This document shows positions 1 to 64,000 of a DNA stretch of 64,000 bases, piece by piece. Each line of letters opens with the position of its first letter. Within the stretch, counting starts at the first letter, position 1. The position numbers and the translations under genes are program-made. The DNA comes from a virus. The stretch covers positions 107,074-171,073 of IMG/VR virus record IMGVR_UViG_3300050821_007134, one strand, 5' to 3'. Below the pieces are notes generated by a model that did not search any database, was not told the origin of the DNA, and saw only the letters and a list, made by a program, of their open reading frames with translations.

Positions 1-211
1 TATTTCCTGTGTTATCTTTGATCGTTTTGTATATGGTCCACATTGCATCAACAGGACTGCTGTTACTGTCGGCGTCAATGAATCCCACGGGCATATCGAG
101 GCCGAAAAAAATCTTTATCCAAGACTTTAAATGGGCAGCACTTTCTAGAGGAGCAAATAGTTGCTCCGCCATTTCTTGCAGTTTTTCTGGTGTTTGCTCT
201 CTAAAATTCAT
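1..211 (-). CDS. Partial ORF running off the window's left edge (MNFREQTPEKLQEMAEQLFAPLESAAHLKSWIKIFFGLDMPVGFIDADSNSSPVDAMWTIY...); function unknown
   Basis: My translation of the minus strand; open from ATG 211 to the edge; ATGA overlap with the 208..387 stop; not in the ORF track. Confidence 0.65.
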   Translation of the reverse strand, partial: MNFREQTPEKLQEMAEQLFAPLESAAHLKSWIKIFFGLDMPVGFIDADSNSSPVDAMWTIYKTIKDNTGN

Positions 212-387
212 GTGATCTTTTTCCAGGCTACCGTTATCAAATAAGAGATGCCTAACAAACAAAGATGTATGTGCAGTCCTTTTTGATAGCCGCTATGTCT
301 TACGGAATGCTTCATTATGTGAATCATTAAAATCGAATGGTCACCATGCATTTCGCAGGCTTCGATTTCAACTCCTAAGATGTTCAC
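208..387 (-). CDS. Small hypothetical protein, 59 aa (MNILGVEIEACEMHGDHS...WKKIT)
   Basis: GTG start overlaps the 384..899 stop (GTGA) and its TGA overlaps the next ATG; fills the gap exactly. Confidence 0.55.
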   Translation of the reverse strand: MNILGVEIEACEMHGDHSILMIHIMKHSVRHSGYQKGLHIHLCLLGISYLITVAWKKIT

Positions 388-899
388 TCAGTTTCGCTTT
401 TTGGCATCGTATCAACGACAGGCGTTTCTTTTTCCTTCAAGAAAATATTTACAAGCGATTGAGTGGCTGGAGCCGCTTCTTTAATTGCTTTGTGTCTATC
501 GTTGTACAGCTTTAAAAGTTCGTCAGCACTTGGCTGAGGAATGACTTCTTTTGAAAATGCACGTCTTTGAGTATGATTTGATACTTGCGCATTTCTGGCT
601 ATGATCTCATCTGGAGTCAGTTCCGTGGGTTTCTTTTTAAGGGGTTTTTCTCCCTGACTAAAACCAATGCTAGTTAAATCTAGTCCATTTTGAAGAGCAT
701 ATTTTTTAAGCATGACAAGTGCTAAATGAAGTTGTCTTATCTCTTCATTGGCCTTATCAAGTGCCGCCAAGGCATCATACAACTGAGCCTCGGTGTCCAC
801 GGGAGATTGCTCGACTAGATCGGATTCAGAAACTCCACTTAGACCTACACCTAGATCCAATTGATTCACATTCAATTCTTCTTCATGTTCGTCTGACAT
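384..899 (-). CDS. Hypothetical protein with acidic N-terminus and coiled-coil
   Basis: 171-aa ORF directly abutting the groEL-like stop. Confidence 0.75.
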   Translation of the reverse strand: MSDEHEEELNVNQLDLGVGLSGVSESDLVEQSPVDTEAQLYDALAALDKANEEIRQLHLALVMLKKYALQNGLDLTSIGFSQGEKPLKKKPTELTPDEIIARNAQVSNHTQRRAFSKEVIPQPSADELLKLYNDRHKAIKEAAPATQSLVNIFLKEKETPVVDTMPKSETE

Positions 900-2672
900 T
901 TAGGGCCTCTCATTCGCTTCGTTTACATATTGATCGGCCTGTGATGTCGCTCGACCGAATTCAGCGTCAGCCTTGGCTTCAGATCTTTCGAACTGATCGT
1001 CCCTAGGATGGCATACGATGCCGCCGCAGGTTCCAAGGATGGTTGCGATACTTACCGCATTAGATAAAGATTCCTCCACAGCCTTCGTGGCGTCAAATAG
1101 GCCTAACTCCTCAGCTTTTCCGAATCGTTGATTTTCAATGTCGTAGACTTCGTCAGGACTTTCGATCAATTTCCTAATAACGGCTTCGGCTTCTTCCGGG
1201 ATGTATCCGGAGTTATCCAGAAGCTTATTCGGTAGCGAAAGGAGGGACGGCATGAGTACTTCCCTTGCCGGGTCTCCGGCCTCAAGCTCAGAATCCAGCT
1301 TAAGCGCCATGTCGATTGCGATTCGGCAGCCGCCTGGCAAAGCTCCATGTTTAATGGCGCTTCTGACTGCGCATACGGCGTCTTCGCATCTATCGTGAGC
1401 TTCTTTGAGTTCGCCATTTGAACCCCCATAAATGGTTAATTTGGCAATACCGTTTGTAATTTTACCCAATCGTTCTTGAAGCCATATTCTATCGGCTTCG
1501 GATTCGGCACCTTCCATCATTTTGTTAAGTTCTTCTGCGCGCATTTCTACCAATGTAGTATCGGGGTTACCGATAACTGTGGATCGAAACCTGTAGCATT
1601 CAAAAGACTCTGAACCAACACCAAGTTGACCCATATGTCCATTCTGAACTGGGTCCTTCATACTGAACACTTTGGCCCCAGTAAAGGCGGCCAAATCATG
1701 TAAGAAGTGGAGTTGACTATTAGTGAACTGATGCATTGGCGTAACCAGTGGAACAACATTCAATGTGTTTGGATTGTTCATGTTAAACGCCAATTGCGTC
1801 AGGACTGTTTCGCTAAAACCATGAGCAACGATTACAATATTCTTGTAATCACTGTCACCTTCTTCAACGAACTTTTTTCCGCAGCTGTCTAAAAGGCCTT
1901 GGAAACCCATTAAATCATTTACATTACCGTCATAAAGGATGTAGAGAGGTTTTTCTAAGTAGCATCTTTGGTTGGCTTGATCATTGATGAATGCTGTGTG
2001 AAATTTACCAATACTCTCTTCGTATCCCATAGGAATAGGAAACCCATCGATTCGCTCGACCTTATATCCGGATTTTCCGGAAAGTTCGCGAATTGTGACG
2101 TGGGAACTATCTCCATACCCTACTTCTTCAAATGCTTGGATAACGGCATTGGCCATATCAGTATCGCCATTGGCGCTGACAGTCGCAACCATCTTAAGCA
2201 TTTCTTTATTATCTACGCCGACTTTAATGCTACGAGAACGAATGTAAGGAACCAATAATTCTTTGGTTACTTTTGCAATTCGTCTAGCGGCTTTCTGAGG
2301 GCTGTATTTTGGATTCTTTTTACAGAAATCAAATAAGTTAGCTATAATGTTATAAGAAAGGATGGTAGCCGTAGTGGTACCGTCTCCCGCTTCGGATGCG
2401 GTTCTCTTAGCGGCATCGCGAGCTTGCTCGGTGATCAAATGCTCATATGCATCGATTGCGCCTAGACTGTCAAAAACAGTAACGCCGTCTTTTGTATTTT
2501 TGTTGCCGATTCCAGGGAAATCACTTTCTATTAAAATATTCATGCCGCCGGGGCCAAGCGTTCTTCCAACGGCTTCTGAGACACGGTGCATCGTTTTAAG
2601 AATTTTATTCTGAAGTGTTTTTTTGTCGATCTCATAAACCTTAGGGGCCGACTTCGCTTTTCTATAAGACAT
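900..2672 (-). CDS. groEL: GroEL/Cpn60-like phage chaperonin (about 590 aa)
   Basis: TLGPGG, TKDGVTV, EAGDGTTTAT, SANGD, ERLGK, ALPGGC motifs; ATG at 2672 preceded by AGGAGG (track start 2768 is probably too long); no C-terminal GGM tail. Confidence 0.92.
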   Translation of the reverse strand: MSYRKAKSAPKVYEIDKKTLQNKILKTMHRVSEAVGRTLGPGGMNILIESDFPGIGNKNTKDGVTVFDSLGAIDAYEHLITEQARDAAKRTASEAGDGTTTATILSYNIIANLFDFCKKNPKYSPQKAARRIAKVTKELLVPYIRSRSIKVGVDNKEMLKMVATVSANGDTDMANAVIQAFEEVGYGDSSHVTIRELSGKSGYKVERIDGFPIPMGYEESIGKFHTAFINDQANQRCYLEKPLYILYDGNVNDLMGFQGLLDSCGKKFVEEGDSDYKNIVIVAHGFSETVLTQLAFNMNNPNTLNVVPLVTPMHQFTNSQLHFLHDLAAFTGAKVFSMKDPVQNGHMGQLGVGSESFECYRFRSTVIGNPDTTLVEMRAEELNKMMEGAESEADRIWLQERLGKITNGIAKLTIYGGSNGELKEAHDRCEDAVCAVRSAIKHGALPGGCRIAIDMALKLDSELEAGDPAREVLMPSLLSLPNKLLDNSGYIPEEAEAVIRKLIESPDEVYDIENQRFGKAEELGLFDATKAVEESLSNAVSIATILGTCGGIVCHPRDDQFERSEAKADAEFGRATSQADQYVNEANERP

Positions 2673-2691
2673 CTTGTGTCCTCCTGTTTCT

Positions 2692-2729
2692 CGCTTTGTA
2701 TATATCACAACTCCATGATATACAAAGCG
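2692..2729. promoter_or_regulatory. Perfect 12-bp inverted repeat (CGCTTTGTATAT-N14-ATATACAAAGCG) giving TTGTAT-N17-TATACA on both strands; candidate bidirectional promoter/operator
   Basis: Read directly in the 58-bp divergent gap between the chaperonin and helicase genes. Confidence 0.6.
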
Positions 2730-2730
2730 T

Positions 2731-4278
2731 ATGGAATTAATTATTGAAAATCCCGTGAAGGCCGTCATTAAAGGGGCCGATGTACAAACCTTGATTGCTC
2801 TTAAAGAAGAGCTTACCTACGTTAATACGGGGAATAAGCAACAACTTAAACGCCTGGTCCACAGTCAATGGGAGAAAAATAAAGATCCCGAGAAATGGGC
2901 TGCTGACATTGAATGGCTTAAGAACCACATAACTAACGTCCTCATGTTTAAAGATCAACAAAATCAAGTATTTATACGTCCGGGTTCAATTTCATATTTA
3001 ACACAATTTACAGATTACAATTTACAAATTGTAAATCATGTGGAATATCCAACACCTAAGGCGGTGGCTTGGGCTCATAAGCTACCATTTGAATTACACG
3101 ACTATCAACAAGAGAGTGTCGACAAGTTTATTGCGGTGCATCATGGCCATGTAGCACTTTGTACGGGGTCCGGAAAGAGCGCAATCATCCTAAAGTATTG
3201 TAGAGAGACAGGTTTTCGGACTGCCATTGTAGCACCTTCATCTAGCATTTTTAACGAGCTTTATGACAAATTTGAACATCATTTAGGTCGAGTTCATACG
3301 GGCGGTTTCGGGGATGGTAAAAAGAAACTGGACAAAAGATTTACAGTTTGCATTGGCGATAGTTTGGTCAATATAGAAGAGGGCAGCGAAGAATGGGAAT
3401 TTTTCAGTAACCTCGATGCCATCGTTGTCGACGAAAGCCATACATGGGCCGCTGAAACTCTTGACAAACTTTGTCATGGCCTTTTCGCGAAAGTCCCGAA
3501 TCGTATCTTCTTAAGTGGTACGCAGGTTCGCGGAGACGGCGCCGGTAAGCTCCTGGAGAGCATCATTGGCCCAAGGCAGGTAGAACTCACCACTGAAGAG
3601 GCTATCAGGAAGGGTTACATTTGTGACCACGATTTCTCGATTGTAGAGCTTGAGTCAAGTAATCCCAGTTATCAAAATGCCGATATAATGAAAATGAAGC
3701 GCGTTCACTTCCTAAACAATAGAAATATCGCGGCCTTTACGGCCAAGTTCGCAAATGTTATGGCAGCTCAAGGATTACAAACTCTTGTTTTAGTTCAAGA
3801 ATTAAGTCAAATTGCAATGTTCATAAAGCTGCTTAGGCCGGAAACGACGTTTGCTTATGCGCATAGTCAAACATCCAAAAAGGAACTTTTAAAAATAGGT
3901 CTTGAGCCGGTCGACAAAGAAGACGCAGTTGAAAGATTTAATAAAAATGAGATCAAGGTCCTAATAGGAACAAGCTGTATCGCCACGGGAACCAATATAT
4001 TCCCCATGAGACATACATTCAATTGGGTCGGAGGATCTTCCGAGATCAACGCGAAACAGGGGGCCGTAGGCCGCACAGTTCGCCTGTGGGAACATAACCC
4101 CTGGAAAGACAAATGCGTGAGACATACCAAAAAGACGATCTGGGATTTCGATGTCTATGATATAGATGCATTAGGACACCAACTGGTTAAAAGAATTGAA
4201 TATTATAGAGATTCTGGAACCGAAATCAAAAGGATCAATTTAAGTGGCAAAACAAAAGCGTCAGGAGAGGTTCGATGA
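2731..4278 (+). CDS. Superfamily 2 DNA helicase (UvsW/RAD25-like)
   Basis: Q-motif LHDYQ, Walker A CTGSGKS, DESH box, motif III LSGT, motif VI QGAVGRTVR. Confidence 0.88.
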   Translation: MELIIENPVKAVIKGADVQTLIALKEELTYVNTGNKQQLKRLVHSQWEKNKDPEKWAADIEWLKNHITNVLMFKDQQNQVFIRPGSISYLTQFTDYNLQIVNHVEYPTPKAVAWAHKLPFELHDYQQESVDKFIAVHHGHVALCTGSGKSAIILKYCRETGFRTAIVAPSSSIFNELYDKFEHHLGRVHTGGFGDGKKKLDKRFTVCIGDSLVNIEEGSEEWEFFSNLDAIVVDESHTWAAETLDKLCHGLFAKVPNRIFLSGTQVRGDGAGKLLESIIGPRQVELTTEEAIRKGYICDHDFSIVELESSNPSYQNADIMKMKRVHFLNNRNIAAFTAKFANVMAAQGLQTLVLVQELSQIAMFIKLLRPETTFAYAHSQTSKKELLKIGLEPVDKEDAVERFNKNEIKVLIGTSCIATGTNIFPMRHTFNWVGGSSEINAKQGAVGRTVRLWEHNPWKDKCVRHTKKTIWDFDVYDIDALGHQLVKRIEYYRDSGTEIKRINLSGKTKASGEVR

Positions 4279-5278
4279 TTCCTTCTATAAATTAGCCGCT
4301 GAGGTTACCCGATCGCTTGAAAAAAACAAGCTTGACGGTACTATCCAAGAACAGCAAGTAGAAGAGCTTTTAGATGCCGAATTAAAATTCAAAGAAGACA
4401 TCCTAAGATACCGACAATCCTCAAAAATTTACGTAAAATTCCTAAATAAGATCTGTGAAACTAACCGAAATATTTTATCCGCAAGGCCCTATTTTCGGGA
4501 AACTGCGCCCACATTTTCCAAAAAAATCACTCCGGCCATTAAAACAAAAGATATCACAATTCTCAAGACTTTTAATATAAATTATCAATTTATTAAGTTC
4601 ATCAGAGAAAATTGGCTTGGTCCATTCCCTAAGAGAGCCCAGGAACTTTATGAAAGGGTTTTCACAGCCCGAACCAAGTTGATTGAAAATAACATGCCTT
4701 TGGCGATAAACCGCGCAAAGTTGTTCTATCGTAAGACTCCAAAAAGTCATCTGACTTTGATGGACTTTATCGGAATCTGTTCCATGGGTCTGGCCGCTGG
4801 TATCGATAAATGGTGCGGCAAATATTCTCCGGTCTTCCGTTCCGTGTGTATTGGTCGCATGGTTGGAAATATGATTGACAGTTATAGCGAAACGATGTTA
4901 CATTTCTACCCATCAGACAAAAGGGTGCTCTATAAAGCCCACACAATTCGAGGCCGAAAAGGAATAGAAAAGATTGACAATTTAACTACTGCGGTCAATA
5001 ATGCCTTCAAACAGGATCAAATTGACGGTAAAACAATTCCGAAAGATGAAATTAACGTGAGCGAACTTAGCGCCCTTATGAATGCAGCCAGTACAGTGTC
5101 AGCGGACGCAACAGTTAACGACGAAGGTTATGGTGTTTATGCATATACGGAAGATACGACTCAAGACACGGAAGCGTCCTACATTAAAAAAGAAGCTACT
5201 GAGAGGATGCTCCACTGTGCGAAAGATCTTCCAATCCTTCATAAAAAAGTTCTTAGGCTAAAAGGCGTTAAGATATGA
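4244..5278 (+). CDS. Phage sigma70-family factor (region 2/3-like; ends before the region 4.2 HTH)
   Basis: LIENNMPLAINRAK...LMDFIGICSMGLAAGIDKW...FRSVCIGRM matches the region 2 pattern; C-terminus LPILHKKVLRL resembles only the start of region 4. Confidence 0.7.
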   Translation: MAKQKRQERFDDSFYKLAAEVTRSLEKNKLDGTIQEQQVEELLDAELKFKEDILRYRQSSKIYVKFLNKICETNRNILSARPYFRETAPTFSKKITPAIKTKDITILKTFNINYQFIKFIRENWLGPFPKRAQELYERVFTARTKLIENNMPLAINRAKLFYRKTPKSHLTLMDFIGICSMGLAAGIDKWCGKYSPVFRSVCIGRMVGNMIDSYSETMLHFYPSDKRVLYKAHTIRGRKGIEKIDNLTTAVNNAFKQDQIDGKTIPKDEINVSELSALMNAASTVSADATVNDEGYGVYAYTEDTTQDTEASYIKKEATERMLHCAKDLPILHKKVLRLKGVKI

Positions 5279-5616
5279 AGTTCCGAAAGAAACCAGTTGT
5301 CATAGAAGCCTTTCAATGGTTCATGAATGGTGATCATCCTGAAGATGATGTTTTTAGACCGTTCGAAGATACCGGCGTAGTTCCAAAGGCACCAAGAGAA
5401 GGTAAAATTGTTAGATACTTTAGACATCCTGATATGCCTGGCAATGTAGTCTGCGGAAACTGTGAACAGACCATGCACTTTCATGGCTGGATTGATACAC
5501 TTGAAGGCGGACACAATGTATGCCCAGGTGATTGGATTATTACCGGAGTCAAGGGCGAACGATATCCCTGCAAACCGGACATTTTTGAAATGACTTATGA
5601 AAGGGTAGAAGAATGA
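5275..5616 (+). CDS. Conserved phage protein (KKPVVIEA...TLEG...GDWIITGVKGE.YPCKPDIF family)
   Basis: Recognisable widespread phage motif; function unknown. Confidence 0.75.
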   Translation: MKFRKKPVVIEAFQWFMNGDHPEDDVFRPFEDTGVVPKAPREGKIVRYFRHPDMPGNVVCGNCEQTMHFHGWIDTLEGGHNVCPGDWIITGVKGERYPCKPDIFEMTYERVEE

Positions 5617-6020
5617 GCGACAAAGATTTGGCCGGTAATGGGCCTGAATATCAAATGGATAAAAAAGATACACCAGAAAAAGGATCATACGACAGATATG
5701 TAGCTCCTCCGTTTTCTATCAACAACAAATTCATAGTGGAAGCCTACAATAGCGATAGAGCCCTAAAATCTGTTGAACGCAATGGTTTTGCTATGGTCTC
5801 TCAGAAAGTTATGGTCGTTGGCCTTAAGCTTCTTCTAGATGCGGTCATTAAAGATTATTCGGAGACTTCTCGTTTGGTCCCAAAGGGATCTTTGATCTAT
5901 GTTAAAGAAGAACTTTTACATACCAATCCTGGAATCAAAAGAATATTTGAAAGTGATGCCGTTGAAGGCAAATTTAACATCCTAGAAATGTCTTGGGTTG
6001 AATTCGTGGTGCCGCGATGA
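5613..6020 (+). CDS. Hypothetical protein, possible divergent GroES/gp31-like co-chaperonin
   Basis: SINNKFIVE..K...NGFAM..QK...LKLL...VPKGSLIYV...EGKFNILEMSWVEFV follows the GroES strand pattern; chaperonin nearby. Confidence 0.4.
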   Translation: MSDKDLAGNGPEYQMDKKDTPEKGSYDRYVAPPFSINNKFIVEAYNSDRALKSVERNGFAMVSQKVMVVGLKLLLDAVIKDYSETSRLVPKGSLIYVKEELLHTNPGIKRIFESDAVEGKFNILEMSWVEFVVPR

Positions 6021-6262
6021 AAAACTTAGCGCCGACAATTACAAAAAATAAGCCATATAGAGAGTATGATTTTGCCGATGCCAATGGCAAGACTTTATCC
6101 GGTTTCAAAAAAGGCAAACTTGTTTATGCCGTTTTGGTTCCATATAAAGGAAAAGGAACTCCTAAAGTTATACTTCATGAAGCCCTTCTTATGGGCGAAG
6201 AAGCTTCCTTTGGGTATGGCGGAGGCAAAGCCTGGGTTTTAAAGCCTAAGAGCAAAAGATGA
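6017..6262 (+). CDS. Hypothetical basic protein
   Basis: 81-aa ORF, ATGA-coupled at both ends. Confidence 0.7.
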   Translation: MKNLAPTITKNKPYREYDFADANGKTLSGFKKGKLVYAVLVPYKGKGTPKVILHEALLMGEEASFGYGGGKAWVLKPKSKR

Positions 6263-7266
6263 AAGTGTTGCGGATTGGGGACCCCCATGTAAAATTTAAC
6301 AATCTCGAAGACTGTGAAAAGCTGATGCACTTCATAGTTGATATTATTCTCAAGTATAGCCCAGATCGTGTTGAAATCCTTGGTGATTTATTCCATACTC
6401 ACTACATTGTACGCCTGGAAGTCCTTGATTTCTGGGATGCATGGCTCGATGTTCTAAGCGATGCCTGCGATGTTGTTGTCTTAGAAGGCAATCACGATCA
6501 GCTTGGTGATACAGACGCAAGTATGGGTACCATCCGCGTGTTCAAACGTTTGGCTCAGAATAAGATCCTGAAGAAGAGCCGTACCAGACTGAGAATTGTG
6601 GATTGTCCCCAGTACGATGGAATTATAGCATATATGCCATATGTCCATGATAAGGCCAAGTTTGTCGACATGGCCAATTCAATGGCTTCAGACGCAGGAT
6701 GTAAAGTTCTCGTTTGCCATCAAACATTCGAGGGCGCTACTTATGAAAATGGCATGTATGCTCCAGACGGTATTAATCTTTCCGACCTAAAATACGATGT
6801 CGTAATAAGCGGACATATCCATACATATCAACGGTTTGGCAATCTCATCTACCCCGGAACTATGAAGTGGGATACGGCATCGGATGCAAACAAGGAAAAG
6901 GGCATTTGGCTCTATGAACATGACGATGTAACTGGAAAAATTATCTCAGAAGAACTCATTAGGACCCATGGAGTTATTCCTCCGTTGGTCAGCATAACTT
7001 GGATTGAAGGACAGGAACAGCTTGCGATCCCCAGCGGCGCCCGAGTGACCATCGAACTTATCGGCAGTTCCGAATGGGTCAATAAACAGAAGAATGAGCT
7101 TAAAGGCTTTGTAAGCATCAAGTCAAAAATCACAGACCGAGCCCGGCCCGAAAATAGAAAGACCGGAAAGAACTTGGAAGAATTTGTTAGAGATCATTTC
7201 GAGCCCATTGAAGGCGTTTCTAAAGACGAACTTTTAGCCTACATGAAGGGAAGTTTAAATGTCTGA
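6259..7266 (+). CDS. SbcD/Mre11/gp47-like recombination nuclease
   Basis: GDPH, GDLFH, GNHD, CHQ, SGHIH, YPGT phosphoesterase motifs; SbcC partner downstream. Confidence 0.85.
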   Translation: MKVLRIGDPHVKFNNLEDCEKLMHFIVDIILKYSPDRVEILGDLFHTHYIVRLEVLDFWDAWLDVLSDACDVVVLEGNHDQLGDTDASMGTIRVFKRLAQNKILKKSRTRLRIVDCPQYDGIIAYMPYVHDKAKFVDMANSMASDAGCKVLVCHQTFEGATYENGMYAPDGINLSDLKYDVVISGHIHTYQRFGNLIYPGTMKWDTASDANKEKGIWLYEHDDVTGKIISEELIRTHGVIPPLVSITWIEGQEQLAIPSGARVTIELIGSSEWVNKQKNELKGFVSIKSKITDRARPENRKTGKNLEEFVRDHFEPIEGVSKDELLAYMKGSLNV

Positions 7267-7675
7267 CGAAAAGATGACACCTGAAAAGATCAAAGATATG
7301 GCTAAGTTGGTTCATCTTAGCGGACGCATCAGCGAATTCCATGAGAAGAATCTGAAAATGTATCCTTATGTATTTTTTGACGGCGTACTCGAAGCAAAAA
7401 TAGAATATGACTTTTCCCATAGGCCATCAGATAGCGGTCCAAAGGAATCTCCTAAAACTCCAGATGAATTCTATAAAGAGATTGGTCGGGCTGCCATGAA
7501 CATGAGGTCTGATTCCTATGTGGCCTATAGACTTAAAATTAACGATAATCCTATGCAACCCCATATGGATAAAAGATTTGATGCTCTTGAAAAATCAGTA
7601 AGGAGCCTTTTCTGGAACGATGTTATAGTAAAGGTTTACTTTAACGACAAAATAGTGTATGAGTCACGTAAATGA
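7259..7675 (+). CDS. Hypothetical protein
   Basis: 138-aa ORF in operon. Confidence 0.75.
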   Translation: MSDEKMTPEKIKDMAKLVHLSGRISEFHEKNLKMYPYVFFDGVLEAKIEYDFSHRPSDSGPKESPKTPDEFYKEIGRAAMNMRSDSYVAYRLKINDNPMQPHMDKRFDALEKSVRSLFWNDVIVKVYFNDKIVYESRK

Positions 7676-7758
7676 TTAAAGATATAGCGGTAATGGCAGT
7701 TGCTTTACTTTCAGTGGTTGCATTCTTTACTGCATTCCCAGGAAAGAAGAAGAGATGA
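7672..7758 (+). CDS. Small single-TM peptide, 28 aa (MIKDIAVMAVALLSVVAFFTAFPGKKKR)
   Basis: ATGA overlaps at both ends fill the gap exactly; hydrophobic core with basic tail. Confidence 0.55.
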   Translation: MIKDIAVMAVALLSVVAFFTAFPGKKKR

Positions 7759-8459
7759 GCAAGCTACCAGAGAAGAAAGAAACGTTGCCTGAACCTACTA
7801 CCGACATCGGCGAAGGCGACATGAACCGTCTCACGGCTTTCCTAGAAGCTGGATTGCCAGGTATTGTCAATTTGACCCAAGAAAAGATAAATGACATGCT
7901 AGAACTTTACATGGACGGCGCCAGCTATTCCAGTCTTGCTATGGACATGAAGGTAAAAAAAGAACTCGTTCTTTATGCAGCGTATAAAGGTGATTGGTTC
8001 GCGGTTAGAAAAGACCATTTGGCAGAATTATCCAGCCAATTGGCACAGACTGTAGCGGCCACTAAAATAAGAAATAGAATCACCATGAAAAAGGCCATTG
8101 ATCATAAGCGTAGGATTTTAGACGATCTCATTGGCTATTATAATAGAACTAGGGACCGCATCACCAAAGAAGAGATTGATAAAGAAACCATGGCCTATGC
8201 CAAATTGGTTGAACAATACGAAAAACTCGAAAGCGATGAGTCGAACAAAGCTCCTAAAACCCCTCCATTTGGCCTTCAGGTTGGAGCCACAGGCGTTAAA
8301 ATTACTAATAACCAAACCGGTCAATCAGTGGATGTAACCCCTAAAAAGGAGAGTCCGGGTGCTGCCCTCGAACGTATGGCAGAAGAGGAACGGGAAGAGG
8401 AACGACGTAAAAAGAATGAGAAAATTGTTGACAGTACTGATATAAAAGAAGAAAATTGA
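7755..8459 (+). CDS. HTH-containing protein (terminase-small-subunit-like HTH possible)
   Basis: LELYMDGASYSSLAMDMKVKKELV...W helix-turn-helix pattern followed by coiled-coil. Confidence 0.45.
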   Translation: MSKLPEKKETLPEPTTDIGEGDMNRLTAFLEAGLPGIVNLTQEKINDMLELYMDGASYSSLAMDMKVKKELVLYAAYKGDWFAVRKDHLAELSSQLAQTVAATKIRNRITMKKAIDHKRRILDDLIGYYNRTRDRITKEEIDKETMAYAKLVEQYEKLESDESNKAPKTPPFGLQVGATGVKITNNQTGQSVDVTPKKESPGAALERMAEEEREEERRKKNEKIVDSTDIKEEN

Positions 8460-8491
8460 ACTTTAAAGAACTTTTTAGGAAAGAGGAAAAA

Positions 8492-9478
8492 ATGAAAAAT
8501 CTACTGATCGCATTATGTCTTATTTTCGGCGCCCAGGCGTTCGCCGGAGATCAGATCACACTAACTGTGGACAACACAATCGCCATTAACGATGAGTTTG
8601 ACGGACATTCAGTCTCTCAAATCATCAAAAAGGCACGGGAATTGGATGCCAGAATTCCATCTGGAGATGCCCTTTATCTCGTAATCAACAGCCCAGGCGG
8701 CAGCATTGAAGACGGATTGGAACTCATCGAGAACCTTTCTAACCTCAAACGCCCCGTAATCACAATCACCTTATTCTCGGCCAGTATGGGATTCCAGACT
8801 GTACAAGCATTGGGCGAGCGATACATCACAAATATGGGAACCCTCATGTCACACAGAGCAGCCGGTGGATTCTGGGGCCAAATTCCAGGTTCATTAGGAA
8901 CTCGATACGCTTTCTATTTAAGACGCGTACAAAAACTTGACGAAAATGCAGTCAAGCGATCCAAAGGAAAACTTACAATGGCAACTTATGCCACTCTCAT
9001 TCAGGATGAATACTGGTGTGAAGGCCAAGACTGTATCGACAAAGGTCTAGCCGATAAAATCGTATCTCCTCAGTGCGACAAGAGTTTGACTGGGACAACG
9101 AGTGTTTCAATTTTCCAAGCTCTTATGGGCGCGGTAGTTGAAATTTTCGCAGACTATGATAACTGTCCACTTAACACTAACGTCTTGAAGTACACCCTTT
9201 TGGTGAACGGCGAACCACTCTTTAAAGACGGCGTCAGCATCGAAGAACTTCACAGACTTTTGGGCCAAAAAGAACAGAAAGAAAAAGAAGCGGCTAAAGC
9301 CAAAGAATCCTCTGGTATTTTCAGCTCTTCTTACTTTTCGTCATCTAGCTATGACTATTCTTCTTCTCCCAAGACTCCCATTGATTCTCTGACCAAAGAG
9401 CAAATCCTTGAGATCTGGACCAAGTATCAAGAAGTTAAGAAAAAGAAAGAAAACCGCGACGTTATCAAAGGTTACTAA
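8492..9478 (+). CDS. ClpP/S49-like serine protease with N-terminal signal peptide
   Basis: LVINSPGGS, SASMG (Ser), LMSH (His), GLADKI; MKNLLIALCLIFGAQAFA signal peptide after a GAGGA RBS. Confidence 0.8.
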   Translation: MKNLLIALCLIFGAQAFAGDQITLTVDNTIAINDEFDGHSVSQIIKKARELDARIPSGDALYLVINSPGGSIEDGLELIENLSNLKRPVITITLFSASMGFQTVQALGERYITNMGTLMSHRAAGGFWGQIPGSLGTRYAFYLRRVQKLDENAVKRSKGKLTMATYATLIQDEYWCEGQDCIDKGLADKIVSPQCDKSLTGTTSVSIFQALMGAVVEIFADYDNCPLNTNVLKYTLLVNGEPLFKDGVSIEELHRLLGQKEQKEKEAAKAKESSGIFSSSYFSSSSYDYSSSPKTPIDSLTKEQILEIWTKYQEVKKKKENRDVIKGY

Positions 9479-9726
9479 TGCCTATCATCGCGTACTCTTG
9501 CGAGTGCAAACACTCTGTTAAAAAGTTCTACCGGTCGGCGAAAGACTCGCCGACCGTTCTTATTTGCGATAAATGTCAAAAAGAAATGAAAAAACAGTTG
9601 TCTTCTCCCTCATCTGTGTCTAAGATAGTAGTAGACAATGGGGTTCAGGCCCGCTCGGTAGAAATCATACCGAACATTGTCGAGCTTAATCAGGAAAGAG
9701 CCTCCAAAAATTACAAGGGAGACTAA
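9478..9726 (+). CDS. FmdB-like zinc-ribbon protein
   Basis: MP..AYSCEC...CDKC...MKKQLSSPS. Confidence 0.7.
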   Translation: MPIIAYSCECKHSVKKFYRSAKDSPTVLICDKCQKEMKKQLSSPSSVSKIVVDNGVQARSVEIIPNIVELNQERASKNYKGD

Positions 9727-11883
9727 GTGTTAAAACTCAAAACTCTACGCATTCGTGCCGTAGGCCGATTCGTGGATCTCCAGACTATCAATGTTGATGC
9801 TCTAGGGAATTTCGTACAAGTAGATGGCGATAATAAAAACACTGGCGGTTCCAGCGGAGCAGCTAAAACTACCTTATTCAGGGCTCATGATTACCTTCTA
9901 GGCGTTAGTGATATCCCCTCCACGATTTTACAATCTAGACTTACAAAAGAAGGAATGCTCGTAGAAGGAGACTATGATTGGGACGGACGAGATCTCACAA
10001 TTTCTCGTGGTAAAAAAGAGGGTCTAACAATCACAGTAGACGGAGAAGTTAAATCCGGCAGTGTTAAACTCTTAGAAGAAGAACTCGATAAAATTCTAGC
10101 TGTCCCCAGAGATTTATTCAGACAGATGTTTCATAAACGACAGTTCGCCAGGGGATTCTTTTTGAGTATGACTCCCAAAGAAACCTATGAATTCCTAACA
10201 AGTTGTCTCGGATTAGAAAAAGAAAAAGCTAAAGTTGACGATCAAGAAAAAGACATTAAAAAATTCACAGAGCATAAAGAATTTTTAAATAAATCCTTAG
10301 AGATTCAAAAACAGGGCAAGAAGGCTACAGAAGATGCCCTCTTATCTTTTGGTCTCGGACCCGTAAAGGACATGCACGAAGAAGTTGTTGCGTCTCTATT
10401 GGAAAAAGTAAATTCATCAAGACAAGCCCTATCAATGGTAGAATACGGCCACAGTAAAGAACTAGAAAAATTAATAGCTACAAAGCCATCTTATAAGGCT
10501 ACGCCGTTTACTTCTGAATCATTTACTGTCGTTCCTTTCGACCGCACCACTTTAAATAAATGTGAAGCGGCAATGAAAGTCCTCGGCAATAAAATGAGTA
10601 TTGCCGTAAAAGCCGAAAATGACAGACAAGCCGAAGTAATGAAAGATATTTCTGAGGCCAAACTTAGATTGGCCGAATATTCTCAAGTCGTAGTCGATAG
10701 CGAAAAAGCTAAAATTGATGCTGCGACTAAGGCTTCACAAATCAAAACTATTCGCGATAGTTTCTGCCCGACATGCGAACAGACATGGATAAATGAAAAA
10801 GCTAAAGCAAAAGAACAGAAACTTTTAGCTGAAGTTTTGGAACTTAAAAAATTAATTATGGCCGGTTCTGAAGCTGAAAAAATAGTTACAATCATCAAAG
10901 GGAATATTGATCGCTTGGTCTTGGACTCTACTCTTAAAAAATCTCCCGAATTCTTAGAAATTGTTGCTAACCAGACCAGACTTAATCAAATGATTTCTGC
11001 CGAAATGAACAAGGAATTTGCTCATTCCGATGCCCAAAGACAAGCTCAGAGAGACCATGATTTAAAGGAATCTAGGAGAAGTCACGCCCATAACGAAGCT
11101 GAAACCAGCCAAAATCGCGCCATTATGGCGGAATACACTCAAAGAGAGAATGATCTTAGGGCCAAACACAAGAGCGAGATCCAACAGGCCGCTGGACAGC
11201 TAGATATCGATTCTAGAGCCCATATGGCAGCCGAAGAGAAGCTTAGGGCTTACAGGACTGCAAAGACCTCCTATGACGCCTCTGTAGGCCGAATGAAGAG
11301 CCAATATGATGGCTATGCAATGGCAGTCGAGGCTTTGTCCAAGGAATTGGAAAAGACAGCCAAAGATTTGATTCTGGCCGAAGAAGCCAAACGCGCCACG
11401 AAGAGCTATATTTCTCGATCATTTGATGATGCCCTGAATACAATAAGCAACAATGCTACTGAGATGATTCGGCATATTCCAGTTATGGCCAACTGTACTA
11501 TTCAATTAGAAGGTCTTAGAGAGACTAAGGATGGCAAAGTCAAAGAAGAAATTAACGCAGTCATCCATATGGATGGAGAAGAAAATATTCCAATCAAGAG
11601 TCTTTGCGGCGGCGAGGAAACTTCTTCTCATTTAGCGATTGACTTAGCGGTCATTGATCTGATAGAACAGAGGACAGCCAAAGGAATAAATATTTTTATT
11701 CTTGACGAACCCTTCACAGGGATGGATACTGTGTGTATTGAAATGGCCCTGGAAGTTTTAAAGAACTCGAACACTAACAAGAAACTGATTATCGTGGATC
11801 ACAATCCTGAAGTTAAGCAAATGGTTCAAAGTAGATTAGTAGTGGTCCGCGATGGAACCACGAGTAACGTCGTTCAAGCATAG
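9727..11883 (+). CDS. SbcC/Rad50/gp46-like ABC ATPase
   Basis: Walker A GSSGAAKTT, coiled coil with CPTC zinc hook, signature LCGGE, Walker B FILDEP, H-loop VDH. Confidence 0.9.
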   Translation: MLKLKTLRIRAVGRFVDLQTINVDALGNFVQVDGDNKNTGGSSGAAKTTLFRAHDYLLGVSDIPSTILQSRLTKEGMLVEGDYDWDGRDLTISRGKKEGLTITVDGEVKSGSVKLLEEELDKILAVPRDLFRQMFHKRQFARGFFLSMTPKETYEFLTSCLGLEKEKAKVDDQEKDIKKFTEHKEFLNKSLEIQKQGKKATEDALLSFGLGPVKDMHEEVVASLLEKVNSSRQALSMVEYGHSKELEKLIATKPSYKATPFTSESFTVVPFDRTTLNKCEAAMKVLGNKMSIAVKAENDRQAEVMKDISEAKLRLAEYSQVVVDSEKAKIDAATKASQIKTIRDSFCPTCEQTWINEKAKAKEQKLLAEVLELKKLIMAGSEAEKIVTIIKGNIDRLVLDSTLKKSPEFLEIVANQTRLNQMISAEMNKEFAHSDAQRQAQRDHDLKESRRSHAHNEAETSQNRAIMAEYTQRENDLRAKHKSEIQQAAGQLDIDSRAHMAAEEKLRAYRTAKTSYDASVGRMKSQYDGYAMAVEALSKELEKTAKDLILAEEAKRATKSYISRSFDDALNTISNNATEMIRHIPVMANCTIQLEGLRETKDGKVKEEINAVIHMDGEENIPIKSLCGGEETSSHLAIDLAVIDLIEQRTAKGINIFILDEPFTGMDTVCIEMALEVLKNSNTNKKLIIVDHNPEVKQMVQSRLVVVRDGTTSNVVQA

Positions 11884-11891
11884 GGGGAATA

Positions 11892-12125
11892 ATGACTCTA
11901 GAAGAAAAAATGCATAAATACAAAATTTATCACGAAATGACCGAAACAATTTATGAGTTAGAAGCTCACGCGAACAAATTAAAAAGAGAAAGAGACGAAC
12001 TTATTACGGCATTGGGCTTAGAATACAATATAGATTCAAACAAATTTACAGACGACAAAATACTTCAATCAGTTGTTTTTGAAGTTGGACAGACCGAACT
12101 CAAAAGGCGGTCTACAAATGTCTAA
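11892..12125 (+). CDS. Hypothetical protein
   Basis: 77-aa ORF with GGGGG RBS. Confidence 0.65.
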   Translation: MTLEEKMHKYKIYHEMTETIYELEAHANKLKRERDELITALGLEYNIDSNKFTDDKILQSVVFEVGQTELKRRSTNV

Positions 12126-12453
12126 CAAAGAACAAGTAGAACGTGACATTTCAGACTATTTGGAAAAAGAAGAAAACTTAACGGAGAACGATAAAAGAAA
12201 GTATTTACGAGCTTTATTTGAAAAACACTTTGAATTCGACAAGTTAGATCATCTGTTAAATTATCACGATTTCCATGACATCATCAGTATGGCCAAAACA
12301 AATTATAATAATGTAAAGCTTGAAATTTCAGGCAGACAGTTGTATCCTTCTGAGGTCTCGCAAGTTGCCATTATCGAAGCGGTTGCGACCCATCTCAATG
12401 CTAAAGGCATTTTAAGAAAGATTGTAAAAATCGATTATAGGAGCCGACGATGA
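12118..12453 (+). CDS. Hypothetical protein
   Basis: Start moved to ATG 12118 (MSNKEQ) after AGGCGG. Confidence 0.7.
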   Translation: MSNKEQVERDISDYLEKEENLTENDKRKYLRALFEKHFEFDKLDHLLNYHDFHDIISMAKTNYNNVKLEISGRQLYPSEVSQVAIIEAVATHLNAKGILRKIVKIDYRSRR

Positions 12454-12689
12454 AATATTTTTTGATTGGTCTAGTTTTCCTCATGGGTTGTACGGATGCA
12501 GAATTTGCCAATTTCACAAGTCTCGGTTCATCTGCACATATCACTTGCTACAGCGGAGATAAAGTTACTTATGATGGTATCTCAACTGGGAAAGTCTCTA
12601 CAGTCACCCATTCAGATGGATGGCAGTTTAAGGATTCAAAAACTGGGAAGTTCATGCGTGTAAGCGGCCCCTGCGTAATTGAGAACTAA
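12450..12689 (+). CDS. Small lipoprotein
   Basis: MKYFLIGLVFLMG-C lipobox signal peptide. Confidence 0.75.
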   Translation: MKYFLIGLVFLMGCTDAEFANFTSLGSSAHITCYSGDKVTYDGISTGKVSTVTHSDGWQFKDSKTGKFMRVSGPCVIEN

Positions 12690-12917
12690 ATGAACGTACA
12701 AGATTTAGTGAATGCTCTCTTACAATTCCCTCCTACTATGGAAGTGTATTCCGTGCGAGAGGATTTCAGTAAAACGATAGAACGGTATTCACCAATTGAA
12801 TCCGTTATGATTGGCGAGGCCGCAGTCGGCCAAGCTAAAGACGATCAAGGAAACGACAAAGCATTGTTCAAACAGGCCATTCTCATTAAGGGACTGGTCA
12901 AAAAGGAGACCAAATGA
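12690..12917 (+). CDS. Hypothetical protein
   Basis: 75-aa ORF in operon. Confidence 0.65.
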   Translation: MNVQDLVNALLQFPPTMEVYSVREDFSKTIERYSPIESVMIGEAAVGQAKDDQGNDKALFKQAILIKGLVKKETK

Positions 12918-13438
12918 TTTTACGCACATTATTATTTATACTTGGGCTATTGGCCAAAGTTTCTGGGGTTGCAAAGTATGCCAAGAGCAGATTCGATAAA
13001 AACAGAAAGCTTATCGTTTTCGTCGCTCTTTTACCTCTTCGAGATCTTACTCTAAAGATCGCATTTAGAAGCGAAAAGGAAACAGGATGGAGAACATTAA
13101 AAATTACCATTCCTGCTGTTCTTACCTCTAGAGGAACTGGGCTTGGCGTACTAGAAGATATTTTAACTGGTTATTACGGAGAATACGAAGAAGCAATCAC
13201 GGTCCTGAATGTTTCAGGATTTCGTACTCCATGGAAGAAATTCAAAGATGAGCTTGTCGGTGTTAAGTATCCCAAGCTAACATACGAAATGGCTCAATTA
13301 CTGGACGCTTTAGAAGTGGGACCTTACGGTTCTACAAAAGATAAAGTAACTGATAATTCCGCAGAAAATGACAAACTTGCGGAGCAAATAAACGCATTGA
13401 AAAATTTATTAAATAATAAGGAGGCTACCAATGGATAG
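12914..13438 (+). CDS. Hypothetical protein with hydrophobic N-terminus
   Basis: AGGAG RBS; 174 aa. Confidence 0.7.
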   Translation: MILRTLLFILGLLAKVSGVAKYAKSRFDKNRKLIVFVALLPLRDLTLKIAFRSEKETGWRTLKITIPAVLTSRGTGLGVLEDILTGYYGEYEEAITVLNVSGFRTPWKKFKDELVGVKYPKLTYEMAQLLDALEVGPYGSTKDKVTDNSAENDKLAEQINALKNLLNNKEATNG

Positions 13439-13709
13439 AGAGAAATTAGAAGACCAATTGGACAAGATCGATCCACGTTTCCGTAAGGAAGCAAATGGAT
13501 TAAGCGCCGCTGAACTTGAATCTAAGATTAACCTCTTAGCAAAAGCCAGCGAAGCCAATGATCAATTGCAAGAAGACGACGAAGACCTCGCAGGAGCTAA
13601 AGCTAAAGCTTCCGAACTTGGCCGTCCTTATCGCGAAGATCGCAAGGCCTACAAACTCAAAACAAAATACTCGATTCTTCTGCTCAAGGAAAAAACCGGC
13701 CAATCATGA
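13431..13709 (+). CDS. Hypothetical helical protein
   Basis: AGGAGG RBS; 92 aa. Confidence 0.75.
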   Translation: MDREKLEDQLDKIDPRFRKEANGLSAAELESKINLLAKASEANDQLQEDDEDLAGAKAKASELGRPYREDRKAYKLKTKYSILLLKEKTGQS

Positions 13710-14380
13710 GCGAAAGAATTCTCTCCCTTGATATTTCAACCAAAACTGGTTGGTCGCTTGCTTTAAGCGATGCAGATGGTTGTCATATTGCCCACTACGG
13801 GCAGACTGAGCCTATTCCTGAGCCAAAGGGAGAGTACCCATACAGAGTTTGGGACTGGACATACAAATGTTTCTCAGTGATAGAAAAACTCATTAAAGAA
13901 CATCACCCCGATGTATTAGTGATAGAACAGACCTCCAAAGGTAGTAAGGCTTCAAAAACGCAGAAGCTATTAGAATGGATTCATTTTCTCGTGGCCGACT
14001 ACATCATCAAGAGATCCATGAAAAATGTCTATTTACAGACCGGTGAATGGAGATCTTTAGTTGGCTCCAAAATGACCAAAGATGAAAAGACTCGAAACAA
14101 GTATGTTAAGGATTATAAGGCCAAATACTTAGCCGAACACGGACAAGAATATACAATAGGAAAAAATGGCAAGAAAAAGAAGAAAGCCATTGTTGTTTAC
14201 GATGAAGAAGGCGTTCGCATAGGTAAAGTTGGCAAGAAGAATGTAAGTGTTCGAACCGCCAATGAAATCTTTGGCCCACAACTTAAGAGGCCATTACAAA
14301 GAAAAGATGAGGATGCGGCTGAGGCTCTTTTATTGGCTTACGCGTATCATAGGAGAACCAATGCGCTTCAAAAATCTTAG
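13706..14380 (+). CDS. RuvC-like Holliday junction resolvase
   Basis: ILSLDISTKTGWS, VLVIE, EWRSLVG, DEDAAEALLLA. Confidence 0.8.
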   Translation: MSERILSLDISTKTGWSLALSDADGCHIAHYGQTEPIPEPKGEYPYRVWDWTYKCFSVIEKLIKEHHPDVLVIEQTSKGSKASKTQKLLEWIHFLVADYIIKRSMKNVYLQTGEWRSLVGSKMTKDEKTRNKYVKDYKAKYLAEHGQEYTIGKNGKKKKKAIVVYDEEGVRIGKVGKKNVSVRTANEIFGPQLKRPLQRKDEDAAEALLLAYAYHRRTNALQKS

Positions 14381-14636
14381 ACACCTAGAAGATGAAATCC
14401 TTAACAAAATATTAAAGCTTGTCCCCGTTCATCTGGACATTAATGTAGGAAGCAATATACATTATTTGGCAGAAGACATGGCTTTATTGTTAACAGAAGT
14501 TCAATCGGAATTAGAGGCTCTACGATATAAGTATAAAATAGAAGATAATGATTTACTTCCTTTAACGACTGTGTTATCAAGAGGTGAATCAATTCCCGCC
14601 CGAACCGTATTACGGGCACTTGGAGAAAAAGTATGA
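14361..14636 (+). CDS. Hypothetical protein, 91 aa
   Basis: ATG 14361 after AGGAG (track start 14247 overlaps the RuvC gene). Confidence 0.65.
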   Translation: MRFKNLRHLEDEILNKILKLVPVHLDINVGSNIHYLAEDMALLLTEVQSELEALRYKYKIEDNDLLPLTTVLSRGESIPARTVLRALGEKV

Positions 14637-15592
14637 GCGAATATTGGAATGACGAAAATGACCCAAATGCTGACGGAGACTTCCGGGACATCCCAGAAGA
14701 AACGGTAGAAAATGCCATTATTCCCCAGCCCAGTATAATGCCTCCTCCGAGGGCTCAGGCAGTTCAAGTAGTCGGCCAAGACGCTGAGTACGAAGAGGAA
14801 TATGACGAAGAGTATGACACGACCGCCGATGACGATTTACAACAAAATGAAGTGGCAGAAGAAGACGACTATTCAAACATCCTAGACGATGCTCGATTGA
14901 GACTTGAACAAGGTCGCCTTTACGAAATGGTTATGAAACATAACCCATTCGAACACCTTGATGCAGACCCTAAAGCGGTCATCGTAGTTCAAAAACAAAT
15001 CGTTAAGTTTGCAAAAGAACAAATGGAAATCATGTTGGGAATGAGACAGGCTAAACAACAAAATTTTGACTCAGTAGTCTCTTCTCCATTCAATGATTTG
15101 GAAGTTAAACTCTTAAAAGAATTCGCATCCAAAATGAGTGGCGGAAAGTCCGCCGAAGCTGGCGCAAATCAAGTCGCACAAAAGCTAACTTCAATTGGGG
15201 CTCCTAAACAACAAAGGGCTCCTGCACCAATACCGACTTCTCAGCCTCGGGCTCCTCAGCAAGCTTTACCACAAGCTCCTGGACAGCCTTTAAAACGTAA
15301 AAAGAAAGTGCCAGGCAGCATTGATCGGCTGTTAAGAGAAGGAATGAGTCCAAAAGACGTGGGATATAAACCACTTAAGAAGTCCCCAAATCAAATGACT
15401 ACGGATGAACTTCTACAAAGAAATGAAGAAGCTAAGATAAGACAGGCCTCACAGAAATCAGCCAGGCCAGCTAATGCTACTCCATTACCGACCTATGAAC
15501 AAGAAGAAGCTCTTCATGCTTCGCGGGTTAATGCGGCCAATGGAACCGTGTCTTTGATCATGAAAGCAATTGAAATGAGTAAAAAGAAATAG
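14633..15592 (+). CDS. Hypothetical protein with acidic N-terminus and Pro/Gln-rich linker
   Basis: 319-aa ORF, GGAG RBS. Confidence 0.75.
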   Translation: MSEYWNDENDPNADGDFRDIPEETVENAIIPQPSIMPPPRAQAVQVVGQDAEYEEEYDEEYDTTADDDLQQNEVAEEDDYSNILDDARLRLEQGRLYEMVMKHNPFEHLDADPKAVIVVQKQIVKFAKEQMEIMLGMRQAKQQNFDSVVSSPFNDLEVKLLKEFASKMSGGKSAEAGANQVAQKLTSIGAPKQQRAPAPIPTSQPRAPQQALPQAPGQPLKRKKKVPGSIDRLLREGMSPKDVGYKPLKKSPNQMTTDELLQRNEEAKIRQASQKSARPANATPLPTYEQEEALHASRVNAANGTVSLIMKAIEMSKKK

Positions 15593-15623
15593 TGACGATA
15601 ATTAATTTAAAAGGAGACAGAAA

Positions 15624-16382
15624 ATGTCAGAAGCAAAAGAAGCCCCAAAAGCAGCATCGGTAACACCAATTGGTGCAAAACCCAATGGAGCCGCTGCAAA
15701 GCCCGCACCCCCAAAAACCGCTGGTCAGCGATTAGACGATCTTGAAAGAGCTATGATGAGTCTTTTTCAAAATATGGATAATCTTGGTCGCGAAACTGGA
15801 ACGATCAAAGAGGCTCTTCGATTGTTAGGTAACAAAGTGGATGCATTGGCAAAAGCCAATCTTCGCGGCGAAGCCCCAACAGACGAAACTCTTAGCCAGA
15901 TCATGATCGATAACAACGTCGAAGAACTCAAAGGCAAAGTTGAAGGGCTTGTAAAAGCTCAGGTATTGGTAGCTACCGATATCGTTGGAGACACATCCTT
16001 TATCGTTGGTCGCGAGATCGCAGCAGATTCAGATAAAGTGATCAATCCTCGCCTTCAGTTCTCTCTCACAGCTTTAGCAAAAGAAGTTGGAGACAAGATC
16101 AGAGGTCATCTCGTTGGTGACATTATCACCATTCAAGAAGGCCAAGTGAGATTCGAAGTGTTGGAAGTTTACAACATTCAGACTCCTCCTCCAGCAGCTC
16201 AACCAACTGCACCTGCAACTGATGCACAAGCCGCCGCACCCGCAGCTGCTCCAGCAACAGACGCAAGTTCAACTCCCGCTGCTACGGCAACAACCGATGC
16301 TAGCGCACCAGCTGCCCCTGCTGCCGCAACACCGGCTGCACAAGATCAAACTCAGACACAGGCTGCGCCCACAGGCAACTAA
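15624..16382 (+). CDS. Coiled-coil protein with a GreA/GreB C-terminal-like (or FKBP-like) domain and an Ala/Pro/Thr-rich tail
   Basis: VEELKGKVEGLVKAQVL...VGDKIRGHLVGDIITIQEGQVRFEVLEVY; AGGAG RBS. Confidence 0.45.
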   Translation: MSEAKEAPKAASVTPIGAKPNGAAAKPAPPKTAGQRLDDLERAMMSLFQNMDNLGRETGTIKEALRLLGNKVDALAKANLRGEAPTDETLSQIMIDNNVEELKGKVEGLVKAQVLVATDIVGDTSFIVGREIAADSDKVINPRLQFSLTALAKEVGDKIRGHLVGDIITIQEGQVRFEVLEVYNIQTPPPAAQPTAPATDAQAAAPAAAPATDASSTPAATATTDASAPAAPAAATPAAQDQTQTQAAPTGN

Positions 16383-16393
16383 TCTTCTGAGTA
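16381..16393 (+). promoter_or_regulatory. AATCTT motif (AATCTTCTGAGTA), candidate phage-sigma promoter
   Basis: Same hexamer recurs on both strands of the 57080-57213 divergent gap. Confidence 0.3.
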
Positions 16394-16421
16394 TGATTAA
16401 CAATTAGGGAATGGGCTCTTT

Positions 16422-18053
16422 ATGGATGGTAAAAATCTTGGTGGCAAAGCTACGGAAAAAGAACAAGAAGCTAAAAGGCTTGCAATTCTTAAGGCTTACG
16501 TAGAACATGTAAAAGCAGGGTCGTTATTTCCGACCAAGGCCGACATGTTTGATAGCGGAATTTCAAGAGAGACGATCCGACATTGGTTCGTCAACATGGC
16601 CAAATTGAGGGCCGCCGCCAAACAAAGATTTCCCGATGAATTCCGAGGAGTTCTAGATATTGAGGATTATACATCCCCAGAATATCTTGCAAAACTTCGA
16701 AGGCTTACTGTCAAAACCAAACGATTCGTAGTTACGACTGCGATCAGCGGACAGAAGGTTCATCAGGAATTTTTAGACTCCATAGATAGTTATTGTAAAT
16801 TAAATGATGCGGAACTCCTTTTAATACCCAGTCACGATCCCGCGCATAATTTGGACAACGAAATCGAGTGGCACATGGATGATCCACTCGTTGATTATTA
16901 CTGGATTTTTCAGAAACTCGAATTTAATAGCAATATTCATATTAGTGACATTCCTGTCACAGCTAAACAGATTAACCCTACAACGGGGCTAGGACGCTTC
17001 GTACAGGGCCAAGGCAGTGCGATCTTCGGGTCACCTAAGCAAAGCCTTGAATTCATTCCAGTGTCGAATGTTAAGTATCCTCACGCTCTTATGTCTACCG
17101 GGGCTATAACAGTCTCTAATTACAAATCTAGCCGTGGAAACAGTCTTAGGACTGCATGGATTGCCGATCACGACCATAAGGTAGGAGCAATTATTCTTGA
17201 AATTCAAGATGATAAGCTCTATCATTTCAGACAGATACAGGCAGATGAAAAAGGTGGATTCTGCGACATTGGTAAATATTACCTCAAAAACAAAGTCAAA
17301 AATGTAAGATCAAAACTTGTCATCGGTGACTATCACTCAGGACAGCACTCTGAAACTGCTCAACAGGCCTGGATTGAAGTTTGTAAGGCGGCCCATGTTG
17401 ATGAGGTCATCTTACATGATCTCCATAACGGCCTTTCTACGAATCACCATGACGCGCATAAAATGGTCACTCAGGCACGAAGGGCGGCCAAAGGCCAGCT
17501 TGATGCAAAAAAAGAGCTTGGGATAACTGGTTCCGTTCTAAATCTTTGGACAAGCCTTGTAGACAAAGTCACAGTTACCAAATCCAACCATGATGAATTT
17601 CTTGAACGATGGTTAGATGAAGCTAGATTCGCAAAAGATCCCTACAACTTCCAGCTCGGATGTAAACTCGCAGATGCAATGGTTGATGAAAAGGACCCAC
17701 TAATCGTTGGTCTGGAACTCTACGGTAACCTGAAACAGCCTAAGAAAATCAACTGGTTAAAGAGAGATGAAGACTACAGAGTTTTTGGTCATGAGAACGG
17801 AGCCCATGGAGACATAGGTCCCAACGGCGCAAAGGGTTCAAAAGCAAGTTTGGAAAAATCATACGGCAGCGCCACCATTGCTCACTCACATACTGCCGGT
17901 ATTCTAAGAAACATTTTCCAAGTTGGAACCACTAGTTGGTTTGATCTGGATTACAATAGAGGCCCTTCATCCTGGATGCACTGCTCATGTCTCGAATATG
18001 AAAATGGCGGTCGCCAATTAATTAACTCTATAAACGGCGAATGGCGACTATAA
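16422..18053 (+). CDS. Large calcineurin-like metallophosphoesterase with N-terminal HTH-like region
   Basis: GDYH, HDLHNG, KSNHD, HGD, AHSH motifs; QVGT...YNRGPSSW tail typical of a large-phage family. Confidence 0.75.
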   Translation: MDGKNLGGKATEKEQEAKRLAILKAYVEHVKAGSLFPTKADMFDSGISRETIRHWFVNMAKLRAAAKQRFPDEFRGVLDIEDYTSPEYLAKLRRLTVKTKRFVVTTAISGQKVHQEFLDSIDSYCKLNDAELLLIPSHDPAHNLDNEIEWHMDDPLVDYYWIFQKLEFNSNIHISDIPVTAKQINPTTGLGRFVQGQGSAIFGSPKQSLEFIPVSNVKYPHALMSTGAITVSNYKSSRGNSLRTAWIADHDHKVGAIILEIQDDKLYHFRQIQADEKGGFCDIGKYYLKNKVKNVRSKLVIGDYHSGQHSETAQQAWIEVCKAAHVDEVILHDLHNGLSTNHHDAHKMVTQARRAAKGQLDAKKELGITGSVLNLWTSLVDKVTVTKSNHDEFLERWLDEARFAKDPYNFQLGCKLADAMVDEKDPLIVGLELYGNLKQPKKINWLKRDEDYRVFGHENGAHGDIGPNGAKGSKASLEKSYGSATIAHSHTAGILRNIFQVGTTSWFDLDYNRGPSSWMHCSCLEYENGGRQLINSINGEWRL

Positions 18054-18057
18054 TGGT

Positions 18058-18447
18058 ATGGGCAGAACAGACGAACTTGAAAAGGCCTCGACCACAATAA
18101 AGGATGCCGAGAGAAGACGGGACCAAGTCAGGCAGGAAATGTGGGATTTGGATCAGGAAATCAGGCATTTAGATAAGTTCGTTGAGATTCTGGAAGCTAA
18201 CATTAAATTTCTTAAGGATACTCGCATTATAGCGATGGCCAAAGAATTTAAGAAAGCCAGAAAAGATCTTGAAACGGCCAATACTAGAATTGAAATTTTA
18301 AAAAAAGACCGAGATGCGGCAGCTAAGGCATTGAATCATACAGAGATTTTCATTAAAAAGGCCAAAGAAAATCATGAGAAACTGTTGAGGAGTTTTAATA
18401 ACAATGTGGTGCGCGGAAACTTTGGGAGCGGAAATAATGGATCGTGA
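18058..18447 (+). CDS. Coiled-coil hypothetical protein
   Basis: 129 aa with heptad pattern. Confidence 0.7.
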   Translation: MGRTDELEKASTTIKDAERRRDQVRQEMWDLDQEIRHLDKFVEILEANIKFLKDTRIIAMAKEFKKARKDLETANTRIEILKKDRDAAAKALNHTEIFIKKAKENHEKLLRSFNNNVVRGNFGSGNNGS

Positions 18448-18652
18448 TGATGTGACTAAGCGCATCCAGGATGAAGAGGACTACATAAGGTCCCCTAAAT
18501 TCGGGAACTCGTTAACTCGCTTAAAATTAAAAAATCCGGAAGGTGTTGACGACGCCACTATTGCTAAGGTATTAATGATATCTGAAGAAGACGTGCAAAA
18601 GCTTTATGAAGAAGCCGTAGCGATGATTAAAGAAGGTATCGATGATGAGTAG
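18437..18652 (+). CDS. Small stand-alone sigma-region-4-like HTH protein, 71 aa
   Basis: GVDDATIAKVLMISEEDVQKLYEEAVAMIK resembles T..EIA..LGIS.ERVRQIE..AL.KLR; ATG 18437 after GGAG. Confidence 0.5.
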   Translation: MDRDDVTKRIQDEEDYIRSPKFGNSLTRLKLKNPEGVDDATIAKVLMISEEDVQKLYEEAVAMIKEGIDDE

Positions 18653-18947
18653 AGAAGAAAAAATAGTCGATTCATTTAGAACACTGATGAACTATTTTTT
18701 ACAATTAGAATTTCTCATTCCCGACGAAGAGCGCCAATTCTTCAGGAGAACTAAAGATCAAGTACTCCCTATTTTGGTTGCAGAAGAACAAAGACGCTGG
18801 GATTTAAGAGGGTTTGACGAAAATACTACAACTTTAATTCAAGATATGAGCGCTTTAACCGACGAACAAAGAATGGAAGTAATCGGTAATTTTTGTAGGT
18901 ATTGTGGATGCAAGAATCCCAGATGCCAATGTTGGAACGACGAATGA
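18642..18947 (+). CDS. Hypothetical protein with C-terminal Cys cluster
   Basis: FCRYCGCKNPRCQCWNDE. Confidence 0.65.
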   Translation: MMSREEKIVDSFRTLMNYFLQLEFLIPDEERQFFRRTKDQVLPILVAEEQRRWDLRGFDENTTTLIQDMSALTDEQRMEVIGNFCRYCGCKNPRCQCWNDE

Positions 18948-19150
18948 AATGCCAGTATTGTGAGCAAGAAGCAACATGTAAATGTGCTTCATGCCCATTA
19001 AAATTTTGTGACTTTTGTGTTGAAGAACATCTTCACGGAAAAGGAATTCCAAGACGAAGTTGGGGTTCAAATAAAATTATGTTAGAGAAAAAGGGAGAGA
19101 CAGATGCAGGTGGAAGTATACTCAGATGGAAGCGCAACGATCGCGACTAA
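18944..19150 (+). CDS. B-box-like zinc-finger protein, 68 aa
   Basis: CQYC-x7-CASC-x4-CDFC-x3-H; ATGA-coupled start at 18944. Confidence 0.55.
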   Translation: MKCQYCEQEATCKCASCPLKFCDFCVEEHLHGKGIPRRSWGSNKIMLEKKGETDAGGSILRWKRNDRD

Positions 19151-19841
19151 ACCCGGCGGATATGGGTATGTAGTTGTAATTGACGGAGCACTTGAAAAAA
19201 CGGGCAGCGGCGCAATGCCACTGGCCACGAACAATGATGCCGAACTTGAAGGCGCAATTCAAGGCCTGAAAGCAGCTAAAGAAATCATTTATAATAACCC
19301 AAGACATTTCAATGCAGAATCTTCAGTTACATTGGTTAGTGATAGCCAAATAGTTCTCGGTTGGGTCAGTGGAGATTTGCAATTCAGGCAAGCCACTAAA
19401 CAAGACAAATACATTGAATTGGTTCAATTGGTGAATCAGCTTCGGGTAAAGACTCGTTGGGTTGAAGGTCATTCAGGAGATCCTTGGAACGAGAAATGTG
19501 ATGAACTCGCCAATGAAGCTCGTAAATCTTTGTTGCCTCCAGAAGCAGTAAAGCCTAAAAAAGAGAAAAAGAAGAAACAATTGTCACCCCCTGAAGGTCA
19601 ATTGTCACCCTCGACGGAAAACAATTGTAACCCTCAAGTCAATTTTAGCTGGAATCAGAAACCCGCTCCCGCCCCCCAGACTGAAGTCTGGGACCCTACA
19701 TTACATAAATTCCTTCCCCAACAACAAGACATGAGAACCGATAAAGAAAAATTATTTGCTATGACTGGCGTCTATATCGACACCGCTGTATTAATTAGAG
19801 TGTTACAAGAACTTGTAACTCGCGAGGAAAATCGAAAATGA
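19104..19841 (+). CDS. rnhA: Ribonuclease HI with C-terminal extension
   Basis: YSDGS, TNNDAEL, SDSQ, WVEGHSG, NEKCDELA catalytic motifs. Confidence 0.9.
   Translation: MQVEVYSDGSATIATKPGGYGYVVVIDGALEKTGSGAMPLATNNDAELEGAIQGLKAAKEIIYNNPRHFNAESSVTLVSDSQIVLGWVSGDLQFRQATKQDKYIELVQLVNQLRVKTRWVEGHSGDPWNEKCDELANEARKSLLPPEAVKPKKEKKKKQLSPPEGQLSPSTENNCNPQVNFSWNQKPAPAPQTEVWDPTLHKFLPQQQDMRTDKEKLFAMTGVYIDTAVLIRVLQELVTREENRK
19578..19633 (+). repeat. Three 12-bp direct repeats CAATTGT(C/A)ACCC at 19578, 19599 and 19622
   Basis: Read directly; spacing 21 and 23 bp; third copy in a different reading frame. Confidence 0.8.
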
Positions 19842-20470
19842 GCGTATATGCACCACTTGATACTGAGACCGGCGGCCTAGATCCTGAAATCGCAGATCTG
19901 TTGACCCTCTACATATGCATTATGGATGATAACTTCAATTTGTTAGATGAGCTTGATCTTCAGCTTAAGCCCGATGGTGGAAGACTCCCGAACGCTGACG
20001 CTGGCGCACTGCGCGTGAATGGCATAAATATTGCGGAGCATATGGCGGACCCTAAGACAATTACCTATTCCGAAGCTAAACCTCTGGTTGTCGCAATGCT
20101 TAAGAAGCATTACAAAAAGATAGGTAAGTCCATACAAACACGTACCATGGGCCATAACCTACCGTTCGACAATAGCTTTATCTGGAAGTATCTCATTCCA
20201 AAAGATGAGTGGACAAAGCTAGTTCACTATGGCATCATAGATACTAAGTCAAATACTGACTTCCTAAAGGATGCCGGATGGCTCCCAAAGGATGTAGGGA
20301 CGTTGATTTCTTTGGTCGAGTTCTTTGGGATACCTAAAAGGGACGCCCATAGAGCTAAGGGTGATACACTTATGTGCGTGGATGTTTATAAGGCCCAGTT
20401 AGGTCTTATGAAGTCTAAAAAGGAGAGCGCACCTCAACAAGACCTTATAAGTTTACTTGAACAGGAATAG
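19838..20470 (+). CDS. DEDDh 3'-5' exonuclease (DnaQ-like)
   Basis: LDTETGG, GHNLPFD, IDT, AHRAKGD. Confidence 0.85.
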   Translation: MSVYAPLDTETGGLDPEIADLLTLYICIMDDNFNLLDELDLQLKPDGGRLPNADAGALRVNGINIAEHMADPKTITYSEAKPLVVAMLKKHYKKIGKSIQTRTMGHNLPFDNSFIWKYLIPKDEWTKLVHYGIIDTKSNTDFLKDAGWLPKDVGTLISLVEFFGIPKRDAHRAKGDTLMCVDVYKAQLGLMKSKKESAPQQDLISLLEQE

Positions 20471-20479
20471 GAGAATAAA

Positions 20480-20623
20480 ATGAGCGTTGGTAGTAAATTA
20501 AAAAATCTGGCCGACAGAGCAAAAGAAGTTATGGCAAAATTTCAAGCCAAATCTAAACCAGGCCCGCTTGAAGTTAAAAGATTGAAAAATCGCGCAAAAC
20601 GTCGAAGACAGGGTCGAAGATGA
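20480..20623 (+). CDS. Small highly basic protein, 47 aa (MSVGSKLK...KNRAKRRRQGRR)
   Basis: AGGAG RBS; stop overlaps the next ATG; not in track. Confidence 0.65.
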   Translation: MSVGSKLKNLADRAKEVMAKFQAKSKPGPLEVKRLKNRAKRRRQGRR

Positions 20624-21126
20624 ACTTGATTGAGCTTTTATTAAAGCCGATCATTTGGTTCTGTATCAAGACTGGTAGGGTATTTAATATTACCGGGACT
20701 GGTCCTGACACTGACATATATCTGATCAGATATTATGTCTTTCAGAACAAATACTTCAATGTTTTCATTCATATCTTCCTAAGATCTGATCGAGACGATA
20801 TGCACGACCATCCGTGGAACTTTGGAACCTATGTTGTTCGCGGAGCCTATAAAGAACAAGTTCCTGACCCTATTGAAGGATCTCCCGACAATTTAAAAAT
20901 TAATAATAGAAGTGTAAATGAAAATCGATGGGCCACGAGAAAAGCTACACAGCTTCATCGCGTTATAGTGAGTAAAGAATTAACATTTGCCCAAAGAGAT
21001 CAAGGAACTATGACCGTCTGTTTCACTGGAAGAACCCGCCGTGACTGGGGCTTTGTTAAAGACGGTCAATGGGTTTTCTGGAAAAAGTATTTAGGACTAC
21101 CTGACGACGCACCGACGAGGGGATAA
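20620..21126 (+). CDS. Cupin-fold protein (HDHPW family)
   Basis: MHDHPWNF...GAYKE...LHRV...DWGF. Confidence 0.7.
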   Translation: MNLIELLLKPIIWFCIKTGRVFNITGTGPDTDIYLIRYYVFQNKYFNVFIHIFLRSDRDDMHDHPWNFGTYVVRGAYKEQVPDPIEGSPDNLKINNRSVNENRWATRKATQLHRVIVSKELTFAQRDQGTMTVCFTGRTRRDWGFVKDGQWVFWKKYLGLPDDAPTRG

Positions 21127-21599
21127 TGAAAGTTGCTAGAATTCCAATCAATAGGCTCGCCCTATCTAACGGAATTGAATCTGAAACATTTCAAGAAATG
21201 ATTAAGAACTTGCCTCCCAATTCAAAAATTGTAGGGATGGGAACCTCTTCTCATGAATTGGTTGACTACCTATTCATTGAAAATAACATGTTCAAAGATA
21301 CACCTGATGGTAGTACTCCTCCGGACATAGAAGCCATGTTTTCCCGCAGATATGATGGAAGTACATTTTGTAGCGGAGTCAATTGGAACAACGCCATGCC
21401 AAACCATAGCGCCGCCGCCCCTTCTGCTGTAAGTATCCAGCTCCCTCAAGGAATGAGTATTAATCGACAGGCTTTAAATTCACCTTCAAAATTTTGTGCT
21501 AAGGCCCCGTGGCCAAAAGATGAACACGAATGGATGACCTATGTAAGTCAATTTAAGAGTGAAGAAATTTGTAAGTTTTGTGGTGTTAATAAATCATGA
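21126..21599 (+). CDS. Hypothetical protein with C-terminal Cys/His motif
   Basis: C..HEW..CKFCG tail. Confidence 0.65.
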   Translation: MKVARIPINRLALSNGIESETFQEMIKNLPPNSKIVGMGTSSHELVDYLFIENNMFKDTPDGSTPPDIEAMFSRRYDGSTFCSGVNWNNAMPNHSAAAPSAVSIQLPQGMSINRQALNSPSKFCAKAPWPKDEHEWMTYVSQFKSEEICKFCGVNKS

Positions 21600-21814
21600 C
21601 CGCCAGAAGAGCATTAGAACTTATTTTACAAGTCCATGGATTGTCTTTGAATGAAGATGGTCTTATAGTCTCCCAAGACTCGGGAGATGTAGTCGGAGAA
21701 CTCCTGACAGTCAAATACGACGAAAAGGGCGGCCTTAGATATAGCATCAAAATGAATACCGCCATTGATTACATAGATTTAGATCTCGATATTGGAGATA
21801 CTCGTGAAAGTTAG
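21596..21814 (+). CDS. Hypothetical protein
   Basis: 72-aa coupled ORF. Confidence 0.6.
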   Translation: MTARRALELILQVHGLSLNEDGLIVSQDSGDVVGELLTVKYDEKGGLRYSIKMNTAIDYIDLDLDIGDTRES

Positions 21815-24800
21815 TCCCCATTGCCATGCTGAAAGTCCGCTTACGGGAAGTACCGTTGCGAATTTAATAGCCCGAGCCAAAGAGCTTGGTAGGACTCACT
21901 TTGCTTATACGGATCACGGTCATCTTTCTTCTGTCTTAAAGGCCTATTCACTTTGTAAACCAGCCAAGAAACACAAACTAGAATATATGAAAAGGGGCCT
22001 TACTTTTATTCCTGGTATTGAAATTTATTTCAAAGATCCAAGTTGTCCCATAACAAACGGAACTGAAGTCGCTCGCTGCAAATATTTCACTTTGACTATT
22101 CATTGCCAAGATCAAGATGCCTATCAAGAACTCGTTAGAATCGTCAGTCGCACGGATATGCCGACCATTGAGATCTATGAACAGACTCAACAATTATGGT
22201 CTTGGCCGGAACTTGAGAGAATGGCATCCAAGAATATCACCGTTGTTTTGGGCGGACCCCATGATATCGTCGGCAAGGCTATGTTGGCCGGTAGAGCCGA
22301 TATAAGCGAGAAGACGCTATTAAAGTTAAATACGATTTTCCATAATAAACTTTATGTTTCTTTGATTTGTGAGCCATGGAGCAAGAAATATCACAGTATC
22401 GTCAAGATCGACTATGAAGACGGCACCCATGATTCCATGTTTACTTCTGATCAAGTTCAAACAGATAAAGCTAGAAAAATGCCCGCCGGAGATCTCCTCA
22501 GTAAAAGATTTCACTCAAGGATTGAAGCCAAAACAGTGGGCGGAGTTTTCAATCTAGTCGGTAAAGATATTAAAAAAGTAACTCTACATAAGGGATTTCT
22601 GCCAATGCCTGGCGGAGATTTCATGACCAAAGTAAATAGGCTCCTAAAGGCTTTGGCCAAAAAGCATGGCATCAAAATTCTAGTATCCGACTATGCTTAC
22701 ATGGCCAACAAAGAAGATAAAATCGTTCAAACAATGCGTCTCGAAGGAAATGATAAACTTCAGCCAAATCTCTATATGAAGAATGAAGAAGAGATTTTAG
22801 CTTATCTTACTACGATCATGGGAATTCCCCTGGAAGAAGCCCAAAGTTACCTTAAAAACAACGAAGAATGGGCACATTCCTTTGATCGTGTGAAATTAGA
22901 ATACCCCTGGCGTTTGGCAGACTCGGGCGGCGACGCTTTAAAAATCTGTATGGAAATCATCAAAAAGAATGGCCGTATGAAGTGGGACGATCCCACTTGG
23001 GTCTCAAGACTTCGAGAAGAGTTAAATATCATTTGTCGGAATGGAGTTTATGACTTCACTCCCTATTTCTTACCCATTCGAGACGTTCTTAACCATTATC
23101 TCGAAAATGGCCAACTTGTCGGCCCTGGCCGGGGATCTGCGGGCGGCAGTCTATTCTGTTATCTAATGGGGATCACACAAATAGTTCCCTTTAAATATGA
23201 CCTACCCTTTACTCGATTCTTTTCTAAAGCGCGGGTCGTTAGTAAGAAACTTCCAGACGTTGACGTTGACTTGGAAGACCGCGAGCTTTTAGTTGGTTCA
23301 GATGGCAAATCAGGTTACCTTTATGGCCGATGGGGTAATAAAGCGGCCCAAATTTCGACCCGTACTACCATTCGTCTTAAAAGCGCCATAAAGGACACTA
23401 ATCGGTACTTTAAGGGAAAGGTAGAGGACGAAATAGAAACGTTCACGGAGAGCCTTCCTGCGCCGCCACAGGGTGTTTCTGACCTAGGATTCGTGTTTGG
23501 GTTCGAAGACGATGAAGGTAACCAAATTGAAGGCCTAATCGACCAAAATGAACAGCTTCAAAAATATGCTCAGGATAGGCCTGAAGAATGGGAAATCGTA
23601 AGTAAATCCATGGGATTAGTTCGAGCATATTCAAAACATGCCTCGGCATTCGTTCTATCCAACGTTCCAATCAGTGAAACCCTCCCGACAAAAGAGGGAT
23701 ACATAACCCAGTACGAAGCCAAGGAATGCGAATCGGCAGGCCTTATCAAATATGACTTCCTGGTAGTTAAACAGCTAAAAGACATTCGAATCTGTTTGGA
23801 TCTCATAAATAAGAAAAACAAGGAATATCGAGCCCCGATGTCGCCCGACGATGTTGTTGGTTGGTGGCATCCCGAAAGTGATAGCGGCGTTTGCGCTAAG
23901 TGTCAGAACGTAAGTGAAACAGTAGAGAATCTGGATGGACAAGTAGATCTTGTTTATAGGAAAGAAGCCAGACCAGAACATATTTGCGGAAACCATGATT
24001 GTCAGATTCTATTCAAAGATGTTCGCACGGGCAATCAGGTTGGATGGTTCACCTACCAAGGGAAGAAAACATACATTTGGGATCTTCCAGAAGAAATGGC
24101 CGTATTCCAAGCGATTTGGGGCGGGGCCACCGAAACACAGTTTCAAATTAACTCAAGATCTATGACACCATTTGTCATGAATATTTTGCCCAAAAACATC
24201 ATGGACCTTGCATCTATTCTGGCCGTCGATCGCCCTGGTCCAATTGACTACATAATCGAAGAAAAGGGAATCACAATGGCCGCTGAATACGTAGAGCGAG
24301 TCAAAGGTAATTCCACATCCGACATTCCAGAACTATTGTCTATTTTACCCAACACTTACGGAACGATCATTTACCAAGAAGATCTTGGAAAGATCGCAAA
24401 ACAGCTCGCAGGGTTCTCAGATGAAGATGCAGAACTTCTCCGAGAAAATATGGCCAAAAAGAAGAAAGAAGAACTGATGAACATGAAACCCTTATTCATT
24501 AAGGGTGCCGCAGAAAAATTGTCTCCTGAAGTAGCAGAGAAAATGTGGGAGATGATGGTCACGTTCGCTCGTTACGGTTTCTCGATCATCCACGCTGTTG
24601 AATATGCCATGATTACCTATGCTTGTATGTTTTTGAAATATCACTATCCTTTGGAATGGTGGGCGGCTATCCTCACAAATGCAGAAGAAAAAGAAATCAC
24701 AAGTCAATTTTGGCCTTATGTAAAAGACATGGTCTTAGCTCCTGACATCAATTTGTCTGGAGATACGATGGTCGTGGATTATGGATCGGCTACCATTAGA

Positions 24801-25580
24801 TCAAAACTCGGTATCATTCGCGGTATCGGCGAGAAAACAATCGAGCCGATCGTTTCAAACAGACCATATAAAGACATTCAAGATTTCGTCGACAAAGACG
24901 TTGCAGGTCCAAGCTTATCTCATAAGTTGATTCACGTAGGAGTATTGGATAGCCTTTTTCCCTCTACAGCTAATTTGATTGAAAAATTAAAGCTTTTCGA
25001 GGAAGCCCGCGAGCTGCGAGAATATCGAGATAGGGTAAAAGAAGCACAAGAAAAAGGGAAAACTGTCCGAGCGACCGGACCCAGACAAGCTCAGATTCCC
25101 GAGGATTATCAAAACTTAAGCCCCATAAAAGAAGCGGCCATGAAGAAGTCTGTTCTTACAAGTTTGCCAATCGACCTACACTCTTTGGGCGCCAAATATT
25201 CTAAAGTCATCATGCCATATGTCAATAGGCCTACAGTTATGAGTCCTCGCGGATTCGAAACACTTTTAATCAATGGAGCACAGCTAGATAGACTCGAACA
25301 GGTGCCAGGCGATCAAATCACAAAAAGTGTTTATGTTGCCGCAACATGTTACGTAGTTGAAGCCAAAGAATTTGCATATGCCAAAAATACCAAGAAGGCC
25401 TTGAAGGTAATCATGGACGTAGATGGATTCGTAAGTGAAAAGGTGTTGTGGCCCGATTACAACACTGGCGAACTTATGTATCCGAAAGAATTGAAAAAAG
25501 GCACAATAGCCACAGTGTTCATGAGAAAGAAAGATGGACGAAAAGACATGTCCATCATGGGGATCGTCGTTGAAGGCTAA
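21804..25580 (+). CDS. dnaE: DNA polymerase III alpha subunit (family C)
   Basis: PHP motifs HCH, TDHG, GIE; GPGRGSAGGS; PDVDVD; KHAS; KYDFL; IIYQE; YGFSIIHAVEY; GTG 21804 after GGAG. Confidence 0.95.
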   Translation: MKVSPHCHAESPLTGSTVANLIARAKELGRTHFAYTDHGHLSSVLKAYSLCKPAKKHKLEYMKRGLTFIPGIEIYFKDPSCPITNGTEVARCKYFTLTIHCQDQDAYQELVRIVSRTDMPTIEIYEQTQQLWSWPELERMASKNITVVLGGPHDIVGKAMLAGRADISEKTLLKLNTIFHNKLYVSLICEPWSKKYHSIVKIDYEDGTHDSMFTSDQVQTDKARKMPAGDLLSKRFHSRIEAKTVGGVFNLVGKDIKKVTLHKGFLPMPGGDFMTKVNRLLKALAKKHGIKILVSDYAYMANKEDKIVQTMRLEGNDKLQPNLYMKNEEEILAYLTTIMGIPLEEAQSYLKNNEEWAHSFDRVKLEYPWRLADSGGDALKICMEIIKKNGRMKWDDPTWVSRLREELNIICRNGVYDFTPYFLPIRDVLNHYLENGQLVGPGRGSAGGSLFCYLMGITQIVPFKYDLPFTRFFSKARVVSKKLPDVDVDLEDRELLVGSDGKSGYLYGRWGNKAAQISTRTTIRLKSAIKDTNRYFKGKVEDEIETFTESLPAPPQGVSDLGFVFGFEDDEGNQIEGLIDQNEQLQKYAQDRPEEWEIVSKSMGLVRAYSKHASAFVLSNVPISETLPTKEGYITQYEAKECESAGLIKYDFLVVKQLKDIRICLDLINKKNKEYRAPMSPDDVVGWWHPESDSGVCAKCQNVSETVENLDGQVDLVYRKEARPEHICGNHDCQILFKDVRTGNQVGWFTYQGKKTYIWDLPEEMAVFQAIWGGATETQFQINSRSMTPFVMNILPKNIMDLASILAVDRPGPIDYIIEEKGITMAAEYVERVKGNSTSDIPELLSILPNTYGTIIYQEDLGKIAKQLAGFSDEDAELLRENMAKKKKEELMNMKPLFIKGAAEKLSPEVAEKMWEMMVTFARYGFSIIHAVEYAMITYACMFLKYHYPLEWWAAILTNAEEKEITSQFWPYVKDMVLAPDINLSGDTMVVDYGSATIRSKLGIIRGIGEKTIEPIVSNRPYKDIQDFVDKDVAGPSLSHKLIHVGVLDSLFPSTANLIEKLKLFEEARELREYRDRVKEAQEKGKTVRATGPRQAQIPEDYQNLSPIKEAAMKKSVLTSLPIDLHSLGAKYSKVIMPYVNRPTVMSPRGFETLLINGAQLDRLEQVPGDQITKSVYVAATCYVVEAKEFAYAKNTKKALKVIMDVDGFVSEKVLWPDYNTGELMYPKELKKGTIATVFMRKKDGRKDMSIMGIVVEG

Positions 25581-25594
25581 CTGTATAAAACAAG

Positions 25595-25623
25595 TTGACA
25601 ATTGTGTACCAAAAGGATACATT
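25595..25623 (+). promoter_or_regulatory. sigma70-type promoter TTGACA-N17-TACATT
   Basis: Consensus -35, 17-bp spacer; ATG begins 7 nt after the -10 box. Confidence 0.7.
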
Positions 25624-25629
25624 CAAGGA

Positions 25630-26607
25630 ATGAGATGGATAGCGGCAGCACTCCTGACATTGACACCGGCCCTGGGCTTAGCGGGCCAAACCTTTTTACA
25701 AAAACCAATTACTGTCGCAGTGATAGACTCTGGTTTCGGATATAAGGGTTTGGGTCACAATGCAAAACTTTGCAAGTATGGCCACAAAGATTTCTCTATT
25801 GCTCAAGTTTATGATAGTCGATTTAATACATCAGATCCGATCCCCCTGGATGTTTCGGGCCACGGCACAAACGTTGCAGGATTGATTGAAGACTACGCTA
25901 AGGATGCAAATTTCTGTTTGGTCATCATAAAATATGTTAATCATTACAAAAAAGATGATACAAATACAGCACTTATGAAAGCGCTGAAATATGCAGACGA
26001 AATAAAAGTTGACATTATCAATTATAGCGGCGCGAGTATTGGCTACATTCCAGAAGAAGTGACTCTCATCAAAAAATTCATAGATTCTGGAGGGATATTC
26101 ATAACTTCCGCAGGTAACGATAAGAGCGAATTAAACGGAAAAACAAAATATAAAATTTATCCAGCTATGGATGACGACAGAATCATTGTCGTTGGCAGTA
26201 AAAATCCCTTCCCAGTTAAAAATCTATTTGCCTCTGGTGGCGAACTCGAAGAACACGGATGGAAAGTTGAAAATAGAATGCCTGACATCCAAGAAAAATT
26301 AGATAAAAATGGATTTTGTGTTTTAGAGATAGAGGAAGAAGCCAAAGATGTGATACAAGTAGATGACATGAACATTCCAGTTCCTTACAAGTATACGTAC
26401 TATCGAGTTCTCATTAAACATGACGATAAAGTTTTCTTAAAATCTGACTTCTCAAACTGGGGCCAAAGGGTCAATAGATGGGAAATCGGAGATATGCAGA
26501 CCTCGTATGGGATCACATTCAGTGGAACCAGCCAGGCCACCGCTATAGCCACAGGGAAACTTGTGGGTCAACTATACGAAAAGCTTAACAAATTGAGTGA
26601 GAGATGA
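25630..26607 (+). CDS. Subtilisin-like (S8) serine protease with signal peptide
   Basis: VAVIDSG (Asp), HGTNVAG (His), SAGND (oxyanion Asn), SGTSQAT (Ser); MRWIAAALLTLTPALGLA signal. Confidence 0.85.
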   Translation: MRWIAAALLTLTPALGLAGQTFLQKPITVAVIDSGFGYKGLGHNAKLCKYGHKDFSIAQVYDSRFNTSDPIPLDVSGHGTNVAGLIEDYAKDANFCLVIIKYVNHYKKDDTNTALMKALKYADEIKVDIINYSGASIGYIPEEVTLIKKFIDSGGIFITSAGNDKSELNGKTKYKIYPAMDDDRIIVVGSKNPFPVKNLFASGGELEEHGWKVENRMPDIQEKLDKNGFCVLEIEEEAKDVIQVDDMNIPVPYKYTYYRVLIKHDDKVFLKSDFSNWGQRVNRWEIGDMQTSYGITFSGTSQATAIATGKLVGQLYEKLNKLSER

Positions 26608-26861
26608 ACAGTTACGGAAATAAAAGTCCCTACCATGCATACGAGTTTGCCAATAAAGTCATTCGAAAGACGAAACTTGACAAGGTAACTCTTACAATGT
26701 GCGAAAATCAAATCAGTGGAAAGATTTTTGTTGAATTTTCCACGAGAAGTGGTAAGTTGAAGCTTCAGCGGAATTTCGAAACCTTAGATAAGGCCGAAGT
26801 TTTCGCAGAAAAAATTAAATCGGCAGATGATCTAAAAAAATATTTCGGCCTTGAGGCCTAG
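26604..26861 (+). CDS. Hypothetical protein
   Basis: 85-aa coupled ORF. Confidence 0.65.
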   Translation: MNSYGNKSPYHAYEFANKVIRKTKLDKVTLTMCENQISGKIFVEFSTRSGKLKLQRNFETLDKAEVFAEKIKSADDLKKYFGLEA

Positions 26862-26869
26862 GAGACAAA

Positions 26870-27175
26870 ATGGAACTTTTAATTAATGCAAAAGAAGCGC
26901 AGGGAATTTCAAAACGCAATGGCGGCCTTTATTCTCTTGTCGATAATCTTAAAGTCTATATCACACGAGCTGCCGATCAAGGACTTCGCGATACTTCCTA
27001 CTCAACTTTTGGAATATCGAGAAACGAGACTCTTAAAAAATCAAGAAATACCCTGACCAAGAGAGAATTAAAAATAGTAACAGGCTTATTAACTAAGCAG
27101 GGTTTTAAATTTTCAATTAAAAGAAGCAGAATGAATACCACTGGACTATACGACGTAATCACCGTGAAATGGTAG
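26870..27175 (+). CDS. Hypothetical basic protein
   Basis: AGGAG RBS. Confidence 0.7.
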   Translation: MELLINAKEAQGISKRNGGLYSLVDNLKVYITRAADQGLRDTSYSTFGISRNETLKKSRNTLTKRELKIVTGLLTKQGFKFSIKRSRMNTTGLYDVITVKW

Positions 27176-27182
27176 GAAGAAA

Positions 27183-27350
27183 ATGAAAAAGAAAGTAACA
27201 ATCACATTGACAGATCTATATCGCGCATGGAACTATGGCAAAAAGTATTCCGAGAATTATATCGGTAAACGCGCTAGTCAAAGTGCCATGGTTAGTTTGA
27301 TGGCGAAAAAATTGGGCCTTGTAAATAAATCAAAAGTGGAAGGATTATAA
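27183..27350 (+). CDS. Small hypothetical protein, 55 aa (MKKKVTITLTDLYRAW...)
   Basis: AGGA RBS; fills the gap; not in track. Confidence 0.6.
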   Translation: MKKKVTITLTDLYRAWNYGKKYSENYIGKRASQSAMVSLMAKKLGLVNKSKVEGL

Positions 27351-27351
27351 A

Positions 27352-28122
27352 ATGAATTTATCAGAAATTATCGACGAGATCAAAAAGACAAAACCTCTTG
27401 CAGAAGAAAATTTAGAGACGGGGCATTACTCCACTCTGAACGCTCGTCGAGGCCGACAAGCTCGCGCAATTGAAACCATGAAAGAACTTACCGAAGCATA
27501 TGCACAAACACTCACGCGTAGTTCAGTTTTTGTTCTCGTGGCTGGTGCTTTGAAAAATGATTTCGCATCTCTCGCGCTACAAAAGAAAGATGCCTTTGGT
27601 GCCGATCCTGAAGATTTCTACAAAGAGCTTCTTAAAGAGATCCATCCTAGTATGTATCAATCGGGTCCCTCCAATATTCTTGACATCTTAGGCCGGGTTA
27701 TTGAAAATAAAATGTTGACTCTTAATGTTAGAGAGTATAATCAGATCCAATATAAGGCCACATATTCGAACGCAATTAAAGGCGAAGCAGAAGTACTCCA
27801 ATTGATAAAAGACTCCGTGAATGATCAAATTGGTAGTGAAATCGCTGGCGCCAATGCTATCCGCACAACCATCGTTCCTGAAGCCATCAAGCGCGGCTAC
27901 GGCGGCGGAAAGACCCCAATCATCCTTACCTCTCAAGATGAAAAACTCACATTAAAATTAGTTTCTTCGCTTACTAGGATCACTCCAGATGTTTTCTTGG
28001 TAGTGGCCGGTCGCGCAACCAAAGATTTCAAGATCAAGGGTGCCATTGCCGTCAAAGAGGCAACCGAAGAATCAGTCAATGATGCAATGAAAACCATTAT
28101 GAGTCAGGTGAACCGCGTATGA
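27352..28122 (+). CDS. Hypothetical alpha/beta protein
   Basis: 256-aa ORF. Confidence 0.7.
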   Translation: MNLSEIIDEIKKTKPLAEENLETGHYSTLNARRGRQARAIETMKELTEAYAQTLTRSSVFVLVAGALKNDFASLALQKKDAFGADPEDFYKELLKEIHPSMYQSGPSNILDILGRVIENKMLTLNVREYNQIQYKATYSNAIKGEAEVLQLIKDSVNDQIGSEIAGANAIRTTIVPEAIKRGYGGGKTPIILTSQDEKLTLKLVSSLTRITPDVFLVVAGRATKDFKIKGAIAVKEATEESVNDAMKTIMSQVNRV

Positions 28123-28430
28123 AAACAGGAAAAGAACTCGATCGTTCTCTAGAAGAACAAGTGAAAAAAGTTGACTTCTCTAAAGAAATGCCTAAAGATC
28201 TTTATGAAGGAAAACTTTTTTATGAAGTTATCAAGACTGGCCCAGGAGTATTTACCGTGTACGGCCCTCTCGATAACATCTATTACAAAAGGGATCTCGA
28301 TGGATTTCTTCAAGTAATAGACGGAATCCCCAGAGCAGAATTTAGTTTAGATGAAATTTTTGTTACAACGACACCTCTTGTTGGAAGGTTGTCAAAATTA
28401 TACGAAGGAGTATTAAATGAAAATAGGTGA
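28119..28430 (+). CDS. Hypothetical protein
   Basis: 103-aa coupled ORF. Confidence 0.65.
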   Translation: MKTGKELDRSLEEQVKKVDFSKEMPKDLYEGKLFYEVIKTGPGVFTVYGPLDNIYYKRDLDGFLQVIDGIPRAEFSLDEIFVTTTPLVGRLSKLYEGVLNENR

Positions 28431-29649
28431 TGGCAAGTTTGGGATTGAAAAGAAAACGTACTTTAAACTTAAGGATGGCGATTCAGTATTTCGAATCATT
28501 CCTGCTCTCGGCGATCTAGCCGCTGATGGGATCTGGTCTAAATATTACAAGATCCATTACGGTTATAGGAATACAAAGGGCAATATGCGTGTGTTCCAAA
28601 GCTGTGAAGTTAAGAACAACAAAACCAAAATGGTTGAAGTTCCCGATAGGGCTCTTGAAAGAATTCAAAAGCTTAAGGCTGAACTTGAAAAAGCCAAAGA
28701 AGCCAAGAATGCTCCTATGGTCGAAAGACTCATGAAGCTTGTGGGCGGCCAAAAAGCTATCTACAATCTCGATTCACACCACTACATGAACGCCCTCGAT
28801 ACCCAAGGAAACATTGGTATTCTCAAGATCCGACACAAAGCAAAACAAGCCTTGGATCTTGCAATCAAGAAACTTCGCGATGCTGGTATCAACCCCGTTT
28901 CCGTAAATGATGGACGATATTTCGTGTTCAGCCGAACAGGAAAAGGTCTTGATACTACGTTCCAAGTTACCGTGGCTCAAGAATCTCTTGAAGTTCCCGG
29001 AGTTGGAAAAGTCAATCGTGACATTATTCACAAGCTCACAGACGATGTTATCAACCGTCTCGAAAGAGAAGCTGCTGTTTCCATTAAAGAAAAAGGTAAA
29101 AAAGGCGGACTTGATACTCTGTTCTTCGCACCTACAGCAGAACAGGTTGAAGCCATTGTTGCTCAATCTGATATCTTGACTGGCAAATCAACTGCAATCG
29201 ATGCGATTTTTGATACCAAAGAAACAGCCGACATTGCAAACGATGCTGGTGGAACTGATGAAGAAGAGAGTGTAGCACAAAACAGTACTACACAGGCTCC
29301 TGTAGCACAAACCGGTACTACAACCGCTCAAGGCTCTTCTAGCAATTTGGTGACGACACCTAATATTGCGACACAAGCTGCACCTATTGCGACAGTTACA
29401 GCGGCGCCAGCGGCTCAGGCCCCTGCTCCGACGACTATTGCGACAGAAGCTCCTATTGCGACAACTCCTCAAGTGCAACAACAAACAGCTGCTCCTAGCG
29501 TTCAGGCTTCTCCGACCCCCTCCGAAAAGCCTGTTGTGCAAGCACCTGTTCAGGCGGTAACGTCTGCGCCTTCCCCTGTGCAGACTACCGCCCAAGCTGT
29601 TGCTGAGATAACCGACGCGGATTTTTTGGCGACCCTGAATCTGAATTAA
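28417..29649 (+). CDS. gp32-like single-stranded DNA-binding protein with long Pro/Thr/Ala linker
   Basis: YFKLKDGDSVFRIIP...YKIHYGY...GRYFVFSRTGKGLDTTFQV; acidic/hydrophobic C-terminus (DADFLATLNLN); next to recombination genes. Confidence 0.65.
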   Translation: MKIGDGKFGIEKKTYFKLKDGDSVFRIIPALGDLAADGIWSKYYKIHYGYRNTKGNMRVFQSCEVKNNKTKMVEVPDRALERIQKLKAELEKAKEAKNAPMVERLMKLVGGQKAIYNLDSHHYMNALDTQGNIGILKIRHKAKQALDLAIKKLRDAGINPVSVNDGRYFVFSRTGKGLDTTFQVTVAQESLEVPGVGKVNRDIIHKLTDDVINRLEREAAVSIKEKGKKGGLDTLFFAPTAEQVEAIVAQSDILTGKSTAIDAIFDTKETADIANDAGGTDEEESVAQNSTTQAPVAQTGTTTAQGSSSNLVTTPNIATQAAPIATVTAAPAAQAPAPTTIATEAPIATTPQVQQQTAAPSVQASPTPSEKPVVQAPVQAVTSAPSPVQTTAQAVAEITDADFLATLNLN

Positions 29650-29658
29650 GGAGATGCT

Positions 29659-30213
29659 GTGAATACAGCTGACGACGAAGCACCGGCATTGCCTGCTCCG
29701 GCTCCTGGCGATAAAGCAAAGATGGTAATCCCTGGTTTCCAGGGATCGCCACCGATAGTAATGCCTATCGCCGCAACCAGAGAATCCGAGGCCAGGTTCA
29801 TAGAAGTTAAAACTGTCAATCCAATCACTTATACTGATCTGGAACACACTTTTAACGAATCATACCGGGAATTAAAGCAACATTTGGCAACTATTGGTTA
29901 CCAACTTGAGATGGCCAAAAAGGCCCTCAGGAATGCTCAATCAAGAGTTATGCTCGATTTGTATCCTGATTTCATTAAGGACAAACCGAAAACCTACGAC
30001 AATTCCCATGTTAGGGATGCCTTCTTGATGCGCGATAAAGAATATGCAGATGCAATAGATAGAATCGCCATGCTCACAGCTTTGGAATCCTTCATGGATG
30101 GGCGGATCAAAACAGTAGAAAACGTTTGTAGGTACATGAGAAAAAGAATGGATCTTGTACTTAGAAGCGGCCTTTCTGGCGCGGATCTCTACAACACCGG
30201 AGGACGTAAGTGA
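29659..30213 (+). CDS. Helical protein, possible UvsY-like recombination mediator
   Basis: RDAFLMRDKEY...LESFMDGRIK helical pattern; lies between the SSB and RecA-like genes. Confidence 0.4.
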   Translation: MNTADDEAPALPAPAPGDKAKMVIPGFQGSPPIVMPIAATRESEARFIEVKTVNPITYTDLEHTFNESYRELKQHLATIGYQLEMAKKALRNAQSRVMLDLYPDFIKDKPKTYDNSHVRDAFLMRDKEYADAIDRIAMLTALESFMDGRIKTVENVCRYMRKRMDLVLRSGLSGADLYNTGGRK

Positions 30214-30506
30214 AAGACTACGAATGTCATATCACTGTAGAAGCCAGTTATAGTTCAGGCCAACGTAAATTTCTCGAAGAAATCGGCGAAGCTAACGGAT
30301 GGAAAACTAGTTTTATTGAAGGTGATCCAGATCTTGGTAAAGGCAGTCGATTCTTTTTCACCGCGCACTACAATAACTTAGATGCTGCATTTGAACACAC
30401 AGAAGCTTTAGATTGGGGCCTGAGAATGCAAGGATTAGTTGTGGCCCGCAAGAAAATTGAAGAAGTTTTAATGGATACCAAAGCTGATACATGGAGAGCA
30501 AAATGA
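30210..30506 (+). CDS. Hypothetical protein (YECHITV...KIE family)
   Basis: GGAGG RBS, GTG start. Confidence 0.65.
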   Translation: MKDYECHITVEASYSSGQRKFLEEIGEANGWKTSFIEGDPDLGKGSRFFFTAHYNNLDAAFEHTEALDWGLRMQGLVVARKKIEEVLMDTKADTWRAK

Positions 30507-30706
30507 GACAAGATAAGGCATTTCCACAAACTATATCTCTTGATGGCATAAGCAGCACTACAGATGGATTGACCAAAAGAGAATTCTTTGCTGCATTTAT
30601 TTTAAGTGGAAGAATGGCTCATGGTGCTACTTCCCTTGATACTGTGGCAGAAGCAGTAGAATATGCAGATGCTCTAATAGAAAAATTAGGAGAAAAAAAT
30701 GTCTGA
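30503..30706 (+). CDS. Conserved small phage protein (GLTKREFFAA...YADAL)
   Basis: Common phage motif; ATGA-coupled start. Confidence 0.65.
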   Translation: MRQDKAFPQTISLDGISSTTDGLTKREFFAAFILSGRMAHGATSLDTVAEAVEYADALIEKLGEKNV

Positions 30707-31805
30707 CGATAAAAAAATGCCAGGTAATCTGTATACTGAAAAAGATAAAGAAAAGAAACCAGGCAATAAATGGACAAAAATGCTAAGGCAATATGAAGAC
30801 ACCGTCAACTACGATTATGATTCTTTTGCGCCCGAAAATTGTCTTTATTCTCCAAGTCCTTATTACAATTGGATTTTTGCAAATAAGTCAAATGGTGTTC
30901 CCAAGAACGCATCAATCTTAATGTTCTCTGAACAGAAAGCTGGTAAATCACTTTCATGTTATGCATTCATTGACGAGATGCAGCGAAGAGATCCAGAAGG
31001 ACACGCACTTTATTTTAACTCAGAACTCAGAGGACAATTACAGCATGACCTCTTTAAAACTATCGACAAAGAGCGAAATACAATCTACGATACCAATGAC
31101 CCGTCGGAAATTTTTGACCGTATTGAAAATGACATTAAGCCTATGGTTCAAGATGGCTTCCCGCTTAGAATTATAGTCCTAGATTCGCTGACTTCCATCA
31201 TTGGTGTTAAGCGTCAAGATGCGGAAAGTGTGACGAATCACTTGATTGGTGACAAAGCTTTGACTTTACAAATTGGCTTGGAAAAGCTGGTTCCCTTCTG
31301 TAAGCGTAACAAGATATTGCTGATTGCCACGGTTCAAATGCGAGCTAATGTTGGTGACACTTCTTGGCACGCAGAGAAGGATAAGGCAGCCGCACAATGG
31401 GCAACTAAACATGCATTTGAGTACTTTGTAAGTCTTAAACGCGCAGGCGGAGCCGATGATAAAAAAGATCTTGCAGGAATCACCTTTGAAGACGAAGAGT
31501 TACAAGATGCACGCGGTAACAAACTTCTTTTGGGCCACAAAATCTATGCGAAGCTGGAGCAATCTTCTTTAGGTCAGGCCGGACGCGCAGGCGTTTTCAC
31601 GGTTGACTACAAAGAAGGCATTATTAATATTCACGAAGAAGTCTTTCATATGGCAAGTAATACTGGCATTATTAAGAGTGCCGGAGCTTGGTTCACATTC
31701 AAAGACTATAAATGGAACGGCAAAAAAGCAGCGGCCATCGCTATCAAAGAAAACCCTAAGCTTGCCGCAGAGTTACTCGAAGCCGTCAAGAAGCTGGATC
31801 AGTAA
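30699..31805 (+). CDS. RecA/UvsX-like recombinase
   Basis: Walker A SEQKAGKS, FNSE, Walker B IIVLDS, QMRAN, C-terminal GIIKSAGAWFTF. Confidence 0.85.
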   Translation: MSDDKKMPGNLYTEKDKEKKPGNKWTKMLRQYEDTVNYDYDSFAPENCLYSPSPYYNWIFANKSNGVPKNASILMFSEQKAGKSLSCYAFIDEMQRRDPEGHALYFNSELRGQLQHDLFKTIDKERNTIYDTNDPSEIFDRIENDIKPMVQDGFPLRIIVLDSLTSIIGVKRQDAESVTNHLIGDKALTLQIGLEKLVPFCKRNKILLIATVQMRANVGDTSWHAEKDKAAAQWATKHAFEYFVSLKRAGGADDKKDLAGITFEDEELQDARGNKLLLGHKIYAKLEQSSLGQAGRAGVFTVDYKEGIINIHEEVFHMASNTGIIKSAGAWFTFKDYKWNGKKAAAIAIKENPKLAAELLEAVKKLDQ

Positions 31806-32017
31806 TGACTAAAAAAGAAAGAGTCGAATTCAATGGCTTCATGAAAGCCAAAAGGCAGATTGCCGCCGCCATAGAAGGCAGAATCGAAGTTCTTGAACAA
31901 AGACGCGGAGATCGCAAAGCTATCGAAAAGCGGGAAATAGAAATAGAAACACTTGAACTTATGAAACACCACATAAGAAATGTCTGTCTTTACAAAGTAG
32001 AATCAAAATCTAAATAG
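31805..32017 (+). CDS. Hypothetical protein
   Basis: 70-aa coupled ORF. Confidence 0.6.
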   Translation: MTKKERVEFNGFMKAKRQIAAAIEGRIEVLEQRRGDRKAIEKREIEIETLELMKHHIRNVCLYKVESKSK

Positions 32018-32023
32018 TCAAGG

Positions 32024-32962
32024 ATGCCAATGAACAACGAAATCACCCGTCCTCTTGCAGACAAGCGTAAGATAAGTTCGCGAAATGAATTTGAATTATG
32101 CTACATGAGACATCAATACTTCAGAAGATCTACATACAATCCATCGGCTGAAGAAATGGCCCCCTACATGGCAATTGTGAAAAAGCGATGTAAACACACA
32201 TTTTTCATTCATGCCGGATTGTTCCAAATGGTCGGCTTTGAAAACGAAGACCTTATAAACATAGGAATGATCCATCTAGTTAGTTTCTTAGGGCTTTTCT
32301 CAATGGAAATGATGCCCGAGAAATATGCAAGCTACGTTGAAAAATTCATGTTAGAAAAGGTCGATCCTCCCAGTGAAGAAGATGTTATGTCCAAAAACAG
32401 AGCTAACTTTACGATCTTTTTAAAGCAACGATTAGAAGAAGTTGTACGGGTTTGCAGACAGAAGGTCCGAAATATCAAGGGTATCCCTTTTGAAGAATTC
32501 CAGCCATTCTATGGTCCTAAGAAGCCGCCAATGGATATCATCCAATTAATGGAAAATCATGAATCTCTTGGCTTTCGTAAGATGGACATTGCCGTATTTA
32601 AGACCATAAGAAGAAGAGCCAAGGCTTATGGAAAGAACGCATTTCGTCATGAAAAGAACTGGTACATAATCGTTCCGCTCAAACATAAGAACCTAGGAAT
32701 GTCAGATTTTTCTGGCGCCGGTCTCGATCCCCGTGATAACATTCACAATATGAATCCAGAAGAAATCTTATTCAGATGCGAAGACGAGAACAAGTGGGAC
32801 CGAAAGCGTGCCGCTTATAAGAGCAAATCCAAAAATGAAAAGGCCGCTTTAATAAGTGAATTCATTGATAAAAATAAAAGCAGTAGAATATTTGCCGATG
32901 AATTAAAGACGGCAAAAAGAACACTTCTTAGGATGATGGGGCCATGGATAGAAAAGATCTAA
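32024..32962 (+). CDS. Hypothetical protein, possible divergent sigma-region-2-like factor
   Basis: YMAIVKKRC...GFENEDLINIGMIHL...NFTIFLKQRL. Confidence 0.35.
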   Translation: MPMNNEITRPLADKRKISSRNEFELCYMRHQYFRRSTYNPSAEEMAPYMAIVKKRCKHTFFIHAGLFQMVGFENEDLINIGMIHLVSFLGLFSMEMMPEKYASYVEKFMLEKVDPPSEEDVMSKNRANFTIFLKQRLEEVVRVCRQKVRNIKGIPFEEFQPFYGPKKPPMDIIQLMENHESLGFRKMDIAVFKTIRRRAKAYGKNAFRHEKNWYIIVPLKHKNLGMSDFSGAGLDPRDNIHNMNPEEILFRCEDENKWDRKRAAYKSKSKNEKAALISEFIDKNKSSRIFADELKTAKRTLLRMMGPWIEKI

Positions 32963-33498
32963 GCACAGCTGAGATCGTCCGTTTTTGGTACGCCAAATAC
33001 GAAGGAAGAATTCCTAAGGGCAGGAATAAAGAACAGCTACGCGCAATGCGGGGGCTTATCCAGGAAATGGAAAATTCCGGTATCACTGTCGATGACATCA
33101 AAAGTAACTACACGGCATCTTTAGTAGAAAAGGCAGCCGTACACCAAGGTCCAACCAATGAAAGATTTACTAAAGCAAAAAAAGAGAGTTGGATTCACAA
33201 AGTAAAAGATGATTGGGACGTAGCAGTAAGATCTTACATTTTAGAAAAAGAAGCTATGGCCAAGGCTGTTAGGGATTCTTCCCCGGTGGAAGAAATTCGT
33301 GTTCCCCTCCAATTAGTAATCCCTCCTGAAGAGGATATCGATGAATTGGCTAAAAATGTAAAAGTAGGACCTGAAAGAAAAGTTCAGCCCATCAGACCAG
33401 AAGAAATGTTAAATACTGACACCTTAGATATCGACGTAGAAGAAAATACTCTAATAAACAATGAACTCGAAGAATTTGTGAAGAAGCATGGCGGATGA
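32944..33498 (+). CDS. Hypothetical protein upstream of the helicase
   Basis: 184-aa ORF. Confidence 0.7.
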   Translation: MDRKDLSTAEIVRFWYAKYEGRIPKGRNKEQLRAMRGLIQEMENSGITVDDIKSNYTASLVEKAAVHQGPTNERFTKAKKESWIHKVKDDWDVAVRSYILEKEAMAKAVRDSSPVEEIRVPLQLVIPPEEDIDELAKNVKVGPERKVQPIRPEEMLNTDTLDIDVEENTLINNELEEFVKKHGG

Positions 33499-34624
33499 AG
33501 TAGAGGATTGGAAATCTGATTTCGAAGAGCGAGCGAAAGCCGAAGATAAGAAAGCAGAAGTCCAGGCCAAAAAGTTAATCATCGATGAAAATCGATACAA
33601 TGTTGAGTTGGCTAGAATTGCCAAAACAGCAGACGAAGCCTCACGCGCAAATAGTACCAATTTCGGCCTAATGTCCCCAGAGGCCATCGCAAAAGTTCAA
33701 ACAGACAATATCGAATACATCATGGCCGCAAGAGGAAAGCTTAATTTCATTACGGCCATATTCAGTAAAGTAGTTCCCTTCTTTAGAAAGAATTTGATCC
33801 TGATCGGAGCAAAGTCGGGCCATGGTAAATCTACGACCGTCGCCAACATTGCCCGTGAAACTCTAAGACAGATTGACCCCACTACTGGCAAGCCCCCGCG
33901 AGTTCTTGTAATCACGAACGAAGAAAAAACTGAAGACGTTTATAACAGGGTTACATGTCTCCTTAAGGGATGGCACTATGTAAACCATGATGAATTCACA
34001 GATGAACAAGTCAAGGCATTTAATGACTTTATTCCAGTACTTAGCAAATATATGAATGTGGTCGATGACAATTACAACAATGTGCCCGGAATGACTACGA
34101 GTCTTGAGGGAGTCTGTCAAATTTTTGACAACATGCTTCGAGATGGAACTTATTATCATGCAGTAATTTTTGACTACTATCAAAACGTTACCTATTCCAA
34201 AGACTTCCCAAGTATGACTGAATTCGAAGTTCAAGCGGCCTTATCCCATAAGCTTGACCAATACAAGAACAGCTATCCAGCCCCAATTGTAGTTATGGCT
34301 CAATGCGATCCTCCGGATGAGGCCAACACCCCTTTTATGTTCCGTATCAAGGGGCGAAAACTCATATTCGCTAAGGCAACATTAGCGATGGAAATGGTGG
34401 CCGAGCCCGAAATGCTCAGAACTCAATGGGAAGTATGGAAGAGTAGATTTACTAATTCAATTGGCAAAAAGTTCTACACTGCTTATGATAAGGGCAAAAT
34501 AACAGTTTATGACGATGAATTCGCTAAGAAGGTAATGGCCATGAAAGAAAACGACATGCATGACGCTACGCTCCTTGGCAATTTAGGTAAAAAACCGGTT
34601 GACGATAAAGGAAAGAAAGAGTAG
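33488..34624 (+). CDS. DnaB-like (SF4) replicative helicase without the usual N-terminal domain
   Basis: GAKSGHGKST, ITNE, VIFDYYQ, VMAQ, KSRF. Confidence 0.8.
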   Translation: MADEVEDWKSDFEERAKAEDKKAEVQAKKLIIDENRYNVELARIAKTADEASRANSTNFGLMSPEAIAKVQTDNIEYIMAARGKLNFITAIFSKVVPFFRKNLILIGAKSGHGKSTTVANIARETLRQIDPTTGKPPRVLVITNEEKTEDVYNRVTCLLKGWHYVNHDEFTDEQVKAFNDFIPVLSKYMNVVDDNYNNVPGMTTSLEGVCQIFDNMLRDGTYYHAVIFDYYQNVTYSKDFPSMTEFEVQAALSHKLDQYKNSYPAPIVVMAQCDPPDEANTPFMFRIKGRKLIFAKATLAMEMVAEPEMLRTQWEVWKSRFTNSIGKKFYTAYDKGKITVYDDEFAKKVMAMKENDMHDATLLGNLGKKPVDDKGKKE

Positions 34625-34633
34625 GATTCTAGT

Positions 34634-35188
34634 ATGGCTGAAGAGACACCTACAAATGAACAAGGCGTTCCAGTAGATCCTAATAGCGCTCCTGTAAGGA
34701 TAGCTGAGTTCGTGCTTAAGGAGACCGAAGTCTCAAAACTTAACCTCATGCAAAATGATGTATTAGTTGTAAAAATGCAAGGCATGGATCTAGACCATGA
34801 TTTGATCAAAAGCCTTCAAAATCACTTCAAAAAGGTATTTCCAAATAATAAAGTCCTAGTCTTCTCGCTTAGCGAAGATGCTAAGATGAATCTTGAGGTA
34901 GTCAAGGCAGAAGCATTAGGAGAATCCTGTGCGACGGCTCCTAAAGGCTATTGTGAAGGCTGCGATTGCGGTAAAAAAGAAGCCGCTGAATCTGTTGTAA
35001 CTCCGCCGCCAGCTCCTTACAGAATGGCCACTGGGACCCTAGTTAAGGTAATCGAAGCAGGCCATGCAGTTGAAGGTGAAACAGGATCGGTTGATAGCTA
35101 CATCGGTGGCGGATATTATTTAGTGAGATTCGCCTCTATGGGCGTTATTAAAATGAACGGCTTCGGATTAGAAGAACAGGGGAAATAA
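34634..35188 (+). CDS. Hypothetical protein with Cys cluster and KOW-like C-terminus
   Basis: YCEGCDCG; GTLVKVIEAGHAVEGETGSV. Confidence 0.65.
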   Translation: MAEETPTNEQGVPVDPNSAPVRIAEFVLKETEVSKLNLMQNDVLVVKMQGMDLDHDLIKSLQNHFKKVFPNNKVLVFSLSEDAKMNLEVVKAEALGESCATAPKGYCEGCDCGKKEAAESVVTPPPAPYRMATGTLVKVIEAGHAVEGETGSVDSYIGGGYYLVRFASMGVIKMNGFGLEEQGK

Positions 35189-35550
35189 TGGACTTAACAA
35201 AAGACCAAAGAACTGAATTAAATGCCCTATCGAAAGAACTCATGGGATCAGAGAGTAAGTGGAAAAAGCTTCTTGACCGTGGATACCTAGAGACAGTCAC
35301 CGAAGAAAAAGAAGAAGAGATTCCGGGCGAAAACGGTGCTGAACCTACCAAAAGAAAAGTTAGGGTACCGAAGCTTGAAAAGGGCATGGTCGTCCGTACC
35401 GTACAGCGTCACACATATGAATCCCTTAGAAATATGCTAGTAGCTGCAAAGAAACAAAAAGATGAATACACAGCCGCAGTCGCAAAAATCAAAGCAGAAC
35501 ACGACGCCGCTCGAAAGGCTCAAGAAGCCGCCGGAGGATCAGCCGTATGA
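35188..35550 (+). CDS. Hypothetical protein
   Basis: 120-aa coupled ORF. Confidence 0.7.
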   Translation: MDLTKDQRTELNALSKELMGSESKWKKLLDRGYLETVTEEKEEEIPGENGAEPTKRKVRVPKLEKGMVVRTVQRHTYESLRNMLVAAKKQKDEYTAAVAKIKAEHDAARKAQEAAGGSAV

Positions 35551-35738
35551 GTTACAATAAAACTATGATCAGAATTTCAGCTTTCTTCTTAATATTGTGG
35601 ACAGGCTTTGGAATCTACAATTTGACTAAAGGAACTGAATCCGGTTACTGGTTAGCCGCTTTGGAATTCGCAGTCGCGATAATAAATGCTAATAATATTC
35701 GAAGACTTAGGAGAGAAAATGGCACGCCCACTAGATAA
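35547..35738 (+). CDS. Small two-TM membrane protein
   Basis: Two hydrophobic segments; GGAGG RBS. Confidence 0.65.
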   Translation: MSYNKTMIRISAFFLILWTGFGIYNLTKGTESGYWLAALEFAVAIINANNIRRLRRENGTPTR

Positions 35739-35991
35739 AATCATAGACATCATATTAAAATTAACACCCGATAATTTTAACAACAAGAAATATCTTAAAC
35801 TGGAATTAGAGTCCATCAAGGAAAGCTACTACTATGCAGCTCCAGAAACCCTAGGTTCTGTATGGCTCAGAGTGGCCCAAGCCCTTCAAGTTCATATCGG
35901 AGATCCAGGTGGAGAAACTTGGAAAAGAGAGATTCAAGGTCTCTTCGCTGGAAAGATTGACTACATGGATTACCTTACGGAGATTATGTGA
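35719..35991 (+). CDS. Hypothetical protein (paralog 1 of a tandem pair)
   Basis: ATG 35719 after AGGAG; similar to 35988..36248. Confidence 0.65.
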   Translation: MARPLDKIIDIILKLTPDNFNNKKYLKLELESIKESYYYAAPETLGSVWLRVAQALQVHIGDPGGETWKREIQGLFAGKIDYMDYLTEIM

Positions 35992-36248
35992 GAGACTTAG
36001 AAAAAGTTCTGCAAGATGTTCTTTATTACGTTCCACTAAACTTTGAACTTAGACCTCAATTAGAAGATCAATTGAATGCCCTAATCGAAAGACGCAAAAT
36101 ATCGCCCGCTGAGTTAGACCCATTCTTATGGAATGACGCTCGTAATCTTTTAGATCATTATTTAGGATACGAGGTCGGTGATAGGCCTTGGGCGAAATAT
36201 GCCTTATTAAGTTTTTCCGGTAAAAATAAACTTCTTGGAGAGAAATAA
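35988..36248 (+). CDS. Hypothetical protein (paralog 2 of a tandem pair)
   Basis: GTGA-coupled; similar to 35719..35991. Confidence 0.65.
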   Translation: MRDLEKVLQDVLYYVPLNFELRPQLEDQLNALIERRKISPAELDPFLWNDARNLLDHYLGYEVGDRPWAKYALLSFSGKNKLLGEK

Positions 36249-36451
36249 TGAGAATAGAGTACAAAGGGTTCGCACTGGTCGCCAATAGAGAAAAAACAAA
36301 AAATGGAATATACAGAACCTTTTACAGCGCTCAAAACATCGAAACCCGAATGATACTCTCCGAAACTAACGATAACATCAGTATCCAAGACGCAATGGAA
36401 GAACTAAAAACAGACGTAGACACATATTTAAGTGAGACCAATGGAGCATAA
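36248..36451 (+). CDS. Hypothetical protein
   Basis: 67-aa coupled ORF. Confidence 0.6.
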   Translation: MRIEYKGFALVANREKTKNGIYRTFYSAQNIETRMILSETNDNISIQDAMEELKTDVDTYLSETNGA

Positions 36452-37332
36452 TGCACGAACGAGCAATCAAACTCTTAAAAACCATGTTCAGAGACGGGGA
36501 AACTATCTGTGTGTCCGACAGCAAGTATGGGTACCACTCTATCCCGCTTGAGAATGCTTGGAAAGATCCCGTAACTCTTTTTTCGCCAAACCCAGAAATT
36601 AAAATTCAATTTGTAGACAGCGTAAACCTAAATTTAGTTGCGCTCAATCCCATAAAGGGTTTTCGAGAAGATCTCAATTGTACGGCCTTTAGGAACTTCA
36701 TGGTCGAAATGGATATGGGGCCTTTGGCTCAACAGCTCCAATATATCAAAGCCTCGGGAATGCCCTACAGTGCGGTTATATTTTCAGGCAGTAAAAGTTT
36801 GCATTTTTTGATCTCCCTAGATACAGACTTACCAAACGAATCCATTTGGCGTTTATTTGCGGAATGGACGCTTAATATAGTTCCTCTGGCAGACCCACTG
36901 ACCAAGAACCCTAGTAGGTCAATCCGTATCCCGGAATCGTACAGGGAGCCGGATAAACTCCAAAAACTGGTAGAATTCCACGGTCCCGTGAAACTTGATG
37001 ACTTCGCCAACTGGCTCAGGAAGTGGCCATCTGCCAAGCCCGTTGTAAGCGAAAAGAAAAAAATTAAGCCTGGCGAGTTCGACAAGACCAAAGTCAAGGG
37101 ATGGGTCATAAAGGCCCTGGATAAGGGGATTGACCGATCGAAAGGTAGGAACGCGCAATGGTACGCCATTGCTTGCGAATTTGCTTTGGCCGGTTACACG
37201 GAAGATGGTACAATGGCCATATTAGGTGACTACTTCTCGCCTGATAGAGACTTCAAAGAGAGAGAATGGAAAACAACCATAAAGAGCGCTTTCAAGCGTG
37301 TATATGGCAAGGAGCAAAATGAAAAAGGCTAA
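36451..37332 (+). CDS. Primase-like protein (AEP/RepB type) with PriCT-like C-terminus
   Basis: FRNFMVEMD, IFSGSKSLH, KNPSRSIRIP, GRNAQWYAIACEF. Confidence 0.65.
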   Translation: MHERAIKLLKTMFRDGETICVSDSKYGYHSIPLENAWKDPVTLFSPNPEIKIQFVDSVNLNLVALNPIKGFREDLNCTAFRNFMVEMDMGPLAQQLQYIKASGMPYSAVIFSGSKSLHFLISLDTDLPNESIWRLFAEWTLNIVPLADPLTKNPSRSIRIPESYREPDKLQKLVEFHGPVKLDDFANWLRKWPSAKPVVSEKKKIKPGEFDKTKVKGWVIKALDKGIDRSKGRNAQWYAIACEFALAGYTEDGTMAILGDYFSPDRDFKEREWKTTIKSAFKRVYGKEQNEKG

Positions 37333-37927
37333 TCATGATGATATCGAAAAGTTTCACGATTACAGCATCCATTTGCCCACGCGAACTATTTACAATAGCA
37401 CTGAACACGTAAGCGAATCTGATGATTTCTCCGAGTCAGGTTGCGATACGTCTATGGCCGAACGAATGGTTAAAAACATTCACATTTTGGACCATCTATC
37501 TCAAGAGCCAATCACGATCATCATGAACAACATTGGTGGCGACGAATATCACGGATTCGCTATTTATGATGCTATCAAAGCGGCAAAATCAGAAATCATA
37601 GTAAAAGTTTTCGGCCACGCAATGAGTATGGGTTCAATTATTTTACAAGCTGCCGACAAACGAATCATGTCTCCTACCTCACGACAAATGATTCATTACG
37701 GAACATGGGGTAGAAATGATCATGCTAAGACCAGTCAGAAGTGGGCAGAAGAAGGCCTTAAAATTGATAAGTGGATGGAAAAGATGTACTTAGACAAGAT
37801 CCGCGAGAAGCACCCTGACTTTAAGCTTAAAAGATTGCAAAAATATTTGGACCATGATACGTTCCTGACAGCCGAAGAGAGCGTTGCGTTAGGATTAGCT
37901 GACTCAGTATTGGGAGATGAAGAGTGA
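37319..37927 (+). CDS. clpP: ClpP-like protease
   Basis: NNIGGD..GFAIYD, AMSMGS (Ser), QMIH (His), HDTFLTAEE..LGLAD (Asp). Confidence 0.85.
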   Translation: MKKANHDDIEKFHDYSIHLPTRTIYNSTEHVSESDDFSESGCDTSMAERMVKNIHILDHLSQEPITIIMNNIGGDEYHGFAIYDAIKAAKSEIIVKVFGHAMSMGSIILQAADKRIMSPTSRQMIHYGTWGRNDHAKTSQKWAEEGLKIDKWMEKMYLDKIREKHPDFKLKRLQKYLDHDTFLTAEESVALGLADSVLGDEE

Positions 37928-38235
37928 CCGACGAAGATTCTAAACTGGCCAAAGAGCTTGGCGATCAGATTAAAAAGGGATTAGAGGAACAATTTCTCCG
38001 AAAGCCTAACAGTGAAACTACTAGGCAAAGTGCAATCGCTTACTTACAGGGAATGGTTAACCAATGGATGGAAGAAAATAAAATTGAGCCTGGACCTCTT
38101 CCAATAGTAGATGTTCAAATTGAAGACAGTCAAATGCACGTAAGGTTATTAGATCACGAAACAAAAGAGCCACTAACATGGGGACAGTGGATAGATAAAT
38201 ATTCATACGGAAGGTATTATGGCCGACGAGATTAA
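37924..38235 (+). CDS. Hypothetical protein
   Basis: 103-aa coupled ORF. Confidence 0.65.
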   Translation: MTDEDSKLAKELGDQIKKGLEEQFLRKPNSETTRQSAIAYLQGMVNQWMEENKIEPGPLPIVDVQIEDSQMHVRLLDHETKEPLTWGQWIDKYSYGRYYGRRD

Positions 38236-38842
38236 GGAAGAAAAGCTCCCCCCCTTTACGGAATGGGAAACTAAATATCGGACAGAATTGTCCGTATTGC
38301 CCACTTTCCAACGGCTCGCGAAAGCGATTCCCGATCTAAAAGAATTCATTTATGCTTGCGGTCCGGATGAATACAATGTCAGGCCCGATTCTCCTCTTTT
38401 CTTAAGATTCAGAATGGCAGAATATCCTAAGTCAGATCCCATATTTAAGCAGCTCACAATCAAGGGCCGCCCAGTTGGCGCTAAAAATAACATCAAAAGA
38501 AAAGAACCTAATCTCAATGTGAGTGCAAATAGTGCCGAAGAGATTCGTGAATTTATCTCTGAAGCTAATTTCACCTTCAATTTCAAGATCTACAAAGAGT
38601 GTCATATTTACACTTTTGCAGACGCGACAATCGTGTACTACACGGTAAAGGAAGAAGCTGATTCGAAAGAGCATTACTTCATTGAAATCGAAGTCGATGA
38701 AAAAACCATCCACAACTTAACCGAAAAAGAGGCCTGGACAGTCATTGAAAAATATGAGACTATTTTAGCTGAAACAGGTATCACTCCCCAGAAGCGATTG
38801 AGACGTTCACTTTTTGAAATGTTCAAGAAAGACGTAAAGTGA
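38219..38842 (+). CDS. CYTH-domain (triphosphate tunnel) protein
   Basis: EWETKYR (ExExK), LRFR, LTIKG, FIEIE. Confidence 0.75.
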   Translation: MADEIKEEKLPPFTEWETKYRTELSVLPTFQRLAKAIPDLKEFIYACGPDEYNVRPDSPLFLRFRMAEYPKSDPIFKQLTIKGRPVGAKNNIKRKEPNLNVSANSAEEIREFISEANFTFNFKIYKECHIYTFADATIVYYTVKEEADSKEHYFIEIEVDEKTIHNLTEKEAWTVIEKYETILAETGITPQKRLRRSLFEMFKKDVK

Positions 38843-39096
38843 AAATAGAAACTATCGTCCATACAAATAAGACTTATGAATTTTATTGTGATTGCGGAGG
38901 ATATTCGCAGGGCCACATATCTTCTTCTGGAATGGGAAAGAAACTTTCATTCACCGTGACTGTAGACTGTCCCTGCTGTGCCAGAGAAAGAACGTATAAA
39001 GGTCCAAATATGGACACACTTAAATTATCGACTGATTTACCGTCTTCAAATTTCCCCATAAAACAAACGTCGAACATACTGGATTTTTATGAGTAA
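38839..39096 (+). CDS. Zinc-ribbon hypothetical protein
   Basis: CDCG...CPCC. Confidence 0.6.
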   Translation: MKIETIVHTNKTYEFYCDCGGYSQGHISSSGMGKKLSFTVTVDCPCCARERTYKGPNMDTLKLSTDLPSSNFPIKQTSNILDFYE

Positions 39097-39250
39097 AAAT
39101 TCTATCATTCTGATTTTATCGCTTGCCCTCGCTTATTCTGCAAGGCATGAGATTGAAGGAGCTATTTTCAATGCTTTCTTTTATCTGTGTGTCCTTACTC
39201 GATCCGAATCATGTTTTGGATTAGTGTGCATGATCTGGAGGGGCTGTTGA
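39089..39250 (+). CDS. Small hydrophobic protein, 53 aa (MSKNSIILILSLALAYSA...)
   Basis: Fills the gap, overlaps the upstream stop and the downstream TTG; not in track. Confidence 0.5.
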   Translation: MSKNSIILILSLALAYSARHEIEGAIFNAFFYLCVLTRSESCFGLVCMIWRGC

Positions 39251-39921
39251 CCAAATGGAAACGTGCCGTTTATCATGCTCCTCCCGCAGACGTACCAGTC
39301 TTGGTGTGTTATGGCAGCGGCCATATGATGGTCTCGTCTGCCACTTATTACAACCAACAAATGAAGGACATGTTCAAGGCTTTAGCTCAAGAGGGTAAAA
39401 TGACACCCGAAATGGCTGAATGTAAAGGATACTTTAAAGAATTCGGCCAAAAAGTCTATCTAGATGACGCCGATGTCTATTGGACAGAACTGCCCGAGCC
39501 TCCCAAAGAAAGCAACACATTAAGCTCTATAACTGAGGAAAAATCTGTGGAAGAAAATGAAGAACAGTCAGGTGGAACTATGACCGTCGAAGAACTGGCC
39601 AAACACTTCGGCGAGAAAACTATCCCAGTTGAAAGAGGCGCTGATGAAATTTATGCCATAGCAGCTAGAGTTAAAAATGCCTGCGTACTACAAGTTGGGG
39701 CCAACCTCACACCAGCCGGTGTAATGCTCTGTAATACATACACCCATACAATCAAAGCTTTCTATGATTTCGCTAAAACTATCAAAGACGAAGATGATCG
39801 CGAGAGACTTAAATCATTCATTATGAGTCAAGAGGGAATGGCCGCCACATTCGTCGGAGCCGCTATGTCCAACGTTAAAGCTCAAGTCGAAGAACAAAGA
39901 AAGAGAGATAAGCAACGATGA
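39247..39921 (+). CDS. Hypothetical protein (N-terminal W...P...VLV...W.ELPEPP, DUF551-like)
   Basis: TTG 39247 after GGAGG; track start 39187. Confidence 0.65.
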   Translation: MTKWKRAVYHAPPADVPVLVCYGSGHMMVSSATYYNQQMKDMFKALAQEGKMTPEMAECKGYFKEFGQKVYLDDADVYWTELPEPPKESNTLSSITEEKSVEENEEQSGGTMTVEELAKHFGEKTIPVERGADEIYAIAARVKNACVLQVGANLTPAGVMLCNTYTHTIKAFYDFAKTIKDEDDRERLKSFIMSQEGMAATFVGAAMSNVKAQVEEQRKRDKQR

Positions 39922-40127
39922 AACAGTTATTGATGACCCAAGAAGAATATGACCAAGACATGCGAACGAACAGAGGAGTTGGTTTCTCAGAAGGATTCGC
40001 CAATTTATTAAACGGTCTGGCGCAAGAAGTCGAAGGCAGAGATATGCGCTGGAGCGGTGATCTTAAGTCTAATCCTCAATTGCAATTAGTCTTAAAATTC
40101 ATTTGGGAAAAACGGGACAAGAAATGA
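39918..40127 (+). CDS. Hypothetical protein
   Basis: 69-aa coupled ORF. Confidence 0.6.
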   Translation: MKQLLMTQEEYDQDMRTNRGVGFSEGFANLLNGLAQEVEGRDMRWSGDLKSNPQLQLVLKFIWEKRDKK

Positions 40128-40264
40128 AAAAGAAATTACACACATGGTACTTAGCGCCGAATGCAAAAAATGCGTACTGCACAAAATGTGGTTATTTTCC
40201 CGGTCCTCCAATTTTGCGGAAAAATGCTAGAGGCTGTTCTCGTCCTGCGGAAAAGACACAATGA
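40124..40264 (+). CDS. Small Cys/His protein, 46 aa (MKKKLHTW...CTKCG...C)
   Basis: ATGA overlaps at both ends; not in track. Confidence 0.55.
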   Translation: MKKKLHTWYLAPNAKNAYCTKCGYFPGPPILRKNARGCSRPAEKTQ

Positions 40265-40512
40265 GCGAGTCTCACTACCTGACTTGTCAGGACGAGAATT
40301 GCGAAAAAGCCTACTGCGTTGCTCGAAGAGATTACGAAGCAAAATTAAGCGGTCTTGAAAGAAAAAATAGAGTTTTGCAGGTCAAAATAGATAATTTAAT
40401 AGTGGGAAATCTTAATGATTTCACAGAGATGGAATTAAAGGTCGTAAAGCATCATAGAGATGAGCTACTAACTGAAATAAAACTATTAAAAAATATATTA
40501 AAGAAGAAATGA
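40261..40512 (+). CDS. Hypothetical protein, Cys/His N-terminus plus coiled-coil
   Basis: HYLTCQDENCEKAYC. Confidence 0.6.
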   Translation: MSESHYLTCQDENCEKAYCVARRDYEAKLSGLERKNRVLQVKIDNLIVGNLNDFTEMELKVVKHHRDELLTEIKLLKNILKKK

Positions 40513-40513
40513 C

Positions 40514-41503
40514 ATGGAATACAAGCACGACTTTGGTTTTGGCGATACTCGCGGAATTCGCGAAATTATGCTCAAACATGCCCCGTTCCTATCTTTGGGA
40601 CTCATGCCTTGGGAAAACTTCGGTTATCCAGCGCACGACGGGAACCCGCTCTTAAAGGCTGAAATTTCCAAACTTATCAAAAATCTCACAGGGAAAAGTT
40701 ACACTTATGTTTTAGTTACTGTCGGGGCAATGCACGCGATAAATGCCGCTATAGCGGCAATTCGGACCCCTAAAACCAAGTTTTTATACACAAACAAGCT
40801 CTATTTCGGCAGATATCCCGGTTTAGCGGTAAATTCAGGCCTCATTCATATCAAAACTGACAAAATGGGTCCCATGAATGGCGACATCGGAATCATCGAT
40901 TCCCCAAGCAATCCCGAAGGAATTCTGTCAAGCCACGGCAATGGAGACAATATCATCTGGGATGCCGCCTATTATTCGCCGACTTATTGCGGCATTGGTA
41001 ACAGGGACAACTTAAAGTGCTATCCCGTTATACCGAAACATGTGGTAATGGCCGGAAGTCTTAATAAACTAACAGGTGTAAATGGGCTAAGAATCGGATG
41101 GCTTGCGACAAACGACCAAAACATATATGAAAAGGCCCTAGGATACGTTACAAGCAACGTTTTGGGCATAAGCCAGCCTTCGCAGTGGGCCGCCTTACAA
41201 ATCCTCACCAAGGTCAATATGAGCGCTTTTTATGCTGAATCTAAGGCCCTTGTCGACTCCAATAAGACAGAATTGCAAAGACTTGACTATCTGTTCGGTT
41301 ATCAGCCTATACCGCGATGCGGTATGTTTGCCCTATTTGAGGTGGACGAGAAGTTGAGGAAATTGCTAGAAAAAGCATCGGTTCTAACCATGCCTGGGAG
41401 TCAGTGCGGAGATGATCGGGATAGCGTAAGATTTAATCTTGGAAATTCAAACAAAGATACAAAAGCGATGGTAGATGCGATCTTAAAAGCTGATGGTAAG
41501 TAG
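40514..41503 (+). CDS. PLP-dependent class I/II aminotransferase-fold enzyme
   Basis: GAMHAI, SPSNPEG, WDAAY, GSLNK (PLP Lys), GLRIGW, VRFN. Confidence 0.85.
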   Translation: MEYKHDFGFGDTRGIREIMLKHAPFLSLGLMPWENFGYPAHDGNPLLKAEISKLIKNLTGKSYTYVLVTVGAMHAINAAIAAIRTPKTKFLYTNKLYFGRYPGLAVNSGLIHIKTDKMGPMNGDIGIIDSPSNPEGILSSHGNGDNIIWDAAYYSPTYCGIGNRDNLKCYPVIPKHVVMAGSLNKLTGVNGLRIGWLATNDQNIYEKALGYVTSNVLGISQPSQWAALQILTKVNMSAFYAESKALVDSNKTELQRLDYLFGYQPIPRCGMFALFEVDEKLRKLLEKASVLTMPGSQCGDDRDSVRFNLGNSNKDTKAMVDAILKADGK

Positions 41504-41644
41504 GTTGGCCACACATTGATGGGCATTGCATTGCAGGCTTGTCACTACATGCGGAAGATGAATTCCAATCAATGCCAAAGCATCTCCTGGATACTGAATC
41601 AAATGCCACAAATCTGGATTATTCAAAACTGACAAATCATTCAT
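41483..41644 (-). CDS. Small hypothetical protein, 53 aa (MNDLSVLNNPDLWHLIQYP...)
   Basis: ATG immediately after the tail fibre stop (TAA-T-ATG); ends overlapping the aminotransferase 3' end. Confidence 0.45.
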   Translation of the reverse strand: MNDLSVLNNPDLWHLIQYPGDALALIGIHLPHVVTSLQCNAHQCVANLLTISF

Positions 41645-41645
41645 A

Positions 41646-44600
41646 TTAGCTAATCGGTATCGCCGAGCTTGAAAAAGAATAAACAGTGCTGCTCGCGAAT
41701 ACCACGTTTCCTAAATCTGGATTCAAATCGCCACCTGTATTACTGTTGAAACCAAAAGTAACATACGAAACGTTCGGTTGAATAGTTACTGCGAATGCCA
41801 CAGAATTTGAATTGTTATGATTCATAGTTCCACAAGATTCGATGGTTCCGTTGATTTTACTTCCCTGAGAGACAAATCCTGGAGGTAACGAAATCTGCGC
41901 TTGCGTTCCTGTGGGAGTTCCAGTTGTCCAGGTTCCCTTAATATGAATTGAATCTGCGCCATCATATTTATACCAGAAAGTTGCTCCAGTAACAGTTCCC
42001 ATTCCAGTAAAAGTTGGCGTATACGCGGTCCAGCTAGATGGACCACTTCCATTACTTAACTGAATTACGGTCCATTCAACAGCATTAACCAGTGTAGTGG
42101 CGCCTAAATTATTTATATGTGCAGTTCCACCAACAGCAGCTAATTCCAGTCTTACTGTTACAGGAGTATTAACTCCAGGAACGTAAATACCAGAAAGTGT
42201 TGTGGGCGTTATTACATCGTTGCCCGTGTTGGTATTATTCATCATGGCTGTACTAATATCTTCAGTTCCGTCGGTTAATTTAACGGCACTGGCGCCATCT
42301 GTAGTGGTATTAAATAATGGAAAAGTAGCGGTTATAAGATAAACCGCATTTGATGTAGGCGGTGTAAAAGTTATTCCGCATACGTTCCCGGCTGCGGCAG
42401 TTAGGTTTATGCCGGATGATTCTCTTATAGTAAGAGCATTCCCGCCAGAATTTGTCGGGTCTACATATGAAGCAGAGGTTGTACTCCAGCCCGATGCGCT
42501 ACCGAAATAAGCTTGAGCGTATGTACCGGCCCCACTGCCATTTCCGCTTCCACTCGCGCCCGCTAATGCACTTAGTGGTTTGGCATATAAGACAGAGTAA
42601 TTAATGGCTTGATCGCCACGATTAGCCCCGCCTACTACTTGAGCAGTGTAAATATGAGTTCCAGCGGGAGGAGAATCTATATATTTAAATGAAGATGCTG
42701 GTATTCCATGAATCTCAATTGCTATGTTATTCTGCATGTACATGAATTGAGAACTTATTAACACGCCATCTCTATAGAAATTAAGAGTTGCAGAACTATC
42801 GGTTGGAGTAGAATCTGTAATAATATAGCTTGGATTTGAAGATCCATCGGCCTGAAATCCAACTTCAACATCTCCACCGTTAGTAGTAACGACTGCCCTA
42901 ACGGGATTTACGCCACCGCTATCGAGAACTGGAATTAGAGTATTCGAGAAACCGAAGACGCCTGTAGAATTTGATTTAGCTATATTTGAAATGCCATCAA
43001 GTTGTCCGCCGTATAGACCTACGATTGGAACAGAGAAATCGAATGCTACCGTATCACTCGTATTGAACATGTTATTTGAATTATTTTTCTCTAAATTATT
43101 AGCGCTTGTTTTATAAGAGAAAAATATTTGATTTGTAGTCGCGCCGTCCGTAAATAAAATGGGCGCATCCGCGTTAGTTATGTTAGGAACAGATCCATTT
43201 TGCGATAACTGTTGAGACCATCCTACTGATTGGGTGTATGTTGTTGGAAGTTTAGTAAAATCTATTACGTAGCCAGTTGGCAACTGAATGTATGCGGTTG
43301 TAGCACTTACGGTTCCGCACTGAAATTGTCCTCTGACCTGAATAGAATCACCAATAACCCTATATTCTATTTCAGAATTAGTTACCGTGCCAAAACCAGG
43401 GGAAGGAGTAAAAGTTAAACTATCACTCCATGGGGTTAAAGGACTTTGAAACTGTCCGCTTAAGCCGATACCTTCGGCGAACATGTAAAAAGGATTACGT
43501 TCACTAGCATCTAAATATACGCCAGATCCACCATTAACTTGACCCTGAATATCAAAAACATAAGTTGTTCCGGCATTTAAAGAATAGACAGACTGTATAA
43601 ATTCATTTGAAACAGTGGGAGGAGTTCCAGCATAAAGAACTGCCTGAGATTCTTGTAATAACGTTGCTCCGCCAGAAGTGTTAAAAACTCTAGCGCCAGC
43701 TATACTATTTGAACCCTGATTATTTAATGGAACGGCGGTATAAACTTTATAAATTCCACTAATTGTGGGAGTAAATGAAAAAGCAGGACTATTATTAAAA
43801 GTTACGAATGAAGTAGAGGCGTTTAAGGTACTAAGAGTTGATACCGCGCTCGAAGCAAAATATGCAAATGCGCTACCTGTTGTTCTACCATTTGGACCCA
43901 TTAAAGCATTGTTAAGCGCGACAGAATATATCCATAAAGTTGTGAGAGCGTTATATACAGTACTGGATTGAGAATTCCAGGTTACTACATCTCCCGCTTT
44001 TAAATTGCCTAGATGTATTTCAGCGGCAGCAATATCACCATTTCGGCCACTTGTATCGAAGAAATAAGTTGTTGCGCCTGCATTTATCGCGCCATTTACG
44101 AAAGGTATGGCAATAATTCCACCAGAAGAAGACTGCGCTGAAAACCCTACTACATAGTCCCCGGCATATGGAACTGTATATTGCCCAGTTGCAGGATTAT
44201 AACCCGAGTTTGAATCGTAAGATACGTTACCTAAAATTATTGTTCCCGAACCAGAGAAAGATCCATAGGCTTTCATTTTTACTGGAAAGTTTTGACTTGT
44301 TAAACTTAAGCCGATACCTTCGGCGTACATATAAAATTGTGCAACATCGCCTCTAATAAAGGCATTCGGTCCACTTCCGGTAACTGCTCCTTGTACGTCG
44401 AAAACGTAAGGGGTACCGGCAACCAATTGATAGGTTGATTGGCAATAGGCACTGTTAACCGTTGCTGGGCTGTCAGAATATGCAACGCCCTGACTCTCGC
44501 TTAATAAAGTTGCACCGCCAGATGTGTTAAAAATTTTACAAACTGCTTCTTGGGTCGAAGAGTTAGTTTCTAATGGAACGCTCGCATATATTTTGTAAAT

Positions 44601-45479
44601 ACCGCTTATGACTGGAGTAAATGTGAACGCTGGACTATTGCTGAAAGTAGTAAATGTTGGAGCGACACTTGCTACTGGACTAGATATTGTATTAACGACA
44701 TTAGAAGTAAAAAGTGCGAATGAACTGCCGCCAGTATTTAGACTTCCATTTAATCCAATTCCTTCTGCGAACATGTAGAAAGGCGTAGGGCTTAATGTAA
44801 GCGTACCACTAGATGCGACCATTCCTTGAATGTCGAAAACGTAAGTATTTCCAGCTATTAAAGTGTAAGTAGATTGAGCATATCCACTAAATCCCGGATC
44901 AGTAACTCCGGCTTTGAACCCAATGGCCAATACTTGAGATTCAGCTAGTAAAGTGGCACCGCCGCTTGTATTAAAAATTCTTCCATAAAAAGGTACGTTA
45001 TCTCCTGGACCTGGAACCAAAGGAAGGGACGCATAAACTTTATACGTTCCGGTGATCGTTGGAGTAATCGTAAAAGCAGGACTCGTGCTAAATGTTTGAA
45101 ACGTTCCTACTGATCCACTAATTGCCGAGCCAGTAACTACTTGCGAAGATTGATAAGTTGCAAACGCAGAACTTCCAGAAGAAAGAAGTGGAGTCTCGAC
45201 ACCAGCAGAATTCAAAATATATGGAATGTTATCATTTTTGAAATAAAAAGAATTACTTCCAGATGGTGGATTCGCAGGAGTGGAAATTTGAGTTAGGGTT
45301 ATGGGATTTGGAGTGCTGCTACCTGATCCTGGAATTGAAACCCAGACGCCATTTACATACCCTCTAAAAGTATTTAATCCAGTGTCATAATAGATATCTC
45401 CATTCCTAGGATTAGCAGGAGCGGTTGGCAACGAGCCAAGATTTATTCCATTTTTGACATACTGAAAGTTATCAGACAT
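41646..45479 (-). CDS. Modular tail fibre / receptor-binding protein, 1277 aa
   Basis: N-terminal GDIYYDT..F.GY.NG.W motif, three ~140-aa repeats, C1q-like domain, Ser/Thr/Gly-rich beta modules. Confidence 0.75.
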   Translation of the reverse strand: MSDNFQYVKNGINLGSLPTAPANPRNGDIYYDTGLNTFRGYVNGVWVSIPGSGSSTPNPITLTQISTPANPPSGSNSFYFKNDNIPYILNSAGVETPLLSSGSSAFATYQSSQVVTGSAISGSVGTFQTFSTSPAFTITPTITGTYKVYASLPLVPGPGDNVPFYGRIFNTSGGATLLAESQVLAIGFKAGVTDPGFSGYAQSTYTLIAGNTYVFDIQGMVASSGTLTLSPTPFYMFAEGIGLNGSLNTGGSSFALFTSNVVNTISSPVASVAPTFTTFSNSPAFTFTPVISGIYKIYASVPLETNSSTQEAVCKIFNTSGGATLLSESQGVAYSDSPATVNSAYCQSTYQLVAGTPYVFDVQGAVTGSGPNAFIRGDVAQFYMYAEGIGLSLTSQNFPVKMKAYGSFSGSGTIILGNVSYDSNSGYNPATGQYTVPYAGDYVVGFSAQSSSGGIIAIPFVNGAINAGATTYFFDTSGRNGDIAAAEIHLGNLKAGDVVTWNSQSSTVYNALTTLWIYSVALNNALMGPNGRTTGSAFAYFASSAVSTLSTLNASTSFVTFNNSPAFSFTPTISGIYKVYTAVPLNNQGSNSIAGARVFNTSGGATLLQESQAVLYAGTPPTVSNEFIQSVYSLNAGTTYVFDIQGQVNGGSGVYLDASERNPFYMFAEGIGLSGQFQSPLTPWSDSLTFTPSPGFGTVTNSEIEYRVIGDSIQVRGQFQCGTVSATTAYIQLPTGYVIDFTKLPTTYTQSVGWSQQLSQNGSVPNITNADAPILFTDGATTNQIFFSYKTSANNLEKNNSNNMFNTSDTVAFDFSVPIVGLYGGQLDGISNIAKSNSTGVFGFSNTLIPVLDSGGVNPVRAVVTTNGGDVEVGFQADGSSNPSYIITDSTPTDSSATLNFYRDGVLISSQFMYMQNNIAIEIHGIPASSFKYIDSPPAGTHIYTAQVVGGANRGDQAINYSVLYAKPLSALAGASGSGNGSGAGTYAQAYFGSASGWSTTSASYVDPTNSGGNALTIRESSGINLTAAAGNVCGITFTPPTSNAVYLITATFPLFNTTTDGASAVKLTDGTEDISTAMMNNTNTGNDVITPTTLSGIYVPGVNTPVTVRLELAAVGGTAHINNLGATTLVNAVEWTVIQLSNGSGPSSWTAYTPTFTGMGTVTGATFWYKYDGADSIHIKGTWTTGTPTGTQAQISLPPGFVSQGSKINGTIESCGTMNHNNSNSVAFAVTIQPNVSYVTFGFNSNTGGDLNPDLGNVVFASSTVYSFSSSAIPIS

Positions 45480-45488
45480 CGATCCGCC

Positions 45489-47552
45489 TTAAGCTAACGG
45501 TCTTGCGAATAAAAGTGTCCATTCTACGAATCCAGTACCGGGGGCTCCACCATCTTGGTTTGCTTCGTAAACTTGAACGGTGTAAGTATGAGTTCCAACT
45601 GGAGGAGTATCTATAAATCTGAATGCAGCAGGAGAAGATCCGCCTCTTTCAAATCCAGTGTTATTCCCGGACATAAAAGCTTGAGTAGAAATCAATGTTC
45701 CATCTCTATAAAATAAAATATTAATCTGTGGCCAAGTATTTACCGCCCCAGTGTGATAAGCTATAATTGTTCCAATATTCCCAGAACCATCGTCTTGAAG
45801 ACCGACTTCGACATCTCCGCCATTACATATTACTGTTGCACTTAATGGATTAACTCCATCAGTTATGGGAGTAGGAGAATTTGGAATTACAAAACTAGCG
45901 CCCGTAGAATTTGATTTAACAATTCTAGAAACTAAAGACGCTGGTACGGCAGAAGATGATATGCCTGCTACCATTGTGGCGACTAGTTGACATCCTATAA
46001 CATTTACGCCAGAAGGAGCCGTGGGAGCACTACTGGACGAATAATATGCGAAAGCAGTATAGGTATGGGTACCAGCTGGCGGGTTATCAGTAAAGTAGAA
46101 ACTAGCAGGAGAAAAACCTGTGATACCTACGCCAATATTGTTTTGCTGACCAGCTTGCTGACTGCAAATCTGCACACCATCTCTATAGATATCTATGATG
46201 CCATAAGCTACAATCCCAGAATTACGGTAAACCTGAATCATCGATCCTTCGGTCACGCCGTCTGGTTCGAATCCAATTCTGACTGCCTGTCCTTGAGTTG
46301 TGATTACACATTGTATGGGGTTGCTGCTGGGATCTGTTATTTGAGCGCCTGGAGCCGTAGTTACAGCCGTGCTGAAACCAGGACTGCCAGTTGAATTGCT
46401 CTTGACTGGTATGTTAAGTCCGAAGGTTGTGGACGGACTTGCGATCTGAACTATGTCTAAATAGTTCCCGACAGTTCCGAGATAAGTGGGAACACTTGCC
46501 GTTCCGTTCCATATACCCTGTACTGTATCGCCGCTTTTTAGAGTGGTGCGTATGTAACAGAAAGCATCCTGAGTCTGGATAGTAGTGCCAGAACCAATTA
46601 CGGTAGACTGAAAAAATGAACTAGCAGATACCTGAACACCATTAACATAAATTCCAATGTATTGGTTGGCACTGTGACCTGGAGTCTGCGCTACGGAAGA
46701 TCCCATGGCGATGATGTAATCTCCACCAGCCGGACATGTCCATGTACCCGTGGAAGGATTATATGCATTAAAGTTGTCTTGGACAACGGTGTCATATATG
46801 ATTGGAGAACCAGAGCCAGGCATAGTAGAACTGAACTCTACGCGGGACTTTACTATGGGACTACCATTTGCACCAGCCATACTATTAGGACTTATAGACA
46901 CGTTTGCAATATTGAAAGTCCAAGCCAAGGCATTGGTCGTAGTAATATGCCAAATAAGTCTATAATTAGTACTGTTGAAATTTGTTTGAAAATATCCGCT
47001 AAAACTTCCAGGCGTAGCAACTCCATTTACGAAATAATTAGGAGTGACCGGTATCAACACAGCGTTAGTGATGTCGTATACCCACATTTGAATATCACTG
47101 TTAGTTCCAAGCACGAAGTTAGCACTTGCTTGATATTCAAAGCTTATGTTGATAACTCCAGGAGAAAAAGCTAAATCACTAGTGAAATCGTATGATAATC
47201 CTTCACCTTGAGCGTTGGCCGCAGCTTTGGATAAAACCCCCATCGTGTGACCGACAAGAGGAGAAGTTTGGGTACTTGTAAATGTGAGATTAGTGACTGC
47301 GCCGCCGGTACCAGTCGTAGGTTGAGACACGGCGCCGTTATTATAGAGATTATAGCCATTGGTCGAGCCAATACTTGGATTAGTATTGTAATTTATGGTT
47401 CCGCTGCCGCCGAGAGGTCCCCAGCTGCCGTTCTCAAAACCTAAGAAGCCCTGGATGGTATCAAAATAAACATCTCCATCTGCGGGATTTGTAGGTGCCG
47501 TCATCCCGTAAAAGCTAATACCTTTACGGACTTTCCAAAAATTGTCTGCCAT
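45489..47552 (-). CDS. Modular tail fibre / receptor-binding protein, 687 aa
   Basis: Same N-terminal motif; C1q-like (YNPSTGTWTCPAGGDY); two KSNSTG modules shared with 41646..45479. Confidence 0.75.
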   Translation of the reverse strand: MADNFWKVRKGISFYGMTAPTNPADGDVYFDTIQGFLGFENGSWGPLGGSGTINYNTNPSIGSTNGYNLYNNGAVSQPTTGTGGAVTNLTFTSTQTSPLVGHTMGVLSKAAANAQGEGLSYDFTSDLAFSPGVINISFEYQASANFVLGTNSDIQMWVYDITNAVLIPVTPNYFVNGVATPGSFSGYFQTNFNSTNYRLIWHITTTNALAWTFNIANVSISPNSMAGANGSPIVKSRVEFSSTMPGSGSPIIYDTVVQDNFNAYNPSTGTWTCPAGGDYIIAMGSSVAQTPGHSANQYIGIYVNGVQVSASSFFQSTVIGSGTTIQTQDAFCYIRTTLKSGDTVQGIWNGTASVPTYLGTVGNYLDIVQIASPSTTFGLNIPVKSNSTGSPGFSTAVTTAPGAQITDPSSNPIQCVITTQGQAVRIGFEPDGVTEGSMIQVYRNSGIVAYGIIDIYRDGVQICSQQAGQQNNIGVGITGFSPASFYFTDNPPAGTHTYTAFAYYSSSSAPTAPSGVNVIGCQLVATMVAGISSSAVPASLVSRIVKSNSTGASFVIPNSPTPITDGVNPLSATVICNGGDVEVGLQDDGSGNIGTIIAYHTGAVNTWPQINILFYRDGTLISTQAFMSGNNTGFERGGSSPAAFRFIDTPPVGTHTYTVQVYEANQDGGAPGTGFVEWTLLFARPLA

Positions 47553-47595
47553 TTTACTTTCCTTCTGTTTCCACTATCCGCAGAGGGTTGATTGT

Positions 47596-49851
47596 TTACC
47601 TTAAGAATCTATGTATGTCGATCCTCATGGTTCTCGCACTGGTGTTAGTAGATGTATATCGTAACTCTATGTTTGAGCCGTTTACGACTGCTGTGAATGT
47701 CACGCCAATATCGGCTGTATCATTCGAAGTATCCGTTAAAGATGCACTAGATCCATCACTATTGGCTACAAGAGACAACTTACCCATTCTAACGATTGTT
47801 GGAGATGAGTTATCGGTCATGTAGTATTCAGCCTGATAACCAGCGTATGTTGCGAATGCGAACGTTGTAGAAGCGTCCACAGCCACAGCCGAAGATTGGT
47901 TATTGGCTAAAGTGATAGAATCGACGTATTGCTTTTCAATGTACCTTGAAGTCGAGGGACCAATTCGTTCCATGTTGACGACAACATTGGGGCTATTTGC
48001 ATTGCTGTCCGTTATAAAACCACTAGGATCACTGAATAATGCTCTATTTGGATTTAACGCAGCGAGTTTAGTCAGAGCAATTGCTGCGGAAGCTGCAATT
48101 TGGGTATTTGAAATACCGCCTGCTTTAACTTCTAACGCGTTGCCACTAATATCGATAGTAGTACCGTCTGGATTAACTGCGATACCTGCGGCGCCAACAA
48201 TAATGGCTCCGGCTGGATCTCTCTTAACAATTAAGCTTCCAGGAGTAGAAGTTAAAGAGTTGTCTCCAGGAGTAACGTCAACATTTTGGCCAGTTTGAGT
48301 TAAGCCGTTTCTGAAAACATATGGATTGACTGATGCGAATTTTGCAAATGTAAGTGCGGTTGCGCCAATGACGATTGTTGCGGGAGCTTGTTGAACCCAG
48401 GCAGTCAAGGCATTAACTGTACCTTCATCTACGAAGGCAGCAGCAGCCAATAATTCAGTAGGAGTATTGGCATCTAAAGAACGAGTCAAAACCCAAGGAA
48501 CACTTACTGTATCCCCTTGTTGACTTAAATAATAAATACCATTGTTTGCTGGATTGGCTTCACCATTAACGATGATTCGATCATTGAGGGCAAGCGTTAC
48601 GCCATCAACAGCAGCGAAGGCAGGGAATGTTCCATCGGCAGATGTTAAAGTTGCGCCTACGCCAGATGCTCCGTTGTTATATGTATTTGTCGGGAGAGGA
48701 GAAGTGCTGATTGCACGAACATGTTGTTTCCAATCAATACCTTGTAAGTATTGTTGCATTTGGCCAAGACTAACGGCATCGGTAAGTGCAGTTGCAGGGG
48801 CTAAGTTATTTATCTGATTTCCGCCCATATTGATAGCGCCAGACATCGTCCCGCCAGCAAGTGGCAAGAATGATGGAGCAACCCAATGGCCAGATCCAAG
48901 AGTATCCGAAGATGTCCAAAGCCATCCTGCGCTACCTTCAGAACCATCTACAAATCTAATTTTTCCTCGTACTGCACCGGCATTTCCAATTTGAAGTATT
49001 ACGTTACCAGAGTTTCCACTTGTAGAAGCTCCAGAACCAAAAGTTGCGTCTCCAGTATTTCCAGTATTGGCATTTCCAGTTGCGATCTGTGCTGGTCCAG
49101 AATTTCCAGAACCGGCAGCCGATCCTGTACCTGCTAAATAATTACCTGTATTGGCGGTTGCAGTGGGATCTGTTACATTTCCGGAAGCTACGTATAGACC
49201 GCCCGTGGGAGCCGTAGCACCAACTGCCGTGTTATCTCCGCTGATTAAATAAACATAAGTTGTCGCAATTGAAGCAACTGCGGTATCAGTGCTACCTATA
49301 ACAAAAACATCTGCATCTGTTCCATTTTGGGAAGAATCGATAAACAAACCAGGAGTTGGTCCGCCCCAAACGTTAACACTTTGAGCCATACTAAAGAAAA
49401 AGTTGTTGTTGAAGAAACGAACATTTCCTTGAGTTGCAGTAGCGCTACCAGGATTTAAGTTGATATTCCCTGAATTACCAGAGGAAGCATTTCCAGACGT
49501 TACGTTTACATCGCTAGAAGTTATTCCATTGGCAGTCATCAAAGCTAATGCGCTTGCGCCAGAATTTACTTGGACTGTATTAACTGAAGACCATCGTAAA
49601 GAGGCACTGCCGATATTGCGAGTTAAATCCGCAGATGGTAGTAAATCTTGATTGATAGACGTAGTCGTTAGGTTGCTTAGAGCAGTATTAGCTCCTGTTG
49701 CGGAAACTAAATTTGTCCATGCTCCACCTATGTATGCACGGAATAAATTGCTGGCCGTATTATAGTAAATTTCCCCGTTAAATCCAACGCCGGGATCGGC
49801 TGCGAGATTCCCTAAAACTATCGGACTTAGGCCTAATTTATACTCGTTCAT
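47596..49851 (-). CDS. Tail fibre protein, 751 aa
   Basis: FLPLAGGTMSGAINMGGNQINNLA..DAV fibre motif; KQHVRA..VDGVTL..NDRI..NGIY..LTRS.D domain; Gly/Asn/Ser repeats. Confidence 0.8.
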   Translation of the reverse strand: MNEYKLGLSPIVLGNLAADPGVGFNGEIYYNTASNLFRAYIGGAWTNLVSATGANTALSNLTTTSINQDLLPSADLTRNIGSASLRWSSVNTVQVNSGASALALMTANGITSSDVNVTSGNASSGNSGNINLNPGSATATQGNVRFFNNNFFFSMAQSVNVWGGPTPGLFIDSSQNGTDADVFVIGSTDTAVASIATTYVYLISGDNTAVGATAPTGGLYVASGNVTDPTATANTGNYLAGTGSAAGSGNSGPAQIATGNANTGNTGDATFGSGASTSGNSGNVILQIGNAGAVRGKIRFVDGSEGSAGWLWTSSDTLGSGHWVAPSFLPLAGGTMSGAINMGGNQINNLAPATALTDAVSLGQMQQYLQGIDWKQHVRAISTSPLPTNTYNNGASGVGATLTSADGTFPAFAAVDGVTLALNDRIIVNGEANPANNGIYYLSQQGDTVSVPWVLTRSLDANTPTELLAAAAFVDEGTVNALTAWVQQAPATIVIGATALTFAKFASVNPYVFRNGLTQTGQNVDVTPGDNSLTSTPGSLIVKRDPAGAIIVGAAGIAVNPDGTTIDISGNALEVKAGGISNTQIAASAAIALTKLAALNPNRALFSDPSGFITDSNANSPNVVVNMERIGPSTSRYIEKQYVDSITLANNQSSAVAVDASTTFAFATYAGYQAEYYMTDNSSPTIVRMGKLSLVANSDGSSASLTDTSNDTADIGVTFTAVVNGSNIELRYTSTNTSARTMRIDIHRFLR

Positions 49852-49863
49852 GTTTTATTCCTT

Positions 49864-50214
49864 TTAATTCTTTATGTTTCTTACTGAATACCAAAATCGA
49901 CCAGATTGACTTATATGGGAAGAAATGTATTGCACTTCCAAATTAGGCCCGCTTATAGCCGGTGACAACAATACACCTGTAAGATTCGTTCCGGTGTTGT
50001 CATTCGATAGACTAATATTGGCGCCATTTGTGGAAACCATGATACGACCTATTTCACTCACAGTTCCCCTAATTATTGAATATTCCACGATAATATTGGG
50101 AGAGGTACCAATGGCCAAAGAGAACAATACCGAAGGTGTCACTTGGTTATCATTGATCGTAATAGGGCCTGCAATGATCTGAGTTGGATAGTTTATGTTT
50201 GGCAATAAGGCCAT
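49864..50214 (-). CDS. Small tail-associated protein made of one module shared with both flanking genes
   Basis: 116 aa; similar to the C-terminal regions of 47596..49851 and 50216..57079. Confidence 0.7.
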   Translation of the reverse strand: MALLPNINYPTQIIAGPITINDNQVTPSVLFSLAIGTSPNIIVEYSIIRGTVSEIGRIMVSTNGANISLSNDNTGTNLTGVLLSPAISGPNLEVQYISSHISQSGRFWYSVRNIKN

Positions 50215-50215
50215 A

Positions 50216-53200
50216 TTATGCTCTCTTTATAATTTCTACAGTCAAAGGACTGGTTGTAATATCCGCTGTGAATTGAATTTGAGTACTCGAAACTTCAGTA
50301 TAATAAGTTCCACCTGATGGAGGTGTTACCGCAGAACTTACAAATCTTGAAATTCTTTGACCGTTAACGAACACGTCCAAATTACCGACGGTTGATCCGC
50401 CGTTTGATCCAACAGTGTAAGCAAACAGAAGAGTAACGTTAGTCAATCCCAAAACATTGAATGGAGATAGACAATTGTAAGGGGTGCTAGAACCATCTGA
50501 CATAGTGAATGCAGAAGCTAGAACTCCTCCAGGAAGAACAGGAGAATAACTTGGCAATCCAGTAGGACCGGCTCCGCCGTCTGACCATCTCTTGATGGAG
50601 TACTTGAATGTAACGTCTCCACCAGAATTATCGGTTACATAAGAAAGTGAAACGTTTCCACCAGACATCGAGCCTGAGAACGTCACTCCAGTTGCGGCAG
50701 TATAGGCGCCACCAGCAGAAGCTTCTGCTACGATTCCATTATTAGTGAGCCAGATGGTACCTGTTTCTTTGTTTCCACTTCTGAGGATAGAGAAATCTAT
50801 AATGATGTTCTCACTTCCAAGAGCAGTTACAGAGAAAACGTTTCCAGATGTATTATTCAAAAGTGTTGAAGTAATAATGGAACTTTGTTCCCAGAAATCA
50901 ACTCCGTTGAAATATCTTACAGTGTTATTTACTAACCATGTAGAACCGTTGAATTCTGAAATCTGATTTGCAAACTCAATACCTTGAGTGATTACTAGTA
51001 AATCACCGATAGCAGGATCATAGGGAGATGCAAATTCTGGTTGAGGAGTCCAGGATATAGATCCAGGGATAACAGTTCCAGCTAAGGCACTATCATCGAC
51101 GATTACATGATAAAGAGTTCCAGAAGTTAAAGACGTAGTACCTGCGAAGTTAAAGGTGTAGGTCGTAGGCGTAGTCGTTAAAATAGCCGAGTTAACTGGA
51201 GAACTGGTCTCTAATAATGTACCTGGCTGACCGGCGCTATCTGTATAAACTTTAGCTACTAAATTTCCGCTATTTGGGGGAGATGCGGTCAAGATAGATA
51301 ATTGAAACTTAGCATCGGTTAAGAATGCAGTAGATGCAGCCGTAAATGTTTGACCAAGACTTGTTGTATTTGTCGTCTCATTCTCTGTAGAATTGATGGA
51401 TAAATTCTGAGCAATAATAGTCGGTGTCGATCCGCCACCAGAGAAGGGAGGGAATACGTCAAATATATCTGTAACTCCGCCGCCGCCGCTGGACCATGTC
51501 GATCCTGAATTTAAAGTCTGAACTGAACTTGGAGGTACGGATGTTGGAGTTATAATCCAAGCCCCCCAATGAATAGAGTTACCAACACTTATGCCAGTAA
51601 CATTAGTCGGATCAAGAACGATAAAATATACAGTACCGGATGTTAATCCAAGTGTTTGAGGAACTGAATAATTTTGGAATTCAGCCGTTAAAGTACTAGC
51701 GTCAATGAAACTATATTGACTTAGTCTTACTCCGGGTACTCCGCCACTATTGGAATAAATTGAAACTCTAAGATTTCCTTGTAATGCACCTGGAGCTGCA
51801 CCTGTTCCTAATGGAAGTTTAACTGATCCCATCGTAATATTCGAAGGAGCAGTAAAGGGTTGAGCACGCCAGTTAGAAGTAGCAGTGAGAGTTTGAAAAT
51901 TCATCTGCTGACTTGGACCAGGCAATGCAACTGAGTTAGTAGCTATGCGATTCGCATTGACAGCTACGAAATAATGCTGATTAACAGGAGATCCACTATC
52001 CAGCAATGGTGTAGGGAATGTTGCGCCCGTATCAGTCGATTCAATTGCTCCAGGACTTGTTAAGGATGGAGTGTCAGAAGCGATTCTAATTTCGTATGAT
52101 CCACTCACTAAAGTCAAGTGAGCTAGACTGGTTACTAAATGATACGTAGTTCCAGAAACAAGAGTAGCACCAACAAAATTATATGGATTAAAATTACCAG
52201 GAGATGTCGGTATTAAATTGTGTGCGATTGAACTTAAATTACTAAGCAGTGTTCCAGGTTGGCCCGAACCATTATCTGCATAAATTCCTAAAGTAATATA
52301 TCCGTTGTATGTACTGCCGTTACCGATCCAAAGATCTACTGAGGCAGAAACAACATCGCCATTGGCAGATGCAACGAAAGGTTGAGATGTTGCAAAATTG
52401 GTTCCGGTTAATGCATTAAATTGTGTACCGTTATTGTACTGTCCAACTGATGTATCGCCCGAGCCTCTGCTACCGGCAAGAACTGTATAAATAGCAGTTG
52501 TACTTCCAATAATTGGGAATGTCGACCCGCCATCGCTTGATAGACTTAATTCTGGAGGTTGAGTCGCAGCACATGCGCCTGTACCTAAGAAGATAATTCC
52601 TGAACCTCCTAGACCAGTTACGTTTGCGAAATTCCAAAGTATCCAATATTGATTTCCAGCGACTAAAGTTGTCGTTGTAAGTTGAGTTATGATGTAATTG
52701 ATTCCAACGCCTGCATTTGTTAACGTGCTTGCGTTTACGTTTACACTGTTAATTAAAGAGCCTGGAGATCCAGCACTGTCGTTGTAGATACCGACGCTAA
52801 ATGTTCCACCTAAAACTCCACTAGCTCTAGACATTGTGTACATTACAGCAGCAGTTGTCTGAGTAATATTTGGACTAAACGGTTGAGCTGCAACATTACT
52901 TGTCGAAGTAATGCTGATATTATCAGTAGAAGAAACACCGAATACGTTCTCGGCCATTAATCCCGAACTGGTAGTTACGTTGAAATTTGCATTTACACTA
53001 GAATTGACTGACCAAGTTCCGCCGCTATTTGTGGAAGTAAGTAGGAATGGATTAGTCGCACCAGAAGTACTAACCAATAATCGGAGAGTGCTTGCAAAAC
53101 TTACATTGGTTGGATCAATTACCAAGTGATATGTTTGACCAGATACTAAAGATCCGTAAGCAAAGTAAGTGGTTATTGCTGAAGGAGTTTGACTACCAGA

Positions 53201-56200
53201 TGCGGTTGCGCCTAAATCGGCGGTATTAATTGGGGCGATACTACTGATTCTTGTTCCAGGAACGCCAGCATTATCTGTCCAAATACTTAGATCTAAATTT
53301 CCACTTCCGACTGTCGCATCCCAATAAGTTCTGATAGTAACTGATCCTAATGGACCAGAAACAGAAGCAACAAAGGGTTGATCAATCCAATCAACACCCG
53401 AAGTCATGTCAGAGAAAACAAGACCACTTCCACTAAATGAACCTGCTATGGCAGGATTTCCACTACCAGTGGTAATTGTTCCATCGATTGTAAACCACAT
53501 ATCGTTGGCTGGTTGAGCTGTAGCTATGCCGCCTGTAACGACTTCCATATTTCCACCAGCGTAAGGATTGGCGGTGGACATTTGGAATACGATTTGATTT
53601 GGTAAAGTAGGAGATGTACTGCCAGGAGTAACGGCTGCTTCATACACTCTATTGTTGCCACTAAGAAGTTGTGTAAAAACAACTAAATCGTTATTTGCAA
53701 CTGTAACTCCATCAATGACAACGGGTGTAGAAGATGGTAATGCAGTATCTACGCCGTCATATAAATTGACTTTTATTAAAGATCCAGATCCACTTCCAGA
53801 TCCAGAGCCAACTCCGAGTTGAACGATATTAGCTTGAGGGATTGGAGAAATATTTGTACCATCAGAAGATGTAACTACTATTTGTCCAAGAGCAATGCCG
53901 GTTCCGGCAAAAATTGATCTAGGTGCAGCGGCAGCTGAAGCTCCATCGGCGGCAGCGGGCAATACTAGAATATCGCCGCTCATTCTGTTATCGGAACCAA
54001 GAACATTTGGAATTACAACGATAGTAAACCAACGCCACATTCCAGCGGCAGGAATTACAGGAGTAAAGTTAACTCCGGAAACACCACTAATAACGCCTGT
54101 TTGAAAATTGACTGTTGCGCCTGGGAAGTTAAGTAAGAAGCTACTGATTCTTTGGCTTCTGGTTTCGCCAGTAAGCATTGTTACATCAGAATTGCTGATC
54201 AAAATAGTTTGATTATTTGTAGGTCTAACAGCTGAAAGTCTTAATTCACTGAAATATTGATCCAATACTCCAAGAGCGCCATCATTCAGGGAAGCTTCTC
54301 CGTCTAAGAGAGCAAATGAATGTGTGCCAACGATGATTTGAGAACCATTTCTTCGAGCAATAATAACAGTATTGGAATCAAGAGCAACCGAGGCAATGGC
54401 TGCAACGTTTACGGTCAATGTGGCTGGAGCCCCTGAACGATTGATTTCAACATAGGCGACTTGATCATCAGATGCGAGGGTTACACTTCCTGCGGCGATT
54501 CTGTTTAAGTTATCGGCCTGGCCTGGAATTTGAATGAAGGCATCGGCAGACCAACTTAAAACTGGATCTGAGAAGAACCAAGTTCCACCTTTGATTAATT
54601 TTAGATTTCTATCTTGATTGGAAACTTTGATTGAAGTTCCAGCTGCTACATCGAGTTCACTGATTGCAGAAGTTAAATCAATACCTTGAGTAACGATATT
54701 TGTAGAACCATACTGAGGTTGCGTGTCACCTGCGTAAGCTGCTCCGATATATTCTAGAACGGCTTCCATTTGACTACTGTCATCAGAGATAACTTCACCT
54801 TGAGAAATTTCACCAATACCACGGAGATAAATTGTTGCTGTTCCGTTTACTGTTCCATTCCCGGAAGTTGCATCGAGTCCAGTGTTTACAACGGTGAAAG
54901 TATTTGCCGTTGGAGTTGTAATAACTTCATAAAAACCATTGAAAGTTGTATCGGTAACTCCAGCAACCTGTACGCCCTGACCGGCATTGATACCGTGAGG
55001 TCCAGTTGTCGTGAAAGTTGTGATACCGGATACGCGTACTGCGCCAGTAGCAGGAGCGGCGATGCTTGCTGTGATAGAGCCGTTATCATCTCGTTTTGCA
55101 ATCCAATAAACATTCCCATTGGCTGGAACGGAATCTGGATTGGAAACTTGCATTGTATATGAACCAGTATAGCTAAGAGCAATACCGGAAACACTTGCAC
55201 CGATTGGAACTGAACTTGGAACGTTTATGGTGGCCGGTTGACTTAAGGTAATTGCTGCCGTGAGAGCAATTAATCGTCCGTTAACTGTTCCACCAGAAGT
55301 ATTTGTAATTGATGCTTGAGCTATAATTGTACCGACGAATGTCCCTGGGCTACCTACGTTAATAGTAGCTGAACTTCCAATTGCCCAATAAACGTTAGAA
55401 GCTAAAGCTCCACCGGTCAAACTAATTGTGGCAACTCCGCCTGCGCCCGTAGTGAGAGAGGAAGCGCACTGAATGACAAATATGTCAGTTGCAGAACCGT
55501 GGAATGTTAGGGTTGCTGGACCAGATTGTGCCAAAGTAGCTGCACCTGAAGAGAAGCTATAAACACCTGCCGTAAGTGTCTGTCCATCAAGGGCTGAAGG
55601 AATTATTGTTGAAGGTCTGGTCGATAAATCAGTATAGGCAGCTAAAGCTCCGTTCTGAGCAGAATGAGCTGCGGCATTACCTAAATCAGTTGAACCTGTT
55701 ACAGTGAATGCGCCCGTAACAGTACTTCCAGGGTATTCTCCCATGCTACCGTTAACTGTACTTGTTCCAACGCTATTGGTGATCGCTGAAGCGGCCAAAA
55801 TACCGTAGTTTGCTGCGGTTCCTAAATTTGGACTTCCAGGAGGAGGAGTCGGTGCGCTAACACCATATGGATTTGCAAGAGTTATTGTATTCCCAGAAAC
55901 GTTAGTTACCTGGTCGATATTGGCCATACTGTCTGAGAAGAAAACAATATAATCGCCGGGGAAAATTCCAGCTACAAGAGATGAACCCGTAACGATGTTC
56001 GAACCATAAGTGAATGTGAATGTGTTTGAAGGCTGAAAATTATCTGCTCTATTTAAAACTACATAAGCAACTTGATGATCATTTAGGGTAACATTCCCAG
56101 CTGGTATCTTGTAACGTAAATTCCCGATGATCGAATCAATGTACAGATCGCCTGTCCAAGTCAACATACCAGGAGTTACTTTGCTGTGGATGAATTTGCC

Positions 56201-57079
56201 GCGCATAGCCAAGAGACTTGCGGAAGAGTCGAAGAATAGGTCAGTTAAATTGACTCCACCAACAGAAGATGATCCTGCGGTGTACCAAAATGCAGAACCT
56301 TTGATTTCTTTGATGACGCTCATTATGGCGTCTTTCCAGTCCTTTTCGGTGCCGAGCATCTTGTCGCCACCATGGAATGGATTTATTGCATTACTTGAAG
56401 AAATGAATGGGCTTTCAGTGCGCCCTTCAGATTGAGCGGTCCAAGGATATGAGTAAAATGGATTCGGAGTTGTTCGACCGGCGGTACCCAATCTCATCAT
56501 GAGTCGTCGATTGTCTTCAATACTTATGACATTGTTCCCGGCATCCGTGGTGATTGTACAAACAGGAAGAACGTTTGAGGCCCAGGTGCCAGTAGAAATT
56601 ACGATGTTGTACTGTAGAATTTGGGCTCGGGGGATGATCTTAGTTGTTTCATCATTGATGGTCGGGTCCCAAATATAAACTTGGGTCGCGGTAGTATCGT
56701 CAATGAATCGAACATATTCAATACCAACGAAATTAAGAGAACTTGGGGAGAATGATCCCTGTACAATGGGGTTTATAGCGCTGTTAAGGACCTGAGGAGC
56801 TGTTCCAGGCCTTACAACCAGGAAAGTACCTGACTGCTTTGATTTGGAGTGAAGTATGGCGGCCTGGTCAACGTTCATTAGGGCGCCGCTGGCGGCCCCG
56901 CCGATTAAACCGGCCATTGAGATATCGAAACCCCTAAAGATGTACCCTTCGCCTGATCCTAGGTAAAGTGTCTGCAATAACTCGTCAAAGTCATTGGATG
57001 CGGCGGATTCAATAGATCTTAGGTCTGGGACATCGACTCGTTGCTGTGATACCCAATTTACACGACGTTTTACTGCCAT
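50216..57079 (-). CDS. Giant baseplate-attached tail fibre/structural protein, 2287 aa, with an inserted DUF3494 domain and five tandem beta modules
   Basis: Position after baseplate genes; HGINAGQGV..NGFYEV (FCCH-like) motif; QPF..D..G.PGT..L.SG..Y repeats. Confidence 0.8.
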   Translation of the reverse strand: MAVKRRVNWVSQQRVDVPDLRSIESAASNDFDELLQTLYLGSGEGYIFRGFDISMAGLIGGAASGALMNVDQAAILHSKSKQSGTFLVVRPGTAPQVLNSAINPIVQGSFSPSSLNFVGIEYVRFIDDTTATQVYIWDPTINDETTKIIPRAQILQYNIVISTGTWASNVLPVCTITTDAGNNVISIEDNRRLMMRLGTAGRTTPNPFYSYPWTAQSEGRTESPFISSSNAINPFHGGDKMLGTEKDWKDAIMSVIKEIKGSAFWYTAGSSSVGGVNLTDLFFDSSASLLAMRGKFIHSKVTPGMLTWTGDLYIDSIIGNLRYKIPAGNVTLNDHQVAYVVLNRADNFQPSNTFTFTYGSNIVTGSSLVAGIFPGDYIVFFSDSMANIDQVTNVSGNTITLANPYGVSAPTPPPGSPNLGTAANYGILAASAITNSVGTSTVNGSMGEYPGSTVTGAFTVTGSTDLGNAAAHSAQNGALAAYTDLSTRPSTIIPSALDGQTLTAGVYSFSSGAATLAQSGPATLTFHGSATDIFVIQCASSLTTGAGGVATISLTGGALASNVYWAIGSSATINVGSPGTFVGTIIAQASITNTSGGTVNGRLIALTAAITLSQPATINVPSSVPIGASVSGIALSYTGSYTMQVSNPDSVPANGNVYWIAKRDDNGSITASIAAPATGAVRVSGITTFTTTGPHGINAGQGVQVAGVTDTTFNGFYEVITTPTANTFTVVNTGLDATSGNGTVNGTATIYLRGIGEISQGEVISDDSSQMEAVLEYIGAAYAGDTQPQYGSTNIVTQGIDLTSAISELDVAAGTSIKVSNQDRNLKLIKGGTWFFSDPVLSWSADAFIQIPGQADNLNRIAAGSVTLASDDQVAYVEINRSGAPATLTVNVAAIASVALDSNTVIIARRNGSQIIVGTHSFALLDGEASLNDGALGVLDQYFSELRLSAVRPTNNQTILISNSDVTMLTGETRSQRISSFLLNFPGATVNFQTGVISGVSGVNFTPVIPAAGMWRWFTIVVIPNVLGSDNRMSGDILVLPAAADGASAAAAPRSIFAGTGIALGQIVVTSSDGTNISPIPQANIVQLGVGSGSGSGSGSLIKVNLYDGVDTALPSSTPVVIDGVTVANNDLVVFTQLLSGNNRVYEAAVTPGSTSPTLPNQIVFQMSTANPYAGGNMEVVTGGIATAQPANDMWFTIDGTITTGSGNPAIAGSFSGSGLVFSDMTSGVDWIDQPFVASVSGPLGSVTIRTYWDATVGSGNLDLSIWTDNAGVPGTRISSIAPINTADLGATASGSQTPSAITTYFAYGSLVSGQTYHLVIDPTNVSFASTLRLLVSTSGATNPFLLTSTNSGGTWSVNSSVNANFNVTTSSGLMAENVFGVSSTDNISITSTSNVAAQPFSPNITQTTAAVMYTMSRASGVLGGTFSVGIYNDSAGSPGSLINSVNVNASTLTNAGVGINYIITQLTTTTLVAGNQYWILWNFANVTGLGGSGIIFLGTGACAATQPPELSLSSDGGSTFPIIGSTTAIYTVLAGSRGSGDTSVGQYNNGTQFNALTGTNFATSQPFVASANGDVVSASVDLWIGNGSTYNGYITLGIYADNGSGQPGTLLSNLSSIAHNLIPTSPGNFNPYNFVGATLVSGTTYHLVTSLAHLTLVSGSYEIRIASDTPSLTSPGAIESTDTGATFPTPLLDSGSPVNQHYFVAVNANRIATNSVALPGPSQQMNFQTLTATSNWRAQPFTAPSNITMGSVKLPLGTGAAPGALQGNLRVSIYSNSGGVPGVRLSQYSFIDASTLTAEFQNYSVPQTLGLTSGTVYFIVLDPTNVTGISVGNSIHWGAWIITPTSVPPSSVQTLNSGSTWSSGGGGVTDIFDVFPPFSGGGSTPTIIAQNLSINSTENETTNTTSLGQTFTAASTAFLTDAKFQLSILTASPPNSGNLVAKVYTDSAGQPGTLLETSSPVNSAILTTTPTTYTFNFAGTTSLTSGTLYHVIVDDSALAGTVIPGSISWTPQPEFASPYDPAIGDLLVITQGIEFANQISEFNGSTWLVNNTVRYFNGVDFWEQSSIITSTLLNNTSGNVFSVTALGSENIIIDFSILRSGNKETGTIWLTNNGIVAEASAGGAYTAATGVTFSGSMSGGNVSLSYVTDNSGGDVTFKYSIKRWSDGGAGPTGLPSYSPVLPGGVLASAFTMSDGSSTPYNCLSPFNVLGLTNVTLLFAYTVGSNGGSTVGNLDVFVNGQRISRFVSSAVTPPSGGTYYTEVSSTQIQFTADITTSPLTVEIIKRA
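55217..55828 (-). other. DUF3494 ice-binding-like beta-solenoid domain, copy 1
   Basis: NLGTAANYGILAASAITN..GQTLTAGVY..IFVIQ..SSLTT..GGALASNVYWAIGSSATI..FVGTIIAQASIT..VNGRLIALTAAITL. Confidence 0.88.
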
Positions 57080-57113
57080 TTACTTACCCTTAACTTTAGA
57101 CGGTTACTCTTAT

Positions 57114-57191
57114 AAGATTGCGTGGTTGCATATTCTGTTGTTCTTATTCTAAATATCATATAAACTGTCTCTGGCACGTAGGCTGAATCTT
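57114..57191. promoter_or_regulatory. Divergent pair of AATCTT motifs (minus 57114-57119; plus 57186-57191)
   Basis: Each lies about 20-35 nt upstream of the start codon on its own strand. Confidence 0.35.
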
Positions 57192-57213
57192 CATGGTAAG
57201 AGAATAGGAGATC

Positions 57214-57609
57214 TTGGTGGGAAAGACGAAACGTGGTGACCGAGAATATTCCAGAGAACAACAATTACTCTATGAAAACAAGAGGTTAAAGAGAGAGAAT
57301 GCAAAATTAAGAAAACTGGCCGCTAGAGCGAACCTAGACAAATTTTCAAGTGCAAAAGACCTAATTGAGCAGAATTATCAAGGAGATAGGGCTCAAGAAG
57401 GCGAAAAAATCGTCGAACAACTCAAGAAAGAATGGGCATGTCGGGAGCCAAGATGCGACGGATATCTAGAAATTTTCACTTACAATAAGATCGATGTGAC
57501 GTGGTATTTTCGAAAATGCTCTAACCCATCGTGTCATAATAGAACAAAAGCCAAACTTTATACGCCAGACGTAACTGGAATCACTAAAGAAACCGCCAAG
57601 TTAGAGTGA
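57214..57609 (+). CDS. Hypothetical protein, coiled-coil plus zinc ribbon
   Basis: AGGAG RBS; CREPRC...CSNPSC. Confidence 0.7.
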   Translation: MVGKTKRGDREYSREQQLLYENKRLKRENAKLRKLAARANLDKFSSAKDLIEQNYQGDRAQEGEKIVEQLKKEWACREPRCDGYLEIFTYNKIDVTWYFRKCSNPSCHNRTKAKLYTPDVTGITKETAKLE

Positions 57610-57610
57610 T

Positions 57611-57639
57611 TTGACTGTTTACCTTAATTGGGGTATAGT
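57611..57639 (+). promoter_or_regulatory. sigma70-type promoter TTGACT-N17-TATAGT
   Basis: Near-consensus boxes upstream of the SLT gene; followed by an ATCACC/GGTGAT hairpin and a GGAGG RBS. Confidence 0.75.
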
Positions 57640-57677
57640 AATACATCACCCTCATGGTGATATATGGAGGTTTTGTG

Positions 57678-58112
57678 ATGTATTCGAAAATTATTTTACT
57701 GGCCGCAAAAAAGGCCGCAGTCTCAGGTGCTCTTTTGTTGGCAATTTGCTCACATGAAAGCCATCTTAAAAATGTGGCCGTAATGGATGGGAAAACTTTA
57801 AGTTATGGAATTTGTCAGGTAAAACTCGCCACAGCTCAACAAATGGGTTTTAAGGATGCTCCCGAACGTCTGATGATCCCAAAAGAGAATGCTAAGTGGG
57901 CAGCCAAGTATCTTAAGTTTCAGCTTAAACGATACCATGGAAATAACTGTAAAGCCGTAGCGGCCTACAATTCCGGGACCTTCCGAGAAAGTATGTATTA
58001 CCCCGGTATGCCCCGCAATATAAAATATATTCAGTGCGTCAAAGAAAAAATGCCCCCAAGACTTAGTGACAATATAACCTGCTTTCAGGTAAAATACGCA
58101 GAAGCAAGATGA
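57678..58112 (+). CDS. Lytic transglycosylase (SLT/GH23), candidate endolysin
   Basis: AICSHES (catalytic Glu), SYGICQVK, AVAAYNSG; ATG 57678 after GGAGG. Confidence 0.85.
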   Translation: MYSKIILLAAKKAAVSGALLLAICSHESHLKNVAVMDGKTLSYGICQVKLATAQQMGFKDAPERLMIPKENAKWAAKYLKFQLKRYHGNNCKAVAAYNSGTFRESMYYPGMPRNIKYIQCVKEKMPPRLSDNITCFQVKYAEAR

Positions 58113-58288
58113 GTTTAAAAAGAGCCAAAGAACAACAGAAGTACGAAACCAATCCGACGGTTGATAACCGCCTTCGCAGGGGTTTACTCCGTTGTTCTCT
58201 TTGTCCTCCTAATAAACATGAAAATCAAAAATGCCATAAAAAGCATGGTGTCAAAAAGCCAAAATACAAAAACAAAAGGCGAAAATGA
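58109..58288 (+). CDS. Small basic Cys protein, 59 aa (...RCSLCPPNKHEN...KKPKYKNKRRK)
   Basis: ATGA overlaps at both ends; not in track. Confidence 0.6.
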   Translation: MSLKRAKEQQKYETNPTVDNRLRRGLLRCSLCPPNKHENQKCHKKHGVKKPKYKNKRRK

Positions 58289-58902
58289 ACGTAACCTCTC
58301 TTGACCTAGAAATGAACAAACCAAGCGGAAAGATCATCCAAATCGGGGCCGCAGCCTATAAAGCTCGCACGGGCGAACTCATTGAAACATTCATGACTTG
58401 CGTCAATCCAAATGAACCGATTGACCCCTATATTACAGAACTAACCGGAATCACCGACGCTGACGTTAAGAATGCTCCGCAGATCCTAGAAGCTTATCGA
58501 ATGATTGAAGCTTTCCATAAAAAGCACAAATGCTTCATGAACCCTATCGTTTGGGGAAGCGGTCGAAGTAACGACAGTCTTTGGCTTTACGATGAGGCTA
58601 AACCATTTATCGGTGGAGAAGATAACTTCTTTGGTCATCGAGTCGTCGATGCAAAAGCTGTCTTTCAAAGTCTCGCTATGGTCAAAAATGTAGGTGTAAA
58701 GGCAGGCGTGGCTAAGGCTTGCAGTAAGCTCGGTCTTGGATGGAATTGTACTTACGGACCCCCGCATAGGGCATTGGCCGATGCATCAAATACTTTTAGA
58801 ATTTGGTTTCATTTAGTCAGTAGGTTAGGTAATCAGTTTACTTTAAACTTAGGACCTGTCGAGAGCGAACAAGGGAACAATTCCAGCAAAGTCAAAATTT
58901 AA
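58285..58902 (+). CDS. DEDDh 3'-5' exonuclease (KapD/ERI-like)
   Basis: LDLEMN, IIQIGA, LTGIT, WGSG..D, HRALADA. Confidence 0.85.
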   Translation: MNVTSLDLEMNKPSGKIIQIGAAAYKARTGELIETFMTCVNPNEPIDPYITELTGITDADVKNAPQILEAYRMIEAFHKKHKCFMNPIVWGSGRSNDSLWLYDEAKPFIGGEDNFFGHRVVDAKAVFQSLAMVKNVGVKAGVAKACSKLGLGWNCTYGPPHRALADASNTFRIWFHLVSRLGNQFTLNLGPVESEQGNNSSKVKI

Positions 58903-59274
58903 GGTGTAGACACCTTTGGCTGGAGCTGTATGGCTTTCTCTTATGACCTTAGCTCTTGGAATAAAAACAATATCTTCACCACTAGATCTATCAGTCACTC
59001 TAATCGAGATGTAGGGCGAAGCTGCGAAATCTTGGAATAAGGGTCTAATATTGGCAGCCTGAAGTCCACCTGAAAACTTAATTCTAATTCCACTTATAGA
59101 ACCTCGAACACTCACATGTCCGGGCGCGATCTCCTGAGCATATGGGGAATCAATCCCATAAATCTCATTCTCGCCGTAATCTACATTCAACGAGAAAGTC
59201 CTAATAACATTGTAGGCCTTGTTGTTGATATAAATTTTTATCAATGCGCCTGTAAGAACCAATGATTGTGCCAT
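58849..59274 (-). CDS. Tail-tube-like protein, 141 aa
   Basis: LTGALIKIYIN...EIYGIDSPYAQEIAP..V.GS all-beta pattern; TAATG-coupled start at 59274. Confidence 0.5.
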   Translation of the reverse strand: MAQSLVLTGALIKIYINNKAYNVIRTFSLNVDYGENEIYGIDSPYAQEIAPGHVSVRGSISGIRIKFSGGLQAANIRPLFQDFAASPYISIRVTDRSSGEDIVFIPRAKVIRESHTAPAKGVYTLNFDFAGIVPLFALDRS

Positions 59275-61199
59275 TACGGACCCCAAATCGTAGAGATTTC
59301 AGAATTGGCAGTGCCCCATTCGCCAAGTCCAATATCATTAGGATACAGAATAGTGAAAACAATCGTGATACCGGTTGCTGCAACACTATTGATCAAATCT
59401 TGCGCGTAAATACGGCCACTCACAACATCCGTTAGATAGAAAGGATAATTCGTTCCATCTTGAGTCAATCTAACTGGAGATTTTTGTGCCACGAGAGCAA
59501 CATCTGTTCCAAGAGGATGAACATTCTGAATTGTATAGGCGGGGCTGATCAATAAAGTTGTATTAGAAGGTCTCGAAATATAAGGAATCGGGCCTTCTTG
59601 ATGGCTAGTGCCATATCCTAAAACAATGTATCCCAATGCATCTGGGAACTTAGAGGCATCCTTTACAGTGATAATTCTAGGCGAAGCTGTATTAAGATTT
59701 TGACTCAACAGTGTACCCGTACTACTTATGACAAATGGTTGAGACAAATCATATGCGTAGGGTCCTGGTTGATTGGGTAATAAAGAGGTATTATCGCCAA
59801 GAGGCCCGCTCGCAACTACATTGTCTGAACCCGTATAGGACATGACTAAAGTGTTATTTATGGAATTGTTTAAAACCAAAACTGTGTCGAGAATATCGTC
59901 AATATTATCAGAATCAGATCCAGTATTTGCTATAGCTACTATGTTTGCAGACAAAGCATTAATTGCTGCCACTAGATTATTAACAGTAGTTGGAATATCT
60001 GAACCAATGACAAAGTCCGCCCCAGCTACCAAACTAATCGTAGTCGTAATTTGGAACCTATCTCCAGAACTTGGCTGTTGGAAAAATTTAAAAGTTCCTT
60101 GCGGATCATAATGAATATGAGCAGAACCGATTCTACTTCTTCGAATAACCTTAGTAGATGCGGGAAGAAATATCTGAAGCATTCTTGATTGAACTTGATA
60201 AATGGCCGCATAAGAATGTCTACTATTTAAAGTTTGTTTTGTAGGATTGTAAAACAAAACTGCTGAAGTAGATCCCTGAGTAAATGTGCCGGATACTCCT
60301 AGAGGATTTAGTACTTCAAAATAAGATGCGCCTGCAATTCCACCGACAGAATTGGTGATTGTGTAACTTCCAGAATTAGGAGAGCCCGTGAATCCTCCGC
60401 CAAAAATATTTACATAATTCCCAGCTTGAACTTTACCCAAATTAGGGTTAGCTCCACCAGTCCATGTAAAACGAATAACTCCACCAGGCTGTAAGGAAGT
60501 GGTCCATTGAGTAGATCCGTTACCTCCGGCGGGAACAGCCGTAGGGAATACTAGAACATTTTGTGCGCTTCCACCTTCGATAGTTACCGAAGATGCTGGT
60601 CCAATAGTATCACTTAAAATTTCAACATATGGTCCGTTCCCATCGTTTTTCATGATGGCGGTGCCACCAAATCCAAGATTTCTTAGTTCGGTAACAATTG
60701 CATCGGCTACTTCTTGTGCTTTTGCCATTGCAATATTTTGAAATTGAGATGCGTGAAATGTAACTGTAACAGTAGTGCTTTCATCAAAATTGATAGTTAG
60801 GGTATCACCATCGGTTAAGTGATAAGGCTCAAACATAGTGGAAGACACACTCGCACGAACAAATTCGTCGCCAAAAACAGCGTCCAAAATATCATTCATG
60901 AGGTCTCTGACTTGTTTTCTATTTTTTACTGCGATACCGATTTGTCTAAAAACATCGTCTGATAAACCAACATTAGATGGTCTAACAATACCCGATTTGG
61001 CAAGTAAGGCGTCCAAATATTGAGCGGAAGCTGTAGCAATATATAGTTGGTCATTCACTGCCCTGACATTATTGATCAAATAGGCAGCGTTACCAGACGC
61101 TAAGGCCGTAAGAACGGCATCAACATTGGGACCTTTTATGTAAGGGTTAAGATATGACCGAAGTCTTGCATATTGTTCGGCTACCGTCGTTATCGCCAC
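59274..61199 (-). CDS. Baseplate wedge protein
   Basis: QLYIATASAQYLDAL...GI.RP...LSDDVFR motif; directly downstream of the baseplate-J-like gene. Confidence 0.65.
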   Translation of the reverse strand: MAITTVAEQYARLRSYLNPYIKGPNVDAVLTALASGNAAYLINNVRAVNDQLYIATASAQYLDALLAKSGIVRPSNVGLSDDVFRQIGIAVKNRKQVRDLMNDILDAVFGDEFVRASVSSTMFEPYHLTDGDTLTINFDESTTVTVTFHASQFQNIAMAKAQEVADAIVTELRNLGFGGTAIMKNDGNGPYVEILSDTIGPASSVTIEGGSAQNVLVFPTAVPAGGNGSTQWTTSLQPGGVIRFTWTGGANPNLGKVQAGNYVNIFGGGFTGSPNSGSYTITNSVGGIAGASYFEVLNPLGVSGTFTQGSTSAVLFYNPTKQTLNSRHSYAAIYQVQSRMLQIFLPASTKVIRRSRIGSAHIHYDPQGTFKFFQQPSSGDRFQITTTISLVAGADFVIGSDIPTTVNNLVAAINALSANIVAIANTGSDSDNIDDILDTVLVLNNSINNTLVMSYTGSDNVVASGPLGDNTSLLPNQPGPYAYDLSQPFVISSTGTLLSQNLNTASPRIITVKDASKFPDALGYIVLGYGTSHQEGPIPYISRPSNTTLLISPAYTIQNVHPLGTDVALVAQKSPVRLTQDGTNYPFYLTDVVSGRIYAQDLINSVAATGITIVFTILYPNDIGLGEWGTANSEISTIWGP

Positions 61200-61201
61200 G
61201 T

Positions 61202-64000
61202 TTACGATCCAATCTGAGAAACTGAGATATCCGTAGTAGGATCTAGGATTCTGGCTTTCTCGCTTGGAGCAACAAAAATTAGATCATGTGTTGCATCGTA
61301 TTGAGGACTGCTTATAGCCATGGCGTATACGCCAGGTATTGCATTAACGGCTGAAACGATAGCGCTGATTGCAATCGACTGGCCAACTGGATTGGAATTG
61401 ATTAACGAACTCACGCTACTTCTAACCTGAGTAATGATTTGAGAGAATGCTACGCCCGTGAGGAGTCTTACGACAATACCAACTTGAACTCGTAATGTTA
61501 AAGATTCTTGAACAAAAATTTCTGCACCTGCGGCACCGACGCCGGGATATGTAATTGGATCTCTTGGATCTCCATAAATAATACGGTTCGCTTCTGCGAT
61601 TAAACCAGTGTTGTATCGATAGCTGTCTAATCCCATTCTGATTACAGTGCTAAAATTTTCTTTCCCTAAAGAAACCATTTGAACACCAGCTGATTGATCG
61701 ATCTTTTCATATTGTGCATTTGTATCGAATACGATACTGGTTCTGGTAGGAGCGCCTGGCTGGCCAGCGATTAAGAATGCATGTTTATAGCCAGTGTATG
61801 GGACCCCTTCGGTAACAAAAACTGCACTTTCACTGCCAGTCAAGTTAACATTGTTTGCATTTGCTAATGAAGCATTGACGATTACATTATTTTGATCAAT
61901 AACTTTTGAAATTACCCAGCTTCCTTGATTGGAAGCGCCAAGAACATTGGAAGTAATTGTGAACAAATCGCCTGGAACAGTAGCTTCGTATTCGAAAAAT
62001 TGAAGTTGGGGTCTATGAACAGTCAAGAAACTAGACGTAACAAAAACAGCCGATTGAGGAACAAATGATGCATTATCCACATTTATAAAAGCTCTTCTTC
62101 CTGCCTGTGTTATTGTAATTGAGAAGGGAGAAGGAACGTTAAAATTGCTTGCATGAGTTGTTTCGATAAATCCCGTAGTTGCAATATTTACTAAATTGCT
62201 TAATGAAGAAGCCGTGAAGTCTCCAGCGAAACCATTGATCGCAGATGCAGTTTTGGTAGCTACTTGAGATGAATTATCGCCGCTCAAAATAGCGACCATA
62301 ATACCAGACGTGTAACCTCCAGGAGCGGGATCTGTGTTAGTTCCGTTTACATTGTACCAAACATAGTCTTTATGTACGTTTCCTGCGCTGAATAAGGTAA
62401 AATATGTACCTGCGCCAGATGGCAAGAATCCAGAACCGGCGGGAACAACTAGTTGAGTTAATTCTTGAAGTTTTCCACCAGTGCCAACAACCATAAAAGA
62501 TCCCTGGTTTGCAGAGGCGAAATCTGTACCAAAATTTACGATATCTCCAACTTGAACGTTTGTAAAAGTAGGTTCTGTTCCTACGCCATTCCAGCTAAGG
62601 TGCTCGACGTTATTTAGAGAACTTATATTAAATGAGGTTGAACTATCAAATACAATACTAACAGGATTGAAAGGTAAACTTACTTCTTCTTCAATAACAT
62701 CTGGATTTTCAAACCATACACTGTTGTTGTATTCTCGAATGACTCTGAATTCCCCTTGATTCAAGATATTGAATGGGGCTCCTACGGTCATTGTATCGCC
62801 TTCTTGAACACTAACTATCGATGAGAAATCTCCTGGATCAAAAGAATCGCCCATTAAGGATGATCCACTAGTCGTAACGACTGGAGTTCCGCTATAAGCT
62901 AGAGCGATTGAGGCTGAAACAGAAGTGGCAGTTATTGTAACGACACTGCCTGAAGCTGATGCTGTCACTCCTGGAACTGTGCCGATAACGGCGGCTAAAT
63001 TGAAAGCTGTGATTTGTTGTGTTGCCCCGATAGGGAAATTGGTCCCCGCGACTAACACTGTTGATCCTACAGTAAAAGAATCTCCTGCGGTAGAATTTCC
63101 AGAGAAAGTAAATGTTCCGCTAGAAAATTCATTTTTGGCCAAAGGATTGAGAACTTCAACTGTTTTGCCATCTGCGGAAATACCGGTTACTAAGAAACTT
63201 CCATTGTTTGCAGAATTAGGAAGTCCAGAAACAGTTAAGATATCGCCGATAGACAATGCAACGAAACTAGCATTGCCTGATTCAATGATGTACTGAGAAT
63301 CATTTGAACTCGGTAGAGCAAAAACGTTTATCGTTCCGCCGCCGGGCGAGACGGGGAAAGCATTGATAGTTGTTGGTTGACTTAAAGTTATTGCAGCCGT
63401 AAGGGCAATTAAACTACCATTGACAATTCCGCCTAAGGTATTTGTGATACTCGCTTGAGCTATAATATTACCGTTGAAAGTTCCAGGAGATCCTGAATTA
63501 ATAGTTGCAGAGCTACCTACTACCCAATAAACGTTCTCGGCTGTCGCTCCGCCGGTTAAAGTTATTGTTGCAACGCCGCCAGCGCCAGTGACAAGTGTAC
63601 TTGAAGCTTGGAATATGTAAACACCGGCACCATTAAGAGTGAGAGTTCCAGGACCAGATTGGGCTAAATTAAATGTACCAGAGGCTTCTTTGTAAACCCC
63701 AGGCGTTAAAGTTTGTCCATCTAAAGTAGAAGGAATGGCCGTAGCGGTCATAGAATTCATGCTAGTGAAAGCTGCCAAAGCATCGTTTTGAGCCGTATGG
63801 GCCGCAGCATTACCTAAATTAGTCGCACCAGATACGGTGAAAGCTCCGGTCACTGTGCTTCCAGGATATTCTCCTAGATCGCCATTGACAATACTAGTCC
63901 CAACACTATTAGTGATAGCAGAAGCAGCTAAAAGACCATAAGAAGCTGCGGTTCCTAAGTTAGAACTTCCGCCTCCTCCGCCAGCATCATTAAAATTCAG
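61202..64000 (-). CDS. Baseplate-J-like wedge protein (5'-partial, at least 932 aa) with an inserted DUF3494 domain
   Basis: C-terminal VRSSVSSLINSNPVGQSIAISAIVSAVNAIPGV; frame is open to the window edge (LNFNDAGGGGGSSNLGT...). Confidence 0.75.
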   Translation of the reverse strand: MNFNDAGGGGGSSNLGTAASYGLLAASAITNSVGTSIVNGDLGEYPGSTVTGAFTVSGATNLGNAAAHTAQNDALAAFTSMNSMTATAIPSTLDGQTLTPGVYKEASGTFNLAQSGPGTLTLNGAGVYIFQASSTLVTGAGGVATITLTGGATAENVYWVVGSSATINSGSPGTFNGNIIAQASITNTLGGIVNGSLIALTAAITLSQPTTINAFPVSPGGGTINVFALPSSNDSQYIIESGNASFVALSIGDILTVSGLPNSANNGSFLVTGISADGKTVEVLNPLAKNEFSSGTFTFSGNSTAGDSFTVGSTVLVAGTNFPIGATQQITAFNLAAVIGTVPGVTASASGSVVTITATSVSASIALAYSGTPVVTTSGSSLMGDSFDPGDFSSIVSVQEGDTMTVGAPFNILNQGEFRVIREYNNSVWFENPDVIEEEVSLPFNPVSIVFDSSTSFNISSLNNVEHLSWNGVGTEPTFTNVQVGDIVNFGTDFASANQGSFMVVGTGGKLQELTQLVVPAGSGFLPSGAGTYFTLFSAGNVHKDYVWYNVNGTNTDPAPGGYTSGIMVAILSGDNSSQVATKTASAINGFAGDFTASSLSNLVNIATTGFIETTHASNFNVPSPFSITITQAGRRAFINVDNASFVPQSAVFVTSSFLTVHRPQLQFFEYEATVPGDLFTITSNVLGASNQGSWVISKVIDQNNVIVNASLANANNVNLTGSESAVFVTEGVPYTGYKHAFLIAGQPGAPTRTSIVFDTNAQYEKIDQSAGVQMVSLGKENFSTVIRMGLDSYRYNTGLIAEANRIIYGDPRDPITYPGVGAAGAEIFVQESLTLRVQVGIVVRLLTGVAFSQIITQVRSSVSSLINSNPVGQSIAISAIVSAVNAIPGVYAMAISSPQYDATHDLIFVAPSEKARILDPTTDISVSQIGS
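63353..63961 (-). other. DUF3494 ice-binding-like beta-solenoid domain, copy 2
   Basis: NLGTAASYGLLAASAITN..VNGDLG..GQTLTPGVY..VYIFQ..ENVYWVVGSSATI..FNGNIIAQASIT..VNGSLIALTAAITL. Confidence 0.88.

Follow-up and report, generated by a model that had tools for sequence, protein, structure and literature searches.

DUF3494 is the commonest microbial ice-binding fold, and its members EfcIBP (6EIO) and AnpIBP (7BWX/7BWY) are free, secreted proteins of ~220 aa from cold-habitat microbes with measured ice activity. Phage particles are known to carry accessory domains of another kind, the Ig-like domains of T4 Hoc and others, which are optional, exposed and present in many copies and for which weak multivalent adherence to matrix has been proposed. 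Viral 'ice-binding-like' PF11999 genes from Arctic viromes have been read as host-cryoprotection AMGs and were not placed in particle proteins (PMC11515562), and neither phages nor permutations come up in a review devoted to non-canonical forms of DUF3494 (PMC11645318). Our search of the literature on DUF3494 or ice binding together with phage or bacteriophage tails found no report of the domain in particle proteins, and the viral structures with this fold in BFVD are three proteins of Hyperionvirus, a giant virus, with none from a phage. The genome analysed here belongs with Myxococcus phage Mx1 (OR576727), where PF11999 occurs nowhere in the genome, and encodes the domain in predicted baseplate, fibre-like and sheath proteins.

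The window, that is, the whole 64,000-nucleotide stretch that we analysed, comes from a virus record of 171,073 bp (IMGVR_UViG_3300050821_007134) with a completeness rating of 100%, and forms its final 64 kb. At base 1 of the record a minus-strand frame of 1477 codons runs off the end, and at base 171,073 the frame of P0002 is still open; the two fuse in frame, with no stop between them, to give a baseplate J protein of 2409 aa. Its end-to-end alignment with the Mx1 'baseplate protein J-like protein' (1925 aa) has 36–38% identity, and that with an uninterrupted 2621-aa J orthologue in G001, a 162-kb relative, spans the record junction with no gap. Because the fused J is colinear with both, the record is a complete, circularly permuted genome of a contractile-tailed phage of the Mx1 group, and we rejected an assembly chimera at the record ends since the joined J runs colinear with uninterrupted orthologues. 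The features of the window considered here are:

50216..57079, minus strand: fibre-like baseplate-module protein P0001 (2287 aa), with an N-terminal anchor, the IBP cassette, an ~80-aa cassette and five ~150-aa repeats
55205..55837, minus strand: IBP-1 cassette of P0001 (aa 415–625; Pfam envelope aa 427–614, window 55238–55801)
55850..57079, minus strand: conserved N-terminal anchor of P0001 (aa 1–410), from orthologue alignments
58849..59286, minus strand: 145-aa protein of the same module, with a weak match to phrog_1407 'major tail protein' (E 2.8e-5)
59274..61199, minus strand: protein of 641 aa, encoded between the genes for J and P0001 in the same late module, matching phrog_15814 of unknown function (E 4e-12)
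61202..64000, minus strand: C-terminal 932 aa of the baseplate-J wedge protein (P0002, 5'-open; full protein 2409 aa)
63344..63970, minus strand: IBP-1 cassette of J (P0002 aa 11–219, joined aa 1488–1696; envelope window 63374–63931)

Both cassettes match PF11999 'Ice-binding-like' far above its gathering cut-off of 28.7 bits and over nearly the entire profile, with 114 bits (E 7.8e-33, profile positions 1–204 of 208) for that of P0001 and 112 bits (E 2.8e-32, positions 2–205 of 208, at aa 24–209) for that of P0002. PF11999 is the sole Pfam match in each protein, the Pfam search of their remaining segments having returned none. The J cassette scores 294 bits against the family profile. The first-pass annotation, made from the letters of the window, had reported an in-frame domain of ~200 aa at 55217–55828 and again at 63353–63961, and the Pfam envelopes fall inside both ranges; the flexible linkers that it read on either side (PTPPPGSP and VPSSVP; DAGGGGGSS and VSPGGG) are all present in the translations, and the motif blocks that it listed as DUF3494 hallmarks align with the same blocks in solved DUF3494 proteins. 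Its estimate of 70–75% identity between the copies also agrees with the 70% measured over 218 aa of protein (65% for DNA in a codon alignment), and the many synonymous differences from which it had concluded that both are maintained were borne out by a saturated pS of 0.73, a pN of 0.21 and a dN/dS of ~0.09. It follows that both are old and that purifying selection acts on each. We rejected a recent origin of the pair by duplication, and likewise gene conversion, given that dS is saturated and that each copy groups with those in the same carrier elsewhere.

An AF2 model of P0001 aa 410–632, examined together with an alignment (A1) of 68 domain sequences, had a mean pLDDT of 95.4 and a pTM of 0.91, with a long helix at model residues 60–77 and ~20 short strands. 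Foldseek returned 31 PDB matches with E < 0.001 and TM 0.73–0.88, all of them DUF3494 ice-binding proteins, the next match having an E of 0.07. The best were AnpIBP 7BWY (TMt 0.88, 32% identity, E 6e-14) and EfcIBP 6EIO, the latter also being the best sequence match among solved structures (phmmer E 7e-25). By profile and model the cassette is a triangular, right-handed DUF3494 beta-solenoid of ~210 residues with the IBP-1 fold, of the capless type, and its composition is 62% Thr/Ser/Ala/Gly/Asn with 3% charged residues. The profile search and the AlphaFold model, both proposed by the first-pass annotation as checks, did not refute its reading of the domain, the former having matched both cassettes and the latter DUF3494 solenoids only.

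The identification of the P0002 carrier as a baseplate-J-like protein stood, except that the 932 aa encoded in the window are the C-terminal part of the 2409-aa protein. Its N-terminal 1477 aa, at the opposite record end (record 4431–1), match PF04865 with 39.7 bits (cut-off 21.1) and phrog_6 'baseplate wedge subunit' with E 3e-20, and the adjoining gene matches phrog_975, a baseplate protein. Residues 1142–1477 of the joined J correspond to Mx1 1283–1611 and residues 1891–1933 to Mx1 1626–1667, so that a segment of ~413 aa (joined aa 1478–1890), starting with the IBP cassette, occupies the place of ~15 residues in Mx1 J. The 641-aa protein has the position that the 'kelch repeat protein' has after J in Mx1, a correspondence of position that serves as context only, and lacks the IBP domain; at the place of the 145-aa protein, Mx1 has a 140-aa gene.

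That the other carrier, P0001, is fibre-like, as had been claimed, is consistent with the Mx1 gene order, which places it in the baseplate module, and with a shoulder-like N-terminus in a weak model. P0001 aa 1–369 are 35% identical to Mx1 WNM70277 (663 aa), encoded two genes after Mx1 J and directly before the endolysin. AF2 modelled aa 1–412 poorly (pLDDT 56), and the 13 best structural matches of the better-predicted part of this low-scoring model (aa ~20–196) were all tail fibre, receptor-binding, TssK or baseplate proteins (Z 4.1–7.8). We treat the resemblance of the anchor to fibre, receptor-binding-protein or TssK 'shoulder' domains as a lead only because model confidence is low. P0001 is likely a fibre-like, baseplate-attached and probably trimeric protein, and its gene position together with this low-confidence model (pLDDT 56, Z < 8) suggests that it is part of the particle. 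Following the IBP cassette is an ~80-aa module that is common to Microbacterium phage tail proteins and Mx1 J, and the five ~150-aa repeats carry an 'IY-D--G-PG' motif and match no Pfam family. In all, ~1650 residues follow the cassette, which is therefore not at the tip, and the distal parts are conserved in the closest relatives only.

The first-pass annotation spoke of two virion proteins with the domain; both were confirmed as PF11999 carriers, but the whole genome has four such ORFs above the Pfam cut-off, those for J, P0001, the tail sheath and a 322-aa protein. The sheath gene (924 aa, phrog_279) lies outside the window, and the protein is colinear with the Mx1 sheath, its C-terminal half being 45% identical. 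Its PF11999 copy matches profile positions 53–209 at aa 187–340 and then positions 3–62 at aa 342–402, an order that makes this copy a circular permutation of the domain, and the Mx1 sheath has another insert, one without a Pfam match and without PF11999. The 322-aa protein gives the most canonical PF11999 match (E 4e-54), although its sequence is very divergent. The first-pass annotation proposed display of the domains at the host-contact end of the particle; with a copy in the sheath too, display would not be confined to that end.

Comparison with related phages indicates that the cassette is an optional insert at domain junctions, in keeping with the earlier description of an inserted display domain. 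A search among shorter proteins yielded 298 relatives of the P0001 anchor, of which we examined the best 120; these are 47–62% identical over 99% of the anchor, and all have 880–1255 aa save one of 510 aa. PF11999 is absent from at least 118 of these best 120, and just one of them has any Pfam entry. With one IBP-less orthologue, P0124, residues 1–406 of P0001 align with 1–408 and homology returns at P0001 residue 640 (P0124 residue 435), which makes a clean insertion of ~230 residues in P0001. The junction also shifts. Related virus records have one to five PF11999 matches each, in the same kinds of carrier, and in L017, a close relative with a J 79–88% identical to that described here, the J cassette lies 156 residues further along; G001 has two copies in J and none in its 991-aa fibre orthologue, and fibre orthologues have their cassette from about aa 415, 610 or 735 onwards.

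The distribution of the cassette further shows that it is mobile between carriers, and it behaves as if it travels with its own short Pro/Gly-rich linkers. Among 120 longer cassette homologues we found 31 fibre orthologues, 10 sheaths, 5 J proteins, 3 proteins of the small type and 73 other scaffolds, which include several families resembling phage proteins, and the PPGSP-type linker, which recurs in unrelated carriers, precedes the domain in many of these scaffolds. In a FastTree phylogeny of 139 domains, which is approximate and has local supports only, at least 23 switches of carrier label are required, compared with a minimum of 4. In this tree the fibre copy of the window pairs with that of the closest relative, and the J copy groups with other J copies. 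Two homologues with signal peptides, P0003 and P0045, seem to be bacterial, and a pattern-based scan of bacterial genomes returned distant homologues only (33–40% identity); because such a scan can miss relatives at ~60% identity, we do not claim that the subfamily is phage-only. A tblastn search of the cassette and the 322-aa protein against 50,697 GenBank phage records gave no match, which is not proof of absence because a PF11999 homologue is mentioned in Synechococcus phage S-SKS1 (PMC11515562).

In distant relatives the cassette is better conserved than the proteins that carry it, at 59–80% identity compared with 26–52% for carriers. The values for cassette and carrier are 80% and 39% for the fibre of L018, 68% and 33% for the fibre of G004, 65% and 26–31% for the J of G004, and 73% and 49–52% for the J of G002. 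Such a pattern fits a conserved ligand, recent exchange of cassettes, or both. The higher conservation may stem from recent horizontal exchange and not from a ligand in common, and a shared ligand would account for it better than a strain-specific receptor would.

We propose, at about an even chance of being right, that the cassette is a multivalent adhesion module of the particle surface with putative binding to a conserved, repetitive ligand. Spliced into domain junctions of the J wedge, the fibre-like protein, the sheath (in permuted form) and the 322-aa protein, the domain would, upon assembly of these multi-copy carriers, be displayed in many copies, both around the baseplate and over the length of the tail. 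We infer its presence in the particle and outward exposure as well as copy numbers and ligand; by analogy with T4 gp6 the baseplate may have ~12 J subunits, the fibres would add 18 copies if there are six trimers, and six sheath subunits per ring would amount to hundreds along the tail. The ligand may be a matrix of polysaccharide or slime, a polymer on the cell surface, or ice. Low-specificity adhesion of this type could hold particles on surfaces where hosts live, much as is envisaged for Ig-like or carbohydrate-binding decoration domains, and the role of the cassette would then be other than that of a strain-specific receptor binder.

Were ice binding itself the selected function, the tail would carry tens to hundreds of IBP-1 domains with predicted ice activity, which we regard as unlikely. 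The particle would on this account adsorb to ice, shape or stabilise the ice near it by inhibiting recrystallisation, and stay infective near its hosts through freeze-thaw in seasonally frozen soil or peat, a scenario that we likewise rate as unlikely. Active ice binders account for all of the closest structures solved (AnpIBP 7BWY, EfcIBP 6EIO and IBPv 5UYT; 30–32% identity, TM 0.77–0.88), and the composition of the domain, with its few charged residues, points the same way, but identity to tested ice binders reaches at most 32% and cold organisms were the chosen source of the solved DUF3494 structures. The sequence can be read as having five stacked [A/S]-x-T rungs, with the Thr there at least 90% conserved in A1; however, because these motifs are conserved family-wide and are not activity-specific, the Thr/Ser 'ladder' is not diagnostic of ice activity, and we know of no sequence hallmark of that activity in DUF3494. 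With regard to habitat, the IBP-bearing sheath of a relative (P0102) is present in runs SRR7151494, 495, 530 and 531, and neighbouring accessions are the peat metagenomes of Woodcroft 2018, so that the accession range makes subarctic peat that freezes seasonally the probable origin of this relative. PF11999 genes also occur in Arctic viromes, with homologues enriched in polar oceans (PMC11515562), yet DUF3494 extends beyond cold habitats (PMC7783341) and heavy sampling of peat biases where relatives turn up.

A host-receptor-binding module that sets host range, like other phage fibre tips, might be suspected from the position of the cassette directly after a shoulder-type anchor in the fibre-like protein and in the baseplate periphery. 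We think this improbable. The tail sheath makes no contact with the receptor yet has a copy, and the cassette is conserved above its carriers, both of which speak against a binder of strain-specific receptors; across distant relatives even the anchors are less conserved than the cassette, whereas conservation of the distal parts of P0001 stops at the closest relatives, and with the long stretch of P0001 that follows it the cassette is not the tip. The domain might instead brace the structure or stabilise a lattice, as a stiff solenoid that spaces subunits or holds them together and has no external ligand. The strong purifying selection on the domain would suit such a role, as would the permuted sheath form, which brings the chain ends together as insertion into a loop needs, and the outer sheath domains of other myophages are described as additions to a conserved core (PMC9230969). 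A lattice element would nevertheless be expected at a fixed position, whereas the cassette is optional in all carriers, its junction varies even between close relatives and flexible linkers lie on either side of it, so that we consider a strut distinctly unlikely. An adhesion module with a conserved, repetitive ligand remains the reading that we favour.

The fold would here be an exchangeable building block of phage tails, under purifying selection in four predicted particle proteins and absent from most orthologues, and the same carrier with and without the cassette provides a defined system for asking what DUF3494 binds. Should the ligand be ice, phage particles would amount to natural scaffolds for multivalent ice binding, which would bear on how viruses persist in frozen soils, and this would be the first virus shown to bind ice as a property of its particle and not through a gene that helps the host. 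Should the ligand be a polysaccharide or some other repetitive surface, viral 'ice-binding' annotations as cryoprotective AMGs would be shown to be misread.

Compared with the known systems, the phage cassette shares with EfcIBP and AnpIBP the Pfam family, the triangular beta-solenoid with its long helix and the conserved motif blocks, but it has no signal peptide, lies flanked by linkers inside tail proteins of 2287 and 2409 aa, and its ice activity is putative. Mx1 resembles the phage in its orthologous J, fibre-anchor and sheath carriers and in its gene order, and differs in being without PF11999, with the short J segment in place of the insert, a much shorter fibre homologue and a different sheath insert. 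The PF11999 genes of Arctic viromes belong to the same Pfam family and are likewise on viral contigs, whereas the phage described here has the domain in frame within its baseplate, fibre-like and sheath proteins. To the Ig-like domains of the T4 Hoc type, finally, the likeness would be that of optional, surface-exposed, multi-copy accessory domains on structural proteins, with the difference that the domain here is a beta-solenoid rather than an Ig fold and that one cassette is distributed over four carriers, the sheath included.

Both ends of the virus record lie inside one gene, window position 64000 meeting base 1 of the whole record (G000), and the baseplate-J reading frame, which occupies G000 4431-1, carries on in phase through window 64000-61202. 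Because this frame crosses the record ends, and uninterrupted baseplate-J orthologues span the junction in alignments, the nominally 'linear' record is a complete, circularly permuted genome.

The 2287-aa fibre-like protein P0001, one carrier of the PF11999 (DUF3494) cassette, is itself modular. Five repeats of ~150 aa each occupy aa ~1220-2030 (window 50216-53400) with the pattern 'Q-PF ... G-L-V-IY-D--G-PG-LL ... G--Y-LV-D'; they gave no Pfam match and probably form beta-sandwich modules in the distal part of the fibre. Closer to the cassette lies a smaller module:
window 54782-55084, aa 666-766 of P0001, small module of ~80-100 aa
This module recurs, at 34-38% identity, in Microbacterium phage 'major tail protein' genes, and also in the J protein of Myxococcus phage Mx1 (aa 935-1000). 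Since it is missing from P0124, the orthologue without the ice-binding cassette, it is a second exchangeable cassette in P0001.

Around the fibre-like gene, the late region contains the following:
window 57654-58112, plus strand, SLT lytic transglycosylase (E 2e-17)
window 58285-58902, plus strand, RNase_T-type exonuclease (E 2e-19)
window 41646-45479, minus strand, large late protein
window 45489-47552, minus strand, large late protein
window 47596-49851, minus strand, large late protein
The SLT and RNase_T-type genes, on the opposite strand, separate the baseplate-J block from the fibre-like gene, whereas the equivalent place in Mx1 is not interrupted by them. The three large proteins, encoded after the fibre-like gene, are probably further fibre or receptor-binding proteins. 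Two of the three share phrog_15750 and sub-threshold C1q-domain matches, and one, of 751 aa, matches head-decoration/virion-protein PHROGs and, marginally (at the cut-off), the avian-adenovirus-fibre N-terminal Pfam family.

The same cassette recurs in 370-470-aa proteins of at least four additional families (metagenomic homologues P0040, P0044, P0061, P0022, P0036 and P0091), which lack signal peptides. In these it lies between a short conserved N-terminus and a C-terminal domain that is also conserved, often with the same Pro/Gly-rich PPGSP linker in front, and the proteins resemble small structural components of other phages. Among BFVD viral structures, the DUF3494 fold was found in three proteins of the giant virus Hyperionvirus sp. 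(A0A3G5A745, A0A3G5ACG7, A0A3G5AEI1) and in no others.

Two further PF11999 copies are encoded outside the window, in locus L009:
G000 90339-91307 (L009:18339-19307), minus strand, 322-aa PF11999 protein
G000 73889-76663 (L009:1889-4663), minus strand, tail sheath (phrog_279) with PF11999
The 322-aa protein, with a 110-aa N-terminus ahead of the domain and no signal peptide, gives the most canonical match (E 4e-54), although in sequence this domain stands far apart from the remaining three (≤41% identity to any sequence collected). The sheath domain is circularly permuted, profile positions 53-209 (aa 187-340) preceding 3-62 (aa 342-402). Sheaths of relatives (917-986 aa) share this permutation, whereas that of Mx1 carries an unrelated insert at the corresponding place.
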